A stretch of 64,000 nucleotides of DNA from assembly GCA_025361335.1 (NCBI GenBank), contig JANYAK010000022.1:21737-85736 (forward strand). The letters are read 5' to 3'. The notes under the pieces were generated by a model. That model saw nothing but the letters and a program-made list of their open reading frames with translations. It did no database searches and was not told the DNA's origin. How positions within the stretch are numbered: position 1 is the stretch's first letter; the number at the start of each line of letters is the position of its first letter. This DNA comes from Coriobacteriia bacterium (lineage in GTDB: Bacteria; Actinomycetota; Coriobacteriia; Anaerosomatales; PALSA-660). Both the position numbers and the translations under genes were made by a program. This document shows positions 1-64,000 of this stretch, one piece after another.

Positions 1-1609
1 GGTCGATCTCGCCGCGGAAGTCCGCCAGGGCGGCATCGCGATGCGCCGGATCGCCCGCAACGATCTCGTCGATCCGCTCCATCGCGAGTGTGGCCTGCGC
101 GATCCTGGCCTCTGTCTGCGGGGCCTGGTCGGCCGATATGGCCCCGACATCCGCCTTCGCCCGGTTCACGCCGATCGCCGCCTGGTAGGTGGCGTCGATC
201 AGCTCGCCCTTCGACATCGCATCGGATTCGTAGTTCATGATGTAGCGCCACGAGGGCTCGAGCAATAGCTGGCGGTGTTCCTCGAGCGTGTGCGCAAGCA
301 GCTTATAGCCGTGCGTGCCGGGGTCGTCGAACGCCATGGACCCCGGGTCAAGGAACGGGGCCATCGGACTTATGAACGGCAGAAGGCGGGGGTCGTCCCC
401 CGTGCGCTCGTACAGCCCCCTCACGTAGTCGGGCGTCTCGAGGACGGAGGCGGCGGTCTGACCGGGGATGCCGGTCATGAAGTACAGGTCGAAGCGTTTG
501 CATCCGTGACGCAGCGCGGCGCGGATCGACTCCTCGACCTGTTCGGTCGTGTAGTGCTTCTTGCCGAACGCGGTCCGGACCGCATCGTCGTGGCTCTCGA
601 CCGAGATCTCCACGGAGTAGTCGGGGAGGTGCGCGTCGAGGAACTCGTACATCTCTTCCTTCGGCGGGGTGAAGAACTCGAAACCGATCGGATTGCGCAG
701 CTTGATGCGCGAAAGCCCTTTCACGAACGTCTCCACGTAGTCGGGGCCGGCCTGCATGAAGTCGTTCAGGACGAAGACCGGCCCCGGGATGTAGCGCTGG
801 ATGTGCTGGATGTCGTGCACGAGCAGCTCGGGGTCGCGGAACGCGATGCGGTCGCGGCCGAAGTGCTCGCGGAAGGCATAGGCGCTGCCACCGCACGTCA
901 CGCAGTTGTGCGTGCAGCCGCGGCAGGTCAGCGAAGCGCACACGGGGTACTTCAGCCAGTCCTTGAACGGCACGAATCCCATCATGTCGCGGTACCGGAT
1001 CACGGCGCGCATGTTGAACGAGTAGTCGAGCGAGATGTCGTTCATGTCCCCGGGCACCCACGACAGATCGTTGACGTTGATCGAGCCGTCCGGGCCCTTC
1101 CACGTGAGGTTCGGGACATCGGCGACGGAGCCGTGCCCGCGCAGGGCCAGCATCAGCTGCCGGAAGGGTTCCTCCGTCGAGTCGCCGCGGAGGACGTAGT
1201 CCACCGCGTCGTACGAGCACAGTTCCTCGTGGAAGTAGCTCGACGTGAGCCCGCCGAAGATGACCGGCGTGTCCGGGTGGTGCTTCTTGCAGATCCGTGC
1301 GATCTCGATAGATCCGTGAGCGTGCGGCAGCCAATGCAGGTCGATGCCGAACGCCGTGGGGTCCATCTCCCGAATGGCCTTCTCGACGTCGAAATCCGGC
1401 CTGTTCAGCATCAGCACGGCCAGATTGACGATGCGGACGTTGAGACCGTGCCGCTCCAGATACTCCGCCATGGTCGTGAACCCGAGGGGGTACATCTCGA
1501 ACACCGGTGTGGAAGGGACCATGTCGGACACGGGGCCGAACATGATCGAGCGCTCGCGGAAGTCGTAGACGCTGGGCGCGTGCAGCAGCACGAGATCGGT
1601 GTTGGACAT
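1..1609 (-). CDS. B12-binding domain / radical SAM protein (N-terminus complete, C-terminus beyond left edge)
   Basis: Absent from the ORF track because it runs off the window. My manual minus-strand translation from ATG 1609 (GAGAGGAA upstream) stays open to base 2: MSNTDLVLLHAPSVYDFRERSIMFGPV.... It has an N-terminal B12-binding-like part (GIDLHWLPHAHGS, PVIFGGLTSS) followed by the radical-SAM cluster motif CTHNCVTC. Confidence 0.8.
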   Translation of the reverse strand, partial: MSNTDLVLLHAPSVYDFRERSIMFGPVSDMVPSTPVFEMYPLGFTTMAEYLERHGLNVRIVNLAVLMLNRPDFDVEKAIREMDPTAFGIDLHWLPHAHGSIEIARICKKHHPDTPVIFGGLTSSYFHEELCSYDAVDYVLRGDSTEEPFRQLMLALRGHGSVADVPNLTWKGPDGSINVNDLSWVPGDMNDISLDYSFNMRAVIRYRDMMGFVPFKDWLKYPVCASLTCRGCTHNCVTCGGSAYAFREHFGRDRIAFRDPELLVHDIQHIQRYIPGPVFVLNDFMQAGPDYVETFVKGLSRIKLRNPIGFEFFTPPKEEMYEFLDAHLPDYSVEISVESHDDAVRTAFGKKHYTTEQVEESIRAALRHGCKRFDLYFMTGIPGQTAASVLETPDYVRGLYERTGDDPRLLPFISPMAPFLDPGSMAFDDPGTHGYKLLAHTLEEHRQLLLEPSWRYIMNYESDAMSKGELIDATYQAAIGVNRAKADVGAISADQAPQTEARIAQATLAMERIDEIVAGDPAHRDAALADFRGEID

Positions 1610-1646
1610 GCGTTCCTCTCGGCCCGCCAGGTGGGTGGGTCGTGCG

Positions 1647-2711
1647 CTACTTCTTGCCCAGTCCCCGGACATGACAGTGGGCGCAGTACGTGACGGGGTG
1701 ACACTTGAAGCACCCGTAGGTTCCCTGTGCGACCACCACGGCGGGGTGCTGGGGCAGCCACGGCTTGGTCGGGTCCCCTTGCTTGTGATGGCACGCGTTG
1801 CAGAACTCGGCGTTGCGCGCGACGGCGACGCCCTTCGCGTGGCAGTTCGCGCAGACTGCCGGGGACTTTTTGCCCGCGGGACCGTGCGTCTCGACGAAGC
1901 CCTTCGGGTGCGGGACCTGCACGCCGTGGCACCTGTCACAGAAGCGGACCCGGACGTGGCACATGGAGCAGTACGTGCCGGTCTTGTCGGCAAGGGCCAG
2001 CTTCGCGTGTCCCGTCGAATCGCCGTAGTGCGTGTAGAAGCCGGGCAGGTCGTGGTTGGCCGGCTTGAGCTTGAATCCGATGGGGTGGCAGAGCTGGCAG
2101 TCACCCAGGGCCCGCTTCTTGCCTTCCATGTCGTGGCAGCGGAAGCATCCCTGCATCTTCATGAAGTCGGCATGGCGAGCGACACCCTTGGTCAGCGTCA
2201 CGCCGTTCTCATCGTGCCCGATGCGGTTGTGGCACTGGGTGCACGTGATCTTGTTTCTGGAGTGCACGGCGTGGTCGATGACGATTCCCCGGCTCGGCGT
2301 GAGCTTCCGGTTGGCGGTGTGGCACTGAGTGCACTGCCGCTCGGGCATCTGCCTCGGGTCCATGGCCAGCTCGGACTCCGCATTGATGGGGGGCTTGGCG
2401 CCCGACGCGACACCGATCAGCCCGCTGACTCCGGCTTCCGCCTTGTGGATGAGGAACGTGACGGGGTCGGCGTTCACCGGCATATGGCAGGCGAGGCACG
2501 AGATCTCCGAGTGCGACGAGTTCTCGTACGAGGACAGAGCGTCGGCCTGGAGGGTGTGACACATGCCGGCGGCGCAGAAGGCGCGGGTCGATGTGGCGCC
2601 GACGGCGACGACGATGACGGCCAGCAAGGACAGGACCGCCACTCCGGTCCAGACGATGAAGAGCGGTCGGCGAACCGGGTCTCGGAACCCGGAGAGCGAC
2701 AATCGAGGCAT
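1647..2711 (-). CDS. Membrane-anchored multihaem c-type cytochrome, NapC/NirT-like (about 12 haems)
   Basis: ORF 1647..2747 trimmed to ATG 2711 (GAAGGA about 11 nt upstream). TM helix LFIVWTGVAVLSLLAVIVVAV. Eleven CxxCH motifs (CLACH, CTQCH x2, CFRCH, CQLCH, CSMCH, CDRCH, CANCH, CNACH, CFKCH, CAHCH) plus CAAGMCH (CX4CH). Confidence 0.85.
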   Translation of the reverse strand: MPRLSLSGFRDPVRRPLFIVWTGVAVLSLLAVIVVAVGATSTRAFCAAGMCHTLQADALSSYENSSHSEISCLACHMPVNADPVTFLIHKAEAGVSGLIGVASGAKPPINAESELAMDPRQMPERQCTQCHTANRKLTPSRGIVIDHAVHSRNKITCTQCHNRIGHDENGVTLTKGVARHADFMKMQGCFRCHDMEGKKRALGDCQLCHPIGFKLKPANHDLPGFYTHYGDSTGHAKLALADKTGTYCSMCHVRVRFCDRCHGVQVPHPKGFVETHGPAGKKSPAVCANCHAKGVAVARNAEFCNACHHKQGDPTKPWLPQHPAVVVAQGTYGCFKCHPVTYCAHCHVRGLGKK

Positions 2712-2750
2712 TATCGTGGTCGTCCTTCGTCGTCGGACCCGGTACACAGG

Positions 2751-2756
2751 AGTCTA
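2751..2756 (-). promoter_or_regulatory. -10-like TAGACT about 40 nt upstream of the 12-haem cytochrome gene
   Basis: The minus strand reads GGTGTAGACTCC in the 277-nt gap 2712..2988. Confidence 0.3.
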
Positions 2757-2960
2757 CACCGACCCGTCCGCCCCGGTGGCGCTATCGAGTCCCGGACGAA
2801 GTGAATCATCCGGGAGGCCAAAGCGCCCGAGCAGAGCGCTCGGATCAGTCCCGTGCGGATTGTGACACGTCGCGGGCGGTATGAGGAAGGTGTTGGCCGC
2901 ACCGGTTTGTCTGCGCGGCAACTGCCTGTCGCCGCCGTACGGTGACGTCGGCGGCCGCCG

Positions 2961-2978
2961 GGCCCCGCGCGCGGGGCC
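2961..2978 (-). terminator. GC-rich perfect palindrome GGCCCCGCGCGCGGGGCC directly after the heptahaem cytochrome stop
   Basis: An 18-nt self-complementary sequence 11 nt downstream of the stop at 2989. It has no U-tract, so only a weak terminator/processing-site call. Confidence 0.3.
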
Positions 2979-2988
2979 GCGTGAAGCC

Positions 2989-4107
2989 CTACCACGGCCT
3001 CCACGGCGGGATCGGTCTGTGACAGTTGTCACAAAGTGCCGTCGTCGTGGCGGGCTCGATCAGCAGGCGCTTTCCCTGCACCTCGTGCGGGAAGGTCTGG
3101 AACCGGGGGACGTCGGCCGCGCTGGTGCCGTCGACCGAGTTGACCACGAAGGTGGTGGGGTCGGCCGTGGAAGCGTCGGCCGAGAGCGTCCCGGGATCGC
3201 GCGCGTCCTCGTGGCACTGCTGGCAGATCGCGCCCGACCCGAGAGCGAACAGACGATCCTTCGTCCCCTGGGTCATCAGGTAGCCCCTATTGGTGCCGCC
3301 GATCGTGCCCGTCTCGGTGGCGGGCGACGATGTGTCGTTCACCATGCGTATGACGTTCTGATAGTAGAACCCCTGGGGGTCGTTGCCGACCTGGTGATCA
3401 TGAAGACCGGCTCGAGCGGCCAGGCGCCCCTGATGGCATGCGGCGCACCACGCCGAGCCGTACCGGGTGACCCCCGCTCCGAACCCGCCGGGCTTGCGCT
3501 TGAGGAGCCGGGAGCTCGTGATGGGATAGCTGATCGAGGTGGCCGCCGGCACCACTCGCCGCCTGTCTCCGGTGAACGCCTGCACGACATCGGCCCCATG
3601 CGCGGAATGGCAGTCGGTGCAGATCATCGGCCGGCCGGGATCGGCCGGATCGAAGTTGACCGTCGATGTCCCGCCGGTCGACGAGCTGCCACCCGGGATG
3701 AGGTTGGTGGCCTCCACCCGGTGCCGCGAGATCTGGTTCGCCGGGACCCCGCGGGCCGCGAGGACTCCGTAGACTCCCTTGCCGCCCGTGCCGTCATGAC
3801 AGATCTGGCACGTCGCGACGATGGTGAAATCCGGCAAGAGGTGAGGCGCCATGCCCGAGGCGTTGTGGACCCGATGGCACGTATCGCACTTATGCGACGT
3901 CGCCGCATAGCCGAGATGGGGCCCCGTGACGGTGCGTGTGTCGGCGTTCGACTGGGACGGCGGCGTCCCGGTGGCTCCGTGACACTCGATGCACTGCGTG
4001 TAGATGGACGGACTCAAGCCCTCATCGACGTAGGCGAAGGAGGACGCGGGGGTGATTGCGACGATGAGCAGAGCTATCAGTGGCAGGATCGTGGTGCGGG
4101 TCGGCAT
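2989..4107 (-). CDS. Secreted/anchored heptahaem c-type cytochrome
   Basis: N-terminal hydrophobic signal/anchor ILPLIALLIVAITPASSFAY. Seven CxxCH motifs (CIECH, CDTCH, CQICH, CTDCH, CAACH, CQQCH, CDNCH). Ser/Thr/Gly-rich loops are present (GGSSSTGGTST, NDTSSPATETGTIGGT, SADASTADPTT). Confidence 0.85.
   Translation of the reverse strand: MPTRTTILPLIALLIVAITPASSFAYVDEGLSPSIYTQCIECHGATGTPPSQSNADTRTVTGPHLGYAATSHKCDTCHRVHNASGMAPHLLPDFTIVATCQICHDGTGGKGVYGVLAARGVPANQISRHRVEATNLIPGGSSSTGGTSTVNFDPADPGRPMICTDCHSAHGADVVQAFTGDRRRVVPAATSISYPITSSRLLKRKPGGFGAGVTRYGSAWCAACHQGRLAARAGLHDHQVGNDPQGFYYQNVIRMVNDTSSPATETGTIGGTNRGYLMTQGTKDRLFALGSGAICQQCHEDARDPGTLSADASTADPTTFVVNSVDGTSAADVPRFQTFPHEVQGKRLLIEPATTTALCDNCHRPIPPWRPW
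3018..3033. promoter_or_regulatory. TGTGA-N6-TCACA palindrome (Rex/CRP-type half-sites) inside the last haem motif of the heptahaem cytochrome
   Basis: TGTGACAGTTGTCACA. On the coding strand it is TGT GAC AAC TGT CAC A, encoding CDNCH. See findings; it may be coincidental. Confidence 0.2.
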
Positions 4108-4182
4108 GTCACGTCCCGTCGGGCATCCGCTGTCCAGGGAAACACAGTAATGTCACGTCGGCCAGCGGCCGCGGACGGGTTC

Positions 4183-4212
4183 AGTATATGGGGGTGCACC
4201 GACCAGCCACAA
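4183..4212 (-). promoter_or_regulatory. Sigma70-like promoter candidate (TTGTGG - 18 nt - TATACT) upstream of the heptahaem cytochrome gene
   Basis: The minus strand reads TTGTGGctggtcggtgcacccccaTATACT within the 164-nt gap 4108..4271. Confidence 0.3.
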
Positions 4213-4271
4213 GGAGGCGGTGCCCGACGGTGACGTGGAACACGGGAAGCGCGCCGTCGAGCGCGGCGTCA

Positions 4272-5408
4272 TTAAGGCGCGAGATCGACCACGAGCACCC
4301 GGTCGTTGCCCTTGTCGGCCACCGCGACCTTCTCCCCGGATGAATCGATCCCGTTGGGGAAGTTGAACTGGGCGGGGCCGACGCCGCGTTCACCGAATCG
4401 TGCGCCGATCGTGCCGGCGTGAGATATCTCGACGATCTCGAAGGCGAGGGCATCGGCGACGAGAAGGTCCCCCGCCGATGTCAGGGTGATGCCGCGGGGC
4501 AGCGCGAGCGGCGTCGAGGAGGCCTTCCCCATCTGGGGGACCGTGCCCCCGACGCTCCACAGCCGCGTCCCGTCGGGGCGGAACGCGACCACGCGCGCAT
4601 GGTTCGAGTCCGAGACATACATGATGCCGCTGGAGTCCACGTCGATCCCGTTCGGGTGGTCGAGGTCCGAGCGCCCTGTCCCCGGCTTGCCGAACTGCAG
4701 GAGGAGCTTGCCGGAGAGGTCGAAGACCATGACCTGGTACGTGTCCGTGGCGTAGACCTTGCCGCCGCTCACGGCAACGTCCGTGACTGCGATACCGGTC
4801 CCGTCCTGCCCCGAAGCTCCCCTCCCGACGCGCTTCCTGGGGTTGGGAAAGACGCGCGCGTACTCCCCGTCGGCGTCGAAGACCTGAATCTGGTCGTTGC
4901 GGAAGTCCGCGACATAGACGGAACCGTCGTCGGCGACGTCGATTCCCACGGGCTGGTTGAGCCTCCCCGGCTTCCAGGAGTACTTCCCGCCGGGCAGGGG
5001 CTTGGCGACCCCGAACGTGCCGAACTCGAACAGGAACGACCCGTTCCCTTCGAACACGCACACTCGATCGTGCCCGGTGTCGACGACGTAGATCCTGCCG
5101 TCGGGACCAAAGGCCACTCCCATCGGACCTGAGAAGCGCGGGTACGCCCCGCGCCCCGGACCCTCGATGGCCAGCACGGGCTGGATCCCCGTCGCGACGG
5201 CGCCGCCGCGCGTCACGAGCGATCCCGGGGCGGCGCTCGACCGCGCGAAATACCCGATGAGCACCGCGAGGGCGACGAAGAGCGCGATGGCCGTGGCGAC
5301 AAGTGCTCGGCGCAGTGTCAGGAACGCGCCGATGTCCGGGCGCCCGGATCGCGCGACGTCGCGCCCGTCCTCCGGTCCGGCGGGCAGGCGCGCTCCGTCA
5401 CCGCTCAT
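4272..5408 (-). CDS. Membrane-anchored NHL-repeat beta-propeller protein
   Basis: One TM helix (LVATAIALFVALAVLIGYF) followed by repeated NHL-type units (GVAFGPDGRIYVVDTGHDRVCVF, GIDVADDGSVYVADFRNDQIQVF, GIDVDSSGIMYVSDSNHARVVAF, GIDSSGEKVAVADKGNDRVLVV). Start overlaps the upstream stop (ATGA at 5405-5408). Confidence 0.8.
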   Translation of the reverse strand: MSGDGARLPAGPEDGRDVARSGRPDIGAFLTLRRALVATAIALFVALAVLIGYFARSSAAPGSLVTRGGAVATGIQPVLAIEGPGRGAYPRFSGPMGVAFGPDGRIYVVDTGHDRVCVFEGNGSFLFEFGTFGVAKPLPGGKYSWKPGRLNQPVGIDVADDGSVYVADFRNDQIQVFDADGEYARVFPNPRKRVGRGASGQDGTGIAVTDVAVSGGKVYATDTYQVMVFDLSGKLLLQFGKPGTGRSDLDHPNGIDVDSSGIMYVSDSNHARVVAFRPDGTRLWSVGGTVPQMGKASSTPLALPRGITLTSAGDLLVADALAFEIVEISHAGTIGARFGERGVGPAQFNFPNGIDSSGEKVAVADKGNDRVLVVDLAP

Positions 5409-6118
5409 TTCCGGGGGGCGATCCGGTCGAGCCCCTCCTTGGCCTCCACCATGTGCGGGGCGTACCGGAGGGCCTCGGTGTAGGCCAGCTTCGCCCGCTT
5501 GGGTTCGCCAAGCTTCTCATATGCCAGCCCCGTGAGGTACTGGAGGTCGGCTGACCAGGGATTGTCCTTGACGGCGAGGCGCACGGCCGCGACCACGGAC
5601 TTGTATTGACCCTTCGCCGCGTAGTACCTGCCGAGATCCGCCGCCGCCTGGACATGTGTCGGATCGACATCGAGGACTTCCCACAGCGCCCTCTCGGCCT
5701 TCTTGGGCGACCCGAGCTGCATGTAGATGACGCCCCGGTTGTACAGGGCCGCGAGGTTCTTCGGCGCCCGCGCGAGCACCTTGTCGTACTGCGCCAGGGC
5801 CATGTCGTTCTGCCCCTTCTTCTGATACGCCGCCGCAAGTTTGAGCCGGGCCGCCTGGTTGTTGGGATCGGAGTGCACCGCGCGCGTCAGTTCGACGAGG
5901 GACGGCTCCGCGGCGGGCTCCGTACTCGCGCTCTTCGCAGACGCCCCCGCCGGAACCGCCATGAGCGCGTACCTGGCAGCGATACCGGCCACACTGACCA
6001 GCGACACGATCAGGCCGAGGACGAGCCACCCGAGCCACCGCGGCACGGCATCGGCAGCGGCGTCGACGTCACTGCCGATGCCGGGTTCGTCGATCTCGGG
6101 GGCAAGCTGTTCGGTCAT
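5405..6118 (-). CDS. Membrane-anchored TPR-repeat protein
   Basis: ORF 5405..6271 trimmed to ATG 6118 (AAGGAGGG upstream; ATGA overlap with the rex stop). TM helix WLGWLVLGLIVSLVSVAGIA, then TPR-like repeats (AAYQKKGQNDMALAQYDKVLARAPKN, LGRYYAAKGQYKSVV, GLAYEKLGEPKRAKLAYTEALRYAP). Confidence 0.75.
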   Translation of the reverse strand: MTEQLAPEIDEPGIGSDVDAAADAVPRWLGWLVLGLIVSLVSVAGIAARYALMAVPAGASAKSASTEPAAEPSLVELTRAVHSDPNNQAARLKLAAAYQKKGQNDMALAQYDKVLARAPKNLAALYNRGVIYMQLGSPKKAERALWEVLDVDPTHVQAAADLGRYYAAKGQYKSVVAAVRLAVKDNPWSADLQYLTGLAYEKLGEPKRAKLAYTEALRYAPHMVEAKEGLDRIAPRK

Positions 6119-6786
6119 TGCAGCCCTCCTTTGTCGGCGCAGTGCCCCTTCGGGCCCGCGAACCTCAGGTGGAACGAAAGCACGAGCAACTCCGCGAGAA
6201 GGTCGACGTTGCGGACGCTGACGCCCTCGGGAACGTCCAGAGCGACCGGAGCGAAATTGAGGACCCCGCACACCCCCGCCAGAGTGACCCGGTCGGCCAG
6301 GGACTGCGCGACCTCGCCCGGGGTGGTGATGGCGGCGATGTCGACGTCCTCCGAGAGGAACACGCTCTCGAGCTCATGGATGGAGCGGACCGTCACGCCT
6401 TGGACCAGGATGCCGATCTTGGACGGATCGGCATCCAGGACAGCCACGACGGCGAAACCGCGATCCTCGGACATGATGTAGCGGATGAACGCGCTGCCGA
6501 GCCTCCCGTACCCGATGACGCAGACGCGACGCGGGCTGGTCACCCCGAGCGTACGCATGAGATGCGCGAGCAGTGCGAGCACGTCATATCCGATGCCGCG
6601 CGTGCCGAGCTCACCGAGGTAGGACAGATCCTTGCGCACCTGCGCGGCGTTCGTGCCGGCCATCTCGGCTATCTCGCTCGAACTGATGAGGGCCACGCCG
6701 TCGGCCTGCGCCCGCACGAGGGAGCGCAGATAGGCCGGGAGCCGCTCGATCGTCGTCTCGGGCACGTCCATCATGTCAGTGTCCAT
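6115..6786 (-). CDS. rex: Redox-sensing transcriptional repressor Rex
   Basis: ORF 6115..6942 trimmed to ATG 6786. N-terminal winged-helix signature ERLPAYLRSL...ISSSEIAEMAGTNAAQVRKDLSYLGELGTRGIGYDV. NAD(H) Rossmann part VCVIGYGRLGSAF...AAITTP...GVLNFAP. Confidence 0.85.
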   Translation of the reverse strand: MDTDMMDVPETTIERLPAYLRSLVRAQADGVALISSSEIAEMAGTNAAQVRKDLSYLGELGTRGIGYDVLALLAHLMRTLGVTSPRRVCVIGYGRLGSAFIRYIMSEDRGFAVVAVLDADPSKIGILVQGVTVRSIHELESVFLSEDVDIAAITTPGEVAQSLADRVTLAGVCGVLNFAPVALDVPEGVSVRNVDLLAELLVLSFHLRFAGPKGHCADKGGLQ

Positions 6787-6796
6787 GACCGCCGCC

Positions 6797-9040
6797 TCAC
6801 TTCGGCGCCGGGTTCGAACCGCCGGCGGCGAGGCTGGCCTCGACCGACTTGAGCCCAGCGGTGGCGCGAGCATCACCCGGCTGCAGAACGAGGACCCGGT
6901 CGTACTGCGCCCGCGCCTTCTCGTACTCGCCGAGCCGCGCATACGTGTCGCCCAGCAGCTGCATGGGCTCCGCGTAGTTCGGGTCCATCAGGACCGCAGC
7001 CTCGAGGACCGTCGCGGCTGAGTCGAGGCGCCCGAGGGTCCAGAGAGCCAAGGCCTTCTGGAGCCGGATCGCCGGTCCGTAGGGCTCGACCGCGATGCCC
7101 CGATCGGCCACCTTCACCGCGCGCTGGGCGAAGTCTCCCTGGAACGCGTTGCCCGCCTGGTTGTAAAGAGCCGCCAGGAACACATAGTTGTCGAACTCGG
7201 TGGGCACGAGCGCGATGACGTCTTGGTACGCCCTCTCCGCGAGCACGAACGCATCGTACGCGTGTCGTACGTCGGGCTGCGGATCCTTGCCGTCCGCCTC
7301 TGTCTGTCTCGCAGTATCGAGATCGACGGCCATCTGCTGCGCGTAGGTCTGGCCCAGTTGGGCGCGGTACATGTCGTTGAACGGGTTGAGCCGGATGGCC
7401 GATTGGATCGAGGCCAGCGTGCTTCCGCCGGAGCTCGTGTTGAACTGCGCATGCAAATAGTCGTTGTCGGCGACGATGTAGGCGATGTTGTACACGGACG
7501 CGGCGCTCACGACGACCGTCATGGCGAAGGCCGCCGCCATGCCCCACTTCGGTGCCGCGATCTCCACGACGCGCGCCGTCGGTGCCACGACCATCGCGAG
7601 AGACAGCCACAGGAACACGGACGAGCCCGTCACCGACAACCCGAACATCAGATGGACGATGTAGCCGACAGCCGCGGCCCAGAATCCCGTCACGATCAGC
7701 CCCGCGGCGCCCCGGTCACGCCGGAACGCGCTGGGCGCGCCGAGGAACAGGATCCAGCCGAACAGCCCATACAGGAGGAAGGCGCCGACGAGTCCGATGC
7801 CCGCCGCGAGCTGGAGCGGATAGTTGTGGACGTTGTCCGCGACCGACAGATACCCGGCATCCCTCGTGTAGGTGAGCGGCTTGGTGTGAGGGAACACGAG
7901 CCGGAACGTGTCGGCGCCGAAGCCGAGAATCGGTCGCTCCTTGACCGCCCGCACGGCAGCCTGCCAGATCTCGAACCTGGTCAGAGCGCTTCCCTCGTTC
8001 AGCTTGAAGATCGACGCCATGCGCGTCCAGATGTTGAGCACCGGGTTGTCGCTGCGCAGGCTGCGCGCCACGACGGCCCCGCTTATCGCCGTGCCGACAC
8101 CCGCCGCGGTCCAGTCGAGAAGGCCCCATTCGACCTTCGCGAGCGCCGCCGCGACCACCGTGATGCCCAGTGCGACGACACCCCCGATCCAGGCGCTGCG
8201 CACGAACGCCGTGAGCCACGCCGCGACGCTCACCAGGAACACCGCCCAGTAGATGCCCCGCCAGACCCTGCGGGACTCCGCGAGGGCCATGACCAGCGCG
8301 ATGGGCAGCAACAGCACCAGGAACCCGCCTAGCAGGTCGGGGTTGCCGAAGGTCGCGAAGCCGCGATTGAACTCGAACGGCAGCTGTGTCCCCCACTGGA
8401 TGGGATCGATCCCGAGGAACTGCGAGAACCCGTAGGCCGCCACGATCGCTCCAGAGACGACGAACGTGTGCGCCAAGGAACGCGAGCGGCTGGGCCTGTC
8501 CACCAGCTGGACGACCAGGAAGTAGACGATCGCGTACGTGAGGAACGAGAGGAAGCCCTCGTAGCGTCGGTACTTCCCGAAGATCGCGGTCGCGGGACTC
8601 ACCGACGTGAACGAGGTGATCAGGACCCATGTCAGGAAGGCGAGGATGATGAAGTCGGCTCGCGTGCGACGCAACTTGCCGCCGCGCACCAGCAGGTCGG
8701 CCGACCAGGCGCCCACCCCGACCAGAGCGCACGCCCTCATGACGAAGACCTTCACGATGTCGAACTGGTCGTAGGTGAGCGGGAGCGCGAACACCGTGAG
8801 GCCTGGGGCCAGCTTGAAGATCCAGTTGGCGTTGCTGATCGCGAGGGGCACAGCGAAGACGAGGACGTGAAGGGCGACCCAAGCGACCTTGTGCGCACCG
8901 CTCATGCCGTCCATGGGGCGAGCCGCGGCTACCTGCCGAGACGGGGTCGCGACCGGCTTGGAACGCTGCGCGGAGCCCGCGCTCTTGCCGCCCTTTCGCC
9001 TGCCTGACGCCACCTCGGCCATCCCCCTATCGAGCGCCAC
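6797..9040 (-). CDS. O-antigen ligase / Wzy_C-domain polytopic membrane protein with C-terminal TPR domain
   Basis: Many TM segments. Wzy_C-like core ADNVHNYPLQLAAGIGLVGAFLLYG. The C-terminal ~230 aa are TPR-like (LGDTYARLGEYEKARAQYDRVLVLQPGD, ALALWTLGRLDSAATVLEAAVLMDPNY). Start is uncertain (GTG 9040 or ATG 9022). Confidence 0.8.
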   Translation of the reverse strand: MALDRGMAEVASGRRKGGKSAGSAQRSKPVATPSRQVAAARPMDGMSGAHKVAWVALHVLVFAVPLAISNANWIFKLAPGLTVFALPLTYDQFDIVKVFVMRACALVGVGAWSADLLVRGGKLRRTRADFIILAFLTWVLITSFTSVSPATAIFGKYRRYEGFLSFLTYAIVYFLVVQLVDRPSRSRSLAHTFVVSGAIVAAYGFSQFLGIDPIQWGTQLPFEFNRGFATFGNPDLLGGFLVLLLPIALVMALAESRRVWRGIYWAVFLVSVAAWLTAFVRSAWIGGVVALGITVVAAALAKVEWGLLDWTAAGVGTAISGAVVARSLRSDNPVLNIWTRMASIFKLNEGSALTRFEIWQAAVRAVKERPILGFGADTFRLVFPHTKPLTYTRDAGYLSVADNVHNYPLQLAAGIGLVGAFLLYGLFGWILFLGAPSAFRRDRGAAGLIVTGFWAAAVGYIVHLMFGLSVTGSSVFLWLSLAMVVAPTARVVEIAAPKWGMAAAFAMTVVVSAASVYNIAYIVADNDYLHAQFNTSSGGSTLASIQSAIRLNPFNDMYRAQLGQTYAQQMAVDLDTARQTEADGKDPQPDVRHAYDAFVLAERAYQDVIALVPTEFDNYVFLAALYNQAGNAFQGDFAQRAVKVADRGIAVEPYGPAIRLQKALALWTLGRLDSAATVLEAAVLMDPNYAEPMQLLGDTYARLGEYEKARAQYDRVLVLQPGDARATAGLKSVEASLAAGGSNPAPK

Positions 9041-10397
9041 GGCCGGTCAGGACCACGCGCACGGTGTCGACGACGATCTGCACATCCATCAGCAGGTTCT
9101 GATGATACATGTAGATGAGGTCGTACTTCAGTTTGCGGGCGGGGGTCGTCGCGTACGATCCGCTCACCTGGGCGAGCCCGGTCGCCCCCGGCTTGAGACG
9201 GAACCTCTCGCGATAGCCCGGGATGTCTCGCAGGAACGAAGCGACGAATGCCGGGCGTTCGGGACGTGGTCCGATGAAGCTCATCTCACCGCGCAGGATG
9301 TTCACCAGCTGCGGGAGCTCGTCGATCCGGTAGGTGCGCAGGAACCGGCCGAGCGGCGTGATCCTCGGGTCCTCCTCTGTGGCGAAGACCGGGCCGCTGA
9401 CCGACTCGGCGTCGCGAACCATCGTGCGGAACTTGATCACCTTGAATAGGCGCATGTCCCTGCCCACCCGCTCCTGGAGGAACAGGACGGGCCAGCCCAT
9501 GGTGGTCAGGATCCCCAGGGCTGCCAGCAACATGATCGGGCTGAGCGCGACGAGCAGGACGACTCCGAAGAGGGCGTCGAGCAGCCGCTTCGCGCCCGAG
9601 TACCACTGGGGCGAGCGATGGGTGATCTCCATCAGTGGGATGTCGGCGACGATGCTGTCCACGGTCCCGATGAAGATCTCGTACAGTTCGGGCACCACAT
9701 CCACGCGAACGTCCGTCTCGCCTGTCAGCGTGATGTCCTCGAACAACTCACGCAGGGCGACGGGCGAGGCCACGATGACCCGGTCCACCCGCTCGCGCGC
9801 GACCAGGGCCGACAGCTCGTGAACGGTGCCGAGGACGGAGTGCCCGGGGGTGTCGGCCGCCTCACCGAACGCCTTGTCCTCATCGCGGGCGACCAGGCCG
9901 ACGACCCGGTATCCCCACTTCTCGCGCTCCGCCAGCCGTGCCGCCAGCTCCCGGGCCAGCGGCCCCGTGCCGACGATGAGCACTCTCTGCTCGGGCCAGT
10001 GTATGGGCGTGAGACGCGTCGCCCCGACTCGCCAGCCGATGAGGAGGAGGACCTGGAGTGGCGCGGCGATCAGGATGACGAGCCGCGGGAAGGCGTCGAA
10101 GGTCTGACCGGACAGTTGGAGCCCGCCCAAGGTGAGCAGGGTCGTGAGTGTGGCCGCCGACAGCGCGCTGCGGACGATGGACCACGCGCTCTCGACCCGC
10201 TCCGGATCGTAGAGCCCGTAGATGTAGGCGCCGACCAGGAACGTCACCGTCAGGAACGGCGCGAGCGAGTAGTAGGCGCGGACGTTGTACGCGGGCAGCG
10301 TGCCCCCGAAGCGCACGAAGAACGCGGCGAGCACCGCCGCGTTGTATGTCAGCGCATCGACGATGATGGAGAGCCATGCGAACTGGGCGCGCGACAC
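9027..10397 (-). CDS. Polyprenyl-phosphate glycosyl-1-phosphate transferase (WbaP/bacterial sugar transferase family), initiating enzyme
   Basis: N-terminal TM bundle, central Rossmann-like VLIVGTGPLARELA, and C-terminal catalytic signature KRLLDALFGVVLL...RVGRDMRLFKVIKFRTM...DPRITPLGRFLRTYRIDELPQLVNILRGEMSFIGPRPERP. Confidence 0.9.
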   Translation of the reverse strand: MSRAQFAWLSIIVDALTYNAAVLAAFFVRFGGTLPAYNVRAYYSLAPFLTVTFLVGAYIYGLYDPERVESAWSIVRSALSAATLTTLLTLGGLQLSGQTFDAFPRLVILIAAPLQVLLLIGWRVGATRLTPIHWPEQRVLIVGTGPLARELAARLAEREKWGYRVVGLVARDEDKAFGEAADTPGHSVLGTVHELSALVARERVDRVIVASPVALRELFEDITLTGETDVRVDVVPELYEIFIGTVDSIVADIPLMEITHRSPQWYSGAKRLLDALFGVVLLVALSPIMLLAALGILTTMGWPVLFLQERVGRDMRLFKVIKFRTMVRDAESVSGPVFATEEDPRITPLGRFLRTYRIDELPQLVNILRGEMSFIGPRPERPAFVASFLRDIPGYRERFRLKPGATGLAQVSGSYATTPARKLKYDLIYMYHQNLLMDVQIVVDTVRVVLTGRGAR

Positions 10398-11537
10398 CTA
10401 TGCCACTCCCGTCAGTTCGCGGTACAGGCCCAAGTACGCCGATGTCATCGTCTCGACGGTGAAGCCGGCCAGCACGCGCTCGCGGGCCTGCCTCCCGAGA
10501 CGGGCGCGCAGCCCCTCGTCTCCCGTCAGCAGCCGCAGTGCGTCGGCCAACCGCTCCACGTCCCCCGCGGGGACGGTGATCCCCGTGACCCCGTCGAGGT
10601 TCGCGTACGGGACCGACGTGGGAACATCGGTGGAAACGCACGGCGTGCCGCACACCTGTGCTTCGAGCTGGACGATGCCGAACGACTCGGCGCGCGACAC
10701 GGACGGAAGGCACAGCACGTCCGCCGCGTGGTAGTGCGCGACCAAACTCTCGAGCGGCTGAGACGGCAGGAAGGTCACGCGCCCCTTCGGCCTCAGGGCC
10801 ACCGCCATCTCGCGCAGGCGGCTCTCGAGCGGCCCGCTGCCCATGACGACCAGATCGGCGTCGACACCGGCCATGGCGCGCACCAAGACCTCGACCCCCT
10901 TGTAGTAGACGAGCCTCCCGACGAACAGCACGGTGGGACGATCGTGCTGCTGCCGCAGCCCCGCGACAGCCGAGACGACGGAGGGCGTGAGGTCGTAGCG
11001 CGCGGGCTCGATGCCGTACGGGATGACGCGGCACTTATCGGCATAGCGCGACAGCACGTCGCTGCCCTCGATGATGTTGGGCGACGACGCCACGATCGCG
11101 TCGGCGCGCCGAAAGACAGCGTCCAGGATGGGTCGATACAGCGCGAGCAGGCGCTTCTGCCTCGTGATGTCCGCGTGGTAGCCGATCACCATGGGCACGC
11201 GAGAACCGGAGGACAGCCATGCGGCTTCTCCCCAGGGATACGGGTGGTTCAGCTGGATGAGGTCGGACGCGCCGGGGCCCCGCCCGGCGGCTCGGATGGC
11301 GGCGGGCATCCCGAGAGCAAGGGGCGTCTTCGCGATCGCCGCGGCCCGTGCGAGCCGTGTCACGGAGACCCCGTCGACGATGTCGGTGACCGTGACGCCC
11401 GCCTCGTTCGCCACTATCGCGGCAACGTCGACCCCTTTGGCCGCCAAGCCCGCCGACAGAGTGGCCACGACAGTCTCGACCCCTCCGAGGTGTGGCGGGC
11501 TGTAGTACTTGTTCACCTGGGTGACGCGCATCGCCAT
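10398..11537 (-). CDS. Glycosyltransferase, GT4 (GT-B fold)
   Basis: MRVTQVNKYYSPPHLGGVE N-terminus. E-x7-E region SRAESFGIVQLEAQVCGTPCV. Abuts the downstream start with no gap. Confidence 0.85.
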   Translation of the reverse strand: MAMRVTQVNKYYSPPHLGGVETVVATLSAGLAAKGVDVAAIVANEAGVTVTDIVDGVSVTRLARAAAIAKTPLALGMPAAIRAAGRGPGASDLIQLNHPYPWGEAAWLSSGSRVPMVIGYHADITRQKRLLALYRPILDAVFRRADAIVASSPNIIEGSDVLSRYADKCRVIPYGIEPARYDLTPSVVSAVAGLRQQHDRPTVLFVGRLVYYKGVEVLVRAMAGVDADLVVMGSGPLESRLREMAVALRPKGRVTFLPSQPLESLVAHYHAADVLCLPSVSRAESFGIVQLEAQVCGTPCVSTDVPTSVPYANLDGVTGITVPAGDVERLADALRLLTGDEGLRARLGRQARERVLAGFTVETMTSAYLGLYRELTGVA

Positions 11538-11541
11538 CGAG

Positions 11542-12942
11542 CTACACGGTCCCCTCGGCGATCGCGCGGCCTGCCGCCAGAAGGTCGTCCACCACGCCGA
11601 GGCTCGGGGCCTCGGCGTAGACGCGGACGAGCGGCTCCGTCCCCGACGGCCGCAGAAGGAGCCACGCGTCGTCCGGGAGAAGGAACTTGATGCCGTCGGA
11701 GCGCTGAGTCTCCTTCACTGGCAAGCCGGCGATCTCCGTGGGCTCGAGGCGCGGGATGGAATCCACGAACGAATCCTTCACGGCCGAGTCGAGCTTGAGA
11801 TCGACACGGCGATACTCCATGGGACCGGTCAGCTCCAGCAGGTCGTCGATGAGCTCGCCCAGCCCCTTACCCTTCTGGGCCATCATCTCGGCGAGCATGA
11901 GCGCCATAAGCAGGCCGTCGCGCTCACGGACATGACTGGGGATTCCGATGCCGCCGGACTCCTCGCCGCCGATCATCACGCCGCCCTTGACCATCTCCTC
12001 ATATATCCACTTGAATCCGACCGGCGTCGTGACGACCTCGATGCCCAGCCGGTTGGCCAGACGGTCCACCAGCACCGAGGTGGAGACCGTCTTCACGATC
12101 GTGCCACGCTGTCCCTTGTCCTCGAAGAGGTGCCGGGCGACCAGAGCGATGATGCGGTGTGGATTCACGAACGTCCCGCTGCGATCCACGGCACCGATGC
12201 GGTCCGCATCGCCGTCGGTGACGAACGCCGCGTCGAGGCCGCGTGAGCGGACGAGCGCGCAGACATCGTCGATGTGCGGTGGGATCGGTTCGGGATGCAG
12301 CCCGCTGAACCCGGGATTGTCCTCGCCGTGGACCTCGATGACCTCGACCCCGAACTCACGGAACACGCCGGCAAGATAGCCGCGACCGGCGCCGTGCAGC
12401 GGGTCGACCGCGACCTTGAGGCTAGCGGCGCGGATGGCCTCGGCGTCCACCAGACCGCGCAGGGACTCCAGATACGGCCCCATGAGATCGACGACCTCGT
12501 ACTCGCCGCGCGCGGCGGGCGGATCGGGCAGGAGCGCCGCCTCGACCTTGTCGGTGAAGGCCACGGGAGACGCCCCCCCGTCGGCCATGCGAAGCTTGAA
12601 GCCGAGGTACGGCGCGGGGTTGTGGCTGGCGGTCAGCATGACCCCCGCGACCGCGGCGTCGTCGCGCGACACGTTCCAGCACAGCGCGGGCGTCGGGCAG
12701 TAGCTGTCGGACACCTTGGCGACCAGGCCGTGCGAACTCAGGACCTCGGCGGCCGCGCGTGCGAACGAACCCGCCTGGAAGCGCGTGTCGTAGCCGACGA
12801 GAACGGTGCCGCCCGGGCTCGCGGACGAGATGACCCGCCCGGCGGCGTCGGCGACCCGACGCAGGTTCGCGTAGGTGAAGTCGTCGGCGATGACGGCACG
12901 CCAGCCGTCCGTGCCGAACGTGATGGGGGCAGGATCCGGCAT
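11542..12942 (-). CDS. Phosphomannomutase/phosphoglucomutase (alpha-D-phosphohexomutase)
   Basis: ORF trimmed to ATG 12942 (GGAGGA upstream). FGTDGWRA start, active-site loop LTASHNPAPYLGFK, metal loop FVTDGDADRIG, and sugar loop GGEESGG. Confidence 0.85.
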   Translation of the reverse strand: MPDPAPITFGTDGWRAVIADDFTYANLRRVADAAGRVISSASPGGTVLVGYDTRFQAGSFARAAAEVLSSHGLVAKVSDSYCPTPALCWNVSRDDAAVAGVMLTASHNPAPYLGFKLRMADGGASPVAFTDKVEAALLPDPPAARGEYEVVDLMGPYLESLRGLVDAEAIRAASLKVAVDPLHGAGRGYLAGVFREFGVEVIEVHGEDNPGFSGLHPEPIPPHIDDVCALVRSRGLDAAFVTDGDADRIGAVDRSGTFVNPHRIIALVARHLFEDKGQRGTIVKTVSTSVLVDRLANRLGIEVVTTPVGFKWIYEEMVKGGVMIGGEESGGIGIPSHVRERDGLLMALMLAEMMAQKGKGLGELIDDLLELTGPMEYRRVDLKLDSAVKDSFVDSIPRLEPTEIAGLPVKETQRSDGIKFLLPDDAWLLLRPSGTEPLVRVYAEAPSLGVVDDLLAAGRAIAEGTV

Positions 12943-12999
12943 GGCGTCCTCCGAGCTCGAAACGACATACGCCTGCCCGACAGCGGGCAACGTGGCCCT

Positions 13000-13005
13000 A
13001 TTCTA
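13000..13005 (-). promoter_or_regulatory. -10-like TAGAAT about 58 nt upstream of the phosphohexomutase gene
   Basis: Plus strand ATTCTA sits within the 150-nt gap 12943..13092. Confidence 0.3.
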
Positions 13006-13092
13006 GCCGATAGAGGTGTCGGCGGCCCCGGCGTCGGAGTCGCCGTCGAGAGCGACCGCGTCCTCGGGTCGCCTGCGCCGCGGAGCAAGGCG

Positions 13093-14163
13093 TCAACGCC
13101 CCGTGACCTCGCGGTACACGCCGACCGTCGCCTCGGCGGTCGCCGCCCAGGTGAGCATCGCCGCGCGCTGTCGGCCGGCCGCTCGCAGCCGCGCGGCTTC
13201 TCCCGGATCATCCAGCACGCGGGATACCGCCGCCGCGAGCGCAGAGACGTCCCCGGGGTCGAACATGATCGCCGCGTCGCCCACGACCTCGGGAAGCGAG
13301 GTGTCACGCGCGCAGACGACCGGCGCACCGAGGGCCATAGCCTCGAGCGGGGGCAAACCGAAACCCTCGTACAGCGACGGGAAGGCGAAGACGGCGGCGT
13401 TCCCGTACAGGGCGCGCAATGTGGCGTCGTCGGTCCTCCCGGCGAACCCGACCTTCGCGGCGGCGGGGTCGGAACCCAGAACATCCGCGATGTATCCTGG
13501 CCGGTCCTCTCCCGCGAGCACCAGTCGCACGTCCGGCCGCAAAGGCGACACTCGCGAGAACGCCGCCAGTAGCGTCGGCAGATCCTTGTGCGGCTTGGTG
13601 TTGCCCATCGAGAGCACGTAGCGGACGCCGGCCAGCCCGGAGGGGAGGGGGCCGACCTCACCCGAGCTGAAGTCGTCCGCGGCCTCCGGGACGACGCGCA
13701 CGCGTTCGCCTGCCGACAGGAGCCGGCGAACGTCCGACGCCGTGTTCGCTGACGGGCAGATCAGGCGGTCGGCGCCCCGCACGGCCGCGACGTTCATGCG
13801 GCGATACACCACCCGTCGGATCAGCGACGGCATCACACCGCTGACGATCAGCGGGCTGAGGTCGTGCAGCGTCACGACCAGCGGCTGAGGGACGGGACGA
13901 GGCACGGGGAAGTGCAGGCAATGCGTCACGTCCGGCGCTACACGACGGACGATCCGGCCGAGCTCGAGGCCTCCGGCGAGGGTGAACGGGCGCGCGGCGG
14001 CCGGGATCGACAGCGCGTCGGACACCGGCGTGGTGCCTCTGTCCGCGACCACTTGGATCAGTTCGATGTCGTCGCGATCGGCCAGCGCGCGAGTAAGGCC
14101 CGTCGAGTATCGGCCGACCCCGGACCAGTCCGCCATGCGACAGTCGACCAGAACGCGCATCAT
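13093..14163 (-). CDS. Glycosyltransferase, GT4 (GT-B fold)
   Basis: ORF trimmed to ATG 14163 (GGAGGGGA upstream; ATGA overlap with the upstream stop). MMRVLVDCRMADWSGVGRYS N-terminus. SLYEGFGLPPLEAMALGAPVV E-x7-E motif. Confidence 0.85.
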   Translation of the reverse strand: MMRVLVDCRMADWSGVGRYSTGLTRALADRDDIELIQVVADRGTTPVSDALSIPAAARPFTLAGGLELGRIVRRVAPDVTHCLHFPVPRPVPQPLVVTLHDLSPLIVSGVMPSLIRRVVYRRMNVAAVRGADRLICPSANTASDVRRLLSAGERVRVVPEAADDFSSGEVGPLPSGLAGVRYVLSMGNTKPHKDLPTLLAAFSRVSPLRPDVRLVLAGEDRPGYIADVLGSDPAAAKVGFAGRTDDATLRALYGNAAVFAFPSLYEGFGLPPLEAMALGAPVVCARDTSLPEVVGDAAIMFDPGDVSALAAAVSRVLDDPGEAARLRAAGRQRAAMLTWAATAEATVGVYREVTGR

Positions 14164-15005
14164 GGGCGAGGTCCCCTCCACGAGCGGGCGGAGAGGCCCA
14201 GACGCGCAGCCGCCTTCAGTCCCCACAGATGCTGCTGATCGCAGTAGCGCAGGAAGCTCTCCCTGTACGCGCGCTCACCCAGCGCGGAGGCCCCGCCGCC
14301 GGAGGAGCCGGCATGGTGGACGACCGGCGCAGTCGGCTCCTGGAGCACCTCCCACCCGTGCTGGCGCATCCTGTGGCACCACTCGACATCCTCGTAGTAG
14401 AGGAAATACCCGGCGTCCATCGCGCCGGCCTCTTCGATCGCGGAGCGCCGGACAAGCATGCACGCGCCCGTCACCCAGTCAACGCTTCGCGTCCTCGTGA
14501 AGCCCCGCGGACTGAGCGCGCGATTCCCCGTGATCGCCTGCCACGCCCTCCAGAGGCGGAGTCCGACCACCTGGGCCAGTGAGGGGAAGTGCCCCGCCTG
14601 GCCGGCCTGGAGCGATCCAGAAGCGTCCAGGATCCTTGCGCCGACGATAGCGGCATCCGGCCGGGCGTCAGCCGTTGCGATCAACGCGGCGAGCGCCCCT
14701 GGGCCGAGCTCCGCGTCGGGGTTCAGCAACAATGCGTATTTGCCGGACGTCATCTCCAGACCGGCGTTGTTGGCGGCCGCGAAGCCGTCGTTTCGCACAG
14801 CCGCGATGCGCACTCGGGGATGCACGGCCGCAACGGAGAGCACCGACCCGTCGGTACTCTCGGCATCGACCACGATGACCCGCTCCGGCGAAGCCTGAGC
14901 AACAGCGCTGGAGACGCACGCCTCCAAGAGAGGGCCCGAGTCGTGGGCTACCACGATGATATCGACGTCGGGCTCGCGCCCGGCGCGGTCGGCCTCGCCC
15001 GTCAC
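14160..15005 (-). CDS. Glycosyltransferase, GT2 (rhamnosyltransferase-like)
   Basis: DIIVVAHDSGPLLEACVSS...VIVVDAESTDGS...NNAGLE...LLLNPDAEL, typical GT-A DxD architecture. Probable GTG start at 15005 forms a GTGA overlap with the rmlD stop. Confidence 0.8.
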   Translation of the reverse strand: MTGEADRAGREPDVDIIVVAHDSGPLLEACVSSAVAQASPERVIVVDAESTDGSVLSVAAVHPRVRIAAVRNDGFAAANNAGLEMTSGKYALLLNPDAELGPGALAALIATADARPDAAIVGARILDASGSLQAGQAGHFPSLAQVVGLRLWRAWQAITGNRALSPRGFTRTRSVDWVTGACMLVRRSAIEEAGAMDAGYFLYYEDVEWCHRMRQHGWEVLQEPTAPVVHHAGSSGGGASALGERAYRESFLRYCDQQHLWGLKAAARLGLSARSWRGPRP

Positions 15006-15874
15006 GCGCCGGCCTCGTCGCGAGGTGCGCCTATGAACCGCGCCAGCGCGTTGCGCCAATCGGGCAACACCACGCCGTGAGCCGCGGCGCGAGAGCAGTC
15101 GAGGACCGAGTTCGCCGGGCGGCGCACGCGGCTGGGGAAGGAGGCGCTGATCACCGGCTCGACCGGGTTGGCGAGCCCGGCCAACCGGAGCACCTCGACG
15201 GCCATCTCGTATCGGGTGCAGTGTCCCGAACCCGCCAGATGGTGCACGCCGGCCGCCCCTCGGTCAGCCAGGTCGAGCAGCGCGGCGGCCAGGTCGACCG
15301 TGTACGTGGGAGATCCGCACTCGTCGGTCACGACGTTGAGGGTGGGGTTCGACTCCGCCGCGGCGAGTATCTTGAGCGGGAAGTTGACGCCGCCGGCACC
15401 GAACACCCACGCGGTGCGCACTATGAGCGCGGACGGGTCCGCCGCCTCGACGGCCGCCTCCCCCGCCAACTTGGAGGCGCCGTATACGGACAGCGGGTGA
15501 GGCTCGTCCGTCTCGATGTACGGGCCCGACTTGGCGCCGTCGAAGACGAAGTCCGTCGACACGTGCACGAACCCCAGTCCCGCTTCACGAGCTGCCTCGG
15601 CAAGCACCCGTGCTCCATGCTCGTTGACCCGGAACGCGGTCTCGCGGTCGTCCTCGGCGCGTTCGACGTCGGTGTAGGCGGCGGCGTTCACGAGCAGCGC
15701 GCGGGGGTTGGCGCCGGCGAACTCGCCCACCAATTCACCGACGACCGCGGGGTCGGTGATGTCGAACACCGACTCCGCGGGAGCCTGGAAGGCTATCCCG
15801 CGCTCGACCAGCACGCGCTGCAGTGCGGTCCCCAGCATGCCGCCCGCGCCCGCGATGAGAACGGCGCTCCCCAC
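15002..15874 (-). CDS. rmlD: dTDP-4-dehydrorhamnose reductase
   Basis: GTG 15874 lies 1 nt after the rmlB stop. VLIAGAGGMLGTAL Rossmann, SVYGASKLAGE (YxxxK), VRTAWVFG. Sits in the rmlA-C-B-D order. Confidence 0.85.
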   Translation of the reverse strand: MGSAVLIAGAGGMLGTALQRVLVERGIAFQAPAESVFDITDPAVVGELVGEFAGANPRALLVNAAAYTDVERAEDDRETAFRVNEHGARVLAEAAREAGLGFVHVSTDFVFDGAKSGPYIETDEPHPLSVYGASKLAGEAAVEAADPSALIVRTAWVFGAGGVNFPLKILAAAESNPTLNVVTDECGSPTYTVDLAAALLDLADRGAAGVHHLAGSGHCTRYEMAVEVLRLAGLANPVEPVISASFPSRVRRPANSVLDCSRAAAHGVVLPDWRNALARFIGAPRDEAGA

Positions 15875-15875
15875 G

Positions 15876-16883
15876 TCAGGCCCGCTCGTCGTACCAGCGG
15901 CGACGCCAGTCGGCGAACTCCCCGGTGGAGTGCTTGATCTTGCTCCACCACCACTCGTTATCGCGGTACCACCGGATCGTGTCGCGAAGTCCGGCCTCGA
16001 AGTCGACCTTCGGCGTCCAGCCCGCGTCGGCCATCTTCCCGCAGTCAAGCGCGTAGCGCCGGTCGTGGCCCGGCCTGTCGGAGACCCACGAGATCACGTC
16101 GGGGGTCAGGCCCAGCTCGTCGATGATGATCGCGGTGATCTCGCGGTTCGTCCGCTCGTTGCCGCCGCCGATGTTGTAGACCTCCCCCGGCACTCCGTTG
16201 AACAGCACGAACTCGATGCCGTCGCAGTGGTCGTCGACGTGCAGCCAGTCGCGCACGTTCATGCCGTCGCCGTACAGCGGCAGCTTCCCGCCCTCGAGCG
16301 CATTCGTCACGAACAGCGGGATGAGCTTCTCCGGATACTGGTACGGCCCATAGGTGTTGCTGCCGCGCGTGATCATGACCGGCACACCGTAGGTCGTGTG
16401 GTACGCGAGCACCTGGAGGTCGCCGCCGGCCTTGCTCGCCGAGTACGGGCTCGACGGCTTGATGAGGTCGGTCTCGCGAAACGCCCCGACGTCGATCGAC
16501 CCGTACACCTCGTCGGTCGAGACCTGCACCATGCGCCCGATGCCGCGCGCGCGCACCACCTCCAGCAGCGTGTGCGTGCCGAGGATGTCCGTGTGCAGGA
16601 ACGCCTCCGGCTCCGCGATGGAGCGGTCGACGTGCGTCTCCGCGGCGAAGTTCACGATGGCGTCGACGCCTTCGGCCGCCGCCTCGACAGCCGCCCGTTC
16701 GCAGATGTCACCGCGCACGAAGCTGTAGCGGGGATCGGTGGCGACGTCCCTCAGGTTGTCGAGGTTGCCGGCATACGTGAGCGTGTCGAAACACACGACC
16801 TCCAGGTCGTCATGCTTCGCCAGCATCCGCCGGACGAAGTCGGAGCCGATGAACCCGGCCCCGCCGCATACCAGCAGCCTCAT
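15876..16883 (-). CDS. rmlB: dTDP-glucose 4,6-dehydratase
   Basis: ORF trimmed to ATG 16883 (ATGA overlap with the rmlC stop). MRLLVCGGAGFIGSDF, HVDRSI, STDEVYG, SPYSASKAGGD, NVRDWLHVDDH. Confidence 0.9.
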   Translation of the reverse strand: MRLLVCGGAGFIGSDFVRRMLAKHDDLEVVCFDTLTYAGNLDNLRDVATDPRYSFVRGDICERAAVEAAAEGVDAIVNFAAETHVDRSIAEPEAFLHTDILGTHTLLEVVRARGIGRMVQVSTDEVYGSIDVGAFRETDLIKPSSPYSASKAGGDLQVLAYHTTYGVPVMITRGSNTYGPYQYPEKLIPLFVTNALEGGKLPLYGDGMNVRDWLHVDDHCDGIEFVLFNGVPGEVYNIGGGNERTNREITAIIIDELGLTPDVISWVSDRPGHDRRYALDCGKMADAGWTPKVDFEAGLRDTIRWYRDNEWWWSKIKHSTGEFADWRRRWYDERA

Positions 16884-17341
16884 CCGTTCTTCACGCTCCA
16901 GTCGTAGCCGATGGATGCGTCGTCGAACGGGAGGCGGTACTCGTCGGGGGTCTCGTAGTCGTACAGCTCGGTCGGGACGTTGATGATCGAGGCCGGCTCG
17001 GGGCCGACGGGGGTGAAGCCGTGATACACGCCCGGCGGGATGATCACCATGTTCTGGCGCTGCCATCCGATGACGAACTCGTTCGTCTCACCGTTGGTGG
17101 GCGAACCCTCGCGCGTGTCGTGGAGGACCACTTTGGCCATCCCGCCGACGCAGACGAAGTGGTCGGTCTGCTTCTTGTGGTAGTGCCACGCCTTGACGAC
17201 TCCCGGATAGACCATGGTCACGTAGACCTGGCCGAACTTCTGGAAGTCGGGGTCGTCGCTGCGCAGCATCTCCATGAGCAGGCCGCGCTCGTCGGGAACG
17301 ACCTTGAGCGGTTTGACCTTCACGCCATCGATCATGACCAT
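16880..17341 (-). CDS. rmlC: dTDP-4-dehydrorhamnose 3,5-epimerase-like cupin (short form, 153 aa)
   Basis: C-terminal part of ORF 16880..17998 from ATG 17341 (GAGGAG upstream). PDERGLLMEM...VKAWHYHKKQTDHFVCVGG...IPPGVYHGF. Position between rmlA and rmlB. Confidence 0.8.
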   Translation of the reverse strand: MVMIDGVKVKPLKVVPDERGLLMEMLRSDDPDFQKFGQVYVTMVYPGVVKAWHYHKKQTDHFVCVGGMAKVVLHDTREGSPTNGETNEFVIGWQRQNMVIIPPGVYHGFTPVGPEPASIINVPTELYDYETPDEYRLPFDDASIGYDWSVKNG

Positions 17342-17346
17342 GCTCC

Positions 17347-18207
17347 TCACACGTCCAACAGGGACCGGTAGTAGTCGGACTTGGCGCTCTCCGCAACCCC
17401 GCGAAGAGCGGCGGCATCGATCCAGCCCATATTGAACGCGATCTCCTCCAGGCACGCGATCCTCTGTCCCTGACGCCTCTCGACAGTCTGCACGAATGCG
17501 CTCGCCTCGAGCAGGGAGTCGGGGGTGCCGGTGTCCAGCCACGCCATGCCCCGGCTCATGAGCCTGACGCGCAGGGAGCCGTCCGCCAGGTACAGGTTGT
17601 TGAGCGTCGTGATCTCCAGCTCGCCGCGCGACGACGGCTCGACGGTTCTGGCGAGCTCGCAGACGCGGCCATCGTAGAAGTACAAGCCGGTCACCGCGTA
17701 GTTCGAACGAGGCACGGTGGGCTTCTCCTCGATCGACAGGGCGCGACCCGCCTCGTCGAACTCGACCACCCCATAGCACCGGGGCTCCCGGACCTTGTAG
17801 GCGAACACGACCGCGCCTTCGCGCTCGGCGTCCTGGCGGGCGGTCTGGAGCATCTCGATCAGCCCGGTCCCGTAAAAGATGTTGTCGCCCAGGACGAGGC
17901 AGGCAGAGCCTCCGTCGAGGAACTCCTCGCCGATGAGGAACGCCTGCGCCAGCCCTTCTGGAGCGGGCTGGACCGCGTAGGAGACCTCGATCCCCCACTG
18001 CGACCCGTCCCCTACCAGCCGCTTGAACGCCGCTTGGTCCACCGGCGTGGTGATGATCAAGATCTCGCGGATCCCGGCCAGCATGAGTATGGACAGCGGG
18101 TAGTAGATCATCGGCTTGTCGTACACCGGCAGGAGCTGCTTGGATGTCGCCAGCGTGATCGGGTGCAGCCGGGTGCCCGAGCCGCCGGCAAGAACGATCC
18201 CCTTCAC
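17347..18207 (-). CDS. rmlA: Glucose-1-phosphate thymidylyltransferase
   Basis: [39 protein letters not shown]...GLAQAF...[10 protein letters not shown], the canonical RmlA signature. GTG start with AGAAAGG upstream. Confidence 0.9.
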
Positions 18208-18265
18208 CCCGATGCCTTTCTCTTGATGACGGGTCAGGCAGCGACGCTCGACAGCGCGACAGCGC

Positions 18266-19258
18266 TCATCGGTCGAACGGCTGCCAGCCTACCACCATCC
18301 ACCTGATGATGCCCCACAGGGAGTTGTCCCGGCGAGCCCACACGCCGCTGCGCTTCCCCAGACCGGCCCTGAATCCCTCGATCTCGGCGGCGACCCGCAT
18401 GGGGGTATAGGCCACCAGCGATGGTATCCGGCTCCATGTGCCCGGCCCGACCAAAACGGCCTTGCGCAGCATGCGCCACACGTAGAGGAACGGGAGCAGC
18501 GGGAACAGGGGCGCGGGCAGGTCCTTGCCCACCACCAGTCCTTCGTTGCGGTCGGCGAGCCTCTTCATGGTCAGCGACGGCTCGGCGTCTATGGACGCGC
18601 GCACCTTGTGACGCACCCGCGCCGTCGGCACGTACATGCACCGCTTCCCCGCGATGAGAGCGCGCAGGTTCATGTCCGTGTCCTCGCTCATGAGGAAGAA
18701 GTCCTCATCGAAGAGACCCACATCGTCGAACATCGCCCGCCGGTAGATCGATGCCCCGGCGCACGCCCCGAGCACCCGACCCGGTCGCTCGTAGCGGGAC
18801 GCGGGCTTGCCCAGACCTCGATTCCGGCCGGCCAAGAGCGCCAACGCGTAGACGTCGCCCGCCGCGTTCGTCAGATGGGGCTCGTAGTACAACAGCATGA
18901 GCGAGGCGGCGAGATCGTAGTCCGGCGACCGGTCCAGCGACGCGACGAGCTCGCCGAGCCATTCAGGCTCCGCGTGGGTGTCGTTATTGAGCAAGACGAC
19001 GTAGGGCGCGGAGGAGGCGCGGATGCCGTCGTTCACGGCTGCCGCGAAGCCTCCATTGTCCGCGCGCCGGATGATCCTCGCCGCCGGATCGTTGCTCTCG
19101 ACCCACTCGGGACCGCCGTCGGCCGACCCGTTGTCGACGAGGATCACCTCGAAGTCGCGGAAGGTCTGCGACCGGAGGGCGTCGAAGCACTCGGGAAGAT
19201 GAGCCAGCCCGTTCCAATTGGGGATGACCACCGATACTCTTGGCTGAGCAGCCTGCAT
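18266..19258 (-). CDS. Glycosyltransferase, GT2
   Basis: [41 protein letters not shown]...VVLLNNDT. First gene of the ~19 kb minus-strand array. Confidence 0.85.
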
Positions 19259-19324
19259 GCGGAGGTCCCCCTTTCGGGACTTCGTGTGAAGCCGCAGTCC
19301 CGGGCGGCACGGCTCACGAGGTGC

Positions 19325-19330
19325 AGTCTA
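19325..19330 (-). promoter_or_regulatory. -10-like TAGACT about 67 nt upstream of the first gene (GT2, 19258) of the 19-kb minus array
   Basis: The minus strand reads TTGGTAGACTGC in the divergent gap. Confidence 0.25.
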
Positions 19331-19584
19331 CCAAGACGTCAGCCGGAAGGGCGTGTGTGGGAAGTGACCCTCCCCGAGGATGCGATCGCGCGAAGGCTGC
19401 TCGACCAGTACGCCCTCGATGGCGGTGGCCTGGAGGTCTTGGCGTCGCGAGTGCCCGGACACCGCGCGCGGGTCCGTCTCACGATGCTGCTCATCGGCGC
19501 CCGCCGGGCCGCGGTGCGATCCCCGCTGGGAGGGAGCCGACTCCGGGCGTTCCTTGTCGGAGTGCGAGCCCGACGGCGGCGCTC

Positions 19585-20928
19585 GTGAAGCGCCCTCAGC
19601 CCACGGTGGCCTGGCTCAGCCCGATGGGGGCGCACTCCGCCATCGGACGATACACGTCCACGGTGGTGCCGCTGCTCGAGGCGTCGGCCTCCGTCGACGT
19701 GTGGGCGCCGCGGGCCCACACGATGCAGACGGCCGGCGGGCGCGAACCGCGGACCCTCATGCCGGCCGGCGGTTCGGTCGAGGAGCTCTCACGCTACGAC
19801 TTCGTCGTGTACAACATGGGCAACAGCTGCGACTACCACGCCGAGATCTTCGAGCACTACCTGCGGCTGCCCGGCGTCGTGGTGATGCACGATCTCGCGA
19901 TGAGCGGCTTCTTCGAGACGTACGCCCGCGAGCGCCTGTCACGCCCTGAGTGGTACATGGCGCTCATGGCCTATGTGTACGGTCGGGAAGGCGAGAAGCT
20001 CGCGAGCAGGACGCTCGTCTCGGGGCGATCGCGCGCCCAGGAGGTCACGCTCGCGGAGCGCTTCCCCCTGTTCGAGCCGTGCCTGTGGAACGCGACCGGT
20101 TTGATGCTCCACTCGCGCTCGGCCGCCGCGCGCGTGTCGGGACACTACGGCGATCTGGTGCCAACAAAGACGAGCGAGCTGCCCTACTTCGACTACTCTC
20201 GCGACTACTCCGAGCGACCATGGCTCGGCAGGCCGGAACTCGACCTGCCCGCCGACAAGGTCGTGATCCTGGCCAGCGGATGGATGGACACGCCGAAGCG
20301 CGTCGCCCGTCTTCTGGAGATCTGGGGCAGCGACACTGAGGTTCGGGAGCGCTCGGTCGTCGTCATCGCGGGCCGGGGGAGCGCCGAATACATGGCGCGC
20401 CTCCACGAGATCGCCCGCGACCTCGATGGTCTCGACCGCGTCCGGTTCGTGGAGGGCCCCACGGACCACCTGCTCCACAGCTACATGAACGCCAGCGACC
20501 TCATCTCAGTCATGCGACTGCCGTGCACGGAGACCGCGAGCGCGTCGCTGGTCGAGTCGATCCACTTCGGCAAGCCGGTGCTCCTGACGGACACCGGGCC
20601 GTACGCGGAGCTTCCCGGGGATGTGTTCGCGAAGGTCGACCCCCTCGACGAGGAAGCCTCCATCCGGTGCGAACTGCGCCGGATGGTCCTGGACGTCGGG
20701 TACCGGGAGGCGCTCAAGAAGCAGATGGAACGCTATCGCGGCGAACATCACGACCCGGCGGCATATTGCGGCGCCGTGATGGACCTTCTGCGAGCCTCCG
20801 CGGACGCCGCCGGACCGCTGAGCGCGATCGCCGCGGAGGCTGCGCGTCTGCCCAGACACACGGGGCCCGCCAAGGTGATCGAGGCGGCCCGGCTGCGTGC
20901 CGCGGCTCTCGCGCGGTCAGGCCTCTAG
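19585..20928 (+). CDS. Glycosyltransferase, GT-B (GT4-like)
   Basis: Only the C-terminal ~447 aa of ORF 19240..20928 look protein-like (VAWLSPMGAHSAIGRYTSTVVPLL...MHDLAMSGFF...RLPCTETASASLVESIHFGKPVL). Start is taken as GTG 19585 (alternative GTG 19606). Confidence 0.7.
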   Translation: MKRPQPTVAWLSPMGAHSAIGRYTSTVVPLLEASASVDVWAPRAHTMQTAGGREPRTLMPAGGSVEELSRYDFVVYNMGNSCDYHAEIFEHYLRLPGVVVMHDLAMSGFFETYARERLSRPEWYMALMAYVYGREGEKLASRTLVSGRSRAQEVTLAERFPLFEPCLWNATGLMLHSRSAAARVSGHYGDLVPTKTSELPYFDYSRDYSERPWLGRPELDLPADKVVILASGWMDTPKRVARLLEIWGSDTEVRERSVVVIAGRGSAEYMARLHEIARDLDGLDRVRFVEGPTDHLLHSYMNASDLISVMRLPCTETASASLVESIHFGKPVLLTDTGPYAELPGDVFAKVDPLDEEASIRCELRRMVLDVGYREALKKQMERYRGEHHDPAAYCGAVMDLLRASADAAGPLSAIAAEAARLPRHTGPAKVIEAARLRAAALARSGL

Positions 20929-20938
20929 CGAGCTGGAC

Positions 20939-21904
20939 TCACCCCGCGCGCAGCCGCTCCAGGTCCGCATCCACCATCATCTCGACCAGTCCGCGGAACG
21001 AGACCTTGGGCTCCCACCCGAGCACGGCGTGGGCCCGTGTCGGATCGCCCCAGAAGGCGTTGATGTCCACCGGACGGAACAGCGCCGGGTCCACCTTCAC
21101 GTATCGCTCGTAGTCCAAGTCGAGCCTGGCGAATGCCGCCTCGCAGAACTCCCTCACGGTGTGGGTGATCCCGGTGGCGATGACGTAGTCGTCGGCGACA
21201 TCCTGTTGGAGCATGAGCCACATCGCCTGGATGTAGTCCCCCGCGTAGCCCCAATCGCGGCGGGCGTCGAGATTGCCGAGGAGCAGCTCCGTCTGCATGC
21301 CGAGGCTGATCCTGGCTGCGGCGTCCGTGATCTTGCGGGTGACGAACTGGACCCCGCGCAGGGGTGACTCGTGGTTGAAGAGGATGCCGCTGCTGGCATG
21401 CATGCCGTACGAGTCGCGGTAGCTGCCGACGATGTGGAACCCGTACGTCTTCGAGGCGGCGTATGGCGAGCGTGGCCGCAGGGGGGTGGTCTCGCGTTGG
21501 GGTGCCTCGACGGCGTTGCCGAACATCTCGGCCGATGACGCTTGGAACATCCGCGCGTCTGGCTTCACGATCCTGAGCGCCTCGAGAAGCCGGAGGACCC
21601 CCACGGCGTTCGTCTCGGTGGTCGCGATGGCACCGCGCCAGGACTCCCCCACGGATGACTGCGCGGCGAAGTTGTACACCTCGTCCGGAGACGCCTCCTC
21701 GACCGCTGTGAGCAGGGAGTCCATGTCCTCGAGGTCGGCGGCGAGCATGGTCACGGGGCCGCAGCGCGCCGCCGTCCAGGCGCTCACGTCGTCGGTCAGG
21801 GGTCCGGGGACCCCGAAGACCTCGTAGCCCTTGCCCAGCAGGAAGTCGGTGAGGAACGTCCCGTCCTGCCCGACCACGCCGGTGATGAGTGCTCGCCTGG
21901 CCAC
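20939..21904 (-). CDS. gmd: GDP-mannose 4,6-dehydratase (paralogue 1, 321 aa)
   Basis: [58 protein letters not shown]. Confidence 0.9.
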   Translation of the reverse strand: MARRALITGVVGQDGTFLTDFLLGKGYEVFGVPGPLTDDVSAWTAARCGPVTMLAADLEDMDSLLTAVEEASPDEVYNFAAQSSVGESWRGAIATTETNAVGVLRLLEALRIVKPDARMFQASSAEMFGNAVEAPQRETTPLRPRSPYAASKTYGFHIVGSYRDSYGMHASSGILFNHESPLRGVQFVTRKITDAAARISLGMQTELLLGNLDARRDWGYAGDYIQAMWLMLQQDVADDYVIATGITHTVREFCEAAFARLDLDYERYVKVDPALFRPVDINAFWGDPTRAHAVLGWEPKVSFRGLVEMMVDADLERLRAG

Positions 21905-21924
21905 GGAAGCCGCCTTCCTGGACT

Positions 21925-24120
<2,196 letters not shown>

Positions 24121-24124
<4 letters not shown>

Positions 24125-25002
24125 CGCCAGTCCTCGGGCCACCGGCTCTGGCGCGACGCCACCTGTCGCTTGAACACGACGCCCCGGCTGTCCTGCTCAC
24201 CACTGAACGCCAGCCGCGCCGGCATGCCCAGCACGTAGCGGCCTCCGGCGAGCCGGGACAGGACGAAAAGCACCCTCCACATCCCGAAGAAGAACCACGG
24301 GAGGTTCACGCCGTACATATGCCCCAGGCGGGCGCGGTCGGCCTCGAGCACGGCTTCCTGGGTCTTGATCTTGCGCTCAGGCTGCGCGCGGTCGATCGCG
24401 AGCACGCGGGGCATGCGCACGAAGCGCAGGTTCCGCCCCAGGCGGAGCCACAGCTCCCAGTCCATCGCGAAGTGGAACGACTCGTCCAGGAACCGCTCCT
24501 CGATGGCGCGCCTTCGGAAGAACACGCCGGGCTGCTCGAGGAAGCACGTCCAGCGCAGCAGGCGGTAGCTGAAGGGCAGCATCCAGATGATGTAGACGAC
24601 GCGCCCCGTACTCGTGACTCGCGCCACGTGGCCGTAGACCACGTCGGCCTCGGGATGGCGGTCGAAGAAGTGCACGACGTCGGCCACGACGTCGCAATCG
24701 AAGTACGCGTCGTCCGAATTGATCCACCCGACGATCTCACCGCTGGAGGCAGCGAACGCCTTGTTGATCGCGTGAGCCTGTCCCCGATCCGGCTCGCTGC
24801 GCCAGCGCACGCGGTCCCCCGCCGCCTCGAGCAGCGCGACGCTCCCGTCGGTCGAGCCACCGTCCATCACGATGTGCTCGATGTGAGGGTAGGTCTGGCA
24901 GGCCACCGACGCCAGGTTGTCGGGCAGGTAGGCCGCCTGCTCGAACGACGGCGTCAGAATCGAGACGAGGGGCCCAGCCTGCTGTGGGATGGTGCGCGCC
25001 AT
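24121..25002 (-). CDS. Glycosyltransferase, GT2
   Basis: ORF trimmed to ATG 25002. VSILTPSFEQAAYLPDNLASVACQTYPHIEHIVMDGGSTDGS...GWINSDDAY. Confidence 0.8.
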
Positions 25003-25093
25003 GGATGCTCCGGCCGGGACCGAGGACTTCACCCCCGAAGGATAGCGCACATGACTGCCGCGTCCGCGACCTCGCGGCCTTCGACGCCGGCGG

Positions 25094-26965
25094 TCACAGC
25101 TGGAAGAAGACGATCCTTCCGTCATCGCTCACCAGCGGCGCGGTCCCCAGCTCCGCCCGCAGCGCCCGCTCCTCCTGCGCGCCTCTGTCCGCGTACCCGT
25201 CGCGGTCGAGCCAGATCCCGTCGAAGCCCTTCGCCCTCAGCGCCGAGACCATGTCGGGGATGACCATCGCGGCCACGGCGCGCTGCCACAGGTCGGTCGA
25301 GCGCCCCTTCATCGCCGCGTAGCTCCATTGCAGGTGGGTCGAGTGGAGGTAGCCTCTCAGCTGGTCGTAGTCGTTCATCGTCCCAGGGTACGGCGGCGGG
25401 GACTCGGGATACGGCATGTACGGCAGGGTGAACACCATCGAGCCCGACGGCAGGACCTTCTCGATGCGGGCGGTGATGCCCGCGTCGCTGTCCCAGCGGA
25501 CCTTGTTGGCCGCGTACTTCGGAAGGATCCCGGGCGGGACCTGATCGAGCAGCCCCAGCGCGAGCAGGATCACCAGGGCGGCTGCGAACGCGGCCGCGCC
25601 CAGCCGGGTGCGGCGTGGCCTGTCGCCGAGGCGCTCGAGCAGGACCGCCACGGCGACGAAGCAGAAGAAGGCCACGTAGACGAACATCCTGCCGTAGACG
25701 CGCACCCGCGGGAACACCGCGGCGATTGCTACCCCGAGTCCGGCGTAGGTCGCCACGAACAGCGCGAACCCGTCGATGACGCTGATGCGGCCCATGATCC
25801 AGTCGCGATGCTTCCCGAGGACGAGCCGGCCTCCCCGAACGAACAGCAGCCAGCCGATGAGCACCAGCAGTCCGACACTGCCGATCAGGCCGAGGCTCAC
25901 GTTCTCCGTCTGGGTCGCCCAGGGAGACCACACGGCCAGGTTCGCCAGATAGAAGCTCTTGACGTGTCTCAGGAACCCGATCCGGTGCTCCTGCACGGGG
26001 AGCAGCATCTGGTCGATCTTGAGCCCCATGATCTCGGCCTCGATGGGCGAGCGCTGCGCGACCTCGGGGTTCGGGCCGTTGGCGCGCTGATACAGGATCG
26101 AGGGCGCGAGGTTCGCCAGGGTGACCAGGAGGATGAGAGCGGACAGCAACGCGACCGAGGTCAGCGGCCGCCACGTCCTGTGCCTCGCGGCCCCGGAGAT
26201 CCCCGAGCCCGCCAGGACGACGACCGCGAAGAACGCGTAGTAGATGCCGTTCGACGCGATGAGGACGCACACGAGCGCCGTGAACAGCGGCCTGCGCCAA
26301 CCGCCGGACCATCCCTCTCCTCGTCGGGGCAGCACGAGGAACGGGCGGTCGACGTTCTCGACGGCGATCCAAGCCACCAACGGGACGAGGAAGTATGACG
26401 TGAGCGAGACCTGGCCATACATGCTGACGCGCAGCACGGCGTAGGGTACGAACGCGTACAGCATGCTCGCGACGAATGCCGGAAGCGTCGAGATCCCGAG
26501 CCGACGCATCGCCCACAGGGCGCACACGGCCGTCATGGGATACATCAGCAGCACGAACAGGTTGAGCACGACAGCGTAGTCCGGTGAGATCACGGACAGC
26601 ACCTTCATCGTCGCCAGCTCGAGGTTGTCCGCGATGGGATAGTCCCGCAGGTCCTGGACGCCGGGAGCTCCGAGCGAGGGGTTGTCGAGGTACCAGCCGT
26701 TCTCGATCGTGCCTTTGACGGTGGCGCTCACGAAGAGGCCGTCGCCGTCGTACGTGGCGGGGACCCGCACATCGGCGCCCCACAGCCTGAAGAGGACGAA
26801 TGCGATGACCAGCGCGGCGAGGGCGGCCAGCACGTACAGCAGCGCCTCGTGGAGCCGGCTGGCGCGCGCGTGAGACGCTTCCCCCGCGATCACGATCGGG
26901 GCCGCCACCATGTCCGCGGGATGATCCGCCACTCGGATCACGCGCCCTTCGCCGCTTCGGCGCAC
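25094..26965 (-). CDS. Large polytopic membrane protein, GT-C-like, function unknown (paralogue of 52614..54485)
   Basis: About 12 TM segments. Acidic loop after TM1 (PATYDGDGLFVSATVKGTIENGWYLDNPSLGAPG). Conserved C-terminal soluble domain (LPYMPYPESPPPYPGTMNDYDQLRGYLHSTHLQWSYAAMKGR). Start is uncertain (26965 or 26911). Confidence 0.7.
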   Translation of the reverse strand: MRRSGEGRVIRVADHPADMVAAPIVIAGEASHARASRLHEALLYVLAALAALVIAFVLFRLWGADVRVPATYDGDGLFVSATVKGTIENGWYLDNPSLGAPGVQDLRDYPIADNLELATMKVLSVISPDYAVVLNLFVLLMYPMTAVCALWAMRRLGISTLPAFVASMLYAFVPYAVLRVSMYGQVSLTSYFLVPLVAWIAVENVDRPFLVLPRRGEGWSGGWRRPLFTALVCVLIASNGIYYAFFAVVVLAGSGISGAARHRTWRPLTSVALLSALILLVTLANLAPSILYQRANGPNPEVAQRSPIEAEIMGLKIDQMLLPVQEHRIGFLRHVKSFYLANLAVWSPWATQTENVSLGLIGSVGLLVLIGWLLFVRGGRLVLGKHRDWIMGRISVIDGFALFVATYAGLGVAIAAVFPRVRVYGRMFVYVAFFCFVAVAVLLERLGDRPRRTRLGAAAFAAALVILLALGLLDQVPPGILPKYAANKVRWDSDAGITARIEKVLPSGSMVFTLPYMPYPESPPPYPGTMNDYDQLRGYLHSTHLQWSYAAMKGRSTDLWQRAVAAMVIPDMVSALRAKGFDGIWLDRDGYADRGAQEERALRAELGTAPLVSDDGRIVFFQL

Positions 26966-28110
26966 ACCGCGACGAAGCGCTCACCGAAGACCCGAGCGCG
27001 CGCGATCGTGGCCTCTCGGGCGGACGTCTCGTCGATGCGCTCGACAGCCCCATCCAGCGCCGCCGTGACGGCGCCGGCCAGACCCTCCGCGGAAAGTGCC
27101 TCGAAGTAAAGCGCGTTGCGCGGCTCCTGTTCGCGATGGACCGCCAGGTCGGAGATGACCATGCGCTGGCCGATTGTCTTGGCGTCCTCGACCACCGTGC
27201 TCCATCCCTCGAACAGCGACGGGTGAACGACGAGATCGCAGTCGCGCAGCAGCTGCACCTGATCGGCGCGCGGGATGGCGCCCAGGGTGCGGACCGTGTC
27301 GGTCAGCCCCAGATCGGAGATGAGCTGCATCATCCGCGACGGGTGACCTTCATCGCGATAGTCCCGCATCGCGCCGGTGAACACCCACGTCAGACTCGAA
27401 CCGGCGTCTTTCAACCGCTTCGCCGCCCGCAGCGCCGTCTCGTGGTTCTTGTGTCGCCACCACTGGTTCGGGACCACGACGTAGGGGTGCGCGATGCCCA
27501 GGCCCTCCGCGACCTCCGCGGCGTCCCGCTCGAAGTACTCATCGGGGAAGAGCGACACGAACGGCGCCACCCGTGCCTTGCCCGCCAGCGTCGGGGCGAA
27601 CCGGTCGAAGTCCTTCTCGCAGTCCCGGCTCGACAGCATGACCAGCGACGCGCGCTGTGCCCAGCGGAGATACGTGGTGTGGCGCTCCTCGATCTCGCCC
27701 TGAGCGAAGAACTCGGGATAGTGCAGCTGCTGGAAGTCGGGGATCCAGGCGACCCACGGCACGAAGTCGCGCACGACCATGTCCACATTGCCGAAGACCA
27801 CGCCGATGCCCGCCTCGCGGGCGGCCGCGGCCATCGGCGAGTCGGACATCCCCAGTGACCTGCGCAGCTTGCCCGCGACCCTCCTCGAGACCGAGCGCGT
27901 CGACGGATCGTCGAACGTGACGAGCGGGACGTCGGGGAACGAGGCGCTGCCACGCTGCGAGAAATCGCCGCCGACAGGCTCGAACACCACGACGTCGATG
28001 CCCGCACCGGCGACGAGGCGCACGGACTTCAGAAGGTTCTCGGCGTAGATGCCGCCGGCCGTCCAGGCTCCGGAGGTCTGCGGCCAGAGGAGTCCGATCC
28101 GGATGGTCAT
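26938..28110 (-). CDS. Glycosyltransferase, GT-B (GT1/GT4-like)
   Basis: ORF 26938..28638 trimmed to ATG 28110 (ATGA overlap with the upstream stop). MTIRIGLLWPQTSGAWTAGGIY... C-terminal PSLFEGWSTVVEDAKTIGQRMV. Confidence 0.8.
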   Translation of the reverse strand: MTIRIGLLWPQTSGAWTAGGIYAENLLKSVRLVAGAGIDVVVFEPVGGDFSQRGSASFPDVPLVTFDDPSTRSVSRRVAGKLRRSLGMSDSPMAAAAREAGIGVVFGNVDMVVRDFVPWVAWIPDFQQLHYPEFFAQGEIEERHTTYLRWAQRASLVMLSSRDCEKDFDRFAPTLAGKARVAPFVSLFPDEYFERDAAEVAEGLGIAHPYVVVPNQWWRHKNHETALRAAKRLKDAGSSLTWVFTGAMRDYRDEGHPSRMMQLISDLGLTDTVRTLGAIPRADQVQLLRDCDLVVHPSLFEGWSTVVEDAKTIGQRMVISDLAVHREQEPRNALYFEALSAEGLAGAVTAALDGAVERIDETSAREATIARARVFGERFVAVCAEAAKGA

Positions 28111-29036
28111 CCGTCCATCCGCTTCGCGCGCAGGTACCACTGGCAGTACTCGGCGACACCGTCGGCCAGGGGGACGTGCGGCTCGAAGCCCAAGGCTCGG
28201 ATCGACGAGATGTCCGCGCGCCATCTCAGTGGGTCGCCCGCTCGGGAGACGCCCGAGAAGACGACCGGCGCGTCCGGAGAGACAAGTGCGACGACCTGCT
28301 CGGCGAGCTCTCGGATCGAGGTCTCCACTCCCGAGGCCACGTTGTGGGCCTCGCCCCGCATCGGCGCGTTCTCCGCCAGCACACGCACGGCGCGGGCGAC
28401 GTCGTCGGCATGGATGAAGTCGCGCGTCTCCTCGCCGGTGCCGAAGAGACCGACGCTGCCCGCGCCGGCCTTCTCGCAGACGTCCCAGAGCACCTGCCTT
28501 CTCAGACCGGAACCGTATGCCGAGAAGATGCGCGCGGCGCACGCGCTGATCCCGTGGAGCTGATGGAACTCGTGCAGGAGGGTCTCGGCGATGTGTTTGT
28601 GGAAGCCGTATGGCGAGACCGGCGCGATCGCCGCGCACTCCGAGACCGGAAGCACCGCGGGGTTGCCGTAGACCGCGGCGCTCGACAAGGTCACGACCCG
28701 CGCCCGAGGGGCGGACCGGCGCACCGCCTCGAGGACCTCGAACGTCACTCCGACGGTGCCTTGGAAGTCGAGCGCGGGGTCGCCCACCGAGTCCGTGACG
28801 GATGCCGGCCCCGCGGCGTGCACGACCACATCGGGCTGCTCTGCCGCGAGCATCTCGGACAGGGCGGGACCGGACAGCTCAGCCGTCCTGTAGCTCGCCA
28901 ACCCAAGAGCGGCGATCTGGTCCGGCAGCACGACCTCGCGCCCGAGGCCGGCGACTCGATAGCCGCCCCCGACGAACTCGGAGGCGATGCGCGCGCCCAG
29001 AAACCCTCGTGCGCCGGTGATGAGGCAAGTCTTCAT
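28107..29036 (-). CDS. NAD-dependent sugar epimerase/dehydratase (extended SDR)
   Basis: ORF trimmed to ATG 29036. MKTCLITGARGFLGARI Rossmann, SPYGFHKHIAE (YxxxK). Confidence 0.8.
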   Translation of the reverse strand: MKTCLITGARGFLGARIASEFVGGGYRVAGLGREVVLPDQIAALGLASYRTAELSGPALSEMLAAEQPDVVVHAAGPASVTDSVGDPALDFQGTVGVTFEVLEAVRRSAPRARVVTLSSAAVYGNPAVLPVSECAAIAPVSPYGFHKHIAETLLHEFHQLHGISACAARIFSAYGSGLRRQVLWDVCEKAGAGSVGLFGTGEETRDFIHADDVARAVRVLAENAPMRGEAHNVASGVETSIRELAEQVVALVSPDAPVVFSGVSRAGDPLRWRADISSIRALGFEPHVPLADGVAEYCQWYLRAKRMDG

Positions 29037-29059
29037 GACACGGACGCCATTCCTTCGAG

Positions 29060-29866
29060 TCAGCTCTTCCGGGCAACGCCCTCGATGCTTCGCACCCACC
29101 CCGCGTAGAGCGGCAGCGCTGCGGCGTTCAGGTGGGTCCCGTCATCCGTCAGTCCATCCAGGATGAAGCCCCGCTCGTCGCTCACCACACTATACAGGTC
29201 AAGGTAGTCGACCCCGTGGTCCCGGCACCACCTGGACAGCGCTTCGTTGAATACCCGCACGATGACCGCGCGCTTCGCGTCGTCGGCGTAGTGCTCGACA
29301 TCGTAGATGTTGCCTTGACGGGGGACCGCCGGAACACTCTGAACGACCACCTTGTAGCCCTGACTCGCGAGCCGCAGAATGACCGCCCCGTACCGCTCGA
29401 TGATCTCATCGATGATCTGCTCGAAGGAGCACGCTCCTCCCCGTCGGACATACTGGAGGTACACGTGGATCCGGGTGTCGATCTCGCCGAGGACCAGCAA
29501 GACGACGTCGCGGGACTTGTCGACCGCGCGCAGAGCCGCCTCCAGCTTGCCGCTCGACCCGGTCGAGCTACCGGGCTTCCCCAGATTGAATGCGGTCGCG
29601 CTTCCCAGCCAGGTGACGACGAAGGGACTGATGCCTCGCAGCACGTGGGTGTGGCTGTCGCCGATCGCGTGAACGACCGGCCTTCGCATCAAGCGACGCT
29701 GCAGCGCGATCACACCGTTCCGGCGGGTGACCCAGCTCTCGGACCATCGCCGGACCACGGGGTGCCATGCGCGAGCCCAGGCCATCCCCGCGACCCGGGA
29801 AAGGCCCCCCTGCTCCCACGCTCGGCAGATCTTGTCCATGGGAGTCGAGCCCGGGGTCACGGCCAT
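29060..29866 (-). CDS. SGNH/GDSL-like hydrolase (candidate glycan O-acyl esterase/transferase)
   Basis: Block I HAIGDSHT and block V DDGTHLN. Start is ATG 29866 or 29839. No closer family recognised. Confidence 0.6.
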   Translation of the reverse strand: MAVTPGSTPMDKICRAWEQGGLSRVAGMAWARAWHPVVRRWSESWVTRRNGVIALQRRLMRRPVVHAIGDSHTHVLRGISPFVVTWLGSATAFNLGKPGSSTGSSGKLEAALRAVDKSRDVVLLVLGEIDTRIHVYLQYVRRGGACSFEQIIDEIIERYGAVILRLASQGYKVVVQSVPAVPRQGNIYDVEHYADDAKRAVIVRVFNEALSRWCRDHGVDYLDLYSVVSDERGFILDGLTDDGTHLNAAALPLYAGWVRSIEGVARKS

Positions 29867-29871
29867 CCCTG

Positions 29872-31644
29872 CTAAGCCAAGCTCTGCATGGCCTGCATCT
29901 CGAAGAAGCGGCCACAGTTGGCGAGCAGGGCGTCCCACGAGCCCGACTCGACGACGCGCCCCTTCTCGAGGAAGTAGATGACGTCGGCGTTGCGCACGGT
30001 CGCGAAGCGGTGCGTCACAATCACGATGGTCATCTTGTTCGCCAACTGGTCGACGGCGCGCTGGACCTTCTCCTCCGACTCGGCGTCAAGGGCACTCGTC
30101 GCCTCGTCCAGGACCAGGATGTCCGGGCGGCGCACGATCGCCCTGGCCAGCGCGAGCCGCTGCCGCTGGCCTCCCGACAGTCGCACGCCCCGGTCGCCGA
30201 TCACGGTGTCGTAACCTTGGGGCAGCTTGGCGATGAACCGGTCCGCGAACGCCAGCGTGGCTGCCTCTTCGACGTCCGCGTCGGTCGCATCGAGGCAGCC
30301 GAACCGGATGTTCTGACGGACCGTGTCGTGGAAGAACGAGCTGTCCTGTGCCACGTAGCCGATCCGCCTGCGCCACGCGGTGAGGTCGAGTGTGTCCAGC
30401 GTCGTCGCGTCGATACGGATGCGCCCCTGCGTGGGGCGCACGAGACCCAGCAACAGATCGACGATCGTCGTCTTGCCGGAGCCGGACGGCCCCACGATGG
30501 CCACTGTCTTGCCCTTCGGGATGTCGATGCTGACCTCGTGGAGCACCGGCGCGTCCGCATGGTAGTCGAACGACACCCCTTCGAACCTCATGAGATCACT
30601 GAACGCAGCAGGGACGTCGGCACCGGTGACCTCTTGAGCGGCGACGGCCGCCGCGATGGTGCGGTCCACCGACCTCAGGCCGGGGATGAGGGACAGCGTC
30701 TGCGTCTGCATGGACTGGACGGCCGAGATCCTGGGTGAGACGCGGTAGAACACGAGGAGGAACACCATCAGTGCCGGGATCGACATCCCGAAGAACGTCA
30801 CGGCGAAGTAGACGCCGGAGAAGACCGCGATGACGCTGATCGCTTCGTAGAAGAACTTCAGCCAGCCCTGGTTCATCGCGATCTTGTACTGGAGGTGGGT
30901 GAGTTCCTCGGCCATCACGTCGTAGCGGCGTATCGTGTCCTGTTCGACGGAGTACGCCTTGACGGTCTTGGCCGCCGCGATGTGCTCGCCCGCCTCGCCC
31001 CACATCTCCATGGCGAGTGCGGTGATCGCCTGGCCGTACCTGCTGCCGCGCGACACGCGGCTCCGCAGGATCACCAGGATCAGCGCGCCGGTGACCCCGA
31101 TGATGAGCGTCATCTGCCATGACAGAGCCACAGCGAGGGCGAGATAGACCAGCACCATGATCACGGTGCCCAGCATCTGGACCAGCGTCGCGTATGCGCC
31201 GCTCGCCCGCCCGCTCTCCTGCATCAGTGCGGCCGTCAGGTCGGTCGCTTTCTGCGATACGAAGAAGGGCCAGTCCGCCTCGGTGATCGCCGCATACAGT
31301 CTCATGCGAAGCCGCGCCTCGAAGCGCGCCACCGAGCCCGCCGTCAGCTTCTGCTGTCCGAGCACGATGACCTGGCTGGTCAGCAGCAGGGCCAGGATGA
31401 ACGCCAGGACCGTCGCAAGATCGAACGGCAGACGCACGACGTGAAGGGCCGTGCCGATCAGGATCCCGACCCTGCCCGCGGGCAGCACGGCACGTCCGCC
31501 GGCCTGCACGAGCTGAAGCATTGGGACGACCGCCGCCAGAGCGAAACCCTCCAGGACGCCCGCGAACGCGAGCGCCATGACCGAAGCTGTGAAGCGTCTG
31601 GGCTGCTCCGCCCATATGCGCCTGATGAGGTAGAGGAGTTCCAT
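29872..31644 (-). CDS. ABC transporter, fused permease/ATPase (MsbA/PglK-type exporter)
   Basis: ORF trimmed to ATG 31644 (AAGGAG 5 nt upstream). Six-TM N-domain. Walker A GPSGSGKTT, signature LSGGQRQR, Walker B ILVLDEATSALD. Confidence 0.9.
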   Translation of the reverse strand: MELLYLIRRIWAEQPRRFTASVMALAFAGVLEGFALAAVVPMLQLVQAGGRAVLPAGRVGILIGTALHVVRLPFDLATVLAFILALLLTSQVIVLGQQKLTAGSVARFEARLRMRLYAAITEADWPFFVSQKATDLTAALMQESGRASGAYATLVQMLGTVIMVLVYLALAVALSWQMTLIIGVTGALILVILRSRVSRGSRYGQAITALAMEMWGEAGEHIAAAKTVKAYSVEQDTIRRYDVMAEELTHLQYKIAMNQGWLKFFYEAISVIAVFSGVYFAVTFFGMSIPALMVFLLVFYRVSPRISAVQSMQTQTLSLIPGLRSVDRTIAAAVAAQEVTGADVPAAFSDLMRFEGVSFDYHADAPVLHEVSIDIPKGKTVAIVGPSGSGKTTIVDLLLGLVRPTQGRIRIDATTLDTLDLTAWRRRIGYVAQDSSFFHDTVRQNIRFGCLDATDADVEEAATLAFADRFIAKLPQGYDTVIGDRGVRLSGGQRQRLALARAIVRRPDILVLDEATSALDAESEEKVQRAVDQLANKMTIVIVTHRFATVRNADVIYFLEKGRVVESGSWDALLANCGRFFEMQAMQSLA

Positions 31645-31679
31645 GATCTCCTTTGCCGTGCTAGCGGAACATGCGGGCA

Positions 31680-33907
<2,228 letters not shown>

Positions 33908-34026
33908 CTATGCTCCAACCGGTCCCACACGATCGACTGCGTCGTCTACGCAACAGTCAGAAGCGGAGCTAATCCATCGCCTACGGCTCAGATATCGAAC
34001 CTCGGCCGCGAGCGCAGTGGCTCGGG

Positions 34027-35703
34027 ATGCCCAAACCGGCCGCTGTCATCACGCTGGGCGCCGTGGTTCTCGCGGTGGCAGCCACCGCCTGGCGACTGAG
34101 GTACGGCATCTCCTGGTACGACGAGGCTTGGTACGTTGCCATTCCTTATCGATTCGTGCTCGGCAGTCGGCCGTACATCGACGAAGTCAACGCCAACCAG
34201 TTCTTCGGGATACTGACATACCCCCTCGTCTGGCTCTGGGTGCAGCTGACCGGCTCCACCGACTCGATCGTCCTCTTCATGCGGTTCATGTGGCTTGCCT
34301 TCATGAGCGGCGTGGCACTTCTCGCCTTTCGTCTTCAGTCGAAGGTGGTGGAACCCGGGCTCGCGCTCGCCTGTGCAGCGGTCTACGTGGTCGCGATCCC
34401 GTTCACGATCCCCGGCATCAGCTACAACACGGCGGGTTCGGGCCTGCTGACCGCCGGATGCTGCCTGCTGGGTCTCGGCCTCATCGCGAAGACCCCTTCA
34501 TTCAGGACCGTACTCATAGCCGGCCTGCTCCATGGGCTGGCGATACTCGCGTATCCCCCTCTTGCCGCGGCGGCCTTGGTTTCCACTGGGCTCCTTGCAT
34601 GGATCTGGGGGCTAAGATCACGTCACCTTCGCGCATACGCTCTTGGTTGGGTAGCTGTGGTCGCGATCGCCGCCGTCCTTCTATTTGCGCTGGTTGGCTC
34701 AGAAAAGCTTCTCGCCGACCTGAGTGTCTCCAGGCTGGGCCCGTTCGGCGGAGGCGTCGCCAAGCTTAGGAGCATCGCGGAGACGGCCTGGGGCGTCGGC
34801 CGCCGCAGCTTGTTGGCCGGGGGATCGATCCTGGCAGCGACACTGGCACTTTGGAACCGGATCCCCAGAGCGCGACTGCTGCTGCTGGCTCTGCCCATCG
34901 TGGCGCTGGTTCCACTCCTGTCTTCGCCGACGACCGCCGTGCTCCTATGGATACCTCTGTTCGGGTCCTTGTCCTTGTTCGTGCTTCTGCGGCTGCGCCC
35001 TGGCGAACCCCTCCTCAGGGCGGTCAAGGTGCTTGTGCCCACGTCGGTCGTCGGCGGCATCGCGACCGCATATACGAGCACGAATGGAGCTATGAACGCG
35101 GGCTTCGGGATGTCGCCGCTCCTGCTGATCGCGGTACCGCTCGTTCTTCTGGCTGCGGCACCCCGTGAAGCGCGAGACACCGCGTACGTGTCGACCGCAC
35201 TGGCGCTCGCTGCTGCCCTAGTAGTCGGGATGTTCGTTGCGACCAGCTACCTGGACTCGTACCCCTCGTTCGACCAAGTGCTCCCGCTGCAGATGCATCG
35301 CTCGCCTGAGACTGGCCCGTGGGCACACGTGATGGGCTCACCCGAACAGGTCGATCTGGTCGACTCTGCGTACCGCGACACTCGTCAGTACGTTGGGTCC
35401 GGCGAGACCGTTCTCTACTACTACGACTTCCCGGCGGGGATCTTGATGGGCAAGTCCCCCGTGGCGTCGCCCATGGTCTGGGTCGGTTGGCACCCGGCCA
35501 TCAGTGAGGATGGAAAGCGGGCCTTCGGACAGCTCCTTGAGGACTACTACGCCCGAGAAGATGCACTTCCTGACGTCGTGTTCAGGACGAACCTTCTCGG
35601 ATGGTACAAAGCCGGGGATCCGATGTGGGACTTCACAGAGCGCCACCACTACACGCTCGTCGCCCATCGGGCGAGGTACGACGTCTTCGTGCGAGGAGAC
35701 TGA
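34027..35703 (+). CDS. Polytopic membrane protein, GT-C-like (ArnT/PMT-like architecture), function unknown
   Basis: At least 10 TM segments. Acidic loop right after TM1 (GISWYDEAWYVAIPY). C-terminal soluble tail. Third-position G+C is visibly lower than in neighbours (hand counts of 60-78% on two ~40-codon samples against ~89% in rmlA). Confidence 0.7.
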   Translation: MPKPAAVITLGAVVLAVAATAWRLRYGISWYDEAWYVAIPYRFVLGSRPYIDEVNANQFFGILTYPLVWLWVQLTGSTDSIVLFMRFMWLAFMSGVALLAFRLQSKVVEPGLALACAAVYVVAIPFTIPGISYNTAGSGLLTAGCCLLGLGLIAKTPSFRTVLIAGLLHGLAILAYPPLAAAALVSTGLLAWIWGLRSRHLRAYALGWVAVVAIAAVLLFALVGSEKLLADLSVSRLGPFGGGVAKLRSIAETAWGVGRRSLLAGGSILAATLALWNRIPRARLLLLALPIVALVPLLSSPTTAVLLWIPLFGSLSLFVLLRLRPGEPLLRAVKVLVPTSVVGGIATAYTSTNGAMNAGFGMSPLLLIAVPLVLLAAAPREARDTAYVSTALALAAALVVGMFVATSYLDSYPSFDQVLPLQMHRSPETGPWAHVMGSPEQVDLVDSAYRDTRQYVGSGETVLYYYDFPAGILMGKSPVASPMVWVGWHPAISEDGKRAFGQLLEDYYAREDALPDVVFRTNLLGWYKAGDPMWDFTERHHYTLVAHRARYDVFVRGD

Positions 35704-35733
35704 GCGACGCGCGTCTGCCCCGCCTTGGCCTCT

Positions 35734-36683
35734 TCAGTGCTCGAGCAGGGTGGCGAGACCTTCGTGCAGCGAGACCTGGGGGCTCCAGCCGAGGACCTCG
35801 CCCGCCACAGCCAGCAATCCCCCGTCTCGACCGAAGCGGCGTCCGGTGGCCACGGCTCCCCCGTGAGGACCGTCCCAGAGCCGCGCAGTTCGACGACAAG
35901 ATCCGCCGCCGCCCTCAGCGAGGTACACGTACCGGAGCCGATGTTGAACGCGCGCCCCGCGGCGTCCGGGCACAGCGAGGCCGCCGCTGCGGCGCGCACG
36001 ACGTCGTCGACGTGCACGAAATCGCGTAGCTGCATGCCGTCCCCGTAGAGCCGGATGGGCTCACCCCGCCGCGCGAGATCGACGAACAGGTTCAGTATCC
36101 CGTAGCCGGCACGGGCCGGATCACCCGCAGCATGTGGCCCGTAGGGGTTCGGCAGACGCAGGACCACAGTCCGCATGCCGTGGGTGTGCGCGTACATCTC
36201 GTAGTACAGGGAGCAGAGCGCCTTGTGGCTGGCATACGGGCTCGTCGGGTGCAGCCGATGCTTTTCGTCGACCGGAAGGTACTCGGGCGCACCGTACTCG
36301 AGACGCGATCCCGCGAACACGACAGACGCGGCGGGCGCCAGCTCCCGCACGGCCTCGAGAAGCAGGAGCTGAGCGCGCGCGCTCGTTTTCAGGTCGCCGA
36401 GGGGATCGCAGAGCGACCGAGTCGCCCCTAGACCGCCCGCGAAACAGAAGATGTGCTGCGCGCCGGTCACGACCGATCGGACCGCTTCGACGTCGGTGAT
36501 GTCGCCTCGCACGCCGACGACTTCGCCGGGCAGCTCGCATGCCGCGGCGTCGAACGCGACCACGTCGGCTCCCTCGCGAGCGAGGTACGCCACCACGTGG
36601 GACCCCATGAAGCCGCAGCCGCCGAAGACGATCGAGCGGGATCCGGCCAGTCCGGCGGCGAGTTCGCTCACTTCCTCGTGCAC
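35734..36683 (-). pseudogene. NAD-dependent sugar epimerase/dehydratase, interrupted by a 1-nt frameshift near 35819-35823
   Basis: The frame of ORF 35649..36683 gives IVFGGCGFMGSHV...SPYASHKAL...PWPPDAASVETGD. The canonical C-terminus LLAVAGEVLGWSPQVSLHEGLATLLEH* continues in the frame of ORF 35734..35973. The switch lies at a C5 (G5 on the coding strand) run. Confidence 0.65.
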
Positions 36684-36687
36684 CCCG

Positions 36688-37664
36688 CTAGCGGCCGATG
36701 GGATCGAAGTCCGTCGCCATGTTGTGCGTCTCGGCGACCAGATACAGAGGACGATGCTTCGTCTCGTAGAAGATGCGGGCCATGTACGAGCCGAGGAGCC
36801 CGATCGACATCAGCTGCACGCCGCCGAGGAACAGGACGATGACCACCGTGGACGTCCATCCCTGGATCAGCGTCTCCGGGTGCATGGCCTTGTCCACGAG
36901 GAGATACAGCCCGAACAGGAATCCGAAGAGCGTGACGACGGCGCCGAGACGCCCGGCGATGAGTAGCGGCTTGCTGGAGAAGCTCAGAATCCCGTCGTAG
37001 GCGAGGCGGAACAGCTTCTGCAGCGAGTAGTTGCCCTTGCCGGAGTGCCGAGGATCCCTGGCGTACGGAAGCGCGAACTGCTCGAACCCGACCCATGCAA
37101 CCATGCCGCGGACATAGCGGCTCTCCTCGCGCATGCTTCGAGGGCTTCTGCGGCCGCGCGATCGAGAAGGCGGAAGTCGCCGGTGTCGAGCGGCAGGGGC
37201 GTCTCGCTCAGCCATGACAGTGCGCGGTAGAACGAGGCGGCGGCGGCCCGCTTGAGGGGACCCTCCCCCTTGCGCTCCGTGCGCTTCCCGTAGACGACGC
37301 TGTAGCCCTCGCGCCACTTGGCGACCATTCCGGCGATGACCTCGGGCGGGTCCTGGAGGTCATCGTCGATCGTCACCACAGCGTCGCCACGAGCCGCATC
37401 GATCCCCGCGGAGATGGCGACCTGATGGCCGAAGTTGCGGGACAGCGAGATGACCTTGACCCGTTCGTCTCGCTGCGCCAGCTCCCTCAGGACGGACATC
37501 GCGCCGTCGGGGCTCGCATCGTTCACGAAGACGATCTCGTAGTCGAGCCGCTCCAGGCTCGAGAGCACCTCGGTGAGGCTCGCGTACGTGTGCGGCAGGA
37601 TGCTCTCGCTGCCGTAGACCGGTACGACGACCGACAGCAGCCGCTGGCTCTCCGCATGCGCCAT
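36688..37664 (-). pseudogene. GT2 polyprenyl-phosphate glycosyltransferase (GtrB/ArnC/DPM1-like), interrupted by a 1-nt frameshift near 37135-37150
   Basis: N-terminal part is ORF 36984..37664 (LSVVVPVYGSESIL...VFVNDASPDG...TIDDDLQDPPE...DTGDFRLLDRAAAEAL). It continues in the frame of ORF 36688..37317 (SMREESRYVRGMVAWVGF...GWTSTVVIVLFLGGVQLMSIGLLGSYMARIFYETKHRPLY). An intact paralogue lies at 57742..58689. Confidence 0.7.
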
Positions 37665-37807
37665 CGATCAGTCTCTCTCCTCCGCAGGCTCCTGACGTGC
37701 CGGCCACCTGGCACCCCTAACACCGCGACCACGATAGCACGACCGGCTGAGTGGACCGGGCCTGCGGCGGAGGCCCGCCCGCCTCGACGCGCGCGCCCCC
37801 GCGCGCC

Positions 37808-37813
37808 TATAGT
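37808..37813 (+). promoter_or_regulatory. -10-like TATAGT upstream of the methyltransferase gene
   Basis: GCGCGCCTATAGTGAAGC lies in the divergent gap 37665..37843. Confidence 0.25.
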
Positions 37814-37894
37814 GAAGCAAGCGCGGGAGAAGCGGCCCCGCCGATGTCCCACCGCCGGTCTGCGACGACGGCTGTCCCTGACGAACGGAACGGG

Positions 37895-38635
37895 ATGGAT
37901 CCGGCCTACCTCGCCTCGTTCGGCGACACGGAAGACAACCACTGGTGGTTCAGAGCCAGGCGCGAGATCGTCGTCGACCAGCTGCGCCGATCCCTGCCCC
38001 GTGACGACATCGACTTGCTGGACGTCGGATGCGGCACCGGGGGGACGCTCGCCTACTTCAGCGCGGAGTTGCCGCGCGCACGCTGTCGGGGGATCGAGCC
38101 GGACCCTGCGGCACGCGCTCGCTGCCTGGACCGCGGTCTGGACGTGCTCGAGGGCACCGCGACACCCATGCCGGTGGCCTCCACCTCCCAGGACGCCGTC
38201 ATCGCCCTTGACGTGATCGAGCACATCGAGCACGACGAAGCCGCGGCGCGGGAGCTGGCGCGCTCCCTTCGGCCGGGCGGGATCGCGCTCGTCACGGTGC
38301 CGGCATACATGTGGATGTGGGGACCGCACGACGAGCTGAACCACCATCGGCGACGCTACGTGCGCAGCGAGGTCGAGCGTCTCATGTCGGACGCGGACCT
38401 CGAGATCGAGTTCTCCACGTACTTCAACACGCTGCTCTTCCCGTTGGGGGTGGTCCAGCGGGCGGCGGAGAGGGTCACGGGGCGGCATGCAGCGACAGAG
38501 AAGGCCCCCCTCACCGCGATCAACGCCGCGCTGCACGCCATCTTCGAGATGGAGCGCCCGCTGCTCAGGCGCATGCAGCTCCCATGGGGCGTCTCCATCC
38601 TCGTCGTCGCTCGGAAGGGGCCTTCCGGCCTGTGA
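37895..38635 (+). CDS. Class I SAM-dependent methyltransferase
   Basis: DNHWWFRAR N-terminal motif, SAM motif LLDVGCGTGG, and DVIEHIEHD. Start is ATG 37895 or 37844. Confidence 0.75.
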   Translation: MDPAYLASFGDTEDNHWWFRARREIVVDQLRRSLPRDDIDLLDVGCGTGGTLAYFSAELPRARCRGIEPDPAARARCLDRGLDVLEGTATPMPVASTSQDAVIALDVIEHIEHDEAAARELARSLRPGGIALVTVPAYMWMWGPHDELNHHRRRYVRSEVERLMSDADLEIEFSTYFNTLLFPLGVVQRAAERVTGRHAATEKAPLTAINAALHAIFEMERPLLRRMQLPWGVSILVVARKGPSGL

Positions 38636-38695
38636 CGGCCCTTGTCGGCAGTACCCCGAGAGCCCGCACCCCGGTCGGGGGCGCGGGTGCCCCCG

Positions 38696-39880
38696 TCAGT
38701 CGAGATCCGGACTGTCGCACGCTCGCTGGACGGACGGGTCTTCTCCGCCTTCCGGGACCTCAGACCCTTCCGACGAGCCGCCTGCGTGTTCGCGCGGACG
38801 GACGTCCCACTGACCCAGCAGGACAGACCTGAGCACCGGTACGCGCTCAAGGAGTGCGGTCAGCGCGGCCGCAACGCCCAGCGACACCACGAAAAGGACG
38901 ATGGCGTCCCTGACGCCGGCGCTCACGAGCAGCCACTGCACCGGGAAGTGTGTCGCGTAGACGCCCAGGCTCCTGCGGCCGACCCAGGCCTGGACCCTCA
39001 CGGCCTTGCCTCCTCGGCCCACGTAGAGCCCGTACAACCCGAGGATCGCCGCGGACGCGCAGAGGTACGGGAGCAGGATCCCCGCCCACTGTGACAGGGT
39101 GTGGGCTCCGCGAAATCCGGCGCCGTACAGAGCGGCCAGAAGTGGCCCGATCGGTTGGAGTGGACGCACGTAGAGCGGATGCCGCAAGTAGAGCAGCGGC
39201 ACGAACGCCACCATGCCCGCCGATGCGATGAGTCGACGGTGCTTCAAGACCCGTGGCTTCCAGGAGCTGATCAGGTAGCCGAGCACGAGGAACGGATAGA
39301 TCCACAGAAGGCTCGGCAGGTAGAGCCACGTGGAGGGGACCTCGGCAAGGCCTCCAGGCGAGAACGCTACCGCCGCCAGCGCGGACGCCGCCAGTATCCA
39401 GCGTGACCCGGGGACCCGCGCGATGCATAGCACGATCGCCAGGCAGATGAACAGCGCGTACAGATACCACAGGACCCACCACAGGACGCTCTGGCCGACC
39501 GCCGCATAGACGATCGCATCGCGGAGACCTCCCGACCACGCGGGCTGGACCCAGAGCGCGACCGGGTAGAGAAGCGCGAACCAGACCCAGTAGGGCACCA
39601 GCAGGCCTCGGGCTCGCCGCAGGATCTGCTCGCCGGGGGGGCGGCCTAGCGGCCGCAGCACGAGCCCTGCGACGAACGCGAAGAACGGCATGTGGAAGGA
39701 GTAGACGAAGCTCAATACCGGGTTCGTCGCTGTCGCCATCGGAACCCAGATGACAGCGCCTGCCTGTACCAGCCCCGGACCATCCTGGAACACGGCGCCA
39801 CCGCTGAGAATGGCGTGACCTGCGACCACGAGCGCGACCGCCAGACCTCTGAGAGCATCAATCGATTCGTCGCGCGGCAA
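38696..39880 (-). CDS. Acyltransferase family 3 (AT3) membrane O-acyltransferase
   Basis: Only the C-terminal 394 aa of ORF 38696..40744 are plausible. TTG 39880 with GGAGG 4 nt upstream, just after the upstream stop. [18 protein letters not shown] signature and about 10 TM helices. Confidence 0.75.
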   Translation of the reverse strand: MPRDESIDALRGLAVALVVAGHAILSGGAVFQDGPGLVQAGAVIWVPMATATNPVLSFVYSFHMPFFAFVAGLVLRPLGRPPGEQILRRARGLLVPYWVWFALLYPVALWVQPAWSGGLRDAIVYAAVGQSVLWWVLWYLYALFICLAIVLCIARVPGSRWILAASALAAVAFSPGGLAEVPSTWLYLPSLLWIYPFLVLGYLISSWKPRVLKHRRLIASAGMVAFVPLLYLRHPLYVRPLQPIGPLLAALYGAGFRGAHTLSQWAGILLPYLCASAAILGLYGLYVGRGGKAVRVQAWVGRRSLGVYATHFPVQWLLVSAGVRDAIVLFVVSLGVAAALTALLERVPVLRSVLLGQWDVRPREHAGGSSEGSEVPEGGEDPSVQRACDSPDLD

Positions 39881-39897
39881 GAGGCCTCCGAGGGAAC

Positions 39898-40881
39898 CTA
39901 GACGACGATCGGTCGCGTCACCTTGTTGGACTTCAGCGCGAGCGTGGTCAGTGTCGCCCCCGCCAGCGTGAACGCCCACCCGGCCGCGATCCAGACAGAG
40001 CCGGGAAGTCCGCCGGCCCTCGGAACGAGGGCCAGGAAGAGCTGGAGCCACAGGACGTGCGAGACATACACGCCGATCAGGTAGTCGCTTCCCCAAGCCA
40101 ACCGACCCACGCCGAGCCAAGTGACTCCCGATGCGGCACCCCACAGCAGGACGAACGCGCCGATCGACCAGAGGACGGTCTGCACTGTGATCGACAGCGG
40201 TCTCGTCAGGTCGCCGTAGAGAACGCCCACCGTCCCAGCGGCGAGCACCGACACGGGGAACGCCGCGCGCGCCAACAGGCCCGGGGGCCGCATCTCGCCC
40301 AACGCGCGCAGCTCCATCCCGCCCAGGTACACTGCGAACCACCGCGGCGCGAGGATGAAGTGCTGTACCGGACCGGTGTAGATCTCCCTGAGCGGTGCGA
40401 ACTGGTACAGCGCGAGCGTCAGCAGGATACAGGCCCCGATCGTGATTCTCCGCTGAATGCTGTTGTGCACGAGCAGCTCCGCGGCCACCGCGCAGTACAG
40501 CAGCAGCGGCAGCACCCACAGGATCTCGTTCGCTCCGGCGAAGAACACCACCCGGAATGCGTTGGGCAGGAACGGGGGACCGCCGATGAGCAGGTTGCGC
40601 TGCCCCCAAACGAGATACACGACGGTCCATGTGGCATAGGGAACGCCGAGCCTCACGAGCCGCTTGCGGAGCCACGCTGGTCCGCGGTCCCCCACGCCAC
40701 CATGCAGGTAGCCCGAGGCCGCGATGAAGAAGAACAGCGCCCACAAGGGTGCAGCAGTCATGAATGCGCCCAGACGGCCACCCGCGCCCGCCGAGACGTG
40801 GTGAAGCACGATCGCGGCGGCTGCGACGTACTTCAGACCGTCCAGAGTGACATTCCTCGGCGCAGCGGTCGCTTCCGGCAT
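39898..40881 (-). CDS. Acyltransferase family 3 (AT3) membrane O-acyltransferase
   Basis: LDGLKYVAAAAIVLHH N-terminal AT3-like signature and about 10 TM helices. Confidence 0.75.
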   Translation of the reverse strand: MPEATAAPRNVTLDGLKYVAAAAIVLHHVSAGAGGRLGAFMTAAPLWALFFFIAASGYLHGGVGDRGPAWLRKRLVRLGVPYATWTVVYLVWGQRNLLIGGPPFLPNAFRVVFFAGANEILWVLPLLLYCAVAAELLVHNSIQRRITIGACILLTLALYQFAPLREIYTGPVQHFILAPRWFAVYLGGMELRALGEMRPPGLLARAAFPVSVLAAGTVGVLYGDLTRPLSITVQTVLWSIGAFVLLWGAASGVTWLGVGRLAWGSDYLIGVYVSHVLWLQLFLALVPRAGGLPGSVWIAAGWAFTLAGATLTTLALKSNKVTRPIVV

Positions 40882-40897
40882 GGGGGGTCCAGTGGCC

Positions 40898-42706
40898 CTA
40901 CGCTCGAGGCTCGTCGTCGGAGAAGAGGCCCATGATCGCGTCCCTCTCCTCCTGCGGCAGGTAGGGATACTGGTCGTCTAGCGAGGGCGACTCGAACGTC
41001 CCGTCCTCGCGGCGCCGCGACACGATCTTCGGGCGCTTCTCCTGCGAGAATGAGACGTTCACCTCGCAGAGCCACGGGGCGTCGTCCTCCATGACGGCTG
41101 CCAACCCTTCGTCCAGGTCCGCATTCGTCTTGAACAGCCGATACCCGAGACCGTACGCCGCCGCGAGTGAGTCGAACCGCGGGTTGCTGACGCCCGATCC
41201 TGGGTGACACCCCACGAACCGTCCCCCGAAGAACGCCGTCTGCGTCGCTCGGATCGTCTCGTAGCCACCGTTGTTGAGCACGAAGATCTTCACGTTGAGT
41301 CGGTTGTGGCCGATCGTCAGGAGCTCCTGGATGTTGAGTTGCACGCTGCCGTCGCCGGTGACCACTACGGTGCGCGCCCCGTCCCGCGCGATGCACGCCC
41401 CGACCGCCGCCGGCAGGTCCCACCCCATCGCGCCGAAGCCGTAGTTCGTGATGACCCTTTGGCCGGGCTTCACCGCGAACGAATGGTGGATGGAAACCGC
41501 GTCCGAGCCGTTGCCGGTCAACACCACTTCTCCGGGTCCCATCGCCCTCGAGAGTTCTGCGGCCAGGACGTAGCTGTTCACGTGGTCCGCGTCTTCGAAG
41601 TAGTCGCTCGTCACGATCGGGTAGTCGCGTTTCCACCGGGTGACGGCATCGAGCCAGCGCTCGTCGAACGCGAAGCTTCTCCGTGGGACGTCCTCGACGA
41701 ACCGCTCCATGAACCACTTGACGTCGGCCAGAACCGCATGGTCCGCCACGAAGTGCGGCTTGCGCATCTCCTCGAGTTCGATGTTGACCATGACCCGCTT
41801 CGCCTTCGGGGCGAAGCCGCTGGTATCGAAGCCGACCGCGGTGACCGCCATGCTCGCGCCGAGGCACAGCAGGAGGTCCGCGTTCTGCAGGGTGAAGTTC
41901 GCTCTACGCTGGCCTGTGGGACCGAATCTGCCCAGGTAGAGGGGGTGCTCCTCGGGAAGTAGGTCCATCCCGCCCATCGTGGCCACGACAGGACAGCCGA
42001 CGTGCTCGACGAACGCCGTGAACGCCGCTTCCGCATGCCCGAGATGGATGCCGTCACCGCAGACGATCACCGGCCGTCTCGCATGCCGGAGGAGGTCGGC
42101 TACCTCGGCGATCCCTTCCGGGCGATCCAGCGCCGGATCGGGCTCCTGCGCGGGCGCGTCGGCTGCCGCGGCGGCGAGCGCTTCGTCGATGTCGCCGGCC
42201 TGCACGTCCAGGGGGATGTTCAGCCAGACGGGGCCCGGTCGCCCTGCCGTGGCGACGCGGATCGCGTGCGCCAGCTCGGCGGGGACGTCCTCGGAACGCA
42301 TCACGGTCTTCGCGTACTTCGTCACGGGCTGCCCCATGCTGACGATGTCGATCTCCTGGTGACCGGTCTGGCGATGCTTCGAGTAGTCCGCGATCAGGTC
42401 GGTGCGGACCTGACCCGAGATGACGAGCATCGGGACGGAATCCACCCAGGCGCCGGCTACCGCCGACAGCGCGTTCGTGCTTCCAGGACCGCTGGTGACG
42501 AGACACACACCTATGCCGCCCGTGACTCGGGCGTACGCCTCGGCGGCGATCGCGCAGGCCTGCTCGTGAGCATTGCACCAGTACTTGACGTCTGGGTGAC
42601 GCCCCAGCGCGTCCAGCAGGAACATGATGCCGCCGCCCGACACCGTGAAGACGTCCCGCACTCCGCGGGATGCGAGGTTCTCGATGACGTAGTCCGCAAC
42701 GATCAT
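40898..42706 (-). CDS. Thiamine-diphosphate enzyme, acetolactate-synthase large-subunit/YerE-like (paralogue 1)
   Basis: ORF trimmed to ATG 42706 (ATGA overlap with the upstream stop). NAHEQACAIAAEAYARVTG, SGPGSTNALSAVAGAWVDSVPMLVISGQV, and C-terminal ThDP fold GDGSVQLNIQEL. Confidence 0.85.
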   Translation of the reverse strand: MIVADYVIENLASRGVRDVFTVSGGGIMFLLDALGRHPDVKYWCNAHEQACAIAAEAYARVTGGIGVCLVTSGPGSTNALSAVAGAWVDSVPMLVISGQVRTDLIADYSKHRQTGHQEIDIVSMGQPVTKYAKTVMRSEDVPAELAHAIRVATAGRPGPVWLNIPLDVQAGDIDEALAAAAADAPAQEPDPALDRPEGIAEVADLLRHARRPVIVCGDGIHLGHAEAAFTAFVEHVGCPVVATMGGMDLLPEEHPLYLGRFGPTGQRRANFTLQNADLLLCLGASMAVTAVGFDTSGFAPKAKRVMVNIELEEMRKPHFVADHAVLADVKWFMERFVEDVPRRSFAFDERWLDAVTRWKRDYPIVTSDYFEDADHVNSYVLAAELSRAMGPGEVVLTGNGSDAVSIHHSFAVKPGQRVITNYGFGAMGWDLPAAVGACIARDGARTVVVTGDGSVQLNIQELLTIGHNRLNVKIFVLNNGGYETIRATQTAFFGGRFVGCHPGSGVSNPRFDSLAAAYGLGYRLFKTNADLDEGLAAVMEDDAPWLCEVNVSFSQEKRPKIVSRRREDGTFESPSLDDQYPYLPQEERDAIMGLFSDDEPRA

Positions 42707-43788
42707 TCCGGTGGCTTCCTCTCGGCCGAGGCAGTCATGGTACGCCATGCGGCGGTCCGACGGATGCCGTCCTCGAGCGTGACCGCCGCGGCCAGCCCCA
42801 ACTCCTCGGCGGCCCGCGACGTGTCAGGGACGTATCGCTGAGGCAGGACTCCCGATGTAGGCCTCTGTGCGACGTCCACCCGCAATGCGGGGTCGATGAC
42901 GCGGCCCACGGTCTCAGCCAGATCGAGGATGCTGACCTCCTTGTCGGAGCCGACGTTGTAGGGGCGAGCCGGCGCGCCACGCAGGAGCACCGTCCAGAGC
43001 CACCACGCGAGATCGGCAGCGTACAGGTAGGAGCGCATCGGCGTCCCGTCGCCCGTGATCCGGATCGTCTCGCCGGCCATCGCGTCCCGAATGAAGTTGC
43101 CGACCGCATACCCGGCGTCCATCGGCAGGTGCGGCCCCACGAAGGCGAACAGACGCGCGATCTTCGTCTCGAGTCCACTCTCCTGGTGGGCGGCGCAGCA
43201 CAGGAACTCCGCGGCCCGCTTGCCGTGAGCGTAGGCCGCCGTGGCGTCCTGAGGCGGCGGAGCCATGGGCAGGTCCTCGGAAACGCGGGCGCACTCCGCC
43301 GGCTGCCTGCCGTAGACGGCTCCGGAGCTCGTGTACAGGACGCTCCTCACGCCGCGGGACGTCGCGAAGTCCAGAACGCGGCGGGTCCCCTCGACCGCCG
43401 TGTCGAACTCGAGCGACGGCTTGTGAGCGGACGCCTCGGTGTTCGTCTCCGTGGCCATGTGGAGCACGTGCGTGAAGGGGCCTTCCGGGAAGCGGAACGA
43501 CCGGATATCGCCCTCCAGCAGGGTGACGACGCCCTCCCGCGCGAGGTGCGGCGCTCGCGCTGCCGCCCGGGCGGGATCGCGTGAGAGCACGACTGCCTCC
43601 ACCCCGAGGTCCAGCGCGTCGTTTGCCCACACGAGACTCTCGAGGACCCAGCCACCCACGAACCCCGTGCCGCCCGTGATGAAGAGACGGCATCCGCGCA
43701 GGTCGTCCCAAAGGCCCCGGCCGCGCTCCAGAACGTTGTCCAAGTCCGCAGCGAGGGGATTCGAGCGCCTGTCCGCCGCGTCACCCAT
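42703..43788 (-). CDS. NAD-dependent epimerase/dehydratase (extended SDR)
   Basis: ORF trimmed to ATG 43788. LFITGGTGFVGGWV Rossmann, AAYAHGKRAAE (YxxxK). Confidence 0.8.
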   Translation of the reverse strand: MGDAADRRSNPLAADLDNVLERGRGLWDDLRGCRLFITGGTGFVGGWVLESLVWANDALDLGVEAVVLSRDPARAAARAPHLAREGVVTLLEGDIRSFRFPEGPFTHVLHMATETNTEASAHKPSLEFDTAVEGTRRVLDFATSRGVRSVLYTSSGAVYGRQPAECARVSEDLPMAPPPQDATAAYAHGKRAAEFLCCAAHQESGLETKIARLFAFVGPHLPMDAGYAVGNFIRDAMAGETIRITGDGTPMRSYLYAADLAWWLWTVLLRGAPARPYNVGSDKEVSILDLAETVGRVIDPALRVDVAQRPTSGVLPQRYVPDTSRAAEELGLAAAVTLEDGIRRTAAWRTMTASAERKPPE

Positions 43789-44779
43789 CCGACGCCACCT
43801 CCTCGACCGCTCGCCCATCGAACAGAAGACGGAGCACCTCACACCCCTCGTCGAGAGTCGGAAGACGGACTCCCGAGGTGGCGGCCCCGGCGGTCTCGGC
43901 GAAGAACGACTCGAGCTCGCGCACGTAGGTCGCTTCGGTGTCGAACAGGACGGGATCGGCGATGTCCGGACCGCCGCCCTCTCCCGTCAGCGCAAAGGTG
44001 CCAGCGGCGATGTCGCACTCGAGCACCGCTGTCGTTCCCACGATACGGATCCTGCGTCGCGTCTTCTTCTCCAGGTAGTCCATGTGCACGGTGCAGGTGA
44101 ACCCGTTCGTGAAGGAGTAGACGGCGTCGAACACGTCCGGTGCCGCGATGGGCAGGGCGCCCGTGTGCGCGGTGCGCGTGCACCACTCGATCGGCTGCCC
44201 GAAGAGCATGCGCATGTAGTCGACCTCGTGGGAGAGATCGAGCGCCACGCCTCCGCCTCGATCCGAGGAGGCGCTGTACATGTCCTCGAGCGGACGGTCC
44301 GGGCGCCAGTCGGGGAGCCACTGGCCGACTTCGATCCGGGCGAACAGCGGCGTCCCGAGCGTCCCCGCCGCGAGAACGTCGGCGACCCGGCTCAAGACCG
44401 GGAGGAAGCGCAGGTTGTAGGCGACCCGCGCTACGAGCCCGGCCTCGCGGACCTCGGCGAGCAGGAGCGACAGGTCGCTCGTGAGGGCCGGGGCCACGGG
44501 CTTCTCGATCAGCACGTGTGCACCGGCCGCGACGAGTTCGCGGGTCGTGCCGACGTGCTTGGAGGTGTCGTTCGCCACGACGGCCACGTCCGGAGGATCG
44601 GCGGGGAGGGTGGCGATCGGGTGGACTCGCGGGTCCTCGAACGCGTCCACGGTCGAGACGTCCCGGGTCGTCCACAGCAGGACTTCCGAGACTCCGAGTG
44701 CCAGGAGGTTGCGGGTGTGCCGCTGAGCGATGGAACCGCTTCCGGCGACCGTCACGCGCTCCGGGACCTGCGACCTCAT
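43781..44779 (-). CDS. Gfo/Idh/MocA-family oxidoreductase
   Basis: N-terminal VTVAGSGSIAQRHTRNL Rossmann, LIEKPVA motif, and a C-terminal alpha/beta domain. ATGA overlap with the SDR stop. Confidence 0.8.
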   Translation of the reverse strand: MRSQVPERVTVAGSGSIAQRHTRNLLALGVSEVLLWTTRDVSTVDAFEDPRVHPIATLPADPPDVAVVANDTSKHVGTTRELVAAGAHVLIEKPVAPALTSDLSLLLAEVREAGLVARVAYNLRFLPVLSRVADVLAAGTLGTPLFARIEVGQWLPDWRPDRPLEDMYSASSDRGGGVALDLSHEVDYMRMLFGQPIEWCTRTAHTGALPIAAPDVFDAVYSFTNGFTCTVHMDYLEKKTRRRIRIVGTTAVLECDIAAGTFALTGEGGGPDIADPVLFDTEATYVRELESFFAETAGAATSGVRLPTLDEGCEVLRLLFDGRAVEEVASDG

Positions 44780-45540
44780 CGCGCCGACCAGCCGCCGTCG
44801 ACGATGAGGTTGTGGCCTGTCACGTAGGCGCCGGCGTCGCAGGCGAGGAAGACGACCGCACCCACGATGTCCCGCGGTTGGGCCATGCGCCCAAGGGGCG
44901 TGAGCGCCTCGTACCTCTGCCTGAACGAGTCCGGCTGGCGGTCCTCGACTCCCCCCGGCGAGACGCAGTTGCAGCGCACACCCGCGGGGCCGAAGTACGT
45001 GGCGAGCAGGCGCGTGATGCTGACGATGCCGCCCTTGATGGCCGCGTACGCGCTCGGCATCGTCATGTCCGTGCCTTCGTACACCTCGTAGCTCGGGCCC
45101 ACGACACCGTAGATCGAGGCCAGGTTGACGATCGAGCCGCCTCCGGAGGCGCTCATGAGGCGCGCGGCCGCACGAGATGTGGCGAAGTAGCCGCCCAGAT
45201 GACTATCTACATTGGCGAGCCAGGACGCGTACTCCTCGCTCTCGAGCGGCGCGCCCCAATCGGCCGTACGCGGGTAGGCGCAGTTGACGAGGATGTCGAG
45301 CCGACCGGCTCGCGTCACGACCTGGTCGAGCGCCCGGACCACGGACTCCTCGGAACTCACATCGAGGACCACGCTGGGATCCAGCCCCTCGAGTCCCGAC
45401 ACGTCCGCAGCCCATACCTCCGCTCCCGCCGCGGCCAGGCCCGCGCAGATCTCGCGGCCAAGCAGCCCGGCCGCCCCCGTCACGACGGCGACTCGGCCGG
45501 CGCACGAGAAGAGCGTGTCGTAGGACTCGGACGCGGTCAT
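44776..45540 (-). CDS. Short-chain dehydrogenase/reductase (classical SDR)
   Basis: VAVVTGAAGLLG (TGxxxGxG), NLASIYG, SAYAAIKGG (YxxxK). ATGA overlap with the neuC stop. Confidence 0.85.
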   Translation of the reverse strand: MTASESYDTLFSCAGRVAVVTGAAGLLGREICAGLAAAGAEVWAADVSGLEGLDPSVVLDVSSEESVVRALDQVVTRAGRLDILVNCAYPRTADWGAPLESEEYASWLANVDSHLGGYFATSRAAARLMSASGGGSIVNLASIYGVVGPSYEVYEGTDMTMPSAYAAIKGGIVSITRLLATYFGPAGVRCNCVSPGGVEDRQPDSFRQRYEALTPLGRMAQPRDIVGAVVFLACDAGAYVTGHNLIVDGGWSAR

Positions 45541-46736
45541 CTATGACTCCCCTCTGCCGGCGCGGCGCCGGCGGGCTCCTCGAATTGGAGGTCGACGAAA
45601 GTCGCGCGCCTCGCGCGCAACAGCAGGTCTTCGTCGGCCAGGAAGTCGGCGATGTGCTCCGCGGTGTGCCCTTCGCCGTACGGGTTGAGCGCGACCTTCG
45701 AGAAGGCCCGGTGCTCGGGCGAGGTCGCGTGGCGAACGGCAGCCACGATGGCTGTCGCGTCGGCACCCGCGTGCACGACGCTCGGCGGCCGCTCGCGGCC
45801 TTCCTGCCGAGTCCCGACATCAACGCTCGGCACGCCCAGCACGGGCACCTCGTGGAGCCCGCTCGACGAGTTGCCCACGACTGCCGCGGCGTTGCGCGCG
45901 GCCGACAGGTAGCCGCGACTACCGAGCGACGAAACCAGGGCAGCTCGACCTGGATGGTCCTGGATCCAGCGCTCGAGACTCGATGCGACGGCTTCGCCGC
46001 CCGCGTCGTCGTTCGGCGCGGTGAACAGCACCTTGAACTCCGTGAGCTCATCCAGCGCGCGCATCAGCACGTCCAGTTCGTGTGCCGAGTCCCCGCGCGT
46101 CACGGGGTGGAACGTGACGAGGAGGGTGTCCGAGTCGCACGCGACCCCGAACTCCTTCAAGAACTCGTCCGGGCCCATGAGCGGAGTGCCGGCGACGTTG
46201 TCGACCGCGAGCGCGCCGACGTTGAACACCGTCCACGCGGGCGCGCCCATCTGCACGATGCGTCTGCGGTAGGTTTCCGCCACGGGGAAGTGCAGCGTCG
46301 CCATCTTCGTGATCGCATGTCGCAGCGGGTCGTCGACCGCCCCCGCGGTGACCTCGCCGCCGTGGATGTGTGCCACCGGGACGTCGAGCAGGACGGCGGC
46401 TCCGGCCGCGGCGAACGTCTCGAACCTGTCACCCAGAAGAACCACGACGTCGGCCCCTGAGCGGTCGATGGCGTCAGCCAGCAGCGTGAGCGCCGCGCCG
46501 GCTCGGCCAGCCATCTGGAGCCGATCGCCACCGCCCGCGGGGAGCTCTACCCGGGCGAAGATCGGCAGCGCATCGGCTTCGATCTCGTCCACGGTGCTGT
46601 GCTCCGCGGCGAGGTGCGAGCCCGTCACGATGAGCCGCAACTCGAACCGCGGATCCCCGTCGAGCTTCACGAGGAGCGGATGCAGAAGACCGTAGTCTGC
46701 CCGACTCGTGGTCACGACTGCGGCCCGGACGGTCAC
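45537..46736 (-). CDS. neuC: Hydrolysing UDP/GDP-N-acetylhexosamine 2-epimerase (NeuC/LegG type)
   Basis: GTG 46736 (GTGA overlap with the neuB stop). AAVVTTSRADYGLLHPL, VVLLGDRFE, VAHIHGGEVT, GNSSSGLHE. Confidence 0.85.
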   Translation of the reverse strand: MTVRAAVVTTSRADYGLLHPLLVKLDGDPRFELRLIVTGSHLAAEHSTVDEIEADALPIFARVELPAGGGDRLQMAGRAGAALTLLADAIDRSGADVVVLLGDRFETFAAAGAAVLLDVPVAHIHGGEVTAGAVDDPLRHAITKMATLHFPVAETYRRRIVQMGAPAWTVFNVGALAVDNVAGTPLMGPDEFLKEFGVACDSDTLLVTFHPVTRGDSAHELDVLMRALDELTEFKVLFTAPNDDAGGEAVASSLERWIQDHPGRAALVSSLGSRGYLSAARNAAAVVGNSSSGLHEVPVLGVPSVDVGTRQEGRERPPSVVHAGADATAIVAAVRHATSPEHRAFSKVALNPYGEGHTAEHIADFLADEDLLLRARRATFVDLQFEEPAGAAPAEGSHR

Positions 46737-47734
46737 AGTTCGATCATCTCGTCCGGCGCGAACCGGCGGCGAGCCGGTGTGCCCAGCACGGAGTCCCACA
46801 GCATGGGGCTGAGTCCGAGCCCGGGCCGCTTCGTGGTGATGTTGGCCTCCGCGAGGACTTCACCGGCCTGTATCTCGCGCGACGCCACGATGCTCTTCCG
46901 GACCACGCCGACGTTTCGTTCCTCCGAGGGTGTCCGACGCTTGTGGCCCTCGCCCAGGGCCCGCGACACGTTCCTCGTCGCGGAGACCAGCGCCGATAGC
47001 TCCGCGGGCTCTATGCTCGCGGCGTGATCGGGACCGGGGAGACTCCTGTCCAGCGTGAAGTGCTTCTCGATGACCACAGCCCCCAAAGCGACGGCGGCGA
47101 TCGAGACCTCGATGCCTCGCGTGTGGTCCGAGTATCCGACCCGCAGGCCGAACGCGGACTCCATCTCGGCCATGGCGCGCAGATCGACCTCGTCCATCGG
47201 CGCCGGGTACTCGGTGGTGCAATGCAGAAGGACCACGTTCCCGCGCGCCAGGCCGGACTCCTCGAGCGCTTCCAGCGCGGCGCCGATCTCGTCGAGCGTC
47301 GCCATCCCGGTCGAGAGCAGCACGCTGTCCGCGTGCCGCGCCACCGCGCGCAGGACGGGAAGATCAGTGATCTCCCCCGAAGCGACCTTGAACTCGCGGA
47401 CACCCAGTCTCGCGAGCATCTCGACGCTCTCCACGTCGAACGCCGACGAGAGGAATCGGACGCCGCGCTGCTCGCACCGCTCCATCAACTTCGCGTGCGC
47501 CTGCTCGTCCAATCGCAGCGACGCCAGCATCTCCAGCTGGCTTCCCGGGCCCGTGCTTCGCGCCTGGTAGTCCGCTTTTCCCGCGTTCTCCGCAACCAGC
47601 AGGGCTGGATCGAAGGTCTGGAACTTCACGGCGTCAGCGCCGGCTTCCGCAGCCACGTCCACCATCAGGAGGGCGCGCTCGAGCGATCCGTTGTGGTTCA
47701 CGCCGGCCTCGGCGATGATCCTCGGTCCGCTCAC
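46733..47734 (-). CDS. neuB: Nonulosonic acid synthase (NeuB/LegI type)
   Basis: GTG 47734 (GTGA overlap with the upstream stop). IIAEAGVNHNGSLERALLMVDVAAEAGADAVKFQTF, GYSDHTRG, and a C-terminal SAF-like domain (RKSIVASREIQAGEVL). Confidence 0.9.
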   Translation of the reverse strand: MSGPRIIAEAGVNHNGSLERALLMVDVAAEAGADAVKFQTFDPALLVAENAGKADYQARSTGPGSQLEMLASLRLDEQAHAKLMERCEQRGVRFLSSAFDVESVEMLARLGVREFKVASGEITDLPVLRAVARHADSVLLSTGMATLDEIGAALEALEESGLARGNVVLLHCTTEYPAPMDEVDLRAMAEMESAFGLRVGYSDHTRGIEVSIAAVALGAVVIEKHFTLDRSLPGPDHAASIEPAELSALVSATRNVSRALGEGHKRRTPSEERNVGVVRKSIVASREIQAGEVLAEANITTKRPGLGLSPMLWDSVLGTPARRRFAPDEMIEL

Positions 47735-48795
47735 CTGATCCCCAGACGGTCGAGCGCGTTCTGAAGCTCCTCGAGTTGTCCCACGTCCAGCCAAGCGCGC
47801 TCGGGGATCGGGTAGACGCCGACGTGGCGCCCCGACTCCAGGGCTCGCCTGATCAGGTCCGTGGCGTCGGTGGGACCGTCAGTGCCGATGCCCTTGAGTA
47901 CCTCGGGTTCCATCACATAGATCCCGGTCGACACCAGCAGGTCGAAGCGGGGCTTCTCCTGGAGAGCGTCGAGCGTTCCGCCATCTCCGAGTTGACACAC
48001 CCCGTACGGCAAGACGAGGTGCTTCATCGAGGCGACGATGGTGATCACGCTCTCGGTTTCGCGATGATGGTCGATGACGTCGGCGAACTCGATGTCGACG
48101 ATGGTGTCGCAGTTGGCCAGGATGAACGTCTGGTCGAGCGCGGAGGCCATGAGCGATAGGCTCCCGGCCGTGCCGAGCGGTCTGTCCTCGTCGAAGAACG
48201 TTATCTCGTACGGCAGAGACTCGTCGCTGAAGTAGGCGCGGATGAGGCTCGCCTTGAAGTTCAGCGATACGAGGAAATTCGTGCATCCCTGCTCGTAGAA
48301 GCGGTCCATGATCAACTGCAGGACGGGCTGGTCGCCGACGGGCATCAGGGGTTTGGGCAGGATCCGCGTGAACGGCTCGAGCCGCGTTCCCTGGCCGCCC
48401 GCCATGATCGCCACCGGGACGCCCGCTGGACGACGGGGGACGACCGGTCCACCGAAGACGTCGGCCCACCACGCGGCATCGACGACCTTGCGGTCACCGT
48501 CGAGGACCGGCATGCAGTGGACCTGCCGAGAGAGCAGTTCCGCCCGCAGGCGTTCCTCGGAGACGCCCTGCTCGACCCAAGCGGGCTCCACGTTCATCGC
48601 CTGGGTGATGGGATCGTCCAGTCCCCTACCCGCGAGGATGTATCGGCGGACGTCGCCGTCGGTGAGCACCCCCAGGAGCAGGCCGTCGTCGCCGGCCACG
48701 AAGAGGATCTTCCCAGCGGTCTCATCGAGGACGCGCAGGGCCTCGACTATCGTCGTGACTGGGGAGACGAGAATCGCCGACAGGTCTGGATGCAC
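47731..48795 (-). CDS. CBS-pair + sugar-1-phosphate nucleotidyltransferase (PtmE-like)
   Basis: N-terminal tandem CBS-like region (ILFVAGDDGLLLGVLTDGDVRR, MPVLDGDRKVV) followed by IMAGGQGTRLEPFTRILPKPLMPV. GTG start. Confidence 0.85.
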   Translation of the reverse strand: MHPDLSAILVSPVTTIVEALRVLDETAGKILFVAGDDGLLLGVLTDGDVRRYILAGRGLDDPITQAMNVEPAWVEQGVSEERLRAELLSRQVHCMPVLDGDRKVVDAAWWADVFGGPVVPRRPAGVPVAIMAGGQGTRLEPFTRILPKPLMPVGDQPVLQLIMDRFYEQGCTNFLVSLNFKASLIRAYFSDESLPYEITFFDEDRPLGTAGSLSLMASALDQTFILANCDTIVDIEFADVIDHHRETESVITIVASMKHLVLPYGVCQLGDGGTLDALQEKPRFDLLVSTGIYVMEPEVLKGIGTDGPTDATDLIRRALESGRHVGVYPIPERAWLDVGQLEELQNALDRLGIR

Positions 48796-48798
48796 GTG

Positions 48799-49986
48799 TC
48801 ATCTCCTGGCCAAGGATCGGATCGCGCCGACGACGCGATCGACGTCATCGGGTCGCAGACTGCTGCTGCACGGCAGGTTCAGCACCCGCTCCCAGTACCA
48901 TACCGCACGTTCGGGGCCGACCACAGTGCACCCTGCGTACGGTGGCTGCATGTGGATGGGCAGCCACAAGGGACGGGTCTGGATCCCCGCCTCCGCGAGA
49001 CGGGTCATGAGGCTCTCGCGATCCATCCCGAACTCGGCCGGCTCTACCAGCACGGAATAGAACCAGCAGTTGGGGTCGGTGCCGCCGGGAGGCCCGACGA
49101 ACGTCAGACCGGGGACCCCCGCGAGACCCTCCGAGTACCGTGCGCGGTTCCGGCGCTTCGTCTCGATGAACCCCTGCAGCTGCTCCATCTGGGCGACGCC
49201 GATGGCGGCGGTGACGTTGCTCATCGCGTAGTTGAACCCGACTGCGCCGTGCACGTACCTGACCGGGTCGTCCTTGGCCTGGTGGAACAGATAGCGGGCC
49301 CTCCAAGCGACGTCGTCGTCGTCCGTGACGAGCATGCCGCCGCCGCCCGTCGTGATGATCTTGTTGCCGTTGAACGAGAGAGCACCCGAGAGCCCTAGGG
49401 TCCCGGTCGCGCGCCCGGCCAGGGAGCCCACGGTGTACGTCGATCCGATGCTCTCCGTCGCGTCCTCCACCACGGCCAGCTCGTGGCGTCGCGCGATCGC
49501 GAGCAGGCGCTCCATGTCGCACGGATCGCCGAACACGTGCACGGGCATCATGGCCTTCACCAAGCGCCCCGTCGCAGTGTCGACGACTCGCCGTGACGAC
49601 GCGTCCCAAGCGCGTTCGAGATAGTCCTCGAGCGCATCTGGGTCGAGGCCGAGACGGTCGTCGCAGCCGATGAGGACGGGCTCGGCGCCGCAGTAGCGGA
49701 CGGCGTTCGCGGAGGCGATGAACGTGACCGTCGGCACGATGACCGAGTCCCCGGGGCCGACGCCGGCGGTCAGGAGCGCGACGTGCAGGGCAGCCGTACC
49801 GCTTGCGCAGGCGACGGCATGGCGCGCCCCGGTCAGTTCGCAGACGGCTGCCTCGAACCGGCCGACATACTCCCCCGCGGCGGACAACCAACCGCTGCTG
49901 AGGCAGTCTTCCACGTACCGGCCCTCATTGCCGCCGACATTCGGGACGGACAAGGGCAGGAAGGGCGCTGGGACCGGATCAGACAT
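48799..49986 (-). CDS. legC: DegT/DnrJ/EryC1-family PLP aminotransferase (LegC-like)
   Basis: LPLSVPNVGGNEGRYVEDCL, CASGTAALHVAL, and PLP-lysine context ALSFNGNKIITTGGGGML. Confidence 0.8.
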   Translation of the reverse strand: MSDPVPAPFLPLSVPNVGGNEGRYVEDCLSSGWLSAAGEYVGRFEAAVCELTGARHAVACASGTAALHVALLTAGVGPGDSVIVPTVTFIASANAVRYCGAEPVLIGCDDRLGLDPDALEDYLERAWDASSRRVVDTATGRLVKAMMPVHVFGDPCDMERLLAIARRHELAVVEDATESIGSTYTVGSLAGRATGTLGLSGALSFNGNKIITTGGGGMLVTDDDDVAWRARYLFHQAKDDPVRYVHGAVGFNYAMSNVTAAIGVAQMEQLQGFIETKRRNRARYSEGLAGVPGLTFVGPPGGTDPNCWFYSVLVEPAEFGMDRESLMTRLAEAGIQTRPLWLPIHMQPPYAGCTVVGPERAVWYWERVLNLPCSSSLRPDDVDRVVGAIRSLARR

Positions 49987-50983
49987 TGAAGATCTCCCAC
50001 TTGTACCGTGCGAGATTGGCGGGGTCGCGGAACCACGCCACCGTCCGCTCCAGCCCCTCTCTCAGATCGACCGTGGGGGCCCACCCGGTCAGCGAGCCGA
50101 TCAGCGAGTTGTCCGCGAGCAGCCTCTCGACCTCGCTCTTCTCCGGCCGGAGCCGCTCCTCGGCGCCGACGATCTCGGTACCGGGGCGGACCATCTCTAT
50201 CAGCATCGAGGCGAGCGCGCCGACGGATATCTCGCTCCCCGATCCTATGTTGACCTCCCTGCCGACCGCGGCATCGCATCCGGCCAGAGCGATGAGCCCG
50301 GCGCAGGTGTCCTCCACGTAGGTGAGGTCGCGCGTCGGGTGCAGCGACCCGAGATGGATCTCCGCGGCGTCGTTGAGGAGCTGGGTGACGATCGTCGGTA
50401 TCACGGCCCTCGCCGACTGCCGCGGCCCGTACGTGTTGAAGGGCCGCGCGGTGACGACGGGGAGATCGAAGGAGCGATGGAACGACTCCGCCATCTTGTC
50501 GGCGGAGATCTTCGACGCGGAGTACGGTGACTGCCCCTGAACGGGATGCGTCTCGTCGATCGGGACGTACTTCGCCGTTCCGTAGACCTCCGACGTCGAC
50601 GTGACCAACACCCGCTCGAGACCGAGGTCTCGAGCCGCCTGCAGGACGTTGAGCGTGCCCTTCACGTTCGTGTCGATGTAGGACTCGGGGGCGTTGTACG
50701 AATGTGGGATGCCGATCAGAGCGGCCAAGTGGAGCACGGCATCGACGCCTTCAAGGCTCTTCCGTACGAAGACGGAGTCCCGCACGTCACCCATGACGAC
50801 CTCGACCGCCGTCAGCGACTCGCGAGGGATCGTGTCGAGCCACCCCCACGTTCCGAACGAGTTGTAGTGGACGAACGCACGCACATCCGCGCCGCGCGAG
50901 AGGAGCGCCTCCACGAGGTGGCTGCCGATGAACCCGTCCGCACCGGTCACGGTGATCTTCTTGCCCTGCACTTCCACGCGCAC
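49979..50983 (-). CDS. legB: NAD-dependent hexosamine-nucleotide 4,6-dehydratase (LegB-like)
   Basis: ITVTGADGFIGSHL, HYNSFGTWGWLD, HLAALIGIPHSY, STSEVYGTAKYVPIDE, SPYSASKISAD, RPFNTYGPRQSARAVIPTI. This matches the LegB pattern as I remember it. Confidence 0.8.
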   Translation of the reverse strand: MRVEVQGKKITVTGADGFIGSHLVEALLSRGADVRAFVHYNSFGTWGWLDTIPRESLTAVEVVMGDVRDSVFVRKSLEGVDAVLHLAALIGIPHSYNAPESYIDTNVKGTLNVLQAARDLGLERVLVTSTSEVYGTAKYVPIDETHPVQGQSPYSASKISADKMAESFHRSFDLPVVTARPFNTYGPRQSARAVIPTIVTQLLNDAAEIHLGSLHPTRDLTYVEDTCAGLIALAGCDAAVGREVNIGSGSEISVGALASMLIEMVRPGTEIVGAEERLRPEKSEVERLLADNSLIGSLTGWAPTVDLREGLERTVAWFRDPANLARYKWEIFNV

Positions 50984-51028
50984 TCACTCCTGTCGTGGTC
51001 GCCCTACCGCCCCTCGAAGACGGCGATC

Positions 51029-52531
51029 CTACCTGCTGTCCCGGTCCCAATCGTCCTCTATCCGGATAATGTCGTCTTCGCCAAGGTAGTCCCCCACCTG
51101 CACCTCGATCACCTGCAGGAGGGACTCGCCGCGGTTCTCGATGCGGTGCACGGCGCCCAGTGGGATGAAGGCACTCTCGTTGAGCGGCACCTCGGTGACC
51201 CGGTCGTCGCAGGTCACGACCGCCTTGCCCGCGACCACGATCCAGTGCTCGCTGCGGTGCTCATGCCTCTGCAGGCTGGGCTTGGACCCCGGCTTGATCT
51301 CGAGCAGCTTGATCTGGTAGCCGAGGCCCTTGAGCAGGCTCGTCCAACTGCCCCACGGCCGAAGGCTCACCTTCGGCTGGGTCACCTCGGGAGCGCCCAT
51401 CGCCCGCAGCGCGTCGACCACAAGCCTGACGTCCTGCGCCCGTTCCTTCGGCAGGACGAGCGTGGCGTCCGTCGTGTCGACCACGATGAGATCCTCGACC
51501 CCGAGCGTCGCCACCAGCCGGTCGGTCGAGTACACGATGCTGCCGCGGCTACCGATGTCGACGCCGCGGCCGGAACGGACGTTGCCCGCGGAGTCCGGGT
51601 CGGCCATCTCCTCGAGCGCGAGCAGGGATCCGACGTCGCTCCACTTGAGCGGCGCGGGGATGACGGCGACCCGATCCGAGCGCTCCATGATGGCCACGTC
51701 GACCGAGACGGGCGCGATGCCGGCGAAGGCCACACGCGCGTCCTCTCTGTTGCGGTCGGCGGGCGGGAGGGCCGCGATCCCTCTCACGACGTCGGCGATG
51801 TGCGCCAGCTCCCCGCCCGCGGAATCGAGCTCTTCGAGAACGCGCGCCGCCTTCATCACGAAGATCCCGGCGTTCCAGAAATGCACGCCGCCCGAGACAT
51901 ACTCCTCGGCGCGGGCGTGGTCGGGCTTCTCGACGAACTCGGCCGCGACGTGCGGGACGGCGAGACCCACAGCCGACCCCGGCAGGGGCTCCCCCGCGCG
52001 GATGTAGCCGTAGCCGGTCTCGGGCCGCGTGGGCTCGATACCGATGGTGACCAGCCAGCCGTCGGCAGCCACGGCCGCCGCGGCCGCGATGCAGTCCGCC
52101 CACAACCCGCCATCCTCCAAGAGGTGGTCCGATGGCAGGACAACCATGATGGCGTCGGGGTCATCGACGGCGAGCGTCGCTGCGGCCAGCGCGATCGCCG
52201 GGGCGGTGTTGCGCGCGAGAGGTTCCTGGATGTAGCGCACGCGATGGAGCTCGGGGTCCGGCTGCGCGGTGAGATGGTTGCGCAGCTCGTCGAAAAGGCG
52301 CTCGTTCGTCACGACGGTGATGGCGGAACCGCCATCCGTGAACGGCAGGATCCTGTGCACGGCCGCGGCGATGAGCGACTCCGTTCCGAACATCGAGAGC
52401 AGCTGCTTCGGGTTCAGCTCGCGCGACAGGGGCCAGAACCGCTGCCCGCTCCCGCCCGCGAGAACGACGGCCTTCAGTCCGGGGATGGAGCGAGGCACGG
52501 CTGCTCCTCGTGGGGTCGGTTTCGGGGGCAT
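51029..52531 (-). CDS. manC: Mannose-1-phosphate guanylyltransferase / mannose-6-phosphate isomerase (bifunctional type)
   Basis: AVVLAGGSGQRFWPLSR, PSDHL, GYGYI, and a C-terminal cupin RPWGSWTSL...KPGSKPSLQRHEHRSEHWIVVAG. Confidence 0.9.
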   Translation of the reverse strand: MPPKPTPRGAAVPRSIPGLKAVVLAGGSGQRFWPLSRELNPKQLLSMFGTESLIAAAVHRILPFTDGGSAITVVTNERLFDELRNHLTAQPDPELHRVRYIQEPLARNTAPAIALAAATLAVDDPDAIMVVLPSDHLLEDGGLWADCIAAAAAVAADGWLVTIGIEPTRPETGYGYIRAGEPLPGSAVGLAVPHVAAEFVEKPDHARAEEYVSGGVHFWNAGIFVMKAARVLEELDSAGGELAHIADVVRGIAALPPADRNREDARVAFAGIAPVSVDVAIMERSDRVAVIPAPLKWSDVGSLLALEEMADPDSAGNVRSGRGVDIGSRGSIVYSTDRLVATLGVEDLIVVDTTDATLVLPKERAQDVRLVVDALRAMGAPEVTQPKVSLRPWGSWTSLLKGLGYQIKLLEIKPGSKPSLQRHEHRSEHWIVVAGKAVVTCDDRVTEVPLNESAFIPLGAVHRIENRGESLLQVIEVQVGDYLGEDDIIRIEDDWDRDSR

Positions 52532-52564
52532 CGGGCGTCACATAGCCCGACTGCGGTACGGCGA

Positions 52565-52578
52565 GATTCTACTACGAG
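52565..52578 (-). promoter_or_regulatory. Promoter-like box CTCGTAGTAGAATC (contains -10-like TAGAAT), about 35 nt upstream of manC
   Basis: Identical 14-mer to 33708..33721. Flanked upstream by the inverted repeat ACGAG-CGC-CTCGT. Confidence 0.4.
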
Positions 52579-52613
52579 GCGCTCGTGGGCGCGCGGACGG
52601 CGGCGGGACGCAC

Positions 52614-54485
52614 CTATATGCGCCAGACGACGAACCGCCCGTCGGCGCTGGTCACGACCGGGGTCCCGAGCAGCCGCGTGAGCGAGCCCTCGATCGCCGC
52701 TCCCCCGTCGGTGTAGCCGTCGGTCTGGACCCACACGGCGCTGAAGCCCCGGGCTCGCGCCGCGCGCACCATCTCCGACGGCGGGAGCATCGCGGTGGCC
52801 TTCTGCCACGCGTCGTCGGCGCGGCCCTTCATCGCCGCGTAGCTCCACCGCAGGCCGTCGGTGTGCAGGTAACCGCGCAACGGGTCGTAGTCCTGCATGC
52901 CGAAGATGGGCCCGCCCGGCTCCGGGTACGGCATGTACGGCAGTTGGAACACCGCGGTGCCCTTGGGCAGCGCCTTCATCACCGTCGCCCCAAGAGCCGC
53001 GTCCGCGCGATAGGCCGCCACCTGCGCGGGCGGAACGGCGAGGGTCACGGGCGTCTGGTCGAGAGCCCCCACGGTGGTGACGGCGACGAGCCCGACCATC
53101 ACGAGCAGCCGCGCCGAACCCGTGCGGTTCTCCAAAGACCGGTCCGCCAGCGCCGCGAGGGCCACGACCGCGAAGAAGCCGACGAAGATGCTGATGCGGT
53201 TGTACGCCCTGATCTGGGGGACCAGCACCGCGAGCATCGCGCCGAAGCCGCCGACGGTCGCCAGCAGGAGGGCGCACAGGCTGAGGAACCCCGCGGTACG
53301 CACGATCTCGCCGGGGTGCGGCGTTTCGCCCGAAGGGTCCGCGTCGCCTGAAGGGTCCGCGTCGCTGCGCAGCGCCGCCGGTCTCGACCGGCCGAAGACG
53401 AACACCAGCATCGAGCCGAGGAAGCCGAGCGCTCCCAGCAGGCCGAGAGATGCCGTGTTCGCCTCGTTGTCCAAGGAGGGCCCCAGAGCGCGCAGCCCCT
53501 CGCGGTAGGTGGCCTTGAGGGCCGCGAAGGCGGGGATGCGATGCCCGTCGATCGGCAGGAAGAGCTGCGTGACCTTGAGACCGTCGACCTCGGCCTGCCC
53601 GGGATTGCGCACCAGTCCCGCCGCGTTCGGCCCCTCACTCGCCGCGAGGACCACGTTCGGTGCCGCTTGGGCGGCCGCCACGACACCCATCGCGAGCGCC
53701 AGCGCGACCCCTGCCAGCGCCACCCTCTTCTCGCTCCGCCGGATAGCCCCGCGCACCGAAGCGAGCAGGATGAACGCGGCGCCGAAGAACGCGTAGTAGA
53801 CGCCGCAGGCGGCGCCCACGACACAGACCGCCAGGGTCGCCAGCGAGCGAGCGGACCGCAGATCCCACGCGGGACGACGCCCGGCCTCCCGCACCGCCAG
53901 GAGCAGCGGGCGGTCCGAGTCCATCCGCAGCGCCACCAGCGCCAGCAGCGGCACGACCGCATACGCCGAGAGGAGCAGGTGGCCCTCGCCGCGCATCCAG
54001 TGATACGGGATCAGCGCGTAGAGGACCGCTCCGCACAGGGCGACGAGCCGCGACGTCCCCAGCTTGCGCAGCGCGAAGACGGTGGTGAGCCCGACCGCCG
54101 GATAGCCGAGCAGGTAGAACATGTTGGTCACCGTCGCCCAGTTCCCCGTGAACCCTCCGAGCACCCGGATCGTCGCCCACAGGAGCGTGTCCGCCCCCGG
54201 CATCTCGTACAGGTTGTGGACTCCCGGCGCGCCGAGAGCGGGATCAGTGAGCCACCACCCGTTGTGCAGGACGCCCTTGATGATCTGGCCTGTGAACAGA
54301 GCGTCGACGTTGTAGGAGAACGGGATGGCCAGCCCGCTCGCCCACGGGCGGATCAGCATGGCGATCGCGGCCAGAGGCAGGACCGCGGCGAGGACGTAGG
54401 TCAGCGCCTCGATCCACGGGGCATGGCGCTCGAATCCCGGCGGCCGCGGCACGCTAGTCACCCGGCCGGAAGACGGCGCGCACAC
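52614..54485 (-). CDS. Large polytopic membrane protein, GT-C-like, function unknown (paralogue of 25094..26965)
   Basis: Same ORF-track length (623 aa) and architecture as 25094..26965. Shared blocks GVLHNGWWLTDPALGAPG and LPYMPYPEPGGPIFGMQDYDPLRGYLHTDGLRWSYAAMKGR. Start is uncertain (54485 or GTG 54461). Confidence 0.7.
   Translation of the reverse strand: MCAPSSGRVTSVPRPPGFERHAPWIEALTYVLAAVLPLAAIAMLIRPWASGLAIPFSYNVDALFTGQIIKGVLHNGWWLTDPALGAPGVHNLYEMPGADTLLWATIRVLGGFTGNWATVTNMFYLLGYPAVGLTTVFALRKLGTSRLVALCGAVLYALIPYHWMRGEGHLLLSAYAVVPLLALVALRMDSDRPLLLAVREAGRRPAWDLRSARSLATLAVCVVGAACGVYYAFFGAAFILLASVRGAIRRSEKRVALAGVALALAMGVVAAAQAAPNVVLAASEGPNAAGLVRNPGQAEVDGLKVTQLFLPIDGHRIPAFAALKATYREGLRALGPSLDNEANTASLGLLGALGFLGSMLVFVFGRSRPAALRSDADPSGDADPSGETPHPGEIVRTAGFLSLCALLLATVGGFGAMLAVLVPQIRAYNRISIFVGFFAVVALAALADRSLENRTGSARLLVMVGLVAVTTVGALDQTPVTLAVPPAQVAAYRADAALGATVMKALPKGTAVFQLPYMPYPEPGGPIFGMQDYDPLRGYLHTDGLRWSYAAMKGRADDAWQKATAMLPPSEMVRAARARGFSAVWVQTDGYTDGGAAIEGSLTRLLGTPVVTSADGRFVVWRI
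53332..53367 (-). repeat. In-frame 18-bp tandem duplication (2 copies) encoding DADPSG-DADPSG
   Basis: GAAGGGTCCGCGTCGCCT / GAAGGGTCCGCGTCGCTG on the plus strand, 16/18 identical. It lies in a loop of the 52614..54485 membrane protein. Confidence 0.9.
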
Positions 54486-56427
54486 GAGCCGCGAGGAGCG
54501 CGCCCAGCAGTCCCCACGGCAGCGGGCTGGAGGCGACCGAGCTCGCGAGAGCGACCTCGCGCACGCGGGCGTGCTCGAGCGCCCACACGAGGAACGCCGC
54601 GGAGGACGGCCCCTCCGAGGTCAGGCCGCTCCGCACGTCCGCCGGCGCCGACTTGAGCACCTCGGTGTCGACCAGTGCGAACGGAGCCGCCATGTCGCGA
54701 AGGCCCGGCACCGGACACACGCAGCGGCACAGAGACGACAGCACCCGGATCCCCACCCAGCCCGCGAGCCTCGGGGCCGGCGAACCCTCCGCGCGTGCGA
54801 CGGTGGCGAGACGCGAAGCGACCACTATGTCCGCGCCGGTCTCCCACTCCGCGGCGGCCGCCGCCTCGAACGCCGCGCTCGCGGACCGATCCTTGCGAGG
54901 CAGGATCTGGAACGCCCGTCTGCCTGTCCTCGGCGCCGCGGGCCCGTCGAGCAGCGCTCGGGATGACGGCACGACGACGCCCGCTACCAGCGGCACGAGC
55001 GCGAGCAACATCGGCATCGCGATGGCGCCCCAGTAGTAGCCCCACACGCCACCGCTGAACACCGTCAGCGCGATGACCGGTACGGCCACCGCGGCGCAGA
55101 GGAGCGCCTTGGTCCACACGGCACGCGTCGCGAACGCGCCGGCCAGCGCGAGCAGCGGGACGATCAGGTATATCCGGTCGCTCGCGCCGACGAGGTCTCC
55201 CGAGAACTGGAGCGCGTCTATCAGCCTCTGCGCACCACCCTGGAACCAGCGCGACACGCCCTCCGCGCTCTGTCCCCCGACGGGGGACCACAGGGCGTGA
55301 AGGCCGAGCAGGACGACGGGGCCCAGGATCGCCACTGCGAGACCACCGACCGCTTCGCGCCTCCTGGAGCTGACCAGCCACCACACGACATACACCGGCA
55401 CGAGGAACAACATCAGCTCGCGGAACGCGAACGCGACGACCACCAGGACGGCTCCCCATGTCCAGCGCTCGGTGACCATCGCGTACAGGAAGAAGACGGC
55501 CACCATCCCGGCCCAATACTCCGACAGAGGGAACCACAGCGTGAGGGCCGGCATGAGCAGGTACCCGCCGATCGCGATGGGGGCGATGATGGCGGCGGCA
55601 GGCTCGACGAAACGGCGAGCCACTCCGTACCCGGCCAGCATCGTGGCCACGGCGAGCACGTTGAACCCCCACAGCACCCGAAGTCCCGGGGGACCGGGGA
55701 GGATGTTCCAGAATTCGAAGAGCCAGCGCTGGCGGATGTTGAGCAGGCCGGGGGGCTGCCCCTGCAGCCGCGCGTCCTGATCGAACGCGCGCAGGAACGC
55801 CTGATAGTACGGAACACCCTGTGCTACGAGGTAGTCGATCTTGATGAACAGGTCGCCGTCGAAACGGTAGACCTCGGCCTGTGGCTCCGTGCTGACCCGC
55901 GCCCTGGTCGCGACGGTCAAGTCGCGCGGCGTCCCAGGCACCATGCCCGTCTGATAGAGCTGCAGACCGACGATGACCACGAGCGCGACCAGCACCACCG
56001 CGCGGAGCCGCCCTCGGGAACACGCCCATCCGACAACGACCGCCACGACGGCGCAGACGACCACCACGGCGAGCATGTCCGGGACTTGGGGAGCGACGAG
56101 TTTACGGGCGCCGGGCGACAGCGCGAACACGGCCATCGCGAGCACGCCGGCAACGGCGGAGAGGCCCGCGGCCGGGAGGATCTCGCGGATGGAGCGCACG
56201 GACAGGCCGACCACCAGACCGCACGCGAGTGCGCGCACTGCCCACGCCCCCGGCATAGGCAGTGCCCCCGCCAGCAGCAGCGCCAACGCTCCGAGAGCCG
56301 CTCCCGACAAGAGCCGGCGCCACTGCGGGTCGGCGGATCCATGGGGCCATCCGGGGTGTTTGACGTCGGTGGACTTCCCCCGGGCGCTCGAGCCGGCTCT
56401 CACAGGATGCTTGCTCTGCTTGGCCAT
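54454..56427 (-). CDS. Polytopic membrane protein with C-terminal degenerate half of a Ppm1/DPM1-type GT2 domain
   Basis: ATG 56427 with GAAGGAGGGGG upstream. At least 12 TM segments. The C-terminal ~170 aa align by eye to the second half of the neighbouring Ppm1 (ADIVVASRL / ADVAIGSRY; RDMAAPFALVDTEVL / HDCTSGFRCYRADVL; ARVREVAL / ARIVEVPI). Confidence 0.65.
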   Translation of the reverse strand: MAKQSKHPVRAGSSARGKSTDVKHPGWPHGSADPQWRRLLSGAALGALALLLAGALPMPGAWAVRALACGLVVGLSVRSIREILPAAGLSAVAGVLAMAVFALSPGARKLVAPQVPDMLAVVVVCAVVAVVVGWACSRGRLRAVVLVALVVIVGLQLYQTGMVPGTPRDLTVATRARVSTEPQAEVYRFDGDLFIKIDYLVAQGVPYYQAFLRAFDQDARLQGQPPGLLNIRQRWLFEFWNILPGPPGLRVLWGFNVLAVATMLAGYGVARRFVEPAAAIIAPIAIGGYLLMPALTLWFPLSEYWAGMVAVFFLYAMVTERWTWGAVLVVVAFAFRELMLFLVPVYVVWWLVSSRRREAVGGLAVAILGPVVLLGLHALWSPVGGQSAEGVSRWFQGGAQRLIDALQFSGDLVGASDRIYLIVPLLALAGAFATRAVWTKALLCAAVAVPVIALTVFSGGVWGYYWGAIAMPMLLALVPLVAGVVVPSSRALLDGPAAPRTGRRAFQILPRKDRSASAAFEAAAAAEWETGADIVVASRLATVARAEGSPAPRLAGWVGIRVLSSLCRCVCPVPGLRDMAAPFALVDTEVLKSAPADVRSGLTSEGPSSAAFLVWALEHARVREVALASSVASSPLPWGLLGALLAARVRAVFRPGD

Positions 56428-56540
56428 GTCCTGGGACGGACCCCCTCCTTCGCCGCGGCGCGACTGTCGCCGCGCTGTCGAAACGATATCATGGCAGTCG
56501 CGCGCGGGTGCTCATCCACTCAGATGAAGGCGACCTCACG

Positions 56541-57278
56541 ATGCCCTCGACGATCGTCATAGTCCCCACCTATAACGAGGCGGAGAACCTTCCGGTTCTC
56601 GCGGCCCGCCTGCTCGCGCTCGATCCGCCGCTCGAAGTCCTGTGCGTGGATGATGGTTCGCCCGATGGGACGGGGCGCATAGCGGACGGACTGGCAGACC
56701 TGGACGCTCGATTCCGCGTCATCCACCGCGCGGGACCGCGCGGCTACGCCCGCGCGTGCGCCGAGGGGATGCTGTGGGCACTCGCCGCGGGCTACGAGGT
56801 CGTGTGCACGATGGACGCGGACCTCTCCCACGACCCGGACTCCCTGCCTGCACTGCTGAGCGCTATCGCGACATCCGCGGATGTCGCGATCGGCTCGCGC
56901 TATGTGGAGGGCGGGAGCCTCGAGGTGGACTGGGGACCCGTGAGGAGCGCGATCAGCAAGGCCGGCAGCGGCTACGCCCGCGCGATGGTCGGGACGAAGG
57001 TGCACGACTGCACGAGCGGTTTCCGATGCTACAGAGCCGACGTGTTGGGCCGGTTGCCGCTCGGCAGCATCCGCTCCGACGGGTACTCGTTCCTCATCGA
57101 GCTGCTCGCCATGCTGACGGCGGAGAAGGCCAGGATCGTCGAGGTCCCCATCGCGTACGTCGATCGTCGCGTGGGGACGTCGAAGATCTCAAGGGCCATC
57201 GTGCTGGAGGCGCTCGGCGTGGCGACGGGACTCGGGCTGCGGCGACTCGCTCGACCCGGGAGAAGGGCGAACGACTAG
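56541..57278 (+). CDS. ppm1: Polyprenol-phosphate mannosyltransferase (Ppm1/DPM1-like GT2)
   Basis: ORF trimmed to ATG 56541. IVIVPTYNEAENL, VDDGSPDGTG, MDADLSHDP, GSRYVEGG, DCTSGFRCYR, SDGYSFLIELL, EVPIAYVDRRVGTSK. Confidence 0.85.
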   Translation: MPSTIVIVPTYNEAENLPVLAARLLALDPPLEVLCVDDGSPDGTGRIADGLADLDARFRVIHRAGPRGYARACAEGMLWALAAGYEVVCTMDADLSHDPDSLPALLSAIATSADVAIGSRYVEGGSLEVDWGPVRSAISKAGSGYARAMVGTKVHDCTSGFRCYRADVLGRLPLGSIRSDGYSFLIELLAMLTAEKARIVEVPIAYVDRRVGTSKISRAIVLEALGVATGLGLRRLARPGRRAND

Positions 57279-57739
57279 CCCTTCGGAAGGGTCGCGCCGT
57301 CCGCCTCGTACGTCTCGGCGAGCACCTGGTCCGTGGTCCGATAGGTGAAGTACTTGTGGCCGACGTAGCTGACGATGGTGACCACCGCGATCGCGGGAAG
57401 CTGCGCGATGATGAGCCGCGGCCGCCACACCTCCATGATGACGGCCACGATCGCCAGGTTCAGCACGAACCCACCCGCGTACACCACGTAGCTGCGCAGG
57501 TACTCCTTCAGCCAGTTCCCCTTGGTGCGGAACACGAGCAGCTTGAACGTGAACAGGTTCTGCGTCACGCCGATCACCCAGTTGATCGTGAGTAGCAGCG
57601 TGTAGTGCAGCCGGGAGTGCAGCAGCGAGTCCAGGATCCAGAGCGTACCGAGGCCGAACAGCGTGTTCCACGCGCCCACGACGAGGAACCGCGCCTTCTC
57701 GCCATGCCTGTCGTACAGCGGCCGCAGGCGCGCGGGCAC
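57275..57739 (-). CDS. GtrA-family small membrane protein
   Basis: Probable GTG 57739, 2 nt after the upstream stop. ARFLVVGAWNTLFGLGTLWIL...YVGHKYFTY, four TM helices. Its stop shares CTAG with the convergent ppm1. Confidence 0.75.
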   Translation of the reverse strand: MPARLRPLYDRHGEKARFLVVGAWNTLFGLGTLWILDSLLHSRLHYTLLLTINWVIGVTQNLFTFKLLVFRTKGNWLKEYLRSYVVYAGGFVLNLAIVAVIMEVWRPRLIIAQLPAIAVVTIVSYVGHKYFTYRTTDQVLAETYEADGATLPKG

Positions 57740-57741
57740 CC

Positions 57742-58689
57742 TCACAGGCCGATCTCCTCCCGCACGATGAAGTTCGGCCGCTGCTTGACCTCGTCGTAGA
57801 TGAGCCCGATGTACTCGGCCACGACGCCGAGCATCGTGAAGAGGAAGCCGAACATGAGCAGCATCACGCCCATGATCGATCCGAACCCGGCGAACGGCAC
57901 GCCGTAGAAGATGGCCCTGACGATCTCGTAGGCGAGCAGGACGAACGATAGCGCCGAGACCGCCAGCCCCGTGCCGGTGATGAACCGCAGCGGCACGTAC
58001 GAGTACGACAGTATCCCCTTGATGGCAAGCGCCAGCACCATGCGAGTCCCGGCCTTCGTCTCTCCCGCGAACCGGGGCGGGCGCTCGTACTCGATGCCGA
58101 TGGAGCGGAACCCCGTCCAGTAGAACATCCCGCGCATGAAACGGTTGTGCTCCCGCATGGCGTTGATGGCCTCGTAGACGCGACGATCCACGAGGCGGTA
58201 GTCGCTGACGTTCTTCGGGAACAGCCCGCCGGTCATGGCGTTGATGAGCCAGTAGAAGAGCTGGGAGTTCATGCGCCGCAAAGCGCCGGTCCCCTGACGC
58301 TTCGTGACGATCTGGAAGACGTTCTCGTAGCCGAGTTCCCACTGCTCGATGAACCGGGTGATCAGCTCGGGCGGATCCTGCAGGTCGGCGCACATGATCA
58401 CGGCCGCATCGCCCCGCGCATAGCTGAGCCCGGCCGTCACGCCTCCGTCGGGTCCGAAGTTGCGGGAGAGCCGCAGGATCTTGAACCGGGGGTCGCGCTG
58501 GCGCAGCGCCAGGAGCCGGTCGTAGGTGCCGTCGACCGAGCCGTTCTCTACGACGATGACCTCGAAGTCGTACTTCGGGTTCTCGGCGAACGTCGCCGCC
58601 AGTTGCACCCCGAGTTCGTCGACATTGCCCTCCTCGTTGTAGGCGGGCGTGACGATGGTGATGAGCCTGCGGGCGGGGTCTTCGGTCAT
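57742..58689 (-). CDS. GT2 polyprenyl-phosphate glycosyltransferase (GtrB/ArnC-like), intact
   Basis: ORF trimmed to ATG 58689 (GGAAGGA upstream). ITIVTPAYNEEGNV, VVENGSVDGT, MCADLQDPPE, SDYRLVDRRV, FMRGMFYWTGF, and two C-terminal TM helices with GVVAEYIGLIYDEVKQRPNF. Confidence 0.85.
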   Translation of the reverse strand: MTEDPARRLITIVTPAYNEEGNVDELGVQLAATFAENPKYDFEVIVVENGSVDGTYDRLLALRQRDPRFKILRLSRNFGPDGGVTAGLSYARGDAAVIMCADLQDPPELITRFIEQWELGYENVFQIVTKRQGTGALRRMNSQLFYWLINAMTGGLFPKNVSDYRLVDRRVYEAINAMREHNRFMRGMFYWTGFRSIGIEYERPPRFAGETKAGTRMVLALAIKGILSYSYVPLRFITGTGLAVSALSFVLLAYEIVRAIFYGVPFAGFGSIMGVMLLMFGFLFTMLGVVAEYIGLIYDEVKQRPNFIVREEIGL

Positions 58690-58789
58690 CGAGCCGCGTC
58701 CTTCCAGAGTCCGAGCAGCGGAGATGTCACATGGTCGACGAGACGCGCCGGCCCCTCGTCCCAGTGTAGAACAGGCCGACGCGCATGAC

Positions 58790-60508
58790 TCACTCGCCCC
58801 CGGCCTGCGCCTCCGGGGGAGGCTCCATCTCGTAGATCGCATTCCCGAATGTGACCTTGGGCCGGACCCGGGACGCGGACGAGATCGACACGTCGACGAG
58901 CGCCGGGGAGGAGGGATCGCCGAACAGCCATTCGATTGCGTCGCCGGTGCCGTCTTCTTCGTCGAGACGCCGCGCGGGCACTCCGAACGCCTCGGCCACC
59001 GCCACGAAGTCGGGTGCTCCGTAGCCCCACGCCGTCGACTGGTAGCGCGCATCGAAGTACTCGTCCTGGAACTGGCGCACCATGCCCAGGCAGTGGTTGT
59101 TGAACACGACGATCTTGGCGGGGAGGCCCAAGCGGGCGATGGTCTCGAGTTCCTGGATGTTGACCTGCATCCCGCCGTCGCCCGAGACGACCACGACCGG
59201 TCTGCCGGGTACGGCGAGAGCGACGCCGGCGGCGGCCGGCAACGCGAATCCCATGGCGCCCAGGCCCGCCGAACTGAGGAAGCGCTGATCCGGGCCGAGC
59301 CTCAGGGACTGGGCGGCCCACATCTGGTTCTGCCCGACGTCCGCAACGAACGCGGAGGCCTGCCCCGCCCGCTCGGATAGGACGTGCAGGAAACGGGCCG
59401 GATTCACGCCCGGCAGATCGGTGAGCTCGTTCTCGTCCGGGAATCGTTCGCGCAGGGCCGCGATCTCGCTGCGCCATCCGGTCCGCACCGGCCGCGACTC
59501 CGAGCCCTTCGCCTCCGCGATGGCCGCCCTGAGGAAGGCGCCCGCGTCGGCCTCGACCGACAGGACCCCGTCCATGCCGCCGTCAAGCTCCGCCGGATCG
59601 ACGTCGATCCTCACGAACCGCTTGCCGGCCGCGAACCCGTTCCGGTCGCTGCCGGTCTGACGAACGTCCAGCCGGCTCCCGATGACGCAGACCATGTCCG
59701 CGCGGCCCAGCGCCAGGTTCGCCCACCTGTTGCCGTACGTCCCGATCATGCCTACGTGCAGCGGGTCGTTCGACGGGACGGCGTCGACGCCCAGCAGCGA
59801 GACCACCACCGGCACGTCCATCAGACGCGCGAACTCGCGAAGCGCATCAGTCGCGCGAGCAGTGCGCACGCCGCCACCGACGAGCAGGAGGGGGCGTTCG
59901 GCGCGGGATATGGCGTCAAGCGCGGCTTGGGCCTGCGGAAGCGACGGCTCCCGCACGGAGGGCGGGGTGAACGCGCCCGCGGACTCGTCCGCCTCCCCCC
60001 TTTGCACATCCATGGGGATGTCGAGAAGCACGGGGCCCGGACGTCCCGAGAGTGCCAGGGCGAACGCCTCATCGATGGCCGCCCCGACCCCGGCGGGATC
60101 GTCCAGAAGGCGCGCGCCCTTGGTGACGCCTCGCGCCAACGACACGATGTCCGTCTCCTGGAAGCCGACCTGGCGCACCTTCCTGGCACCGCGAAGCTCG
60201 TTGCGGTTCACCTGCCCGGTGATGAAGACCGCCGGCACCGAGTCGAACCAGCAACTCGCAATCCCGGTCAGAAGGTTCGTCGCACCGGGTCCGCTCGTGG
60301 CCATCGCGACCCCCGGGATGCCGGTCATGCGGGCGCCTGCCTCCGCGGCGAACGCGGCGGCCTGCTCGTGGTGCATGCTCACGACATCGATCTCCGAACG
60401 TTCGCCGAGCGCGTCGAGAAGGTGCGTGATCATCCCGCCGCACATCTCGAAGACGCGCGGCACTCCGTGCCGGACGAGGCGATCGACGATGACGCGCGCG
60501 GCCTTCAT
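58790..60508 (-). CDS. Thiamine-diphosphate enzyme, acetolactate-synthase large-subunit/YerE-like (paralogue 2)
   Basis: ORF trimmed to ATG 60508 (TGATG 1-nt overlap with the upstream stop). MHHEQAAAFAAEAGARMTG, SGPGATNLLTGIASCWFDSVPAVFITGQV, GDGGMQVNIQEL. Confidence 0.85.
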   Translation of the reverse strand: MKAARVIVDRLVRHGVPRVFEMCGGMITHLLDALGERSEIDVVSMHHEQAAAFAAEAGARMTGIPGVAMATSGPGATNLLTGIASCWFDSVPAVFITGQVNRNELRGARKVRQVGFQETDIVSLARGVTKGARLLDDPAGVGAAIDEAFALALSGRPGPVLLDIPMDVQRGEADESAGAFTPPSVREPSLPQAQAALDAISRAERPLLLVGGGVRTARATDALREFARLMDVPVVVSLLGVDAVPSNDPLHVGMIGTYGNRWANLALGRADMVCVIGSRLDVRQTGSDRNGFAAGKRFVRIDVDPAELDGGMDGVLSVEADAGAFLRAAIAEAKGSESRPVRTGWRSEIAALRERFPDENELTDLPGVNPARFLHVLSERAGQASAFVADVGQNQMWAAQSLRLGPDQRFLSSAGLGAMGFALPAAAGVALAVPGRPVVVVSGDGGMQVNIQELETIARLGLPAKIVVFNNHCLGMVRQFQDEYFDARYQSTAWGYGAPDFVAVAEAFGVPARRLDEEDGTGDAIEWLFGDPSSPALVDVSISSASRVRPKVTFGNAIYEMEPPPEAQAGGE

Positions 60509-61836
60509 CAGGCCGACACGGTGGTGGTGATGGTCGATGCCATGTAGTCGAGCATCTCCTGCGTCATGCCGGGGTAGACGCCCACCCACAGCGAATCCCG
60601 CATGATGCGGTCGGTGTTGGTCAGCTCGCCCACGACGCGATATCCCTCGCCGCGCTCGCGCATCCCGTCAAAGCACGGATGGCGCGTCAGGTTCCCTGCG
60701 AACAGCGCGCGAGTCTGCACCTTCGCGTCCTCCAGCGCGCGCACGAGCGCGTCGCGCGTGACGCCCGAGCCCTCGCGCACCGTCATGAGGAAGCCGAACC
60801 ATGACGGGTCGGAGCCCGGGGTCGGCTCCGGCAGGACGAGCGTGTCGCCGAGCGGGGCGAGCGCATCGCGCAGGTACGCCCAGTTCCGCTTGCGGGCCTC
60901 GGTGAAGCCGGGGAGCTTTTCGAGCTGGGCGCAGCCGATCGCCGCCTGCATGTCGGTGGCCTTCAGGTTGAACCCGAACTCCGAGTAGACGTACTTATGG
61001 TCGTAGCCGAACGGCAAGGTGCCGTGCTGCTGCTCGAACCGCTTGCCACAGCTGTTGTCGCGCCCCGACGGGCACCAGCAGTCGCGACCCCAGTCGCGCA
61101 TGGACAGTGCGATCTTGGCGAGCGTCTCGTCGCTGGTGTAGACGGCGCCGCCTTCGCCCATGGTCATGTGGTGCGGCGGGTAGAAGCTCGACGTACCCAG
61201 GTCGCCGAACGACCCGGTGAGCCTGCCCTCGTAGCGCGAGCCAAGCGCGTCGCAGTTGTCCTCGACGAGCCACAGGTCGTGGCCATCGCAGAAGTCGCGG
61301 ACGGCGCGCACCTCGAACGGGTTGCCGAGCGTATGGGCGAGCATGACCGCCTTGGTGCGCGGCGAGAGCGCGGCCTCGAGCGCAGAGACGTCGACGTTGG
61401 CCGTCTCGAGTCTCACGTCCACGAAGACCGGCACGGCGCCGAACTGCACGATCGGGGCGACGGTCGTCGGGAAGCCGGCGGCGACCGTTATGACCTCGTC
61501 ACCGGCCCTCACTCTCCGCTCCCCGAGCCGTTCGGAGGTGAGCGTCGCGAATGCCAGCAGGTTCGCAGAAGAGCCCGAGTTGACGAGCAGGGCTGTCTCC
61601 ACCCCGAGGAAGGAGGCAAGACCCTCTTCGAACCGGGCGGAATAGCGGCCGTAGGTGAGCCAGAAGTCGAGCGACGAATCGACGAGGTTCACCAGCTCCT
61701 TCTCGTCGAAGACGCGTCCCGCGTAGGAGACCCTGGATCGGCCGGGGACGAACCCGTGATCGCGAGCGAACGTAGCCCGGTGGTACTCGCTCACCTTCTC
61801 GAGTATCTCCCGGCGGAGCATATCGGCGTCCGACAT
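60508..61836 (-). CDS. ddhC: PMP/[2Fe-2S]-dependent NDP-6-deoxy-4-hexulose 3-dehydrase (E1; DdhC/RfbH/AscC type)
   Basis: ORF trimmed to ATG 61836 (AAGGAG 9 nt upstream). SFYPPHHMTMGEGG (His replaces the PLP lysine), CWCPSGRDNSC (C-x-C-x7-C cluster motif), LVNSGSSANL, DNCDALGS. Confidence 0.88.
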   Translation of the reverse strand: MSDADMLRREILEKVSEYHRATFARDHGFVPGRSRVSYAGRVFDEKELVNLVDSSLDFWLTYGRYSARFEEGLASFLGVETALLVNSGSSANLLAFATLTSERLGERRVRAGDEVITVAAGFPTTVAPIVQFGAVPVFVDVRLETANVDVSALEAALSPRTKAVMLAHTLGNPFEVRAVRDFCDGHDLWLVEDNCDALGSRYEGRLTGSFGDLGTSSFYPPHHMTMGEGGAVYTSDETLAKIALSMRDWGRDCWCPSGRDNSCGKRFEQQHGTLPFGYDHKYVYSEFGFNLKATDMQAAIGCAQLEKLPGFTEARKRNWAYLRDALAPLGDTLVLPEPTPGSDPSWFGFLMTVREGSGVTRDALVRALEDAKVQTRALFAGNLTRHPCFDGMRERGEGYRVVGELTNTDRIMRDSLWVGVYPGMTQEMLDYMASTITTTVSA

Positions 61837-61876
61837 CCTTGGGGGCTCCTTGTGGTGGGCGTCGTTGCTGAACGAC

Positions 61877-61884
61877 GATTCTAC
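61877..61884 (-). promoter_or_regulatory. -10-like GTAGAATC box about 42 nt upstream of ddhC
   Basis: Plus strand GATTCTAC shares 8 nt with the 14-mer box. A hairpin AGGCC-TTTTCG-GGCCT lies in the -35 position. Confidence 0.3.
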
Positions 61885-61967
61885 CGCAAACGCGCAGGCC
61901 TTTTCGGGCCTCGCCCGCCACGGCGACCCCTCTTCGGGAGCGAGGGATCGGTCGCCTAGGCATCCTG

Positions 61968-61973
61968 TATACT
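61968..61973 (+). promoter_or_regulatory. -10-like TATACT (preceded by TG) about 44 nt upstream of the membrane-protein gene at 62017
   Basis: CCTGTATACTCC lies in the divergent gap 61837..62016. Confidence 0.25.
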
Positions 61974-62016
61974 CCCTGCGTCGGCACGAACCGCAGCCCA
62001 GGAAGGCCCGCCAGGC

Positions 62017-63885
62017 ATGAAGCCCGACTGGTTCGACGCCGTGTTCGAGGGCCGACGCCGGTGGCTCCTGCTCACCGCGGCCAGCCTCCTTGCCTTCTTC
62101 ACGCTCTCCCCGATCCTGCAAGGCGGCTTCTATGCGGACGACGCCAAGAAGTCGCTGCTCTCGGCGCGCTACTTCGCCCTTGTCGGCGGGTCGGTCCTGC
62201 GCAGCATGATCGACTCGCAGGCCTCCTGGATCGTCGGACAAGGGCGGTTCTTCCCCTTGTCGGGCTACGTCGACCTCGTCTTCTACGCGGTCAACGGGAA
62301 CGCGCTCATCTACAAGCTCTTCATCCTGGCTCTCGTCATCGTCGACCTCCTCCTGTTCCGGGTCCTGGTCGTGAAGCTCACCCGCTCGCAGGCGATGGGC
62401 CTGCTCGCGCTCCTGCTGCCGCCGCTCATCTTCCAAGTGCGATACGCCGACGATGCCCTCACGACCTACCAGGGCCTCCTCCAGATCGTGCTGCTCTACA
62501 CGCTCCTCTCGCTGATCGCGCTCGTCGCCCATATCGACACGGGCAAGAGGCGCTACCTCGTTGCGAGCCTCGTGGCGTACGCCGCGAGCCTCCTCACGTA
62601 CGAGGTGGGCATCCCGTTCTTCCTCGTGTTCTGGCTGGTCGCCTACCTGTACCCGCGGCGCCGGCGATTCGCGGACGCCACAAGAACGACATGGCCCTTC
62701 GCCGCGCTGGCCGTGCTCGCAGGTCTGGGCGCGATCGCCATCCGCGCGCGCTACGGCATCCCCGTGACGGCCAGCGCGGGCGGCAGCCCCTACGCCCTCA
62801 ACCTCGATCCGCTCGCCGTGGCCGGCACGCTCGCCAAGCAGACGACGGCCGCGCTCCCGCTCACCTACTACGCCATGTACCTGTACCGTGCGGCGGTCGG
62901 CGCGTGGTCGTCTCCGCCTCTTCCCGGATTCGTCGGAACGATCGTCGCGCAGCCGTTAACATCGGTGGCTCTGGCTGTGGGCTACGGATCGCTCATCTGG
63001 ATCGCGTGCGTGCGAGCTGCGCGGGAGCGGGTCTCCGGGGACCGATCGATATGGCCGTTGCTCGCATCGGTCGGGGGCGGACTCCTCGTGCTTCCGGGCA
63101 CGCTCCTCGCCCTCTCTCCCAAGTACCAGCAAGCGACGTGGGTCAGTTGGGGCGTCGGATACCTGCCCGTGTACATATCGTGTTTCGGCGTCGCCCTGCT
63201 CGCCGTCGCCGGTCTGCAGCCGCTGCTCGCGTCCTCGCTTCCGCGCGTGCGCCGCACGGTCACGGGCGTCGCCATCGCGCTCGCGGCCTTCCTCGGCGTG
63301 CTCGCGTACGGCGACACCGGGAGCGTCATCCAGGGCTGGGCTTCGATCTACGACCACCCCCGCGCGATCGAGATCGCTGCCCTCGAACGCGGGATCATGG
63401 CGCCCCTCGCCGATGGCGCGGCGCTCCTGACCCGCGGCTCGGACTGGGAGACCCCCACGTTGTTCAAGCTCTACGCCGGGAAGAACGTGGGCCCGCTCGG
63501 GTCCTTGGGCGCGCCGGGTGACGACGTCCTCGAGCGAGCGTCCGACTCGACACCCTCGACGGCGGGGATCAGGTACACCTTCGGTCCGGGAGCCGATCTC
63601 CGCGCGCTGGACTTCCAGGGCGTCACGGACCACGACGGGTACGCGACGTTCGGGACGGTGGCGTCGCTCACCGTGGACAGCCAAGGCGCCGTATCCGACG
63701 CGAAGGTCGAGCCGTCACGCGTGTATCTCTCGTGGAGCGAGCGGGCCGCGGCCGCCTCGGGCGCGACCCGCTATGACTCGCTGGCCTCACTGGGGCTCGA
63801 CAAGTCGTCGTGGGTGCGCAAGGGTTCGGGCCCGGGTTGGGCGCTCTACGAGCGGCGCAGCCTCGTGCCTTCCGCCGCTCCGTAG
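62017..63885 (+). CDS. Polytopic membrane protein, GT-C-like, function unknown
   Basis: At least 12 TM segments. Acidic loop after TM1 (LQGGFYADDAKKSL). C-terminal ~200-aa soluble domain. Divergent from the ddhC operon. Confidence 0.7.
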   Translation: MKPDWFDAVFEGRRRWLLLTAASLLAFFTLSPILQGGFYADDAKKSLLSARYFALVGGSVLRSMIDSQASWIVGQGRFFPLSGYVDLVFYAVNGNALIYKLFILALVIVDLLLFRVLVVKLTRSQAMGLLALLLPPLIFQVRYADDALTTYQGLLQIVLLYTLLSLIALVAHIDTGKRRYLVASLVAYAASLLTYEVGIPFFLVFWLVAYLYPRRRRFADATRTTWPFAALAVLAGLGAIAIRARYGIPVTASAGGSPYALNLDPLAVAGTLAKQTTAALPLTYYAMYLYRAAVGAWSSPPLPGFVGTIVAQPLTSVALAVGYGSLIWIACVRAARERVSGDRSIWPLLASVGGGLLVLPGTLLALSPKYQQATWVSWGVGYLPVYISCFGVALLAVAGLQPLLASSLPRVRRTVTGVAIALAAFLGVLAYGDTGSVIQGWASIYDHPRAIEIAALERGIMAPLADGAALLTRGSDWETPTLFKLYAGKNVGPLGSLGAPGDDVLERASDSTPSTAGIRYTFGPGADLRALDFQGVTDHDGYATFGTVASLTVDSQGAVSDAKVEPSRVYLSWSERAAAASGATRYDSLASLGLDKSSWVRKGSGPGWALYERRSLVPSAAP

Positions 63886-64000
63886 AGGGACGACTGCCGG
63901 GAAGTTCACCAAGGCCCGCTTCAGTACCACGTACTCTCCCACTCGCGCTTCCTCGACCCATCCACGCGCGAGGGCGGGTCCGAAGGATGCGCCCACATCG

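What the first reader, a model, noticed from the sequence alone, without database searches (positions are those of the whole stretch)
1..6786. Rex-led multihaem cytochrome / NHL / TPR / B12-radical-SAM module: candidate NADH-sensing extracytoplasmic electron-transfer unit
Seen: six co-directional minus-strand genes run rex -> TM-anchored TPR -> TM-anchored NHL propeller -> exported 7-haem cytochrome -> TM-anchored cytochrome with 11 CxxCH plus 1 CX4CH -> B12-binding radical-SAM enzyme. ATGA start/stop overlaps occur at 6115-6118 and 5405-5408. Known: Rex senses NADH/NAD+ and represses respiratory/fermentative genes. NapC/NirT-type membrane multihaem proteins oxidise quinols. NHL propellers often accompany multihaem cytochromes in metal-respiring bacteria. 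Inference: this may be a quinol-to-cell-surface electron conduit under direct redox control. The genome has a monoderm/actinobacterial flavour (Rex, Ppm1, strong SD sites, very high GC), where such conduits are poorly described. The role of the radical-SAM partner (cofactor, lipid or cytochrome modification) is unknown.
Basis: partly seen in the sequence, partly recalled or inferred. Interest (0 to 1): 0.7.

Follow-up and report, generated by a model that had tools for sequence, protein, structure and literature searches.

The report
Actinobacterial multihaem cytochrome respiratory gene cluster
This is a compact copy of a gene cluster typical of subsurface Coriobacteriia (order Anaerosomatales) that most likely carries respiratory electrons from the cell membrane out into the cell wall through two multihaem cytochromes helped by two scaffold proteins; the genes are real and conserved, but this kind of system is already known from cultured relatives.

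Summary
All six minus-strand genes are there as described: rex, a membrane-anchored TPR protein, a membrane-anchored NHL propeller, a secreted 7-haem cytochrome, an anchored 12-haem NapC/NirT-type cytochrome, and a TIGR04190 B12-radical-SAM gene cut by the window edge.

The order recurs in dozens of Anaerosomatales (OPB41) genomes. At least two loci (L015/L150, L154) show the same seven-gene run.

Three corrections:
1. The radical-SAM gene is followed by menG/ubiE in 28 of 28 loci and then, where the locus reaches that far, usually by a deaminase and an RseC gene. It often has its own Rex-like gene. It heads a neighbouring quinone-type operon.
2. Rex is optional, present in 18 of 29 orthologous clusters. 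The window has no canonical Rex operator in its intergenic DNA, although relatives carry such boxes just upstream of their cytochrome genes.
3. The conserved block extends upstream into glycan-assembly genes (PMM, GT4, priming transferase, Wzy_C/TPR). Most relatives add a 14-haem DmsE/MtrA-like cytochrome, and some carry ResB/CcsB.

Best reading: an electron conduit from the membrane to the cell wall, with acceptor and direction unknown.

Cultured relatives and a biocathode relative were already reported to carry such cytochrome clusters, so this is a new member of a known kind. An untested parallel with Geobacter OmcE/OmcS nanowire clusters is the most novel reading left open.

The parts
1..1609 (-). 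B12-binding radical-SAM gene of family TIGR04190. It is 5'-complete and cut by the window edge (536 of about 604 aa). It is best placed with a downstream menG/ubiE-deaminase-RseC operon that lies outside the window.
   Evidence: TIGR04190 639 bits (cut-off 500), PF02310 and PF04055. The CX3CX2C motif 'CTHNCVTC' is read. The full-length 604-aa form is P0001. It is followed by ubiE in 28 of 28 related loci.
1647..2711 (-). cyt12: membrane-anchored dodecahaem cytochrome c. It has a NapC/NirT/NrfH-like N-terminal tetrahaem part and eight further haems.
   Evidence: 11 CxxCH plus CX4CH. TM helix at residues 29-47 of the long ORF. PF03264 38.4 bits against 24.1. The family profile hits NrfH 2J7A at E 4.5e-4. 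All 12 motifs are invariant in 11 orthologues.
2712..2988 (-). cyt7-cyt12 intergenic region, with a GC-rich hairpin just after the cyt7 stop.
   Evidence: Sequence. The fold is not better than shuffles (z = -1.3). The best Rex-box score is 8 of 14.
2989..4107 (-). cyt7: secreted heptahaem cytochrome c of a family seen so far almost only in Coriobacteriia.
   Evidence: 7 CxxCH. Signal-peptide-like N-terminus. 7 motifs, 6 extra His invariant and Met278 nearly invariant (at least 90%) in 80 homologues. Homologous to the 6-haem 'c6' of type-B clusters (hhalign 99.6%, 247 columns).
3017..3034 (.). Palindrome resembling a Rex box (11 of 14). It lies inside cyt7 and is made of the codons for C-D-N-C-H.
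   Evidence: It is not conserved in orthologues.
4108..4271 (-). NHL-cyt7 intergenic region and probable cyt7 promoter. It holds a 10-nt direct repeat, GACGTGACAT, twice (4106-4115 and 4150-4159).
   Evidence: The best Rex-box score is 8 of 14. Orthologous regions in relatives carry extended -10 elements, TTGTGA half-sites and some 11-12 of 14 Rex boxes.
4272..5408 (-). NHL-repeat beta-propeller with one N-terminal membrane anchor; the propeller faces outside.
   Evidence: PF01436 94.5 bits. TM helix at 36-54. PDB sequence matches to six-bladed NHL propellers, including the PknD sensor. Only repeat-scaffold residues are conserved in 30 orthologues, with no Cys or His site.
5405..6118 (-). TPR protein with one N-terminal membrane anchor. 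It is translationally coupled to rex upstream and NHL downstream.
   Evidence: TPR_1, TPR_2, TPR_17 and related hits. TM helix at 29-47. ATGA overlaps. A TPR-NHL pair also occurs in type-B clusters.
6115..6786 (-). rex: redox-sensing repressor (Rex1).
   Evidence: NF003992 246.7 bits against 226, PF06971 and PF02629. The GYGRLG Rossmann motif and the canonical 'QVRKDLSYLG' recognition helix are read.
6797..9040 (-). Wzy_C (O-antigen ligase/polymerase-like) polytopic membrane protein with a C-terminal TPR domain. It is the conserved immediate upstream neighbour.
   Evidence: PF04932 49 bits plus TPR hits. About 12 TM segments. Present upstream of the TPR gene in the 29 type-A loci by definition; in about ten loci without rex it directly abuts the TPR gene.
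9027..12990 (-). Conserved glycan-assembly core: priming sugar transferase (9027-10397), GT4 glycosyltransferase (10398-11537) and phosphomannomutase/phosphoglucomutase (11542-12990).
   Evidence: Pfam hits. The order PMM-GT4-Bac_transf-Wzy is kept in at least 11 related loci.

Best explanation
Window 1-6786 holds a compact variant of the respiratory cytochrome cluster that is typical of Anaerosomatales (OPB41, Coriobacteriia, monoderm).

Proposed working:
1. cyt12 is anchored by one N-terminal helix with its haem domain outside. Its NapC/NirT/NrfH-like first four haems take electrons from a membrane carrier. Menaquinol is the obvious candidate, but this step is inferred.
2. Its eight further haems pass the electrons to the secreted heptahaem cyt7 in the wall zone. 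From there they go to an external or wall-zone acceptor. The flow could equally run in reverse, from an external donor.
3. The membrane-anchored TPR protein and NHL propeller are non-catalytic extracytoplasmic scaffolds. They position or assemble the secreted cytochrome.
4. Rex1 is co-translated with TPR and NHL. It ties expression to the NADH/NAD+ ratio where it is present.
5. The radical-SAM gene is not part of this machine. It heads the neighbouring operon, conserved across the order, that reads rSAM-menG/ubiE-(SAH/5'-dA/aminofutalosine-type) deaminase-RseC. That operon probably makes or modifies a quinone-like lipid.

Shown here: gene content, topology signals, haem motifs, family matches, conservation, and Rex boxes in relatives. 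Inferred: electron path, carrier, acceptor, scaffold role, and Rex control in this genome.
For: - Gene and family calls.
- Topology: positively charged N-termini followed by a single hydrophobic helix in TPR, NHL and cyt12; a cleavable-looking signal peptide in cyt7.
- The cyt12 family profile finds the quinol dehydrogenase NrfH (2J7A) as its best solved relative. The match covers the TM helix and the first two haem motifs. The Pfam NapC/NirT match covers model positions 15-170 of 174.
- The toolkit TPR + NHL + small secreted cytochrome (c7 or its homologue c6) + anchored c12, with or without the DmsE/MtrA-like c14, recurs in two different gene orders. Type A has 29 loci and type B has 7. This argues for function rather than inherited order alone.
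- ResB (PF05140, 65 bits) and CcsB (TIGR03144, 157 bits, below its 187.6-bit cut-off; E 5e-46) lie within 10 kb in 11 related loci.
- Rex boxes scoring 11-12 of 14 lie in the NHL-to-c7 intergenic region of 4 relatives: 4 observed against 0.08 expected, P about 2e-6. In all, 9 of 18 such boxes in 1.27 Mb lie within 300 nt upstream of cytochrome, rex or rSAM genes.
- Literature on relatives: Fe(III)- or sulfur-respiring isolates with 17-18 multihaem cytochromes (PMC9686372); a biocathode Coriobacteriia MAG, which carries a cyt12 homologue (L181), expresses multihaem cytochromes under current (PMC7943316); NHL and TPR proteins sit in cytochrome clusters of the monoderm Dethiobacter (PMC10376724).
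- rSAM reassignment.
Against: - No experiment bears on this genome.
- The window's own intergenic DNA has no convincing Rex operator (best 8 of 14).
- Rex1 is absent from 11 of 29 orthologous clusters (direct abutment checked in about ten).
- No ResB/CcsB or ccm gene lies in the 64 kb, so haem attachment in this genome is assumed from relatives.
- No respiratory quinones were detected in the two cultured relatives.
- Anaerosoma tenue reportedly carries a similar cytochrome cluster but does not reduce Fe(III), so the acceptor is open.
- The window lacks the c14 cytochrome that most relatives have (24 of 29).
- cyt7 has no solved relative by fold search. The model has pLDDT 71 and Foldseek found nothing.
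- rSAM directly follows cyt12 in 20 of 32 loci. It lies only 37 nt downstream here, with no terminator found. Co-transcription, and therefore a functional tie to the cytochromes, cannot be excluded.
Confidence: 0.65

Rival explanations
1. One Rex-controlled six-gene operon runs from rex to the radical-SAM gene, and the B12-rSAM enzyme modifies the cytochromes, their haem or an associated cofactor.
For: All six genes are co-directional. The cyt12-rSAM gap is 37 nt and no terminator was detected. rSAM directly follows cyt12 in 20 of 32 related loci. One relative has a Rex-like box at the rSAM start (L172).
Against: rSAM is always followed by menG/ubiE (28 of 28) and usually by a deaminase and RseC. 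It keeps that company when the upstream neighbour is a Rex-like gene (8 loci), Wzy (2 loci) or an unrelated cytochrome gene (2 loci; divergently oriented in the closest relatives L048 and L049). Intergenic gaps of 164 and 277 nt, which are promoter-like in relatives, split the six genes. Type-B clusters work with the same cytochromes several kb from rSAM.
Confidence: 0.1
2. A monoderm counterpart of the Geobacter OmcE/OmcS cytochrome-nanowire systems. cyt7 (and c6 in type-B clusters) polymerises into an extracellular haem filament. The adjacent NHL propeller and TPR protein act as assembly or anchor factors. The conserved upstream Wzy_C/TPR glycan genes glycosylate it.
For: In OmcE loci from Geobacter and several phyla the order is DmsE-like cytochromes, NHL propeller, OmcE, NHL propeller. 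The window's NHL hits those propellers (E 1e-10 to 1e-28) and c14 hits their cytochromes. Of all solved structures the cyt7 profile hits OmcE 7TFS best (E 8e-5). Published omcE clusters lie near resB/ccsB and are often followed by 15-70 glycosylation genes, TPR proteins and regulators (bioRxiv 10.1101/2025.10.22.684050). An NHL protein next to omcS is reported as important for anode growth and proposed to be needed for OmcS assembly or expression (PMC9070056). Parvivirga makes pili-like appendages only on ferrihydrite. The Wzy_C/TPR linkage holds in 29 loci.
Against: The cyt7-OmcE similarity covers only a 40-column paired-CXXCH module and is not colinear. cyt7 has 7 haems against 4. Foldseek found no match. 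NHL repeats are generic, so NHL-NHL hits prove little. The glycan region may simply build the cell-wall polymer. No filament data exist for cyt7.
Confidence: 0.12
3. TPR and NHL belong to the cell-envelope glycan machinery together with Wzy_C/TPR. The cytochrome genes are merely syntenic neighbours inherited within one order.
For: Wzy_C/TPR directly abuts TPR-NHL in about ten loci that lack rex. All evidence for type A comes from a single order, so shared descent could explain the order. The NHL protein has no redox residues conserved.
Against: Type-B clusters keep TPR-NHL between cyt12 and c6 with no Wzy gene nearby. NHL propellers flank cytochromes in unrelated phyla and in Dethiobacter and Desulfovibrio ferrophilus. 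NHL is followed directly by a c6/c7 gene in both cluster types.
Confidence: 0.08

Closest known systems
Multihaem cytochrome clusters of the cultured Anaerosomatales, Anaerosoma tenue and Parvivirga hydrogeniphila (Khomyakova et al. 2022, PMC9686372)
   Same: Same order of bacteria. They have 17-18 membrane or surface multihaem cytochromes. One cluster with two 'quinol-oxidising' cytochromes plus an MtrA homologue is shared by both isolates. One Parvivirga cluster includes Rex and cytochrome c biogenesis genes. The proposed role is dissimilatory Fe(III) reduction.
   Different: The paper does not dissect the TPR, NHL, Wzy_C or rSAM neighbours. I could not map its locus tags onto this cluster. 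The window lacks the MtrA/DmsE-like c14 and the ccs genes. Anaerosoma tenue does not reduce Fe(III), so the acceptor is not settled.
NapC/NirT/NrfH/CymA membrane quinol dehydrogenases
   Same: cyt12 has the single N-terminal helix, four haem motifs in the first 150 residues or so, a Pfam PF03264 match above threshold, and NrfH as its best solved relative.
   Different: The first motif is CX4CH (CX3CH in relatives) and lacks the CxxCHxM of NrfH. Eight extra haems are fused at the C-terminus. The score is below the NrfH equivalog cut-off (52 against 134 bits). No quinone has been detected in cultured relatives.
Gram-positive extracellular electron transfer chains of Thermincola potens and Carboxydothermus ferrireducens, and the NHL/TPR-containing cytochrome clusters of Dethiobacter alkaliphilus (PMC10376724)
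   Same: The envelope is monoderm. There is a membrane quinol-oxidase-type multihaem cytochrome plus secreted or wall multihaem cytochromes. NHL and TPR proteins are encoded in the same clusters and were proposed as assembly helpers.
   Different: There is no significant sequence match to the solved terminal reductase OcwA (6I5B, E 0.07 with the c6 profile). The c7/c6 family was found here almost only in records labelled Coriobacteriia or Actinomycetota. Linkage to Rex, Wzy_C/TPR and the rSAM operon is specific to this lineage.
Geobacter OmcE and OmcS cytochrome-nanowire gene clusters (bioRxiv 10.1101/2025.10.22.684050; PMC9070056)
   Same: NHL beta-propeller genes sit directly beside a small secreted multihaem cytochrome, with DmsE-like cytochromes next to them. 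ResB/CcsB are nearby. A long glycosylation region with TPR proteins and regulators is adjacent.
   Different: Those hosts are diderm and have a large outer-membrane beta-barrel, which is absent here. cyt7 shares only a 40-column paired-CXXCH module with OmcE. It has 7 haems, not 4 or 6. No filament evidence exists.
Rex regulons of Actinobacteria and Firmicutes (for example Streptomyces coelicolor rex-hemACD; from my own knowledge)
   Same: Rex1 passes the equivalog cut-off and has a canonical recognition helix and Rossmann motif. It is the first gene of a translationally coupled set. Relatives have TTGTGAA-N4-TTCACAA-like boxes upstream of cytochrome genes.
   Different: No such box lies in this window's intergenic DNA. 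Rex1 is dispensable in a third of orthologous clusters. The lineage has up to three Rex paralogues, each beside a different respiratory unit.

Membership tests
Rex redox-sensing repressor (NF003992 / PRK05472) | Winged-helix N-terminal domain plus Rossmann NAD(H) domain, scoring above the curated cut-off | tested here: met
   PF06971 67.6 bits, PF02629 59.6 bits, NF003992 246.7 bits against 226. GYGRLG and the following Asp are read in the sequence.
Rex redox-sensing repressor (NF003992 / PRK05472) | An operator (TTGTGAA-N4-TTCACAA) in front of the genes it controls | tested here: inconclusive
   Window intergenic regions score at best 8 of 14. The only 11 of 14 site (3017-3034) lies inside cyt7. 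Relatives have 11-12 of 14 boxes upstream of c7, c12 and rex.
Rex redox-sensing repressor (NF003992 / PRK05472) | DNA binding released by NADH | not testable with these tools
   Needs EMSA with and without NADH and NAD+.
NapC/NirT/NrfH tetrahaem quinol dehydrogenases (PF03264) | N-terminal membrane helix followed by four c-type haem sites; match above the Pfam gathering score | tested here: met
   TM helix at 29-47. Motifs at C58 (CX4CH), C84, C139 and C169. PF03264 38.4 bits against 24.1, covering model positions 15-170 of 174. Profile hit to NrfH 2J7A at E 4.5e-4.
NapC/NirT/NrfH tetrahaem quinol dehydrogenases (PF03264) | NrfH equivalog score and the CxxCHxM first-haem motif | tested here: not met
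   TIGR03153 52 bits against a cut-off of 134. The first motif is CAAGMCH-T-L with no Met at +2.
NapC/NirT/NrfH tetrahaem quinol dehydrogenases (PF03264) | Oxidises menaquinol | not testable with these tools
   No quinones were detected in the cultured relatives (PMC9686372). A menG/ubiE operon is adjacent in all relatives.
OmcE-type cytochrome nanowire subunit | Full-length homology to OmcE: tetrahaem, four CxxCH plus four distal His in the conserved order | tested here: not met
   hhalign of the cyt7 family against the OmcE family gives 98.3% probability over only 40 columns. cyt7 has 7 haems. The HMM matches are not colinear. Foldseek found no hit.
OmcE-type cytochrome nanowire subunit | Gene neighbourhood with NHL beta-propeller(s) and DmsE-like cytochromes | tested here: met
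   for OmcE loci; for this lineage. The outer-membrane beta-barrel partner is absent, as expected for a monoderm.
OmcE-type cytochrome nanowire subunit | Polymerises into a haem filament | not testable with these tools
   Needs cryo-EM of surface appendages or a multimer prediction with haems.
TIGR04190 B12-binding radical-SAM family | B12-binding domain plus radical-SAM domain with CX3CX2C, above the equivalog cut-off | tested here: met
   639 bits against 500, PF02310 and PF04055. 'CTHNCVTC' is read. The family has no assigned function, and no paper mentions it.
System II cytochrome c maturation (ResB/CcsB) in the same genome | resB and ccsB genes present | tested here: inconclusive
   None in the 64-kb window. 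The rest of the genome is not available. Present within 10 kb of the cluster in 11 related loci (ResB PF05140 65 bits; CcsB TIGR03144 157 bits, below its 187.6-bit cut-off).
Porin-cytochrome (MtrCAB/Pcc) conduits | Outer-membrane beta-barrel sheathing a decahaem cytochrome | tested here: not met
   No Pfam or NCBIfam hit among the six genes points to a porin. The cultured members of the lineage have a Gram-positive wall. The DmsE/MtrA-like c14 of relatives is membrane-anchored and is missing from the window.

The most novel reading that the evidence does not exclude
The NHL propeller and the c7/c6-type secreted cytochrome may be the Gram-positive equivalent of the NHL-OmcE/OmcS pair of Geobacter. 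Under this reading the cytochrome polymerises into an extracellular cytochrome filament. The anchored TPR and NHL proteins assemble it, the anchored cyt12 charges it, and the conserved upstream Wzy_C/TPR glycan machinery glycosylates or embeds it. The ferrihydrite-induced 'pili-like appendages' of Parvivirga would then be such filaments. This would be the first cytochrome nanowire system in Actinomycetota and in a monoderm bacterium.
Probability: 0.12. Interest if true: 0.85.

Novelty: new member of a known kind. Interest (0 to 1): 0.42.

Why it matters
Anaerosomatales (OPB41) are widespread in deep-subsurface, mud-volcano and bioelectrochemical habitats. How a Gram-positive actinobacterium moves electrons across a thick wall is still unresolved.

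This analysis gives a defined, conserved parts list: an anchored 12-haem NapC-type cytochrome, a 14-haem DmsE-like cytochrome that is optional, a lineage-specific secreted c6/c7 cytochrome, and a TPR-NHL pair. It also sets the boundaries of the unit and names two linked units worth testing: a Wzy_C/TPR glycan module and a B12-rSAM/MenG operon.

It separates what is core (TPR, NHL, cytochromes) from what is accessory (Rex1) or neighbouring (rSAM). Genetic or biochemical work on the two cultured species can therefore be aimed precisely.

Two further questions follow. One is the resemblance to Geobacter nanowire clusters. The other is the puzzle of an adjacent menG operon in organisms with no detectable quinones.

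Tried and rejected
- Exact-match look-ups of the window's own contig failed for cyt12 and for the full-length rSAM. The rest of the genome, including the ccs genes, could not be inspected.
- A canonical Rex-box search in the window gave two 11 of 14 hits, both inside coding sequence. I rejected them as evidence for Rex control here.
- GTGACA half-sites looked enriched in 1-7 kb. Much of the enrichment reflects Cys-His codons (TGTCAC) of the cytochrome genes on the minus strand.
- Promoter and terminator consensus scans and hairpin folding of the three junctions were no better than shuffles.
- The OmcE lead from the PDB profile search was followed by fetching 77 OmcE loci and running profile-profile comparison. 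The homology shrank to a 40-column paired-CXXCH module, so family membership was rejected.
- The c6 profile against the PDB gave only non-significant hits: OmcE 0.027 and OcwA 0.07.
- Literature searches for TIGR04190 and Ta0216, and for B12-rSAM with menaquinone, found nothing useful. A link to archaeal GDGT ring synthases (also B12-rSAM enzymes) remains an untested thought.
- The supplement of the Anaerosomatales paper held no locus-tag table that could map their clusters onto this one.
- Rfam and tRNA scans of the window were empty.
- The idea that the TPR protein is a CcmI/NrfG-type apocytochrome chaperone got no support. There were only generic TPR hits.

Full report
**1. What is in the sequence**

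Six minus-strand reading frames with high third-position GC (0.74-0.88) fill window 1-6786.

- **rex, 6115-6786.** NF003992 scores 246.7 bits against a cut-off of 226. It has the wHTH and Rossmann domains, a GYGRLG motif and the canonical QVRKDLSYLG recognition helix.
- **TPR protein, 5405-6118.** It has one N-terminal membrane helix.
- **NHL propeller, 4272-5408.** PF01436 scores 94.5 bits. It also has one N-terminal helix.
- **cyt7, 2989-4107.** It has a signal-peptide-like N-terminus and seven CxxCH motifs.
- **cyt12, 1647-2711.** It has one helix, a CX4CH motif and eleven CxxCH motifs. The Pfam NapC/NirT match (PF03264) scores 38.4 bits against 24.1.
- **B12-binding radical-SAM gene of family TIGR04190, <1-1609.** It scores 639 bits against 500. 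It starts at 1609 and runs off the window (536 of about 604 aa).

The rest of the window (6.8-64 kb) is one long cell-surface glycan biosynthesis region. It contains no cytochrome c maturation gene, no Rfam match and no tRNA.

**2. Whose genes these are**

Searches with cyt12 in one genome per species returned 47 and then 80 loci. All are Coriobacteriia or Actinomycetota MAGs by title or by gene content. Several are labelled Anaerosomatales, and one is the biocathode organism EMTCatB1.

The literature on this order already reports:
- 17-18 multihaem cytochromes per genome in the two cultured species;
- a cytochrome cluster shared by both species;
- a Parvivirga cluster with Rex and cytochrome-biogenesis genes;
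- Fe(III) or sulfur respiration;
- a Gram-positive wall;
- no detectable quinones;
- pili-like appendages that Parvivirga makes only on ferrihydrite (PMC9686372).

The biocathode relative expresses multihaem cytochromes under current (PMC7943316).

**3. Conservation and true boundaries**

I mapped the window's proteins onto all related loci. This shows a co-directional supercluster:

PMM - GT4 - priming sugar transferase - Wzy_C/TPR - [Rex1] - TPR - NHL - [c7] - [c14] - c12 - [Rex2] - rSAM - menG/ubiE - deaminase - RseC - small protein - TPR.

Among 29 such 'type A' loci:

| Feature | Loci out of 29 |
|---|---|
| Rex1 | 18 |
| NHL | 23 |
| c14 (14-haem, DmsE/MtrA-like, membrane-anchored) | 24 |
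| c7 | 13 |
| both c7 and c14 | 8 |
| c7 only, as in the window | 5 |

- L015/L150 and L154 show the same Wzy-rex-TPR-NHL-c7-c12-rSAM run as the window. In L015 the c7-position gene is an 852-aa, 14-haem fusion.
- In about ten loci without Rex1, the Wzy_C/TPR gene directly abuts the TPR gene.
- A second arrangement, 'type B', occurs in 7 loci of the 80-locus set, and also in L048/L049, the closest relatives found (rSAM 90-91% identical). It reads: giant 48-61-haem cytochrome - c14 - c12 - TPR - NHL - c6.
- c6 and c7 are homologous (hhalign 99.6%, E 5e-25, 247 columns).
- In a cyt12 tree the window groups with these type-B copies. The two gene orders do not form separate clades, so the cluster has been rearranged repeatedly while keeping the same parts.

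That argues for functional linkage among TPR, NHL, the small secreted cytochrome and the anchored cytochromes.

ResB (PF05140, 65 bits) and CcsB (TIGR03144, 157 bits, below its 187.6-bit cut-off; E 5e-46) lie within 10 kb of the cluster in 11 related loci.

**4. The radical-SAM gene**

- Wherever a downstream gene could be mapped, rSAM is followed by a MenG/UbiE methyltransferase (28 of 28 loci). For that methyltransferase TIGR01934 scores 233 bits against 158, and NF001244 scores 219 against 216.
- Next come an amidohydrolase of the TRZ/ATZ, 5'-deoxyadenosine and aminofutalosine deaminase group (all below curated cut-offs) and an RseC-like protein.
- Its upstream neighbour varies: cyt12 in 20 loci, a divergent Rex-like gene in 8, Wzy in 2 and another cytochrome in 2.

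I therefore place it at the head of a neighbouring operon that probably makes or modifies a quinone-like lipid, not as a cytochrome partner.

Two caveats apply. All the evidence comes from one order. In the window it lies only 37 nt from cyt12, with no detectable terminator. No publication mentions TIGR04190.

**5. Rex control**

Rex1 has a canonical recognition helix, so the classical box is the right probe.

In the window:
- The only good match (3017-3034, 11 of 14, perfect 7-nt arms) is built from the codons TGT GAC AAC TGT CAC of cyt7's last haem motif.
- Intergenic DNA scores at best 8 of 14, which is background.

In relatives:
- Boxes of 11-12 of 14 lie between NHL and c7 in four loci: 4 observed against 0.08 expected, P about 2e-6.
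- 9 of 18 boxes in 1.27 Mb lie within 300 nt upstream of cytochrome, rex or rSAM genes.
- TTGTGA half-sites are ninefold enriched in the NHL-to-cytochrome spacers.

Rex control of such cytochrome genes is therefore supported for the lineage but not shown for this window. Rex1 is dispensable in a third of the clusters.

**6. What the proteins look like**

- **cyt12.** The family profile's best solved relative is the quinol dehydrogenase NrfH (2J7A, E 4.5e-4). The match aligns the helix and the first two haem sites. The first site is CX3CH or CX4CH without the NrfH Met, and eight haems are appended.
- **cyt7.** Across 80 homologues it keeps seven CxxCH and six further His invariant, and one Met nearly so (at least 90%). 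That is enough axial ligands for seven haems. An exhaustive search found 152 cluster representatives at E <= 1e-30, and the named ones are Coriobacteriia.
- **NHL propeller.** Only repeat-scaffold residues are conserved, with no Cys or His site. This fits a binding or scaffold role.
- **TPR protein.** It gives only generic TPR matches.

**7. The OmcE lead**

- The cyt7 profile's best PDB hit is OmcE (7TFS, E 8e-5). The second OmcE structure, 9YUQ, is also listed.
- I fetched 77 OmcE loci. Their order is DmsE-like cytochromes, NHL propeller, OmcE, NHL propeller. The window's NHL and the relatives' c14 hit these neighbours.
- A 2025 preprint describes omcE clusters as lying near resB/ccsB. It says they are often followed by 15-70 glycosylation genes with TPR proteins and regulators.
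- An NHL gene beside omcS is reported as important for anode growth and proposed to be needed for OmcS assembly or expression.

The neighbourhood parallel with this window is striking. However, profile-profile comparison reduces the cyt7-OmcE homology to a 40-column paired-CXXCH module. The Foldseek search of the cyt7 model found nothing. cyt7 is not an OmcE-family member. 'Works like a nanowire system' stays an open, low-probability reading.

**8. Verdict**

The finding is real, and the core of its interpretation holds: an extracytoplasmic electron-transfer unit in a monoderm actinobacterium. Three changes are needed:
- Take out the radical-SAM gene.
- Treat Rex as an accessory regulator, so far unproven for this copy.
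- Extend the conserved block upstream to the Wzy_C/TPR glycan genes.

The electron carrier, the acceptor and the direction of flow are unknown.

Such clusters have already been reported for cultured and uncultured relatives, and NHL and TPR partners are known from other electroactive bacteria. I therefore rate this a new member of a known kind, of moderate interest.

Noticed in passing
window 6797-64000: Nearly the whole rest of the window is one cell-surface glycan biosynthesis region. It holds GT2 and GT4 transferases, RmlA/B/D-like enzymes, GDP-mannose dehydratases, NeuB plus a CBS-nucleotidyltransferase (suggesting a nonulosonic acid), DegT aminotransferases, two TPP enzymes, acyltransferases and an ABC exporter.
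   Followed up: partly
window 25094-26965(-), 34027-35703(+), 52614-54485(-), 54454-56427(-), 62017-63885(+): Five polytopic membrane proteins of 560-660 aa, each with about 9-13 hydrophobic segments, match no Pfam family even at E 0.05. They may be uncharacterised GT-C-type glycosyltransferases or polymerases.
   Followed up: partly
window 3017-3034: A perfect 7-nt-arm palindrome resembling a Rex or CRP box (TGTGACA-AC-TGTCACA). It is encoded by the C-D-N-C-H haem-motif codons of cyt7 and uses the rare TGT Cys codon twice. It is not conserved in orthologues.
   Followed up: yes
window 4106-4115 and 4150-4159: A 10-nt direct repeat (GACGTGACAT on the minus strand) occurs twice, 44 nt apart. 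The first copy overlaps the cyt7 start codon. It may be a regulator site or chance.
   Followed up: no
window 23100-23117: A second 11 of 14 Rex-box-like match (TGGTGAATTCGCACACAA). It lies at the 5' ends of divergent glycan genes, a GDP-mannose-dehydratase-like gene and an acyltransferase, and is apparently inside coding sequence.
   Followed up: no
L001 224-7303; L002 1130-7666; L014 1071-8372; L048 and L049 5' ends: Giant cytochromes of 2100-2400 aa with 48-61 CxxCH motifs, plus CarboxypepD_reg and F5/8 type C domains. They head the type-B clusters of the closest relatives.
   Followed up: no
related loci, e.g. L018 18556-19248 (Rex2); L169, L181 (Rex3): Anaerosomatales carry up to three Rex paralogues, each beside a different respiratory unit. 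Rex1 precedes TPR-NHL. Rex2 (25-31% identical, below the Rex cut-offs) precedes rSAM-menG. Rex3 (36-41%) lies downstream of long cyt12-like cytochromes.
   Followed up: partly
L048 10001-15512; L049 10001-15648, and 26 other loci: A conserved operon reads TIGR04190 rSAM - MenG/UbiE - deaminase-type amidohydrolase - RseC-like Cys-rich protein - small protein - TPR protein. It occurs in an order whose cultured members have no detectable quinones, so it is a candidate pathway for an unrecognised membrane electron carrier.
   Followed up: partly
L001, L002, L018 and many 'Eubacteriales' records: Several public MAG records holding this cluster are labelled Eubacteriales, Gammaproteobacteria or Aeromicrobium. 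Their gene content and synteny are Coriobacteriia-like, so these are probably taxonomic mislabels.
   Followed up: no

What the first reader, a model, noticed from the sequence alone, without database searches (positions are those of the whole stretch)
42703..50983. Legionaminic-acid-like nonulosonate operon lacking the N-acyltransferase and CMP-activating enzyme but extended by extra redox enzymes
Seen: eight tightly coupled minus-strand genes have ATGA/GTGA or 8-nt overlaps at six of the seven junctions. They encode LegB-like 4,6-dehydratase, LegC-like aminotransferase, CBS+nucleotidyltransferase, NeuB-type synthase, hydrolysing NeuC-type 2-epimerase, classical SDR, Gfo/Idh/MocA oxidoreductase and an extended-SDR epimerase/dehydratase. 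Known: the Campylobacter GDP-GlcNAc-dependent legionaminic acid route uses LegB, LegC, LegH (hexapeptide N-acetyltransferase), LegG, LegI, LegF (CMP-synthetase) and PtmE (CBS-containing guanylyltransferase). As I recall, an SDR-family PtmA and a partner PtmF supply the precursor. Gap: I find no hexapeptide-repeat acyltransferase and no CMP-NulO synthetase anywhere in the 64 kb. Inference: either these steps are encoded elsewhere, or the product is a non-canonical nonulosonate. It might be differently N-acylated, epimerised by the extra SDR, or further elaborated by the attached ThDP enzyme.
Basis: partly seen in the sequence, partly recalled or inferred. Interest (0 to 1): 0.7.

Follow-up and report, generated by a model that had tools for sequence, protein, structure and literature searches.

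The report
Legionaminic-type operon feeding a branched-sugar enzyme
A bacterial gene cluster that makes a sialic-acid-like nine-carbon sugar acid lacks the enzyme that normally activates it and is instead joined to a thiamine-dependent carbon-carbon-bond-forming enzyme, which suggests that the acid becomes a long side branch on another sugar, a kind of cell-surface sugar not yet described.

Summary
Eight minus-strand genes (LegB, LegC, CBS-nucleotidyltransferase, NeuB, NeuC, SDR, Gfo/Idh/MocA, extended SDR) overlap at six of seven junctions. The coupled array continues into a ThDP enzyme and two AT3 acyltransferases.

No LegH-type or LegF-type gene occurs in any frame of the 64 kb, nor in 3.4 kb beyond the right end.

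The interpretation needs revision:
- The SDR and Gfo genes are PtmA/PtmF-type companions of Leg clusters, not extras.
- The extended SDR and ThDP enzyme are a YerF/YerE-like pair; the ThDP enzyme's best solved relative is JanthE.
- RfbH lies in the window, and DdhA/DdhB-like genes lie just outside it.
- An Actinobacteria MAG carries DdhB-RfbH-LegB-LegC-PtmE-NeuB-NeuC-PtmA-PtmF-xSDR-ThDP-AT3-AT3 on one strand, also without legH or legF, with dN/dS 0.16-0.36 against the window.

Across phyla, particular clades of this ThDP enzyme sit next to NeuB-family genes. Only 1 of 32 such loci has a CMP-synthetase domain, against 46 of 74 ordinary NeuB loci.

Best explanation (confidence about 0.5): the Leg-type 2-keto acid is not CMP-activated. 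It serves as the alpha-keto-acid donor for a YerE-like carboligase that builds a long acyl-branched 3,6-dideoxyhexose. Main rival (about 0.3): two independent pathways, with legF and legH encoded elsewhere.

The parts
51029..52531 (-). ManC, mannose-1-phosphate guanylyltransferase/PMI. It lies directly upstream of LegB on the same strand.
   Evidence: TIGR01479 at 446 bits against a cut-off of 373; Pfam NTP_transferase + MannoseP_isomer.
49979..50971 (-). LegB-type NAD-dependent 4,6-dehydratase (alternative GTG starts up to 50983).
   Evidence: TIGR04180 at 480 bits against a cut-off of 475. An AGGAG ribosome-binding site precedes the GTG at 50971. 73% identical to the L004 protein and 78% to the L168 protein.
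48799..49986 (-). LegC-type PLP aminotransferase.
   Evidence: TIGR04181 at 432 bits against a cut-off of 420. Overlaps LegB by 8 nt.
47731..48795 (-). PtmE-like CBS + sugar-1-phosphate nucleotidyltransferase.
   Evidence: Pfam CBS + NTP_transferase. Homologues occur in 51 of 80 NeuB loci, including C. jejuni.
46733..47734 (-). NeuB/LegI-type nonulosonate synthase. It condenses PEP with an aldose to give a 3-deoxy-2-ulosonic acid.
   Evidence: TIGR03569 at 450 bits against a cut-off of 400. The GTGA overlap with PtmE leaves no room for legH. The exact protein is found on 4 metagenome contigs.
45537..46736 (-). NeuC/LegG-type hydrolysing 2-epimerase.
   Evidence: TIGR03568 at 368 bits against a cut-off of 236. 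GTGA overlap with NeuB.
44776..45540 (-). PtmA-like classical SDR.
   Evidence: adh_short_C2. NF050062 (PtmA) scores 142 bits, below its cut-off of 350. Syntenic homologues occur in 17 of 80 NeuB loci and in ThDP loci L087, L092, L124, L125 and L150.
43781..44779 (-). PtmF-like Gfo/Idh/MocA oxidoreductase.
   Evidence: Pfam GFO_IDH_MocA + C3 domain. Syntenic homologues occur in 13 of 80 NeuB loci, including C. jejuni.
42703..43788 (-). Extended SDR (xSDR), proposed YerF-like ketoreductase partner of ThDP#1.
   Evidence: Pfam Epimerase/GDP_Man_Dehyd. Its nearest solved structures are NDP-sugar SDRs. It overlaps ThDP#1 by ATGA. A homologue lies immediately upstream of the ThDP gene in L004, L168, L170-172, L084, L085, L087, L088, L090-092 and others.
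40898..42706 (-). ThDP#1, a three-domain acetolactate-synthase-like carboligase of the YerE-like class that accepts ketones.
   Evidence: TPP_enzyme_N/M/C domains. It scores below every ALS cut-off. Its best solved relative is JanthE (8rph), E 2.6e-103, aligned over residues 3-589. Its clade is always next to NeuB-family genes.
39898..40881 (-). AT3a, a membrane acyltransferase (Acyl_transf_3), probably an O-acetyltransferase.
   Evidence: Pfam PF01757. It has 6 TM-like segments. An AT3 gene follows the ThDP gene in L004 (47% identity), L092 and L168.
38696..39880 (-). AT3b, a second Acyl_transf_3 membrane acyltransferase.
   Evidence: Pfam PF01757 on the C-terminal part of ORF 38696-40744. 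The gene call on L001 is 394 aa.
37751..38635 (+). SAM-dependent methyltransferase, convergent with the operon. It keeps the same position in L168.
   Evidence: Methyltransf_11/23/25. The same neighbour is seen in L001 and L168.
60508..61836 (-). RfbH (E1), an NDP-6-deoxy-4-hexulose 3-dehydratase that makes the 4-keto-3,6-dideoxyhexose acceptor.
   Evidence: NF011936 at 726 bits against a cut-off of 423. 67% identical to the L004 RfbH that sits directly upstream of xSDR-ThDP. Start inferred at ATG 61836 behind AAGGAG.
58790..60508 (-). ThDP#2, a second YerE-like carboligase (34% identical to ThDP#1). Its start overlaps the RfbH stop codon.
   Evidence: TPP_enzyme_N/M/C domains. Its best solved relative is 5ahk at 431 bits. 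The two ThDP proteins were compared; start inferred.
57742..58689 (-). GtrB-like GT2 with C-terminal TM helices, a probable polyprenyl-phosphate sugar transferase.
   Evidence: Glycos_transf_2. TM-like segments at residues 355-399 of the long ORF. Homologues of 32-35% identity sit beside RfbH/xSDR in L085, L086, L090, L092 and L150.
62017..63885 (+). Polytopic membrane protein (10 TM-like segments, no Pfam hit), a candidate GT-C-type transferase.
   Evidence: A 22%-identical homologue lies in ThDP locus L086. The exact protein on L164-L167 links the window to the DdhA/DdhB-like genes outside it.
21925..23133 (-). GDP-mannose 4,6-dehydratase, a possible alternative source of a 4-keto-6-deoxy acceptor precursor.
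   Evidence: TIGR01472 at 439 bits against a cut-off of 415.

Best explanation
The operon is the donor arm and coupling module of a pathway for an acyl-branched sugar. It is not a CMP-nonulosonate pathway.

**Proposed steps**
1. Donor arm. The PtmE-like, LegB, LegC, NeuC and NeuB enzymes, perhaps with the PtmA/PtmF-like pair, convert a GDP-HexNAc into a nine-carbon 3-deoxy-2-ulosonic acid. This is a legionaminic-type acid. Without LegH it would keep a free amine at position 7. The enzyme families are shown; the chemistry is inferred from the known Leg route.
2. No CMP activation. The acid is not activated with CMP; no synthetase gene is present.
3. Coupling. The acid's 2-keto-acid group is the donor substrate of the YerE-like ThDP enzyme (ThDP#1). 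That enzyme decarboxylates it and joins C2 to the 4-keto group of an NDP-4-keto-3,6-dideoxyhexose. The acceptor is made by the DdhA/DdhB-like enzymes just outside the window and by RfbH inside it. The overlapping extended SDR then reduces the new side-chain ketone, as YerF does. This step is inferred from gene context and from published YerE-like chemistry.
4. Predicted product. An NDP-linked 3,6-dideoxyhexose carrying an eight-carbon amino-polyol branch, 14 carbons in all.
5. Transfer and tailoring. The product is probably passed to a polyprenyl phosphate by the GtrB-like GT2 and placed on a surface glycan by one of the GT-C-like membrane proteins. It is probably O-acylated by the AT3 enzymes and perhaps methylated. 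This step is inferred.
For: **Anatomy of the window**
- The coupled array runs LegB through NeuC, PtmA, PtmF, xSDR (ATGA overlap) and ThDP#1 to two AT3 genes.
- ThDP#1's best solved relative is JanthE (8rph), E 2.6e-103 over the full length. JanthE is a YerE-like enzyme that accepts ketones and takes long alpha-keto-acid donors.
- ThDP#2's best solved relative is 5ahk.
- RfbH scores 726 bits against a cut-off of 423.
- DdhA- and DdhB-like genes (64% and 60% identical to those of L004) lie 2-3 kb beyond the window end.

**No CMP-synthetase**
- None is found in six frames of the window or in the extra flank.

**Relatives**
- L168, an Actinobacteria MAG with a ThDP protein 73% identical to ThDP#1, has DdhB-RfbH-LegB-LegC-PtmE-NeuB-NeuC-PtmA-PtmF-xSDR-ThDP-AT3-AT3 on one strand, with no legH and no legF.
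- dN/dS between the window and L168 is 0.16-0.36 for these genes.
- L004, L092, L170 and L171 show the same module with Leg-type, non-aminated or Pse-type donor arms.

**Survey of 80 metagenome loci chosen only by ThDP similarity**
- The usual context is DdhA-DdhB-RfbH-reductase-ThDP.
- A NeuB-family gene lies within 4.3 kb of the ThDP gene in 22 loci, on the same strand in 21.
- In L124 and L125 the NeuB gene lies between the reductase and ThDP genes. In L096 the ThDP gene lies between legH and neuB.
- The LegF HMM finds nothing in any of the 80 loci.

**Clade pattern**
- In a clustering of 93 ThDP sequences, clades 1-5 and 7 have a NeuB gene next door wherever enough flank is present. Source DNA in these clades ranges from 29% to 68% GC, and the loci whose source is named come from Bacteroides, Clostridiales, Melainabacteria, Spirochaetia and Actinomycetota.
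- Clades 6, 8, 9 and 11 almost never have one.

**Statistics**
- LegF is present in 0 of 28 ThDP-linked NeuB loci against 46 of 74 other NeuB loci; Fisher p = 8e-10.

**Other ThDP-NeuB loci**
- Some carry a HAD phosphatase or a SIS isomerase, as KDO-type ulosonic acid pathways do, again with no CMP-synthetase.

**Precedent**
- Steitz et al. [quoted passage not shown] A YerF-like reduction follows, giving erwiniose, caryophyllose and gastriose.
- NeuB products belong to the same chemical class.
Against: - No glycan carrying such a sugar has been described, and no enzyme here has been assayed. Everything rests on gene context.
- One close relative, L172 (ThDP 64% identical to ThDP#1), has a CTP_transf_3 domain fused to a PseG-like domain between the ThDP and NeuB genes. 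CMP activation can therefore coexist with the module.
- The Leg enzymes are ordinary. They score above the curated cut-offs, and NeuB is 60% identical to NeuB proteins in clusters that do carry legF.
- About 38% of ordinary NeuB loci also lack legF within 10 kb.
- In C. jejuni, legH lies away from the leg locus (bioRxiv 10.64898/2026.04.20.719630).
- RfbH-xSDR-ThDP alone would suffice for a yersiniose-type sugar with pyruvate as donor.
- Nonulosonic acids exist mostly in ring form, which masks the keto group.
- No E3-type reductase partner for RfbH was found.
- The role of the second ThDP enzyme is unresolved.
Confidence: 0.5

Rival explanations
1. Two independent pathways sit side by side in one glycan island. 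One is an ordinary CMP-legionaminic acid pathway whose legF, and an N-acetyltransferase, are encoded elsewhere in the genome. The other is an ordinary yersiniose-type pathway (DdhA/DdhB, RfbH, YerE-like, YerF-like) that uses pyruvate as donor. The tight coupling only reflects co-expression of sugars destined for the same polymer.
For: - The Leg enzymes are canonical by curated models.
- 28 of 74 ordinary NeuB loci lack legF within 10 kb.
- In C. jejuni, legH is unlinked to the leg locus.
- L172 carries a CTP_transf_3 domain inside the module.
- L004 keeps legH.
- RfbH followed by a ThDP enzyme is the classical yersiniose layout.
- Ulosonic acids have so far been seen only in CMP-activated form.
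Against: - It does not explain why only 1 of 32 ThDP-linked NeuB loci has a CMP-synthetase domain, against 46 of 74 others.
- It does not explain why NeuB presence follows particular ThDP clades across unrelated phyla.
- It does not explain why NeuB and its phosphatase lie between the reductase and ThDP genes in L124 and L125, or why the ThDP gene lies between legH and neuB in L096.
- No legF or legH is found in 67 kb of the source organism.
Confidence: 0.3
2. The ThDP enzyme does act on the NeuB product, but by different chemistry. One possibility is that the 2-keto group of the nonulosonic acid is the acceptor, as in acetolactate synthase, with pyruvate as donor. Another is that the enzyme decarboxylates the acid to an eight-carbon aldehyde that is then reduced by the extended SDR. 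Either way the product is a modified higher sugar, not a branched 3,6-dideoxyhexose.
For: - The NeuB-ThDP linkage and the lack of a CMP-synthetase are the same as for the best explanation.
- Enzymes of the acetolactate synthase family use alpha-keto acids as acceptors (established knowledge of the family).
- L096 has a ThDP-NeuB module with no RfbH in 11.8 kb.
Against: - RfbH and DdhA/DdhB-like genes accompany the ThDP family in 34-35 of 80 loci and in L168, L170, L171 and L172. This points to a 4-keto-3,6-dideoxyhexose acceptor, as for YerE.
- A free modified acid would still need a nucleotide handle before transfer to a glycan.
Confidence: 0.1
3. The Leg part is a decaying remnant. Loss of legH and legF inactivated nonulosonate synthesis, and the remaining genes are drifting.
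For: legH is cleanly missing relative to L004.
Against: - All genes are intact with coupled starts.
- The same arrangement without legH is kept in L168 at dS of about 1, with dN/dS of 0.16-0.36 for LegB, LegC, PtmE, NeuB, NeuC, PtmA and PtmF.
Confidence: 0.03

Closest known systems
CMP-legionaminic acid pathway (Campylobacter jejuni LegB/C/H/G/I/F with PtmE/PtmA/PtmF; Plesiomonas shigelloides Leg cluster, PMC4481668)
   Same: LegB, LegC, NeuC/LegG, NeuB/LegI, a CBS-nucleotidyltransferase (PtmE-like), an SDR (PtmA-like) and a Gfo/Idh/MocA protein (PtmF-like) are all present. The first four score above curated cut-offs.
   Different: There is no LegH N-acetyltransferase and no LegF CMP-synthetase. 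The genes are translationally coupled to a YerF/YerE-like pair.
Yersiniose A pathway (DdhA, DdhB, E1/RfbH, YerE, YerF) and the long-branch variants erwiniose (ErwE/ErwF/ErwI), caryophyllose (MMAR_2331/2332) and gastriose (MyGE/MygF/MygI), from Steitz et al. 2022, PMC9306805
   Same: - A ThDP carboligase of the acetolactate synthase type next to an NAD(P)H-dependent reductase.
- An RfbH and NDP-hexose 4,6-dehydratase arm that supplies the acceptor.
- An enzyme beside the carboligase that makes a gamma-hydroxy-alpha-keto acid.
   Different: The keto acid would be made by a PEP-dependent NeuB-family synthase fed by a whole Leg-type amino-sugar route, not by a pyruvate aldolase. This gives a nine-carbon, nitrogen-containing donor. 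No E3 reductase was seen. Two carboligase paralogues are present.
JanthE (PDB 8rph/8rpi/8rpj) and PpYerE (I recall that PDB 5ahk is this enzyme)
   Same: These are the best solved relatives of ThDP#1 (349 bits) and ThDP#2 (431 bits) respectively. JanthE accepts longer alpha-keto-acid donors and ketone acceptors (PMC12188165).
   Different: JanthE has a CDG ThDP-binding motif, whereas ThDP#1 has the usual GDG (alignment). JanthE's physiological substrates are unknown.
GtrA/GtrB/GtrC-type three-component glycan modification, and Lag-1-type O-acetylation of legionaminic acid (both from my own knowledge)
   Same: - A GT2 with C-terminal TM helices, large polytopic membrane proteins and, in relatives, GtrA_DPMS_TM genes.
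- Acyl_transf_3 enzymes next to the sugar genes.
   Different: The donor sugar and the acceptor glycan are unknown. The link to the branched sugar is by gene position only.

Membership tests
CMP-legionaminic acid biosynthesis cluster | LegB-type NAD-dependent 4,6-dehydratase | tested here: met
   TIGR04180 at 480 bits against a cut-off of 475.
CMP-legionaminic acid biosynthesis cluster | LegC-type aminotransferase | tested here: met
   TIGR04181 at 432 bits against a cut-off of 420.
CMP-legionaminic acid biosynthesis cluster | LegH-type N-acetyltransferase (PglD_N + hexapeptide repeats) | tested here: not met
   - No Pfam hit on any long ORF.
- HMM built from 48 LegH sequences against six frames: best E 0.18, on an unrelated Rossmann domain.
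- DNA alignment with L004 shows the roughly 665-bp legH gene missing between PtmE and NeuB.
- It may still exist elsewhere in the genome.
CMP-legionaminic acid biosynthesis cluster | Hydrolysing 2-epimerase (LegG/NeuC) and nonulosonate synthase (LegI/NeuB) | tested here: met
   TIGR03568 at 368 bits (cut-off 236) and TIGR03569 at 450 bits (cut-off 400).
CMP-legionaminic acid biosynthesis cluster | CMP-nonulosonate synthetase (LegF, CTP_transf_3) | tested here: not met
   - HMM built from 46 LegF sequences against six frames of the window: best E 5.1.
- None in the 3.4 kb beyond the window.
- The same HMM detects the divergent L172 domain at E 1e-19, so it is sensitive enough.
- The whole genome could not be searched.
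CMP-legionaminic acid biosynthesis cluster | GDP-GlcNAc supply genes PtmE, PtmA and PtmF | tested here: inconclusive
   - The PtmE-like domain architecture is present.
- The PtmA model NF050062 scores 142 bits, below its cut-off of 350.
- All three have syntenic homologues of 25-29% identity in the C. jejuni locus L034.
YerE/YerF-type acyl-branched sugar pathway | ThDP-dependent carboligase of the acetolactate synthase type, closest to characterised YerE-like enzymes that accept ketones, and not a true acetolactate synthase | tested here: met
   - ThDP#1: the top PDB hit is JanthE, E 2.6e-103. It scores below all NCBIfam ALS cut-offs (360 bits against 538 for TIGR00118).
- ThDP#2: the top PDB hit is 5ahk.
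YerE/YerF-type acyl-branched sugar pathway | Adjacent NAD(P)H-dependent reductase (YerF-like) | tested here: inconclusive
   - An extended SDR overlaps ThDP#1 by ATGA.
- A reductase of this type or of a second SDR type lies within 2.5 kb of the ThDP gene in 40 of 80 loci.
- No YerF sequence was available for direct comparison.
YerE/YerF-type acyl-branched sugar pathway | Supply of NDP-4-keto-3,6-dideoxyhexose (nucleotidyltransferase, 4,6-dehydratase, E1 3-dehydratase, E3 reductase) | tested here: inconclusive
   - RfbH/E1 is present at 726 bits against a cut-off of 423.
- DdhA- and DdhB-like genes lie just outside the window.
- No E3-type iron-sulfur flavoprotein was found in the window.
YerE/YerF-type acyl-branched sugar pathway | A neighbouring enzyme that makes the alpha-keto-acid donor (a pyruvate aldolase in the erw, MMAR and Myg clusters) | tested here: inconclusive
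   No aldolase is present. A NeuB-family synthase occupies that place, and its presence follows ThDP clades. The equivalence of the two is an inference.
YerE/YerF-type acyl-branched sugar pathway | Demonstrated decarboxylative ligation onto a 4-keto sugar | not testable with these tools
   This needs an enzyme assay.

The most novel reading that the evidence does not exclude
Nonulosonic and related 3-deoxy-2-ulosonic acids made by NeuB-family synthases are used in many bacterial phyla as alpha-keto-acid donors for YerE-like ThDP carboligases, and not only as CMP-activated glycosyl donors. The products would be NDP-linked 3,6-dideoxyhexoses with long, sometimes nitrogen-containing, carbon branches; in this window the sugar would have 14 carbons. 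That would be a class of surface sugar, and a fate for sialic-acid-like molecules, not yet described.
Probability: 0.5. Interest if true: 0.85.

Novelty: new variant of a known kind. Interest (0 to 1): 0.72.

Why it matters
- Sialic-acid-like sugars are thought to enter glycans only as CMP-activated donors. A second fate, as carbon donors for branched-sugar synthesis, would change how neuB-containing clusters are read in genomes. Many 'sialic acid' or 'legionaminic acid' predictions in gut Bacteroides, Clostridia and environmental Actinomycetota could be wrong.
- It would extend the published scheme for acyl-branched sugars from aldolase-derived donors of 4 to 8 carbons to synthase-derived amino-sugar acids of 9 carbons.
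- It would predict new surface antigens.
- It would point to ThDP carboligases with unusually large, functionalised donors, which are of interest for biocatalysis.
- The prediction can be tested directly with a few recombinant enzymes or by nucleotide-sugar mass spectrometry.

Tried and rejected
- **Promoter and terminator scan of 37.5-57.4 kb.** Nothing above the shuffled expectation, so operon ends could not be set this way.
- **Extending the left flank.** The cytochrome gene at 1647-2747 had no exact record, probably because the start codon is wrong.
- **First NeuB look-up.** The longest ORF failed for the same reason.
- **'Deletion scar' idea.**
  - The window's neuB start GTGAGCGGAC matches the legH start ATGAGCGGAC of L004 in 9 of 10 bases.
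  - L168, which also lacks legH, starts neuB differently, with MTKP.
  - I therefore do not rely on it.
- **ThDP enzyme as phosphonopyruvate decarboxylase.** Rejected: it has all three domains and matches JanthE over its full length.
- **ThDP enzyme as a true acetolactate synthase.** Rejected: it scores below all curated cut-offs and sits in a sugar-gene context.
- **CBS-nucleotidyltransferase as a substitute for LegF.** Rejected: it occurs in 51 of 80 NeuB loci, including loci that have legF.
- **NeuB as a Neu5Ac synthase.** Rejected: LegB and LegC are adjacent and above cut-off, and the closest NeuB relatives lie in Leg clusters.
- **Weak LegF HMM as the cause of the missing hits.** Rejected: it detects the divergent PseF-like domain of L172.
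- **Pseudogenisation.** Rejected by dN/dS.
- **Left unused.** Structure prediction, fold search and the representative-library search, because they would not separate the leading explanations.

Full report
**1. The observation**

The window has 65-72% GC throughout. A third-position GC screen picks out a nearly continuous run of minus-strand genes.
- LegB: TIGR04180, 480 bits against a cut-off of 475.
- LegC: TIGR04181, 432 against 420.
- A CBS + NTP_transferase protein.
- NeuB: TIGR03569, 450 against 400.
- Hydrolysing NeuC: TIGR03568, 368 against 236.
- A classical SDR.
- A Gfo/Idh/MocA oxidoreductase.
- An extended SDR.

Several starts had to be moved to the first start codon preceded by a ribosome-binding site. 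The corrected starts match independent gene calls on three metagenome contigs that encode identical proteins.

The junctions are an 8-nt overlap, a 3-nt gap, GTGA, GTGA, ATGA, ATGA and an 8-nt overlap. The count of six overlapping junctions out of seven is therefore right.

The extended SDR overlaps a 602-aa ThDP enzyme by ATGA. Two Acyl_transf_3 genes follow after short gaps. ManC lies about 50 nt upstream of LegB.

**2. The two missing genes**

Pfam scans of all long ORFs in the 64 kb found no hexapeptide acyltransferase and no CTP_transf_3 protein.

I took LegF and LegH sequences from related loci and built HMMs from 46 and 48 sequences. I searched every six-frame segment of the window with HMMER's filters off. 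The best E-values were 5.1 and 0.18, the latter on an unrelated Rossmann domain. The LegF model is sensitive enough: it finds a divergent PseF-like domain in locus L172 at E 1e-19.

Metagenome contigs that carry the window's last gene at 100% identity extend 3.4 kb past the right end. They hold neither gene. The left end of the window is multihaem cytochromes, an NHL-repeat protein and Rex, which lie outside the glycan island.

**3. What the 'extra' genes are**

A scan of species-representative genomes with NeuB returned 80 loci. Counts across them:

| Gene | Loci of 80 |
|---|---|
| LegH | 50 (directly upstream of NeuB in 41) |
| LegF | 46 |
| PtmE-like CBS-nucleotidyltransferase | 51 |
| SDR homologue | 17 |
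| Gfo/Idh/MocA homologue | 13 |

The C. jejuni locus reads neuB2-neuC2-ptmE-ptmF-legF-ptmA, and the window's SDR and Gfo proteins hit ptmA and ptmF there. The P. shigelloides Leg cluster lists the same proteins (PMC4481668). The SDR and Gfo genes are therefore normal members of Leg clusters.

The extended SDR and the ThDP enzyme are something else. ThDP#1's best solved relative is JanthE (8rph), E 2.6e-103 over residues 3-589. JanthE is a YerE-like enzyme that couples alpha-keto acids, including long ones, to ketones (PMC12188165). ThDP#1 scores below every curated acetolactate synthase cut-off.

**4. The other half of the system**

At 57.7-61.8 kb there is a second small operon:
- RfbH, the E1 3-dehydratase of 3,6-dideoxyhexose synthesis (NF011936, 726 bits against a cut-off of 423).
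- A second ThDP enzyme whose start overlaps the RfbH stop codon. It is 34% identical to ThDP#1, and its best solved relative is 5ahk, which I recall as PpYerE.
- A GT2 with C-terminal membrane helices, as in GtrB.

Just outside the window lie a 4,6-dehydratase and a nucleotidyltransferase. They are 60% and 64% identical to the DdhB- and DdhA-like genes of L004. Five proteins of 560-660 aa with 8-11 membrane segments and no Pfam hit are candidate GT-C transferases.

**5. Closest relatives**

- **L004** (Coriobacteriia MAG). Its proteins are 61-73% identical across LegB, LegC, PtmE, NeuB and NeuC. The order is LegB-LegC-PtmE-LegH-NeuB-NeuC-DdhA-DdhB-RfbH-xSDR-ThDP-AT3. A DNA alignment shows that the window differs by a clean absence of the roughly 665-bp legH gene between the PtmE stop and the NeuB start.
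- **Homologue search.** A protein search with ThDP#1 shows that the nearest named relatives come from Actinobacteria/Actinomycetota MAGs.
- **L168** (GCA_009668945.1; ThDP 73% identical). It has DdhB-RfbH-LegB-LegC-PtmE-NeuB-NeuC-PtmA-PtmF-xSDR-ThDP-AT3-AT3 on one strand. PtmE and NeuB overlap by ATGA, so there is no legH, and there is no legF.
- **Selection.** Between the window and L168, dS is about 1 and dN/dS is 0.16-0.36 for the Leg genes, xSDR, ThDP and RfbH. The arrangement without legH and legF is old and under purifying selection. It is not decaying.
- **L170.** It keeps the coupling module with a donor arm that lacks the aminotransferase.
- **L171.** It has Pse-type genes in place of Leg-type genes.

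**6. Is the NeuB-ThDP link general?**

Six of the 80 NeuB-selected genome loci contain a homologue of ThDP#1. They come from a Coriobacteriia MAG, Bacteroides, Clostridiales, Spirochaetia, Melainabacteria and Lachnospiraceae. None has legF (Fisher p = 0.0045). Four share a private SDR family of about 300 aa that is found in no other locus, and several carry RfbH and DdhA/DdhB-like genes.

I then scanned metagenome contigs with an alignment of the ThDP proteins, so that selection did not depend on NeuB. In the 80 loci returned:
- The usual context is DdhA-DdhB-RfbH-(GtrB-like GT2)-reductase-ThDP. RfbH is present in 34 loci, and a reductase lies within 2.5 kb of the ThDP gene in 40.
- A NeuB-family gene is present in 22 loci, never more than 4.3 kb from the ThDP gene and on the same strand in 21.
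- LegF is present in none.

The genes are interleaved in several loci:
- L124 and L125: xSDR-NeuB-HAD phosphatase-ThDP-PtmA-PtmF.
- L096: LegB-LegC-NeuC-LegH-ThDP-NeuB.
- L092: the full DdhABC set, xSDR, ThDP, AT3 and the full Leg set.

Other loci add a SIS isomerase or a HAD phosphatase, as KDO-type pathways do.

I clustered 93 ThDP sequences by identity. The sequences that sit next to NeuB fall into particular clades, numbered 1-5 and 7, where every locus with enough flank has a NeuB gene. The remaining clades almost never have one. The NeuB-linked clades span source DNA of 29% to 68% GC.

**7. Interpretation**

Steitz et al. 2022 (PMC9306805) showed the following sequence for long acyl-branched sugars such as erwiniose, caryophyllose and gastriose:
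1. An enzyme makes a gamma-hydroxy-alpha-keto acid of 4 to 8 carbons.
2. A YerE-like ThDP enzyme decarboxylates it and joins it to CDP-4-keto-3,6-dideoxyglucose.
3. A YerF-like reductase finishes the branch.

NeuB products are gamma-hydroxy-alpha-keto acids too. The simplest account of the facts is that the Leg-type acid is the donor for ThDP#1 and is never CMP-activated. Those facts are the coupled operon, the clade-specific NeuB-ThDP linkage across phyla, the interleaved gene order, the constant RfbH arm, and the near-absence of CMP-synthetases (1 of 32 ThDP-linked NeuB loci, against 46 of 74 others).

The predicted product is an NDP-linked 3,6-dideoxyhexose with an eight-carbon amino-polyol branch. 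The loss of legH then reads as one more variation of a variable donor arm. Leg-type with LegH, Leg-type without LegH, non-aminated and Pse-type arms are all seen.

No paper in the searchable library mentions both YerE and NeuB. A recent review of these ThDP enzymes mentions no sialic-acid-type synthase.

**8. Caveats**

- All of this is gene context. No sugar of this kind is known.
- L172, a close relative, has a CTP_transf_3 domain fused to a PseG-like domain between the ThDP and NeuB genes. CMP activation can therefore coexist with the module, and the two-pathway reading cannot be dismissed.
- About 38% of ordinary NeuB loci lack legF within 10 kb, and C. jejuni keeps legH away from its leg genes.
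- I could not search any whole genome for legF.
- No E3 partner for RfbH was found.
- The division of labour between the two ThDP enzymes is open.
- The clade analysis is a UPGMA clustering, not a proper phylogeny.
- The loci are not fully independent samples.
- I put the donor model at about 0.5, the two-pathway rival at about 0.3, other ThDP chemistry on the NeuB product at about 0.1, and decay at about 0.03.

**9. Verdict**

The finding is real and more interesting than a simple 'genes encoded elsewhere' case. It is best filed as a new variant of the YerE/YerF acyl-branched-sugar pathway that has recruited a legionaminic-type nonulosonate route as its donor arm. It fails two defining tests for membership of the CMP-legionaminic acid pathway, because LegH and LegF are absent.

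Noticed in passing
window 57742-61836 (minus strand): A second small operon, RfbH-ThDP#2-GtrB-like GT2. The organism therefore has two YerE-like carboligases, only 34% identical to each other, and might make two different branched sugars or carry out two ligations.
   Followed up: partly
window 52614-54485, 54454-56427, 25094-26965, 34027-35703 (+), 62017-63885 (+): Five proteins of 560-660 aa with 8-11 membrane segments and no Pfam or NCBIfam hit. Two share an N-terminal motif (NGWW/YL..P.LGAPGV). Homologues of two of them occur in ThDP locus L086. They are probably GT-C-type glycosyltransferases from families not yet described.
   Followed up: partly
window 47734 (NeuB start) compared with L004:9363: The first ten bases of the window's neuB (GTGAGCGGAC) match the start of legH in L004 (ATGAGCGGAC) in 9 of 10 positions. 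This could mark a deletion that fused the 5' end of legH to neuB. L168, which also lacks legH, does not share it, so it may be chance.
   Followed up: partly
window 1647-6942: Multihaem c-type cytochromes (NapC/NirT-like, paired CXXCH), an NHL-repeat beta-propeller protein, a TPR protein and a Rex-type redox repressor border the glycan island. The closest relatives of the sugar genes are Actinomycetota MAGs, where multihaem cytochromes are not commonplace.
   Followed up: no
window 15002-18207: RmlA, RmlB and RmlD homologues are present, but I did not see an RmlC (3,5-epimerase) gene among the ORFs I scanned. Short ORFs were not all checked.
   Followed up: no
window 20939-23133: Two tandem Gmd-type genes, one above the GDP-mannose 4,6-dehydratase cut-off and one below it (possibly an Rmd-type reductase). 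Metagenome locus L113, which holds the RfbH most similar to the window's (68%), has the same Gmd-Gmd-ManC set beside its ThDP gene.
   Followed up: partly
L009:5384-17336 (uncultured Bacteroides MAG): One locus carries two ThDP carboligase genes and two NeuB/NeuC pairs, again without a CMP-synthetase. Two such loci also come from human gut metagenomes (L133, L161).
   Followed up: no
L172:11829-13499: A 556-aa fusion of a CTP_transf_3 domain and a PseG-like (Glyco_tran_28_C) domain sits between the ThDP and NeuB genes. In its N-terminal motif (PASSRSK) the usual arginine (PAR.GSK) is displaced by two residues. Whether the domain is active is unknown.
   Followed up: partly
L124:9096-9581, L125:6203-6679, L090:7146-7766: HAD-family phosphatase and SIS-domain isomerase genes accompany short NeuB-family genes next to ThDP carboligases. 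This suggests that KDO-like ulosonic acids made through phosphorylated intermediates also feed these enzymes.
   Followed up: partly
window 37751-38635 (+), and L168, L085, L124, L170: A SAM-dependent methyltransferase recurs beside the xSDR-ThDP module in several relatives. The R. palustris branched-sugar cluster described in PMC9306805 also has one.
   Followed up: no

What the first reader, a model, noticed from the sequence alone, without database searches (positions are those of the whole stretch)
40898..42706. First of two YerE/acetolactate-synthase-like ThDP enzymes, translationally coupled to the nonulosonate operon and followed by two AT3 acyltransferases
Seen: its ATG overlaps (ATGA) the stop of the extended-SDR gene that ends the NulO operon. 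Two AT3 genes follow on the same strand. A second paralogue (roughly 40% identical by eye) sits at 58790-60508. Known: ThDP enzymes of this family in glycan loci perform acyloin-type C-C bond formation on keto-sugars (YerE). They are not part of any described nonulosonate pathway. Inference: this may be C-branching or 2-carbon extension of a keto intermediate, or synthesis of an unusual acyl substituent, on the nonulosonate or a hexose. Two such enzymes in one locus is unusual.
Basis: partly seen in the sequence, partly recalled or inferred. Interest (0 to 1): 0.6.

Follow-up and report, generated by a model that had tools for sequence, protein, structure and literature searches.

The report
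Sugar-branching thiamine enzyme fed by legionaminate
This gene is not an amino-acid acetolactate synthase but a sugar-branching thiamine enzyme, and it most likely grafts the nine-carbon legionaminic-type acid made by the operon in front of it onto a CDP-dideoxy-ketohexose, giving a very large branched surface sugar that has not been described chemically.

Summary
Gene 40898-42706 (minus strand) encodes an intact three-domain ThDP enzyme. Its ATG overlaps the stop of the upstream extended SDR (ATGA), two AT3 genes follow, and a paralogue sits at 58790-60508 (34% identical, not about 40%).

It is not a housekeeping acetolactate synthase. The genome has a true ilvB-ilvN pair elsewhere. ThDP1 scores below the AHAS cut-off and lies in a separate, fully supported clade. 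Its closest solved relative is JanthE, a YerE-like ketone-accepting lyase of unknown natural substrate. The paralogue ThDP2 is a classical YerE type beside an RfbH 3-dehydrase.

Across 80 loci from many phyla, ThDP1 orthologues sit with:
- the same SDR, directly upstream in 35 loci
- a NeuB-type synthase (48 of 52 full-flank loci)
- RfbF/G/H genes
- a GtrB-like GT2

Genomes carrying them lack a CMP-nonulosonate synthetase, whereas 30 of 32 same-phylum NeuB genomes without ThDP1 have one.

Best reading (about 50%): the free nonulosonate is the alpha-keto-acid donor, CDP-3,6-dideoxy-4-ketohexose is the acceptor, and the SDR reduces the branch. That would be a NeuB-fed variant of the published acyl-branched-sugar scheme. 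Other agents in this scan reached the same reading on other genomes. No biochemistry exists.

The parts
40898..42706 (-). ThDP1: JanthE/YerE-like ThDP-dependent carboligase (602 aa), the gene in the finding
   Evidence: Three TPP Pfam domains. Scores 360 bits against the 538 cut-off of TIGR00118. Best solved relative is JanthE 8RPH at 349 bits. Belongs to a clade of 74 rows with 100* support, apart from ALS and the YerE type. Catalytic HEQ Glu and the GDG...NN motif are kept.
42703..43787 (-). Extended SDR (about 361 aa), proposed YerF-like reductase of the branch ketone; translationally coupled to ThDP1
   Evidence: Epimerase/GDP_Man_Dehyd Pfam domains. ATGA overlap with ThDP1. Probable ATG at 43787 overlapping the Gfo stop. 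Orthologue present in 60-68 of 80 ThDP1 loci; in 35 it ends within 60 nt of the ThDP start on the same strand.
43781..44779 (-). Gfo/Idh/MocA oxidoreductase of the Leg-type operon
   Evidence: Pfam. Present in about 20 Leg-type ThDP1 loci.
44776..45540 (-). Classical SDR, PtmA-like
   Evidence: adh_short_C2. NF050062 PtmA at 142 bits, below its cut-off.
45537..46799 (-). Hydrolysing 2-epimerase (NeuC/LegG type), which releases the free 6-deoxy-hexosamine
   Evidence: TIGR03568 at 368 bits against a cut-off of 236.
46733..47794 (-). NeuB/LegI-type nonulosonate synthase; proposed maker of the alpha-keto-acid donor
   Evidence: TIGR03569 at 450 bits against a cut-off of 400. A NeuB lies in 48 of 52 full-flank ThDP1 loci, and in 0 of 9 YerE-type and 0 of 74 housekeeping ALS loci.
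47731..48795 (-). CBS + nucleotidyltransferase (PtmE-like)
   Evidence: Pfam CBS and NTP_transferase.
48799..49986 (-). LegC-family aminotransferase
   Evidence: TIGR04181 at 432 bits against a cut-off of 420.
49979..50983 (-). LegB 4,6-dehydratase, first gene of the Leg-type operon
   Evidence: TIGR04180 at 480 bits against a cut-off of 475.
39898..40881 (-). AT3 membrane acyltransferase a
   Evidence: PF01757 at 68.6 bits. Orthologue follows ThDP1 in actinobacterial relatives only: L002, L003, L004, L083.
38696..39898 (-). AT3 membrane acyltransferase b (start approximate)
   Evidence: PF01757 at 98.7 bits.
60508..61830 (-). RfbH/E1-type sugar 3-dehydrase, maker of the NDP-3,6-dideoxy-4-ketohexose acceptor
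   Evidence: NF011936 RfbH at 725 bits against a cut-off of 423. 70% identical to the DegT gene that lies in the ThDP1 operon of relative L083, and 54% to that of L081.
58790..60508 (-). ThDP2: classical YerE-type paralogue (572 aa); its start overlaps the RfbH stop (TGATG)
   Evidence: Best solved relative is PpYerE 5AHK at 425 bits. Belongs to a clade of 20 rows with 99* support. Junction read.
57275..58700 (-). GtrB/ArnC-like GT2 (57742 to about 58700) and GtrA-like protein (57275 to about 57750), a polyprenyl-phosphate sugar route
   Evidence: PF00535 and PF04138. The GT2 clusters with a GT2 found in 51 ThDP1 loci.
36721..37664 (-). Second GtrB-like GT2, orthologue of the GT2 in relatives' ThDP1 loci; split over two frames in this assembly
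   Evidence: tblastn with the L083 GT2: residues 1-161 in frame -3 (37640-37158), residues 172-307 in frame -2 (37128-36721).

Best explanation
ThDP1 is a JanthE/YerE-like ThDP-dependent carboligase that builds a C-branched sugar.

Proposed mechanism:
1. The Leg-type operon in front of it (LegB, LegC, LegG, LegI and helpers) makes a free 5,7-diamino-tetradeoxy-nonulosonic acid. In open-chain form this is a 4-hydroxy-2-oxo acid.
2. ThDP1 binds that acid as donor, decarboxylates it, and adds the resulting C8 acyl-anion equivalent to the C4 keto group of CDP-3,6-dideoxy-4-ketohexose. That acceptor is made by RfbF and RfbG (just past the window's end) and RfbH (60508-61830).
3. The translationally coupled extended SDR reduces the new branch ketone, as YerF does.
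4. The CDP-linked 14-carbon branched sugar then passes through a GtrB-like GT2 and GtrA to a polyprenyl phosphate and on to the cell surface. The AT3 proteins may O-acylate it there.

Shown here: the gene is intact; it is not AHAS; it belongs to the JanthE-like clade; it is linked genomically to the SDR, NeuB, RfbFGH and the GT2; genomes carrying it lack a CMP-nonulosonate synthetase; and its donor-pocket residues differ from those of pyruvate-using enzymes.

Inferred: the identity of donor and acceptor, the order of steps, the role of the SDR, and the fate of the product.
For: 1. Not AHAS. It scores 360 bits against the 538 cut-off of TIGR00118. The true ilvB (842 bits) with ilvN directly after it lies on another contig. 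In the tree, the ThDP1 family of 74 rows is one clade at 100*. Housekeeping ALS (12 rows, 100*) and the YerE type (20 rows, 99*) sit together on the other side.

2. The closest solved relative is JanthE (8RPH), at 349 bits over residues 3-589. E. coli AHAS I scores 267 and PpYerE 251. JanthE accepts long alpha-keto-acid donors and ketone acceptors, and its physiological substrate is unknown.

3. Context in 80 loci from Actinomycetota, Chloroflexota, Verrucomicrobiota, Acidobacteriota, Burkholderiales, CPR and others. Unbiased ORF clustering gives NeuB in 63, the SDR in 60, RfbH-like in 54, a GtrB-like GT2 in 51 and RfbF-like in 49. Among the 52 loci with at least 8 kb on both flanks, NeuB is in 48, RfbH in 38 and both in 36.

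4. The closest relative, L083, has RfbG-RfbH-LegB-LegC-PtmE-NeuB-NeuC-SDR-Gfo-extSDR-ThDP1-AT3-AT3 as one run of genes. The genomes of L001-L003 hold no second sugar-type ThDP enzyme. There, ThDP1 is the only candidate user of the RfbH product.

5. Control for the NeuB link. YerE-type loci have RfbH in 9 of 9 and NeuB in 0 of 9. The 74 housekeeping ALS loci have neither.

6. CMP-nonulosonate synthetase family PF02348. The window's own genome (92% complete) has no match above the cut-off. Of 15 other genomes with ThDP1 loci, 13 have only one KdsB-strength match or weak matches; the other two have matches that do not appear to lie beside the locus.

7. Same-phylum control. Of 300 genomes, 33 have NeuB, and 30 of those have PF02348, mostly within a few kb of NeuB. 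The single genome with a true ThDP1 orthologue (G145, 642 bits, next to NeuB) has no PF02348.

8. Donor-pocket residues. The position equivalent to E. coli AHAS II F109 is Phe in 12 of 12 ALS and 20 of 20 YerE-type rows. In the ThDP1 family it is Pro in 65 of 74 rows and never Phe (His116 here); in JanthE it is Val121, a docked substrate-contact position. The Val of DVGQxQMW is kept in the ALS and YerE-type rows and is Asn in 59 of 74 ThDP1-family rows. That F109 and V375 confer pyruvate-donor specificity is my recollection of Steinmetz et al. 2010; I could not confirm it in the library.

9. Chemical precedent. ErwE, MMAR_2332 and MyGE use aldolase-made 4-hydroxy-2-oxo acids of C4-C8 as donors onto CDP-3,6-dideoxy-4-ketoglucose, followed by a YerF-like reduction (PMC9306805).
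Against: There is no biochemical or structural-chemistry evidence, and no known glycan holds a C8-branched 3,6-dideoxyhexose.

Nonulosonates are mostly cyclic hemiketals in solution, so the enzyme would need the rare open-chain keto form.

In this window ThDP1 is 18 kb from RfbH. The gene directly beside RfbH is the other paralogue, ThDP2, which could take the entire acceptor pool.

The GtrB-like GT2 and the epimerase that follow ThDP1 in relatives are frameshifted in this assembly. The pathway may be decaying here, or the assembly may be wrong.

Within the ThDP1 tree, the Leg-type and Pse-type contexts are interleaved, needing 10-14 changes. The enzyme therefore shows no visible specialisation to one nonulosonate.

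Fourteen of the 52 full-flank loci have no RfbH within 10 kb.

The absence of PF02348 rests partly on incomplete MAGs, and two of the 15 other genomes with ThDP1 loci do have PF02348 genes elsewhere.

Genomic association cannot by itself tell donor from acceptor.
Confidence: 0.5

Rival explanations
1. ThDP1 is an ordinary YerE-type enzyme. It uses pyruvate to put a 2-carbon acetyl branch on an NDP-3,6-dideoxy-4-ketohexose, and the SDR reduces it as in yersiniose A. The nonulosonate operon is merely co-located because both sugars go into the same glycan.
For: It has YerE-like family membership and an adjacent YerF-like SDR. It is associated with RfbF/G/H. JanthE accepts pyruvate among other donors. 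Leg and Pse contexts are interleaved in the ThDP1 tree, as expected if the enzyme never sees the nonulosonate.
Against: It does not explain why NeuB accompanies ThDP1 in 48 of 52 full-flank loci but 0 of 9 YerE-type loci. It does not explain how a nonulosonate would enter a glycan when carrier genomes have no CMP-nonulosonate synthetase. The pyruvate-specificity positions kept in AHAS and the YerE type are replaced in the ThDP1 family. This genome already has a YerE-type enzyme beside RfbH.
Confidence: 0.2
2. ThDP1 acts on the nonulosonate pathway itself. It could add a 2-carbon unit to the 4-keto intermediate made by LegB, or to the C2 keto group of the nonulosonate. Alternatively it could simply decarboxylate the nonulosonate to an 8-carbon aldehyde that the SDR then reduces. 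This is essentially the first reader's reading.
For: It is translationally coupled to the end of the Leg-type operon. The genome has no LegH N-acetyltransferase, which suggests a non-canonical Leg route. The Shewanella sfmABC operon pairs a NeuB-domain protein, a ThDP enzyme and an SDR, and is needed for flagellin modification.
Against: It leaves the RfbF/G/H and GtrB-like GT2 association unexplained. A branched nonulosonate would still need CMP activation, which is missing. An octose product would need its own activation genes, and none is evident. The Arg of the AHAS RFDDR motif, thought to bind the acceptor keto acid's carboxylate, is lost in the ThDP1 family. That argues against an alpha-keto-acid acceptor.
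Confidence: 0.15
3. ThDP1 is a second acetolactate/acetohydroxyacid synthase, or another central-metabolism ThDP enzyme, that happens to lie in a glycan locus.
For: The top NCBIfam hits by score are AHAS large-subunit models, and public annotations call relatives acetolactate synthase.
Against: All those hits are far below their cut-offs. A true ilvB-ilvN pair lies elsewhere. ThDP1 falls in a separate clade. AHAS substrate-recognition residues are replaced. The glycan-gene neighbourhood is conserved across phyla.
Confidence: 0.03

Closest known systems
JanthE (Janthinobacterium sp. HH01; PDB 8RPH, 8RPI, 8RPJ), a YerE-like ThDP lyase
   Same: It is the best solved relative, at 349 bits with full-length alignment including the C-terminal tail carrying the conserved Pro-Lys (JanthE K567 region). 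A non-Phe residue sits at the AHAS II F109-equivalent position. JanthE takes long alpha-keto-acid donors and ketone acceptors.
   Different: JanthE has a CDG ThDP motif where ThDP1 has the canonical GDG. JanthE's physiological substrates and gene context are not given in the papers I could read. True ThDP1 orthologues are 44-73% identical to each other and match one another far more strongly than ThDP1 matches JanthE (700-1160 bits; 349 bits). JanthE is therefore a relative, not shown to be an orthologue.
Yersiniose A pathway of Yersinia pseudotuberculosis (DdhA/B, E1/E3, YerE, YerF)
   Same: It has the same logic: a CDP-3,6-dideoxy-4-ketohexose acceptor from RfbF/G/H-type enzymes, ThDP-dependent C4 branching, then NAD(P)H reduction of the branch.
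   Different: YerE uses pyruvate and makes a C2 branch. The window's ThDP2, not ThDP1, is the YerE-type enzyme (PpYerE 425 bits). ThDP1 lies in another clade, has altered donor-pocket residues, and travels with NeuB.
Long acyl-branched sugar pathways: ErwE/ErwF/ErwI/ErwJ (erwiniose), MMAR_2332 (caryophyllose), MyGE (gastriose) (Steitz et al. 2022, PMC9306805)
   Same: A dedicated enzyme makes a 4-hydroxy-2-oxo acid. A YerE-like ThDP enzyme couples it to the ketosugar, and a YerF-like reductase finishes the branch. The system here works like this one.
   Different: In those pathways the keto acid comes from a pyruvate aldolase and has 4-8 carbons. Here the proposed source is a PEP-dependent NeuB with a full Leg (or, in other phyla, Pse) pathway, giving a C9 diamino acid and a C8 branch. 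I could not test the sequence relationship of ThDP1 to ErwE, MMAR_2332 or MyGE, because no reference sequences were available.
Shewanella oneidensis sfmABCDE (SfmB = SO_3262, 'ilvB')
   Same: It is an operon with a NeuB-domain protein, a 581-aa ThDP enzyme and a PtmA-like SDR. Deleting the ThDP gene abolishes normal flagellin modification and motility (PMC3765264).
   Different: Its chemistry is unresolved and it lies in a flagellin context. I could not determine whether SfmB belongs to the ThDP1 clade.
Biosynthetic acetohydroxyacid synthase large subunit (IlvB/IlvG/IlvI)
   Same: It shares the three-domain fold, the catalytic Glu and the GDG...NN motif.
   Different: ThDP1 scores below the family cut-off, has no IlvN partner, lies in a separate clade, and has the donor and acceptor specificity residues replaced.

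Membership tests
Biosynthetic AHAS large subunit (TIGR00118) | Score at or above the curated equivalog cut-off | tested here: not met
   359.9 bits against a cut-off of 538.35. The genome's real IlvB scores 841.9.
Biosynthetic AHAS large subunit (TIGR00118) | Paired with an IlvN-type small subunit | tested here: not met
   The only IlvN (210.8 bits) lies directly after the real ilvB on contig C5. None is near ThDP1.
Biosynthetic AHAS large subunit (TIGR00118) | Clusters with housekeeping AHAS in a tree | tested here: not met
   The ThDP1 family forms its own clade at 100*. Twelve housekeeping ALS rows, including the genome's own IlvB and named Bacillus, Serratia and Xenorhabdus sequences, form another at 100*.
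Biosynthetic AHAS large subunit (TIGR00118) | Substrate-recognition residues (E. coli AHAS II F109 and V375; Arg of RFDDR; Trp of QWE) | tested here: not met
   These positions are His116 (family Pro), Asn, Thr and Thr in ThDP1. All four are conserved in the 12 ALS rows. The roles of these residues are from memory of the AHAS literature.
ThDP-dependent decarboxylase-type superfamily (POX/AHAS-like, three domains) | TPP_enzyme_N, _M and _C domains; catalytic Glu; GDG-X25-NN ThDP/Mg motif | tested here: met
   Pfam scores are 125, 114 and 113 bits. HEQ Glu48 and GDG451-453...NN478-479 are invariant in the family.
YerE-like sugar-branching ThDP lyases (YpYerE, PpYerE, ErwE, JanthE) | Closer to a characterised YerE-like enzyme than to AHAS | tested here: met
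   JanthE scores 349 bits against 267 for the best AHAS. However, PpYerE scores only 251. The link runs through JanthE, not through the YerE clade proper.
YerE-like sugar-branching ThDP lyases (YpYerE, PpYerE, ErwE, JanthE) | Encoded with genes for an NDP-3,6-dideoxy-4-ketohexose (RfbF/G/H type) | tested here: met
   RfbH-like is present in 38 of 52 full-flank loci and lies in the same operon in L081 and L083. In this genome RfbH is 18 kb away at 60508-61830 (725 bits), and RfbF and RfbG lie 1.8-3.6 kb past the window end.
YerE-like sugar-branching ThDP lyases (YpYerE, PpYerE, ErwE, JanthE) | Adjacent YerF-like NAD(P)H reductase | tested here: met
   An extended SDR overlaps ThDP1's start and lies directly upstream in 35 loci. 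Homology to YerF itself was not tested.
YerE-like sugar-branching ThDP lyases (YpYerE, PpYerE, ErwE, JanthE) | Carboligation onto a ketone acceptor; FAD bound | not testable with these tools
   This needs an enzyme assay. FAD-site residues were not evaluated.
Canonical CMP-legionaminic acid pathway (LegB, C, H, G, I, F) | LegB, LegC, LegG and LegI present | tested here: met
   All four score above their NCBIfam cut-offs.
Canonical CMP-legionaminic acid pathway (LegB, C, H, G, I, F) | LegH/PglD-type N-acetyltransferase | tested here: not met
   There is no hit in the window. The best hit in the genome is 25.7 bits, inside a 441-aa frame. Fifteen other Leg-type ThDP1 loci do have one.
Canonical CMP-legionaminic acid pathway (LegB, C, H, G, I, F) | LegF CMP-nonulosonate synthetase (PF02348) | tested here: not met
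   The best match in the 92%-complete genome is 20.4 bits, below the cut-off. Thirty of the 33 other NeuB genomes in the same-phylum sample have one.
Acyl-branched sugar pathway (Steitz et al. 2022 scheme) | A dedicated enzyme making a 4-hydroxy-2-oxo acid, encoded with the ThDP enzyme, the reductase and the ketosugar genes | tested here: inconclusive
   The keto-acid maker here would be NeuB, not a pyruvate aldolase. The co-occurrence is strong (48 of 52 loci), but use of the nonulosonate as donor is inferred, not shown.

The most novel reading that the evidence does not exclude
Nonulosonic acids (Leg or Pse type) have a second, undescribed fate in many bacterial phyla. They are not CMP-activated and ketosidically linked. 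Instead they are decarboxylated on a JanthE-like ThDP enzyme and C-C bonded to C4 of a CDP-3,6-dideoxyhexose. This gives a 14-carbon, diamino, branched 'super-sugar' that reaches the surface through the CDP handle and a polyprenyl-phosphate carrier. It would also name the long-sought physiological reaction of the JanthE-type enzymes. This genome would make both this sugar and a yersiniose-type C2-branched sugar from one acceptor pool.
Probability: 0.45. Interest if true: 0.8.

Novelty: new variant of a known kind. Interest (0 to 1): 0.65.

Why it matters
If the reading is right, it matters in four ways.
- Genome-based predictions of 'sialic-acid-like' surface sugars would be wrong for a whole class of loci. 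A NeuB gene found with this ThDP enzyme and without a CMP synthetase would not mean a nonulosonate-capped glycan.
- It extends the known acyl-branched-sugar chemistry from aldolase-made C4-C8 keto acids to PEP-synthase-made C9 amino sugar acids.
- It predicts a new monosaccharide class in soil and freshwater bacteria, including cultured Trinickia and Paraburkholderia strains in which it can be tested.
- It offers a natural substrate hypothesis for JanthE-type biocatalysts, which are being engineered for tertiary-alcohol synthesis.

Tried and rejected
1. Housekeeping AHAS: rejected.

2. Named reference sequences for a tree (YpYerE, ErwE, MMAR_2332, MyGE, JanthE, SfmB). None could be fetched. 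The second genome scan picked patterns shared with ordinary AHAS, so 74 of its 80 loci were housekeeping ilvB. I used them as outgroup and as a negative control, and anchored the clades by PDB bit scores.

3. Whether ThDP1 subclades follow the Leg versus Pse context. They do not (10-14 label changes). This gives no evidence either way on donor use.

4. Literature searches linking ThDP or acetolactate synthase or YerE with nonulosonic, pseudaminic or legionaminic acid or NeuB. Only the Shewanella sfm paper turned up. The original JanthE paper is not in the library. The AHAS II F109/V375 paper could not be found.

5. The '1 TGA inside' flag on the off-window RfbG-like gene. It is only the terminal stop, and the gene is intact.

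6. Not attempted: structure prediction, complex prediction, FAD-site analysis, and a search for fused forms. They would not separate the donor hypotheses.
Full report
**Observation.** The window is GC-rich (about 68%) and is one long cell-surface glycan locus. On the minus strand a tightly packed operon runs from LegB (49979-50983) to the gene in question:
- LegC
- a CBS-nucleotidyltransferase
- NeuB/LegI
- NeuC/LegG
- a PtmA-like SDR
- a Gfo/Idh/MocA oxidoreductase
- an extended SDR

LegB, LegC, NeuB and NeuC all pass their NCBIfam cut-offs. The gene at 40898-42706 encodes 602 residues with the three ThDP-enzyme domains. Its ATG overlaps the SDR's TGA as ATGA. Two AT3 acyltransferase genes follow. 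The paralogue at 58790-60508 is 34% identical.

**Not an acetolactate synthase.**
- ThDP1 reaches 360 bits and ThDP2 466 bits against the AHAS large-subunit model, whose cut-off is 538.
- The genome (1.81 Mb, 92% complete) has a true ilvB at 842 bits, with ilvN immediately after it, on another contig.
- I built a tree of 107 sequences. The ThDP1 family (74 rows) is one clade at 100% SH-aLRT, the ThDP2 family (20 rows) another at 99%, and 12 housekeeping AHAS a third at 100%. ThDP2 and AHAS lie together on the other side of the ThDP1 branch.

**Two different sugar-type clades.** ThDP1's best solved relative is JanthE (8RPH) at 349 bits over its whole length, ahead of E. coli AHAS I (267) and PpYerE (251). 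[quoted passage not shown] ThDP2's best solved relative is PpYerE (5AHK) at 425 bits. ThDP2 starts on the stop codon of an RfbH/E1-type 3-dehydrase (725 bits against a cut-off of 423). That is the classical yersiniose arrangement.

**What travels with ThDP1.** A profile scan of species genomes returned 80 loci with orthologues 44-73% identical. They come from Actinomycetota, Chloroflexota, Verrucomicrobiota, Acidobacteriota, Gemmatimonadota, Burkholderiales (Trinickia, Paraburkholderia, Caballeronia, Pandoraea, Janthinobacterium), CPR and others. Unbiased clustering of all ORFs in these loci gave the following recurrent neighbours:

| Neighbour | Loci (of 80) |
|---|---|
| NeuB | 63 |
| The extended SDR | 60 |
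| RfbH-like dehydrase | 54 |
| GtrB/ArnC-like GT2 | 51 |
| RfbF-like nucleotidyltransferase | 49 |
| 4,6-dehydratases | 28 + 20 |
| PseB | 34 |
| LegB | 22 |

- Among the 52 loci with at least 8 kb on both sides, NeuB is present in 48, RfbH in 38, and both in 36. The SDR ends within 60 nt of the ThDP start, on the same strand, in 35 loci.
- In Chthoniobacterales locus L081 the order is RfbF-RfbG-RfbH-SDR-ThDP-PseB-PseC-PseH-PseI.
- In the closest relative, L083, it is RfbG-RfbH-LegB-LegC-PtmE-NeuB-NeuC-SDR-Gfo-SDR-ThDP-AT3-AT3.
- The window's RfbH is 70% identical to L083's.
- Intact RfbG- and RfbF-like genes lie 1.8-3.6 kb beyond the window's 3' end on the same strand.
- The genomes of L001-L003 hold no YerE-type enzyme. 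There ThDP1 is the only candidate user of the RfbH product.

**Controls.** YerE-type (ThDP2-type) loci show RfbH in 9 of 9 and NeuB in 0 of 9. The 74 housekeeping-AHAS loci show neither. The NeuB link is therefore specific to the ThDP1 clade.

**The missing activation step.**
- The window's own genome has no member of the CMP-nonulosonate/CMP-Kdo synthetase family PF02348 above its cut-off, and no LegH-type acetyltransferase.
- Of 15 other genomes carrying ThDP1 loci, 13 have only a single KdsB-strength match (Gram-negatives) or weak matches. Two have further PF02348 genes that do not appear to lie beside the locus.
- As a control I sampled 300 genomes of the same phylum. Thirty-three have NeuB, and 30 of these have PF02348, usually within a few kb of NeuB.
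- Only one of the 33, G145, has a true ThDP1 orthologue (642 bits, next to its NeuB), and it has no PF02348.
- One of the 30 control genomes (G104) is unpublished. The count is 29 of 31 without it, and no claim depends on it.

A nonulosonate that cannot be CMP-activated has no known route into a glycan.

**Mechanism proposed.** An open-chain nonulosonate is a 4-hydroxy-2-oxo acid. That is the donor class shown for ErwE and MMAR_2332 and proposed for MyGE in the 'unifying scheme' for acyl-branched sugars. In that scheme an aldolase-made keto acid is decarboxylated on ThDP, added to CDP-3,6-dideoxy-4-ketoglucose, and the branch ketone is reduced by a YerF-like enzyme. The ThDP1 system has every element of this scheme, with NeuB and a Leg or Pse pathway in place of the aldolase. 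The product would stay CDP-activated through its hexose part. That explains both the missing CMP synthetase and the recurrent GtrB-like GT2.

Sequence gives some independent support:

| Position | 12 ALS rows | 20 YerE-type rows | 74 ThDP1-family rows | JanthE |
|---|---|---|---|---|
| E. coli AHAS II F109 equivalent | Phe, all | Phe, all | Pro in 65, never Phe; His116 in this window's ThDP1 | Val121, a docked substrate contact |
| Val of DVGQxQMW | Val, all | Val, all | Asn in 59 | Met |
| Arg of RFDDR | kept | kept | lost | not checked |
| Trp of QWE | Trp | Phe | lost | not checked |

The functional meaning of F109 and V375 (pyruvate-donor specificity) and of the Arg and Trp (acceptor recognition) is from my memory of the AHAS literature. 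I could not verify it in the library.

**Caveats.**
- Everything about substrates is inference from context and alignment.
- In this genome ThDP2, not ThDP1, sits beside RfbH. The two enzymes may compete for one acceptor pool, giving a C2-branched and a C8-branched sugar, or ThDP1 may do something else.
- The GtrB-like GT2 and the epimerase that follow ThDP1 in relatives are each split by a frameshift here. This could be decay or an assembly error.
- Leg and Pse contexts are interleaved in the ThDP1 tree.
- No glycan with such a sugar is known.

**Literature and earlier notes.** No paper in the searchable library links YerE-type enzymes to NeuB or nonulosonates. The only precedent is genetic, the sfmA (NeuB-domain)-sfmB (ThDP)-sfmC (SDR) operon of Shewanella oneidensis, which is needed for flagellin modification. 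Earlier agents in this scan reached the same 'NeuB feeds a YerE-like enzyme' reading on other genomes. I had written the idea down beforehand, but those notes are not independent evidence. Notes on this window had already flagged the missing acyltransferase and CMP synthetase, and the off-window partners of ThDP2. I re-tested both.

**Verdict.** The gene is a new member of a widespread, uncharacterised JanthE-like clade. The system is best seen as a NeuB-fed variant of the known acyl-branched-sugar pathway. Confidence that it is a sugar-branching carboligase and not AHAS is about 0.9. Confidence in the nonulosonate-donor mechanism is about 0.5.

Noticed in passing
36721-37664 and 35649-36683 (minus strand): The GtrB-like GT2 is split over two frames near 37130-37158. 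The neighbouring epimerase loses its last 30 or so residues near 35820, compared with the intact orthologues in L083 (76-79% and 67% identical). This is either gene decay or homopolymer assembly error.
   Followed up: partly
whole genome G000: No LegH/PglD-type N-acetyltransferase is found anywhere in the 92%-complete genome, although 15 other Leg-type ThDP1 loci have one. The Leg-like acid made here may keep a free or differently acylated 7-amino group.
   Followed up: partly
20939-23142 (minus strand): Two tandem GDP-mannose 4,6-dehydratase paralogues (gmd model at 439 and 351 bits) lie here. The window also holds ManC (51029-52531), an Fcl-like synthase (32657-33841) and the RmlA/B/D genes (15002-18288). 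The locus therefore makes several 6-deoxy sugars besides the branched ones.
   Followed up: no
25094-26980, 52614-54485, 54454-56427, 34027-35703 (+), 62017-63885 (+): Five large predicted proteins of 558-657 aa have no Pfam match. They are candidates for the GT-C-type transferases that would take the polyprenyl-phosphate-linked sugars to their final acceptor.
   Followed up: no
G145:C7:65237-68660 (another genome of the same phylum): NeuB lies directly next to a true ThDP1 orthologue (642 bits), and the genome has no PF02348 gene. This is an independent second case in the phylum sample.
   Followed up: partly
G109:C57:4282-4998 (another genome of the same phylum): A strong NeuB (312 bits) sits in a 99%-complete genome that has neither a PF02348 synthetase nor a ThDP1 orthologue. 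This is unexplained.
   Followed up: no
42359-42361 (codon for His116 of ThDP1): At the AHAS II F109-equivalent position this window's ThDP1 has His, whereas 65 of 74 family members have Pro. It is the only His in the family sample.
   Followed up: no
58786-60510: No YerF-like SDR follows ThDP2, unlike the YerE-type loci L179 and L181, where an SDR of 313-319 aa sits between the ThDP enzyme and the GT2. The SDR beside ThDP1 may serve both enzymes, or the C2 branch may stay a ketone.
   Followed up: partly
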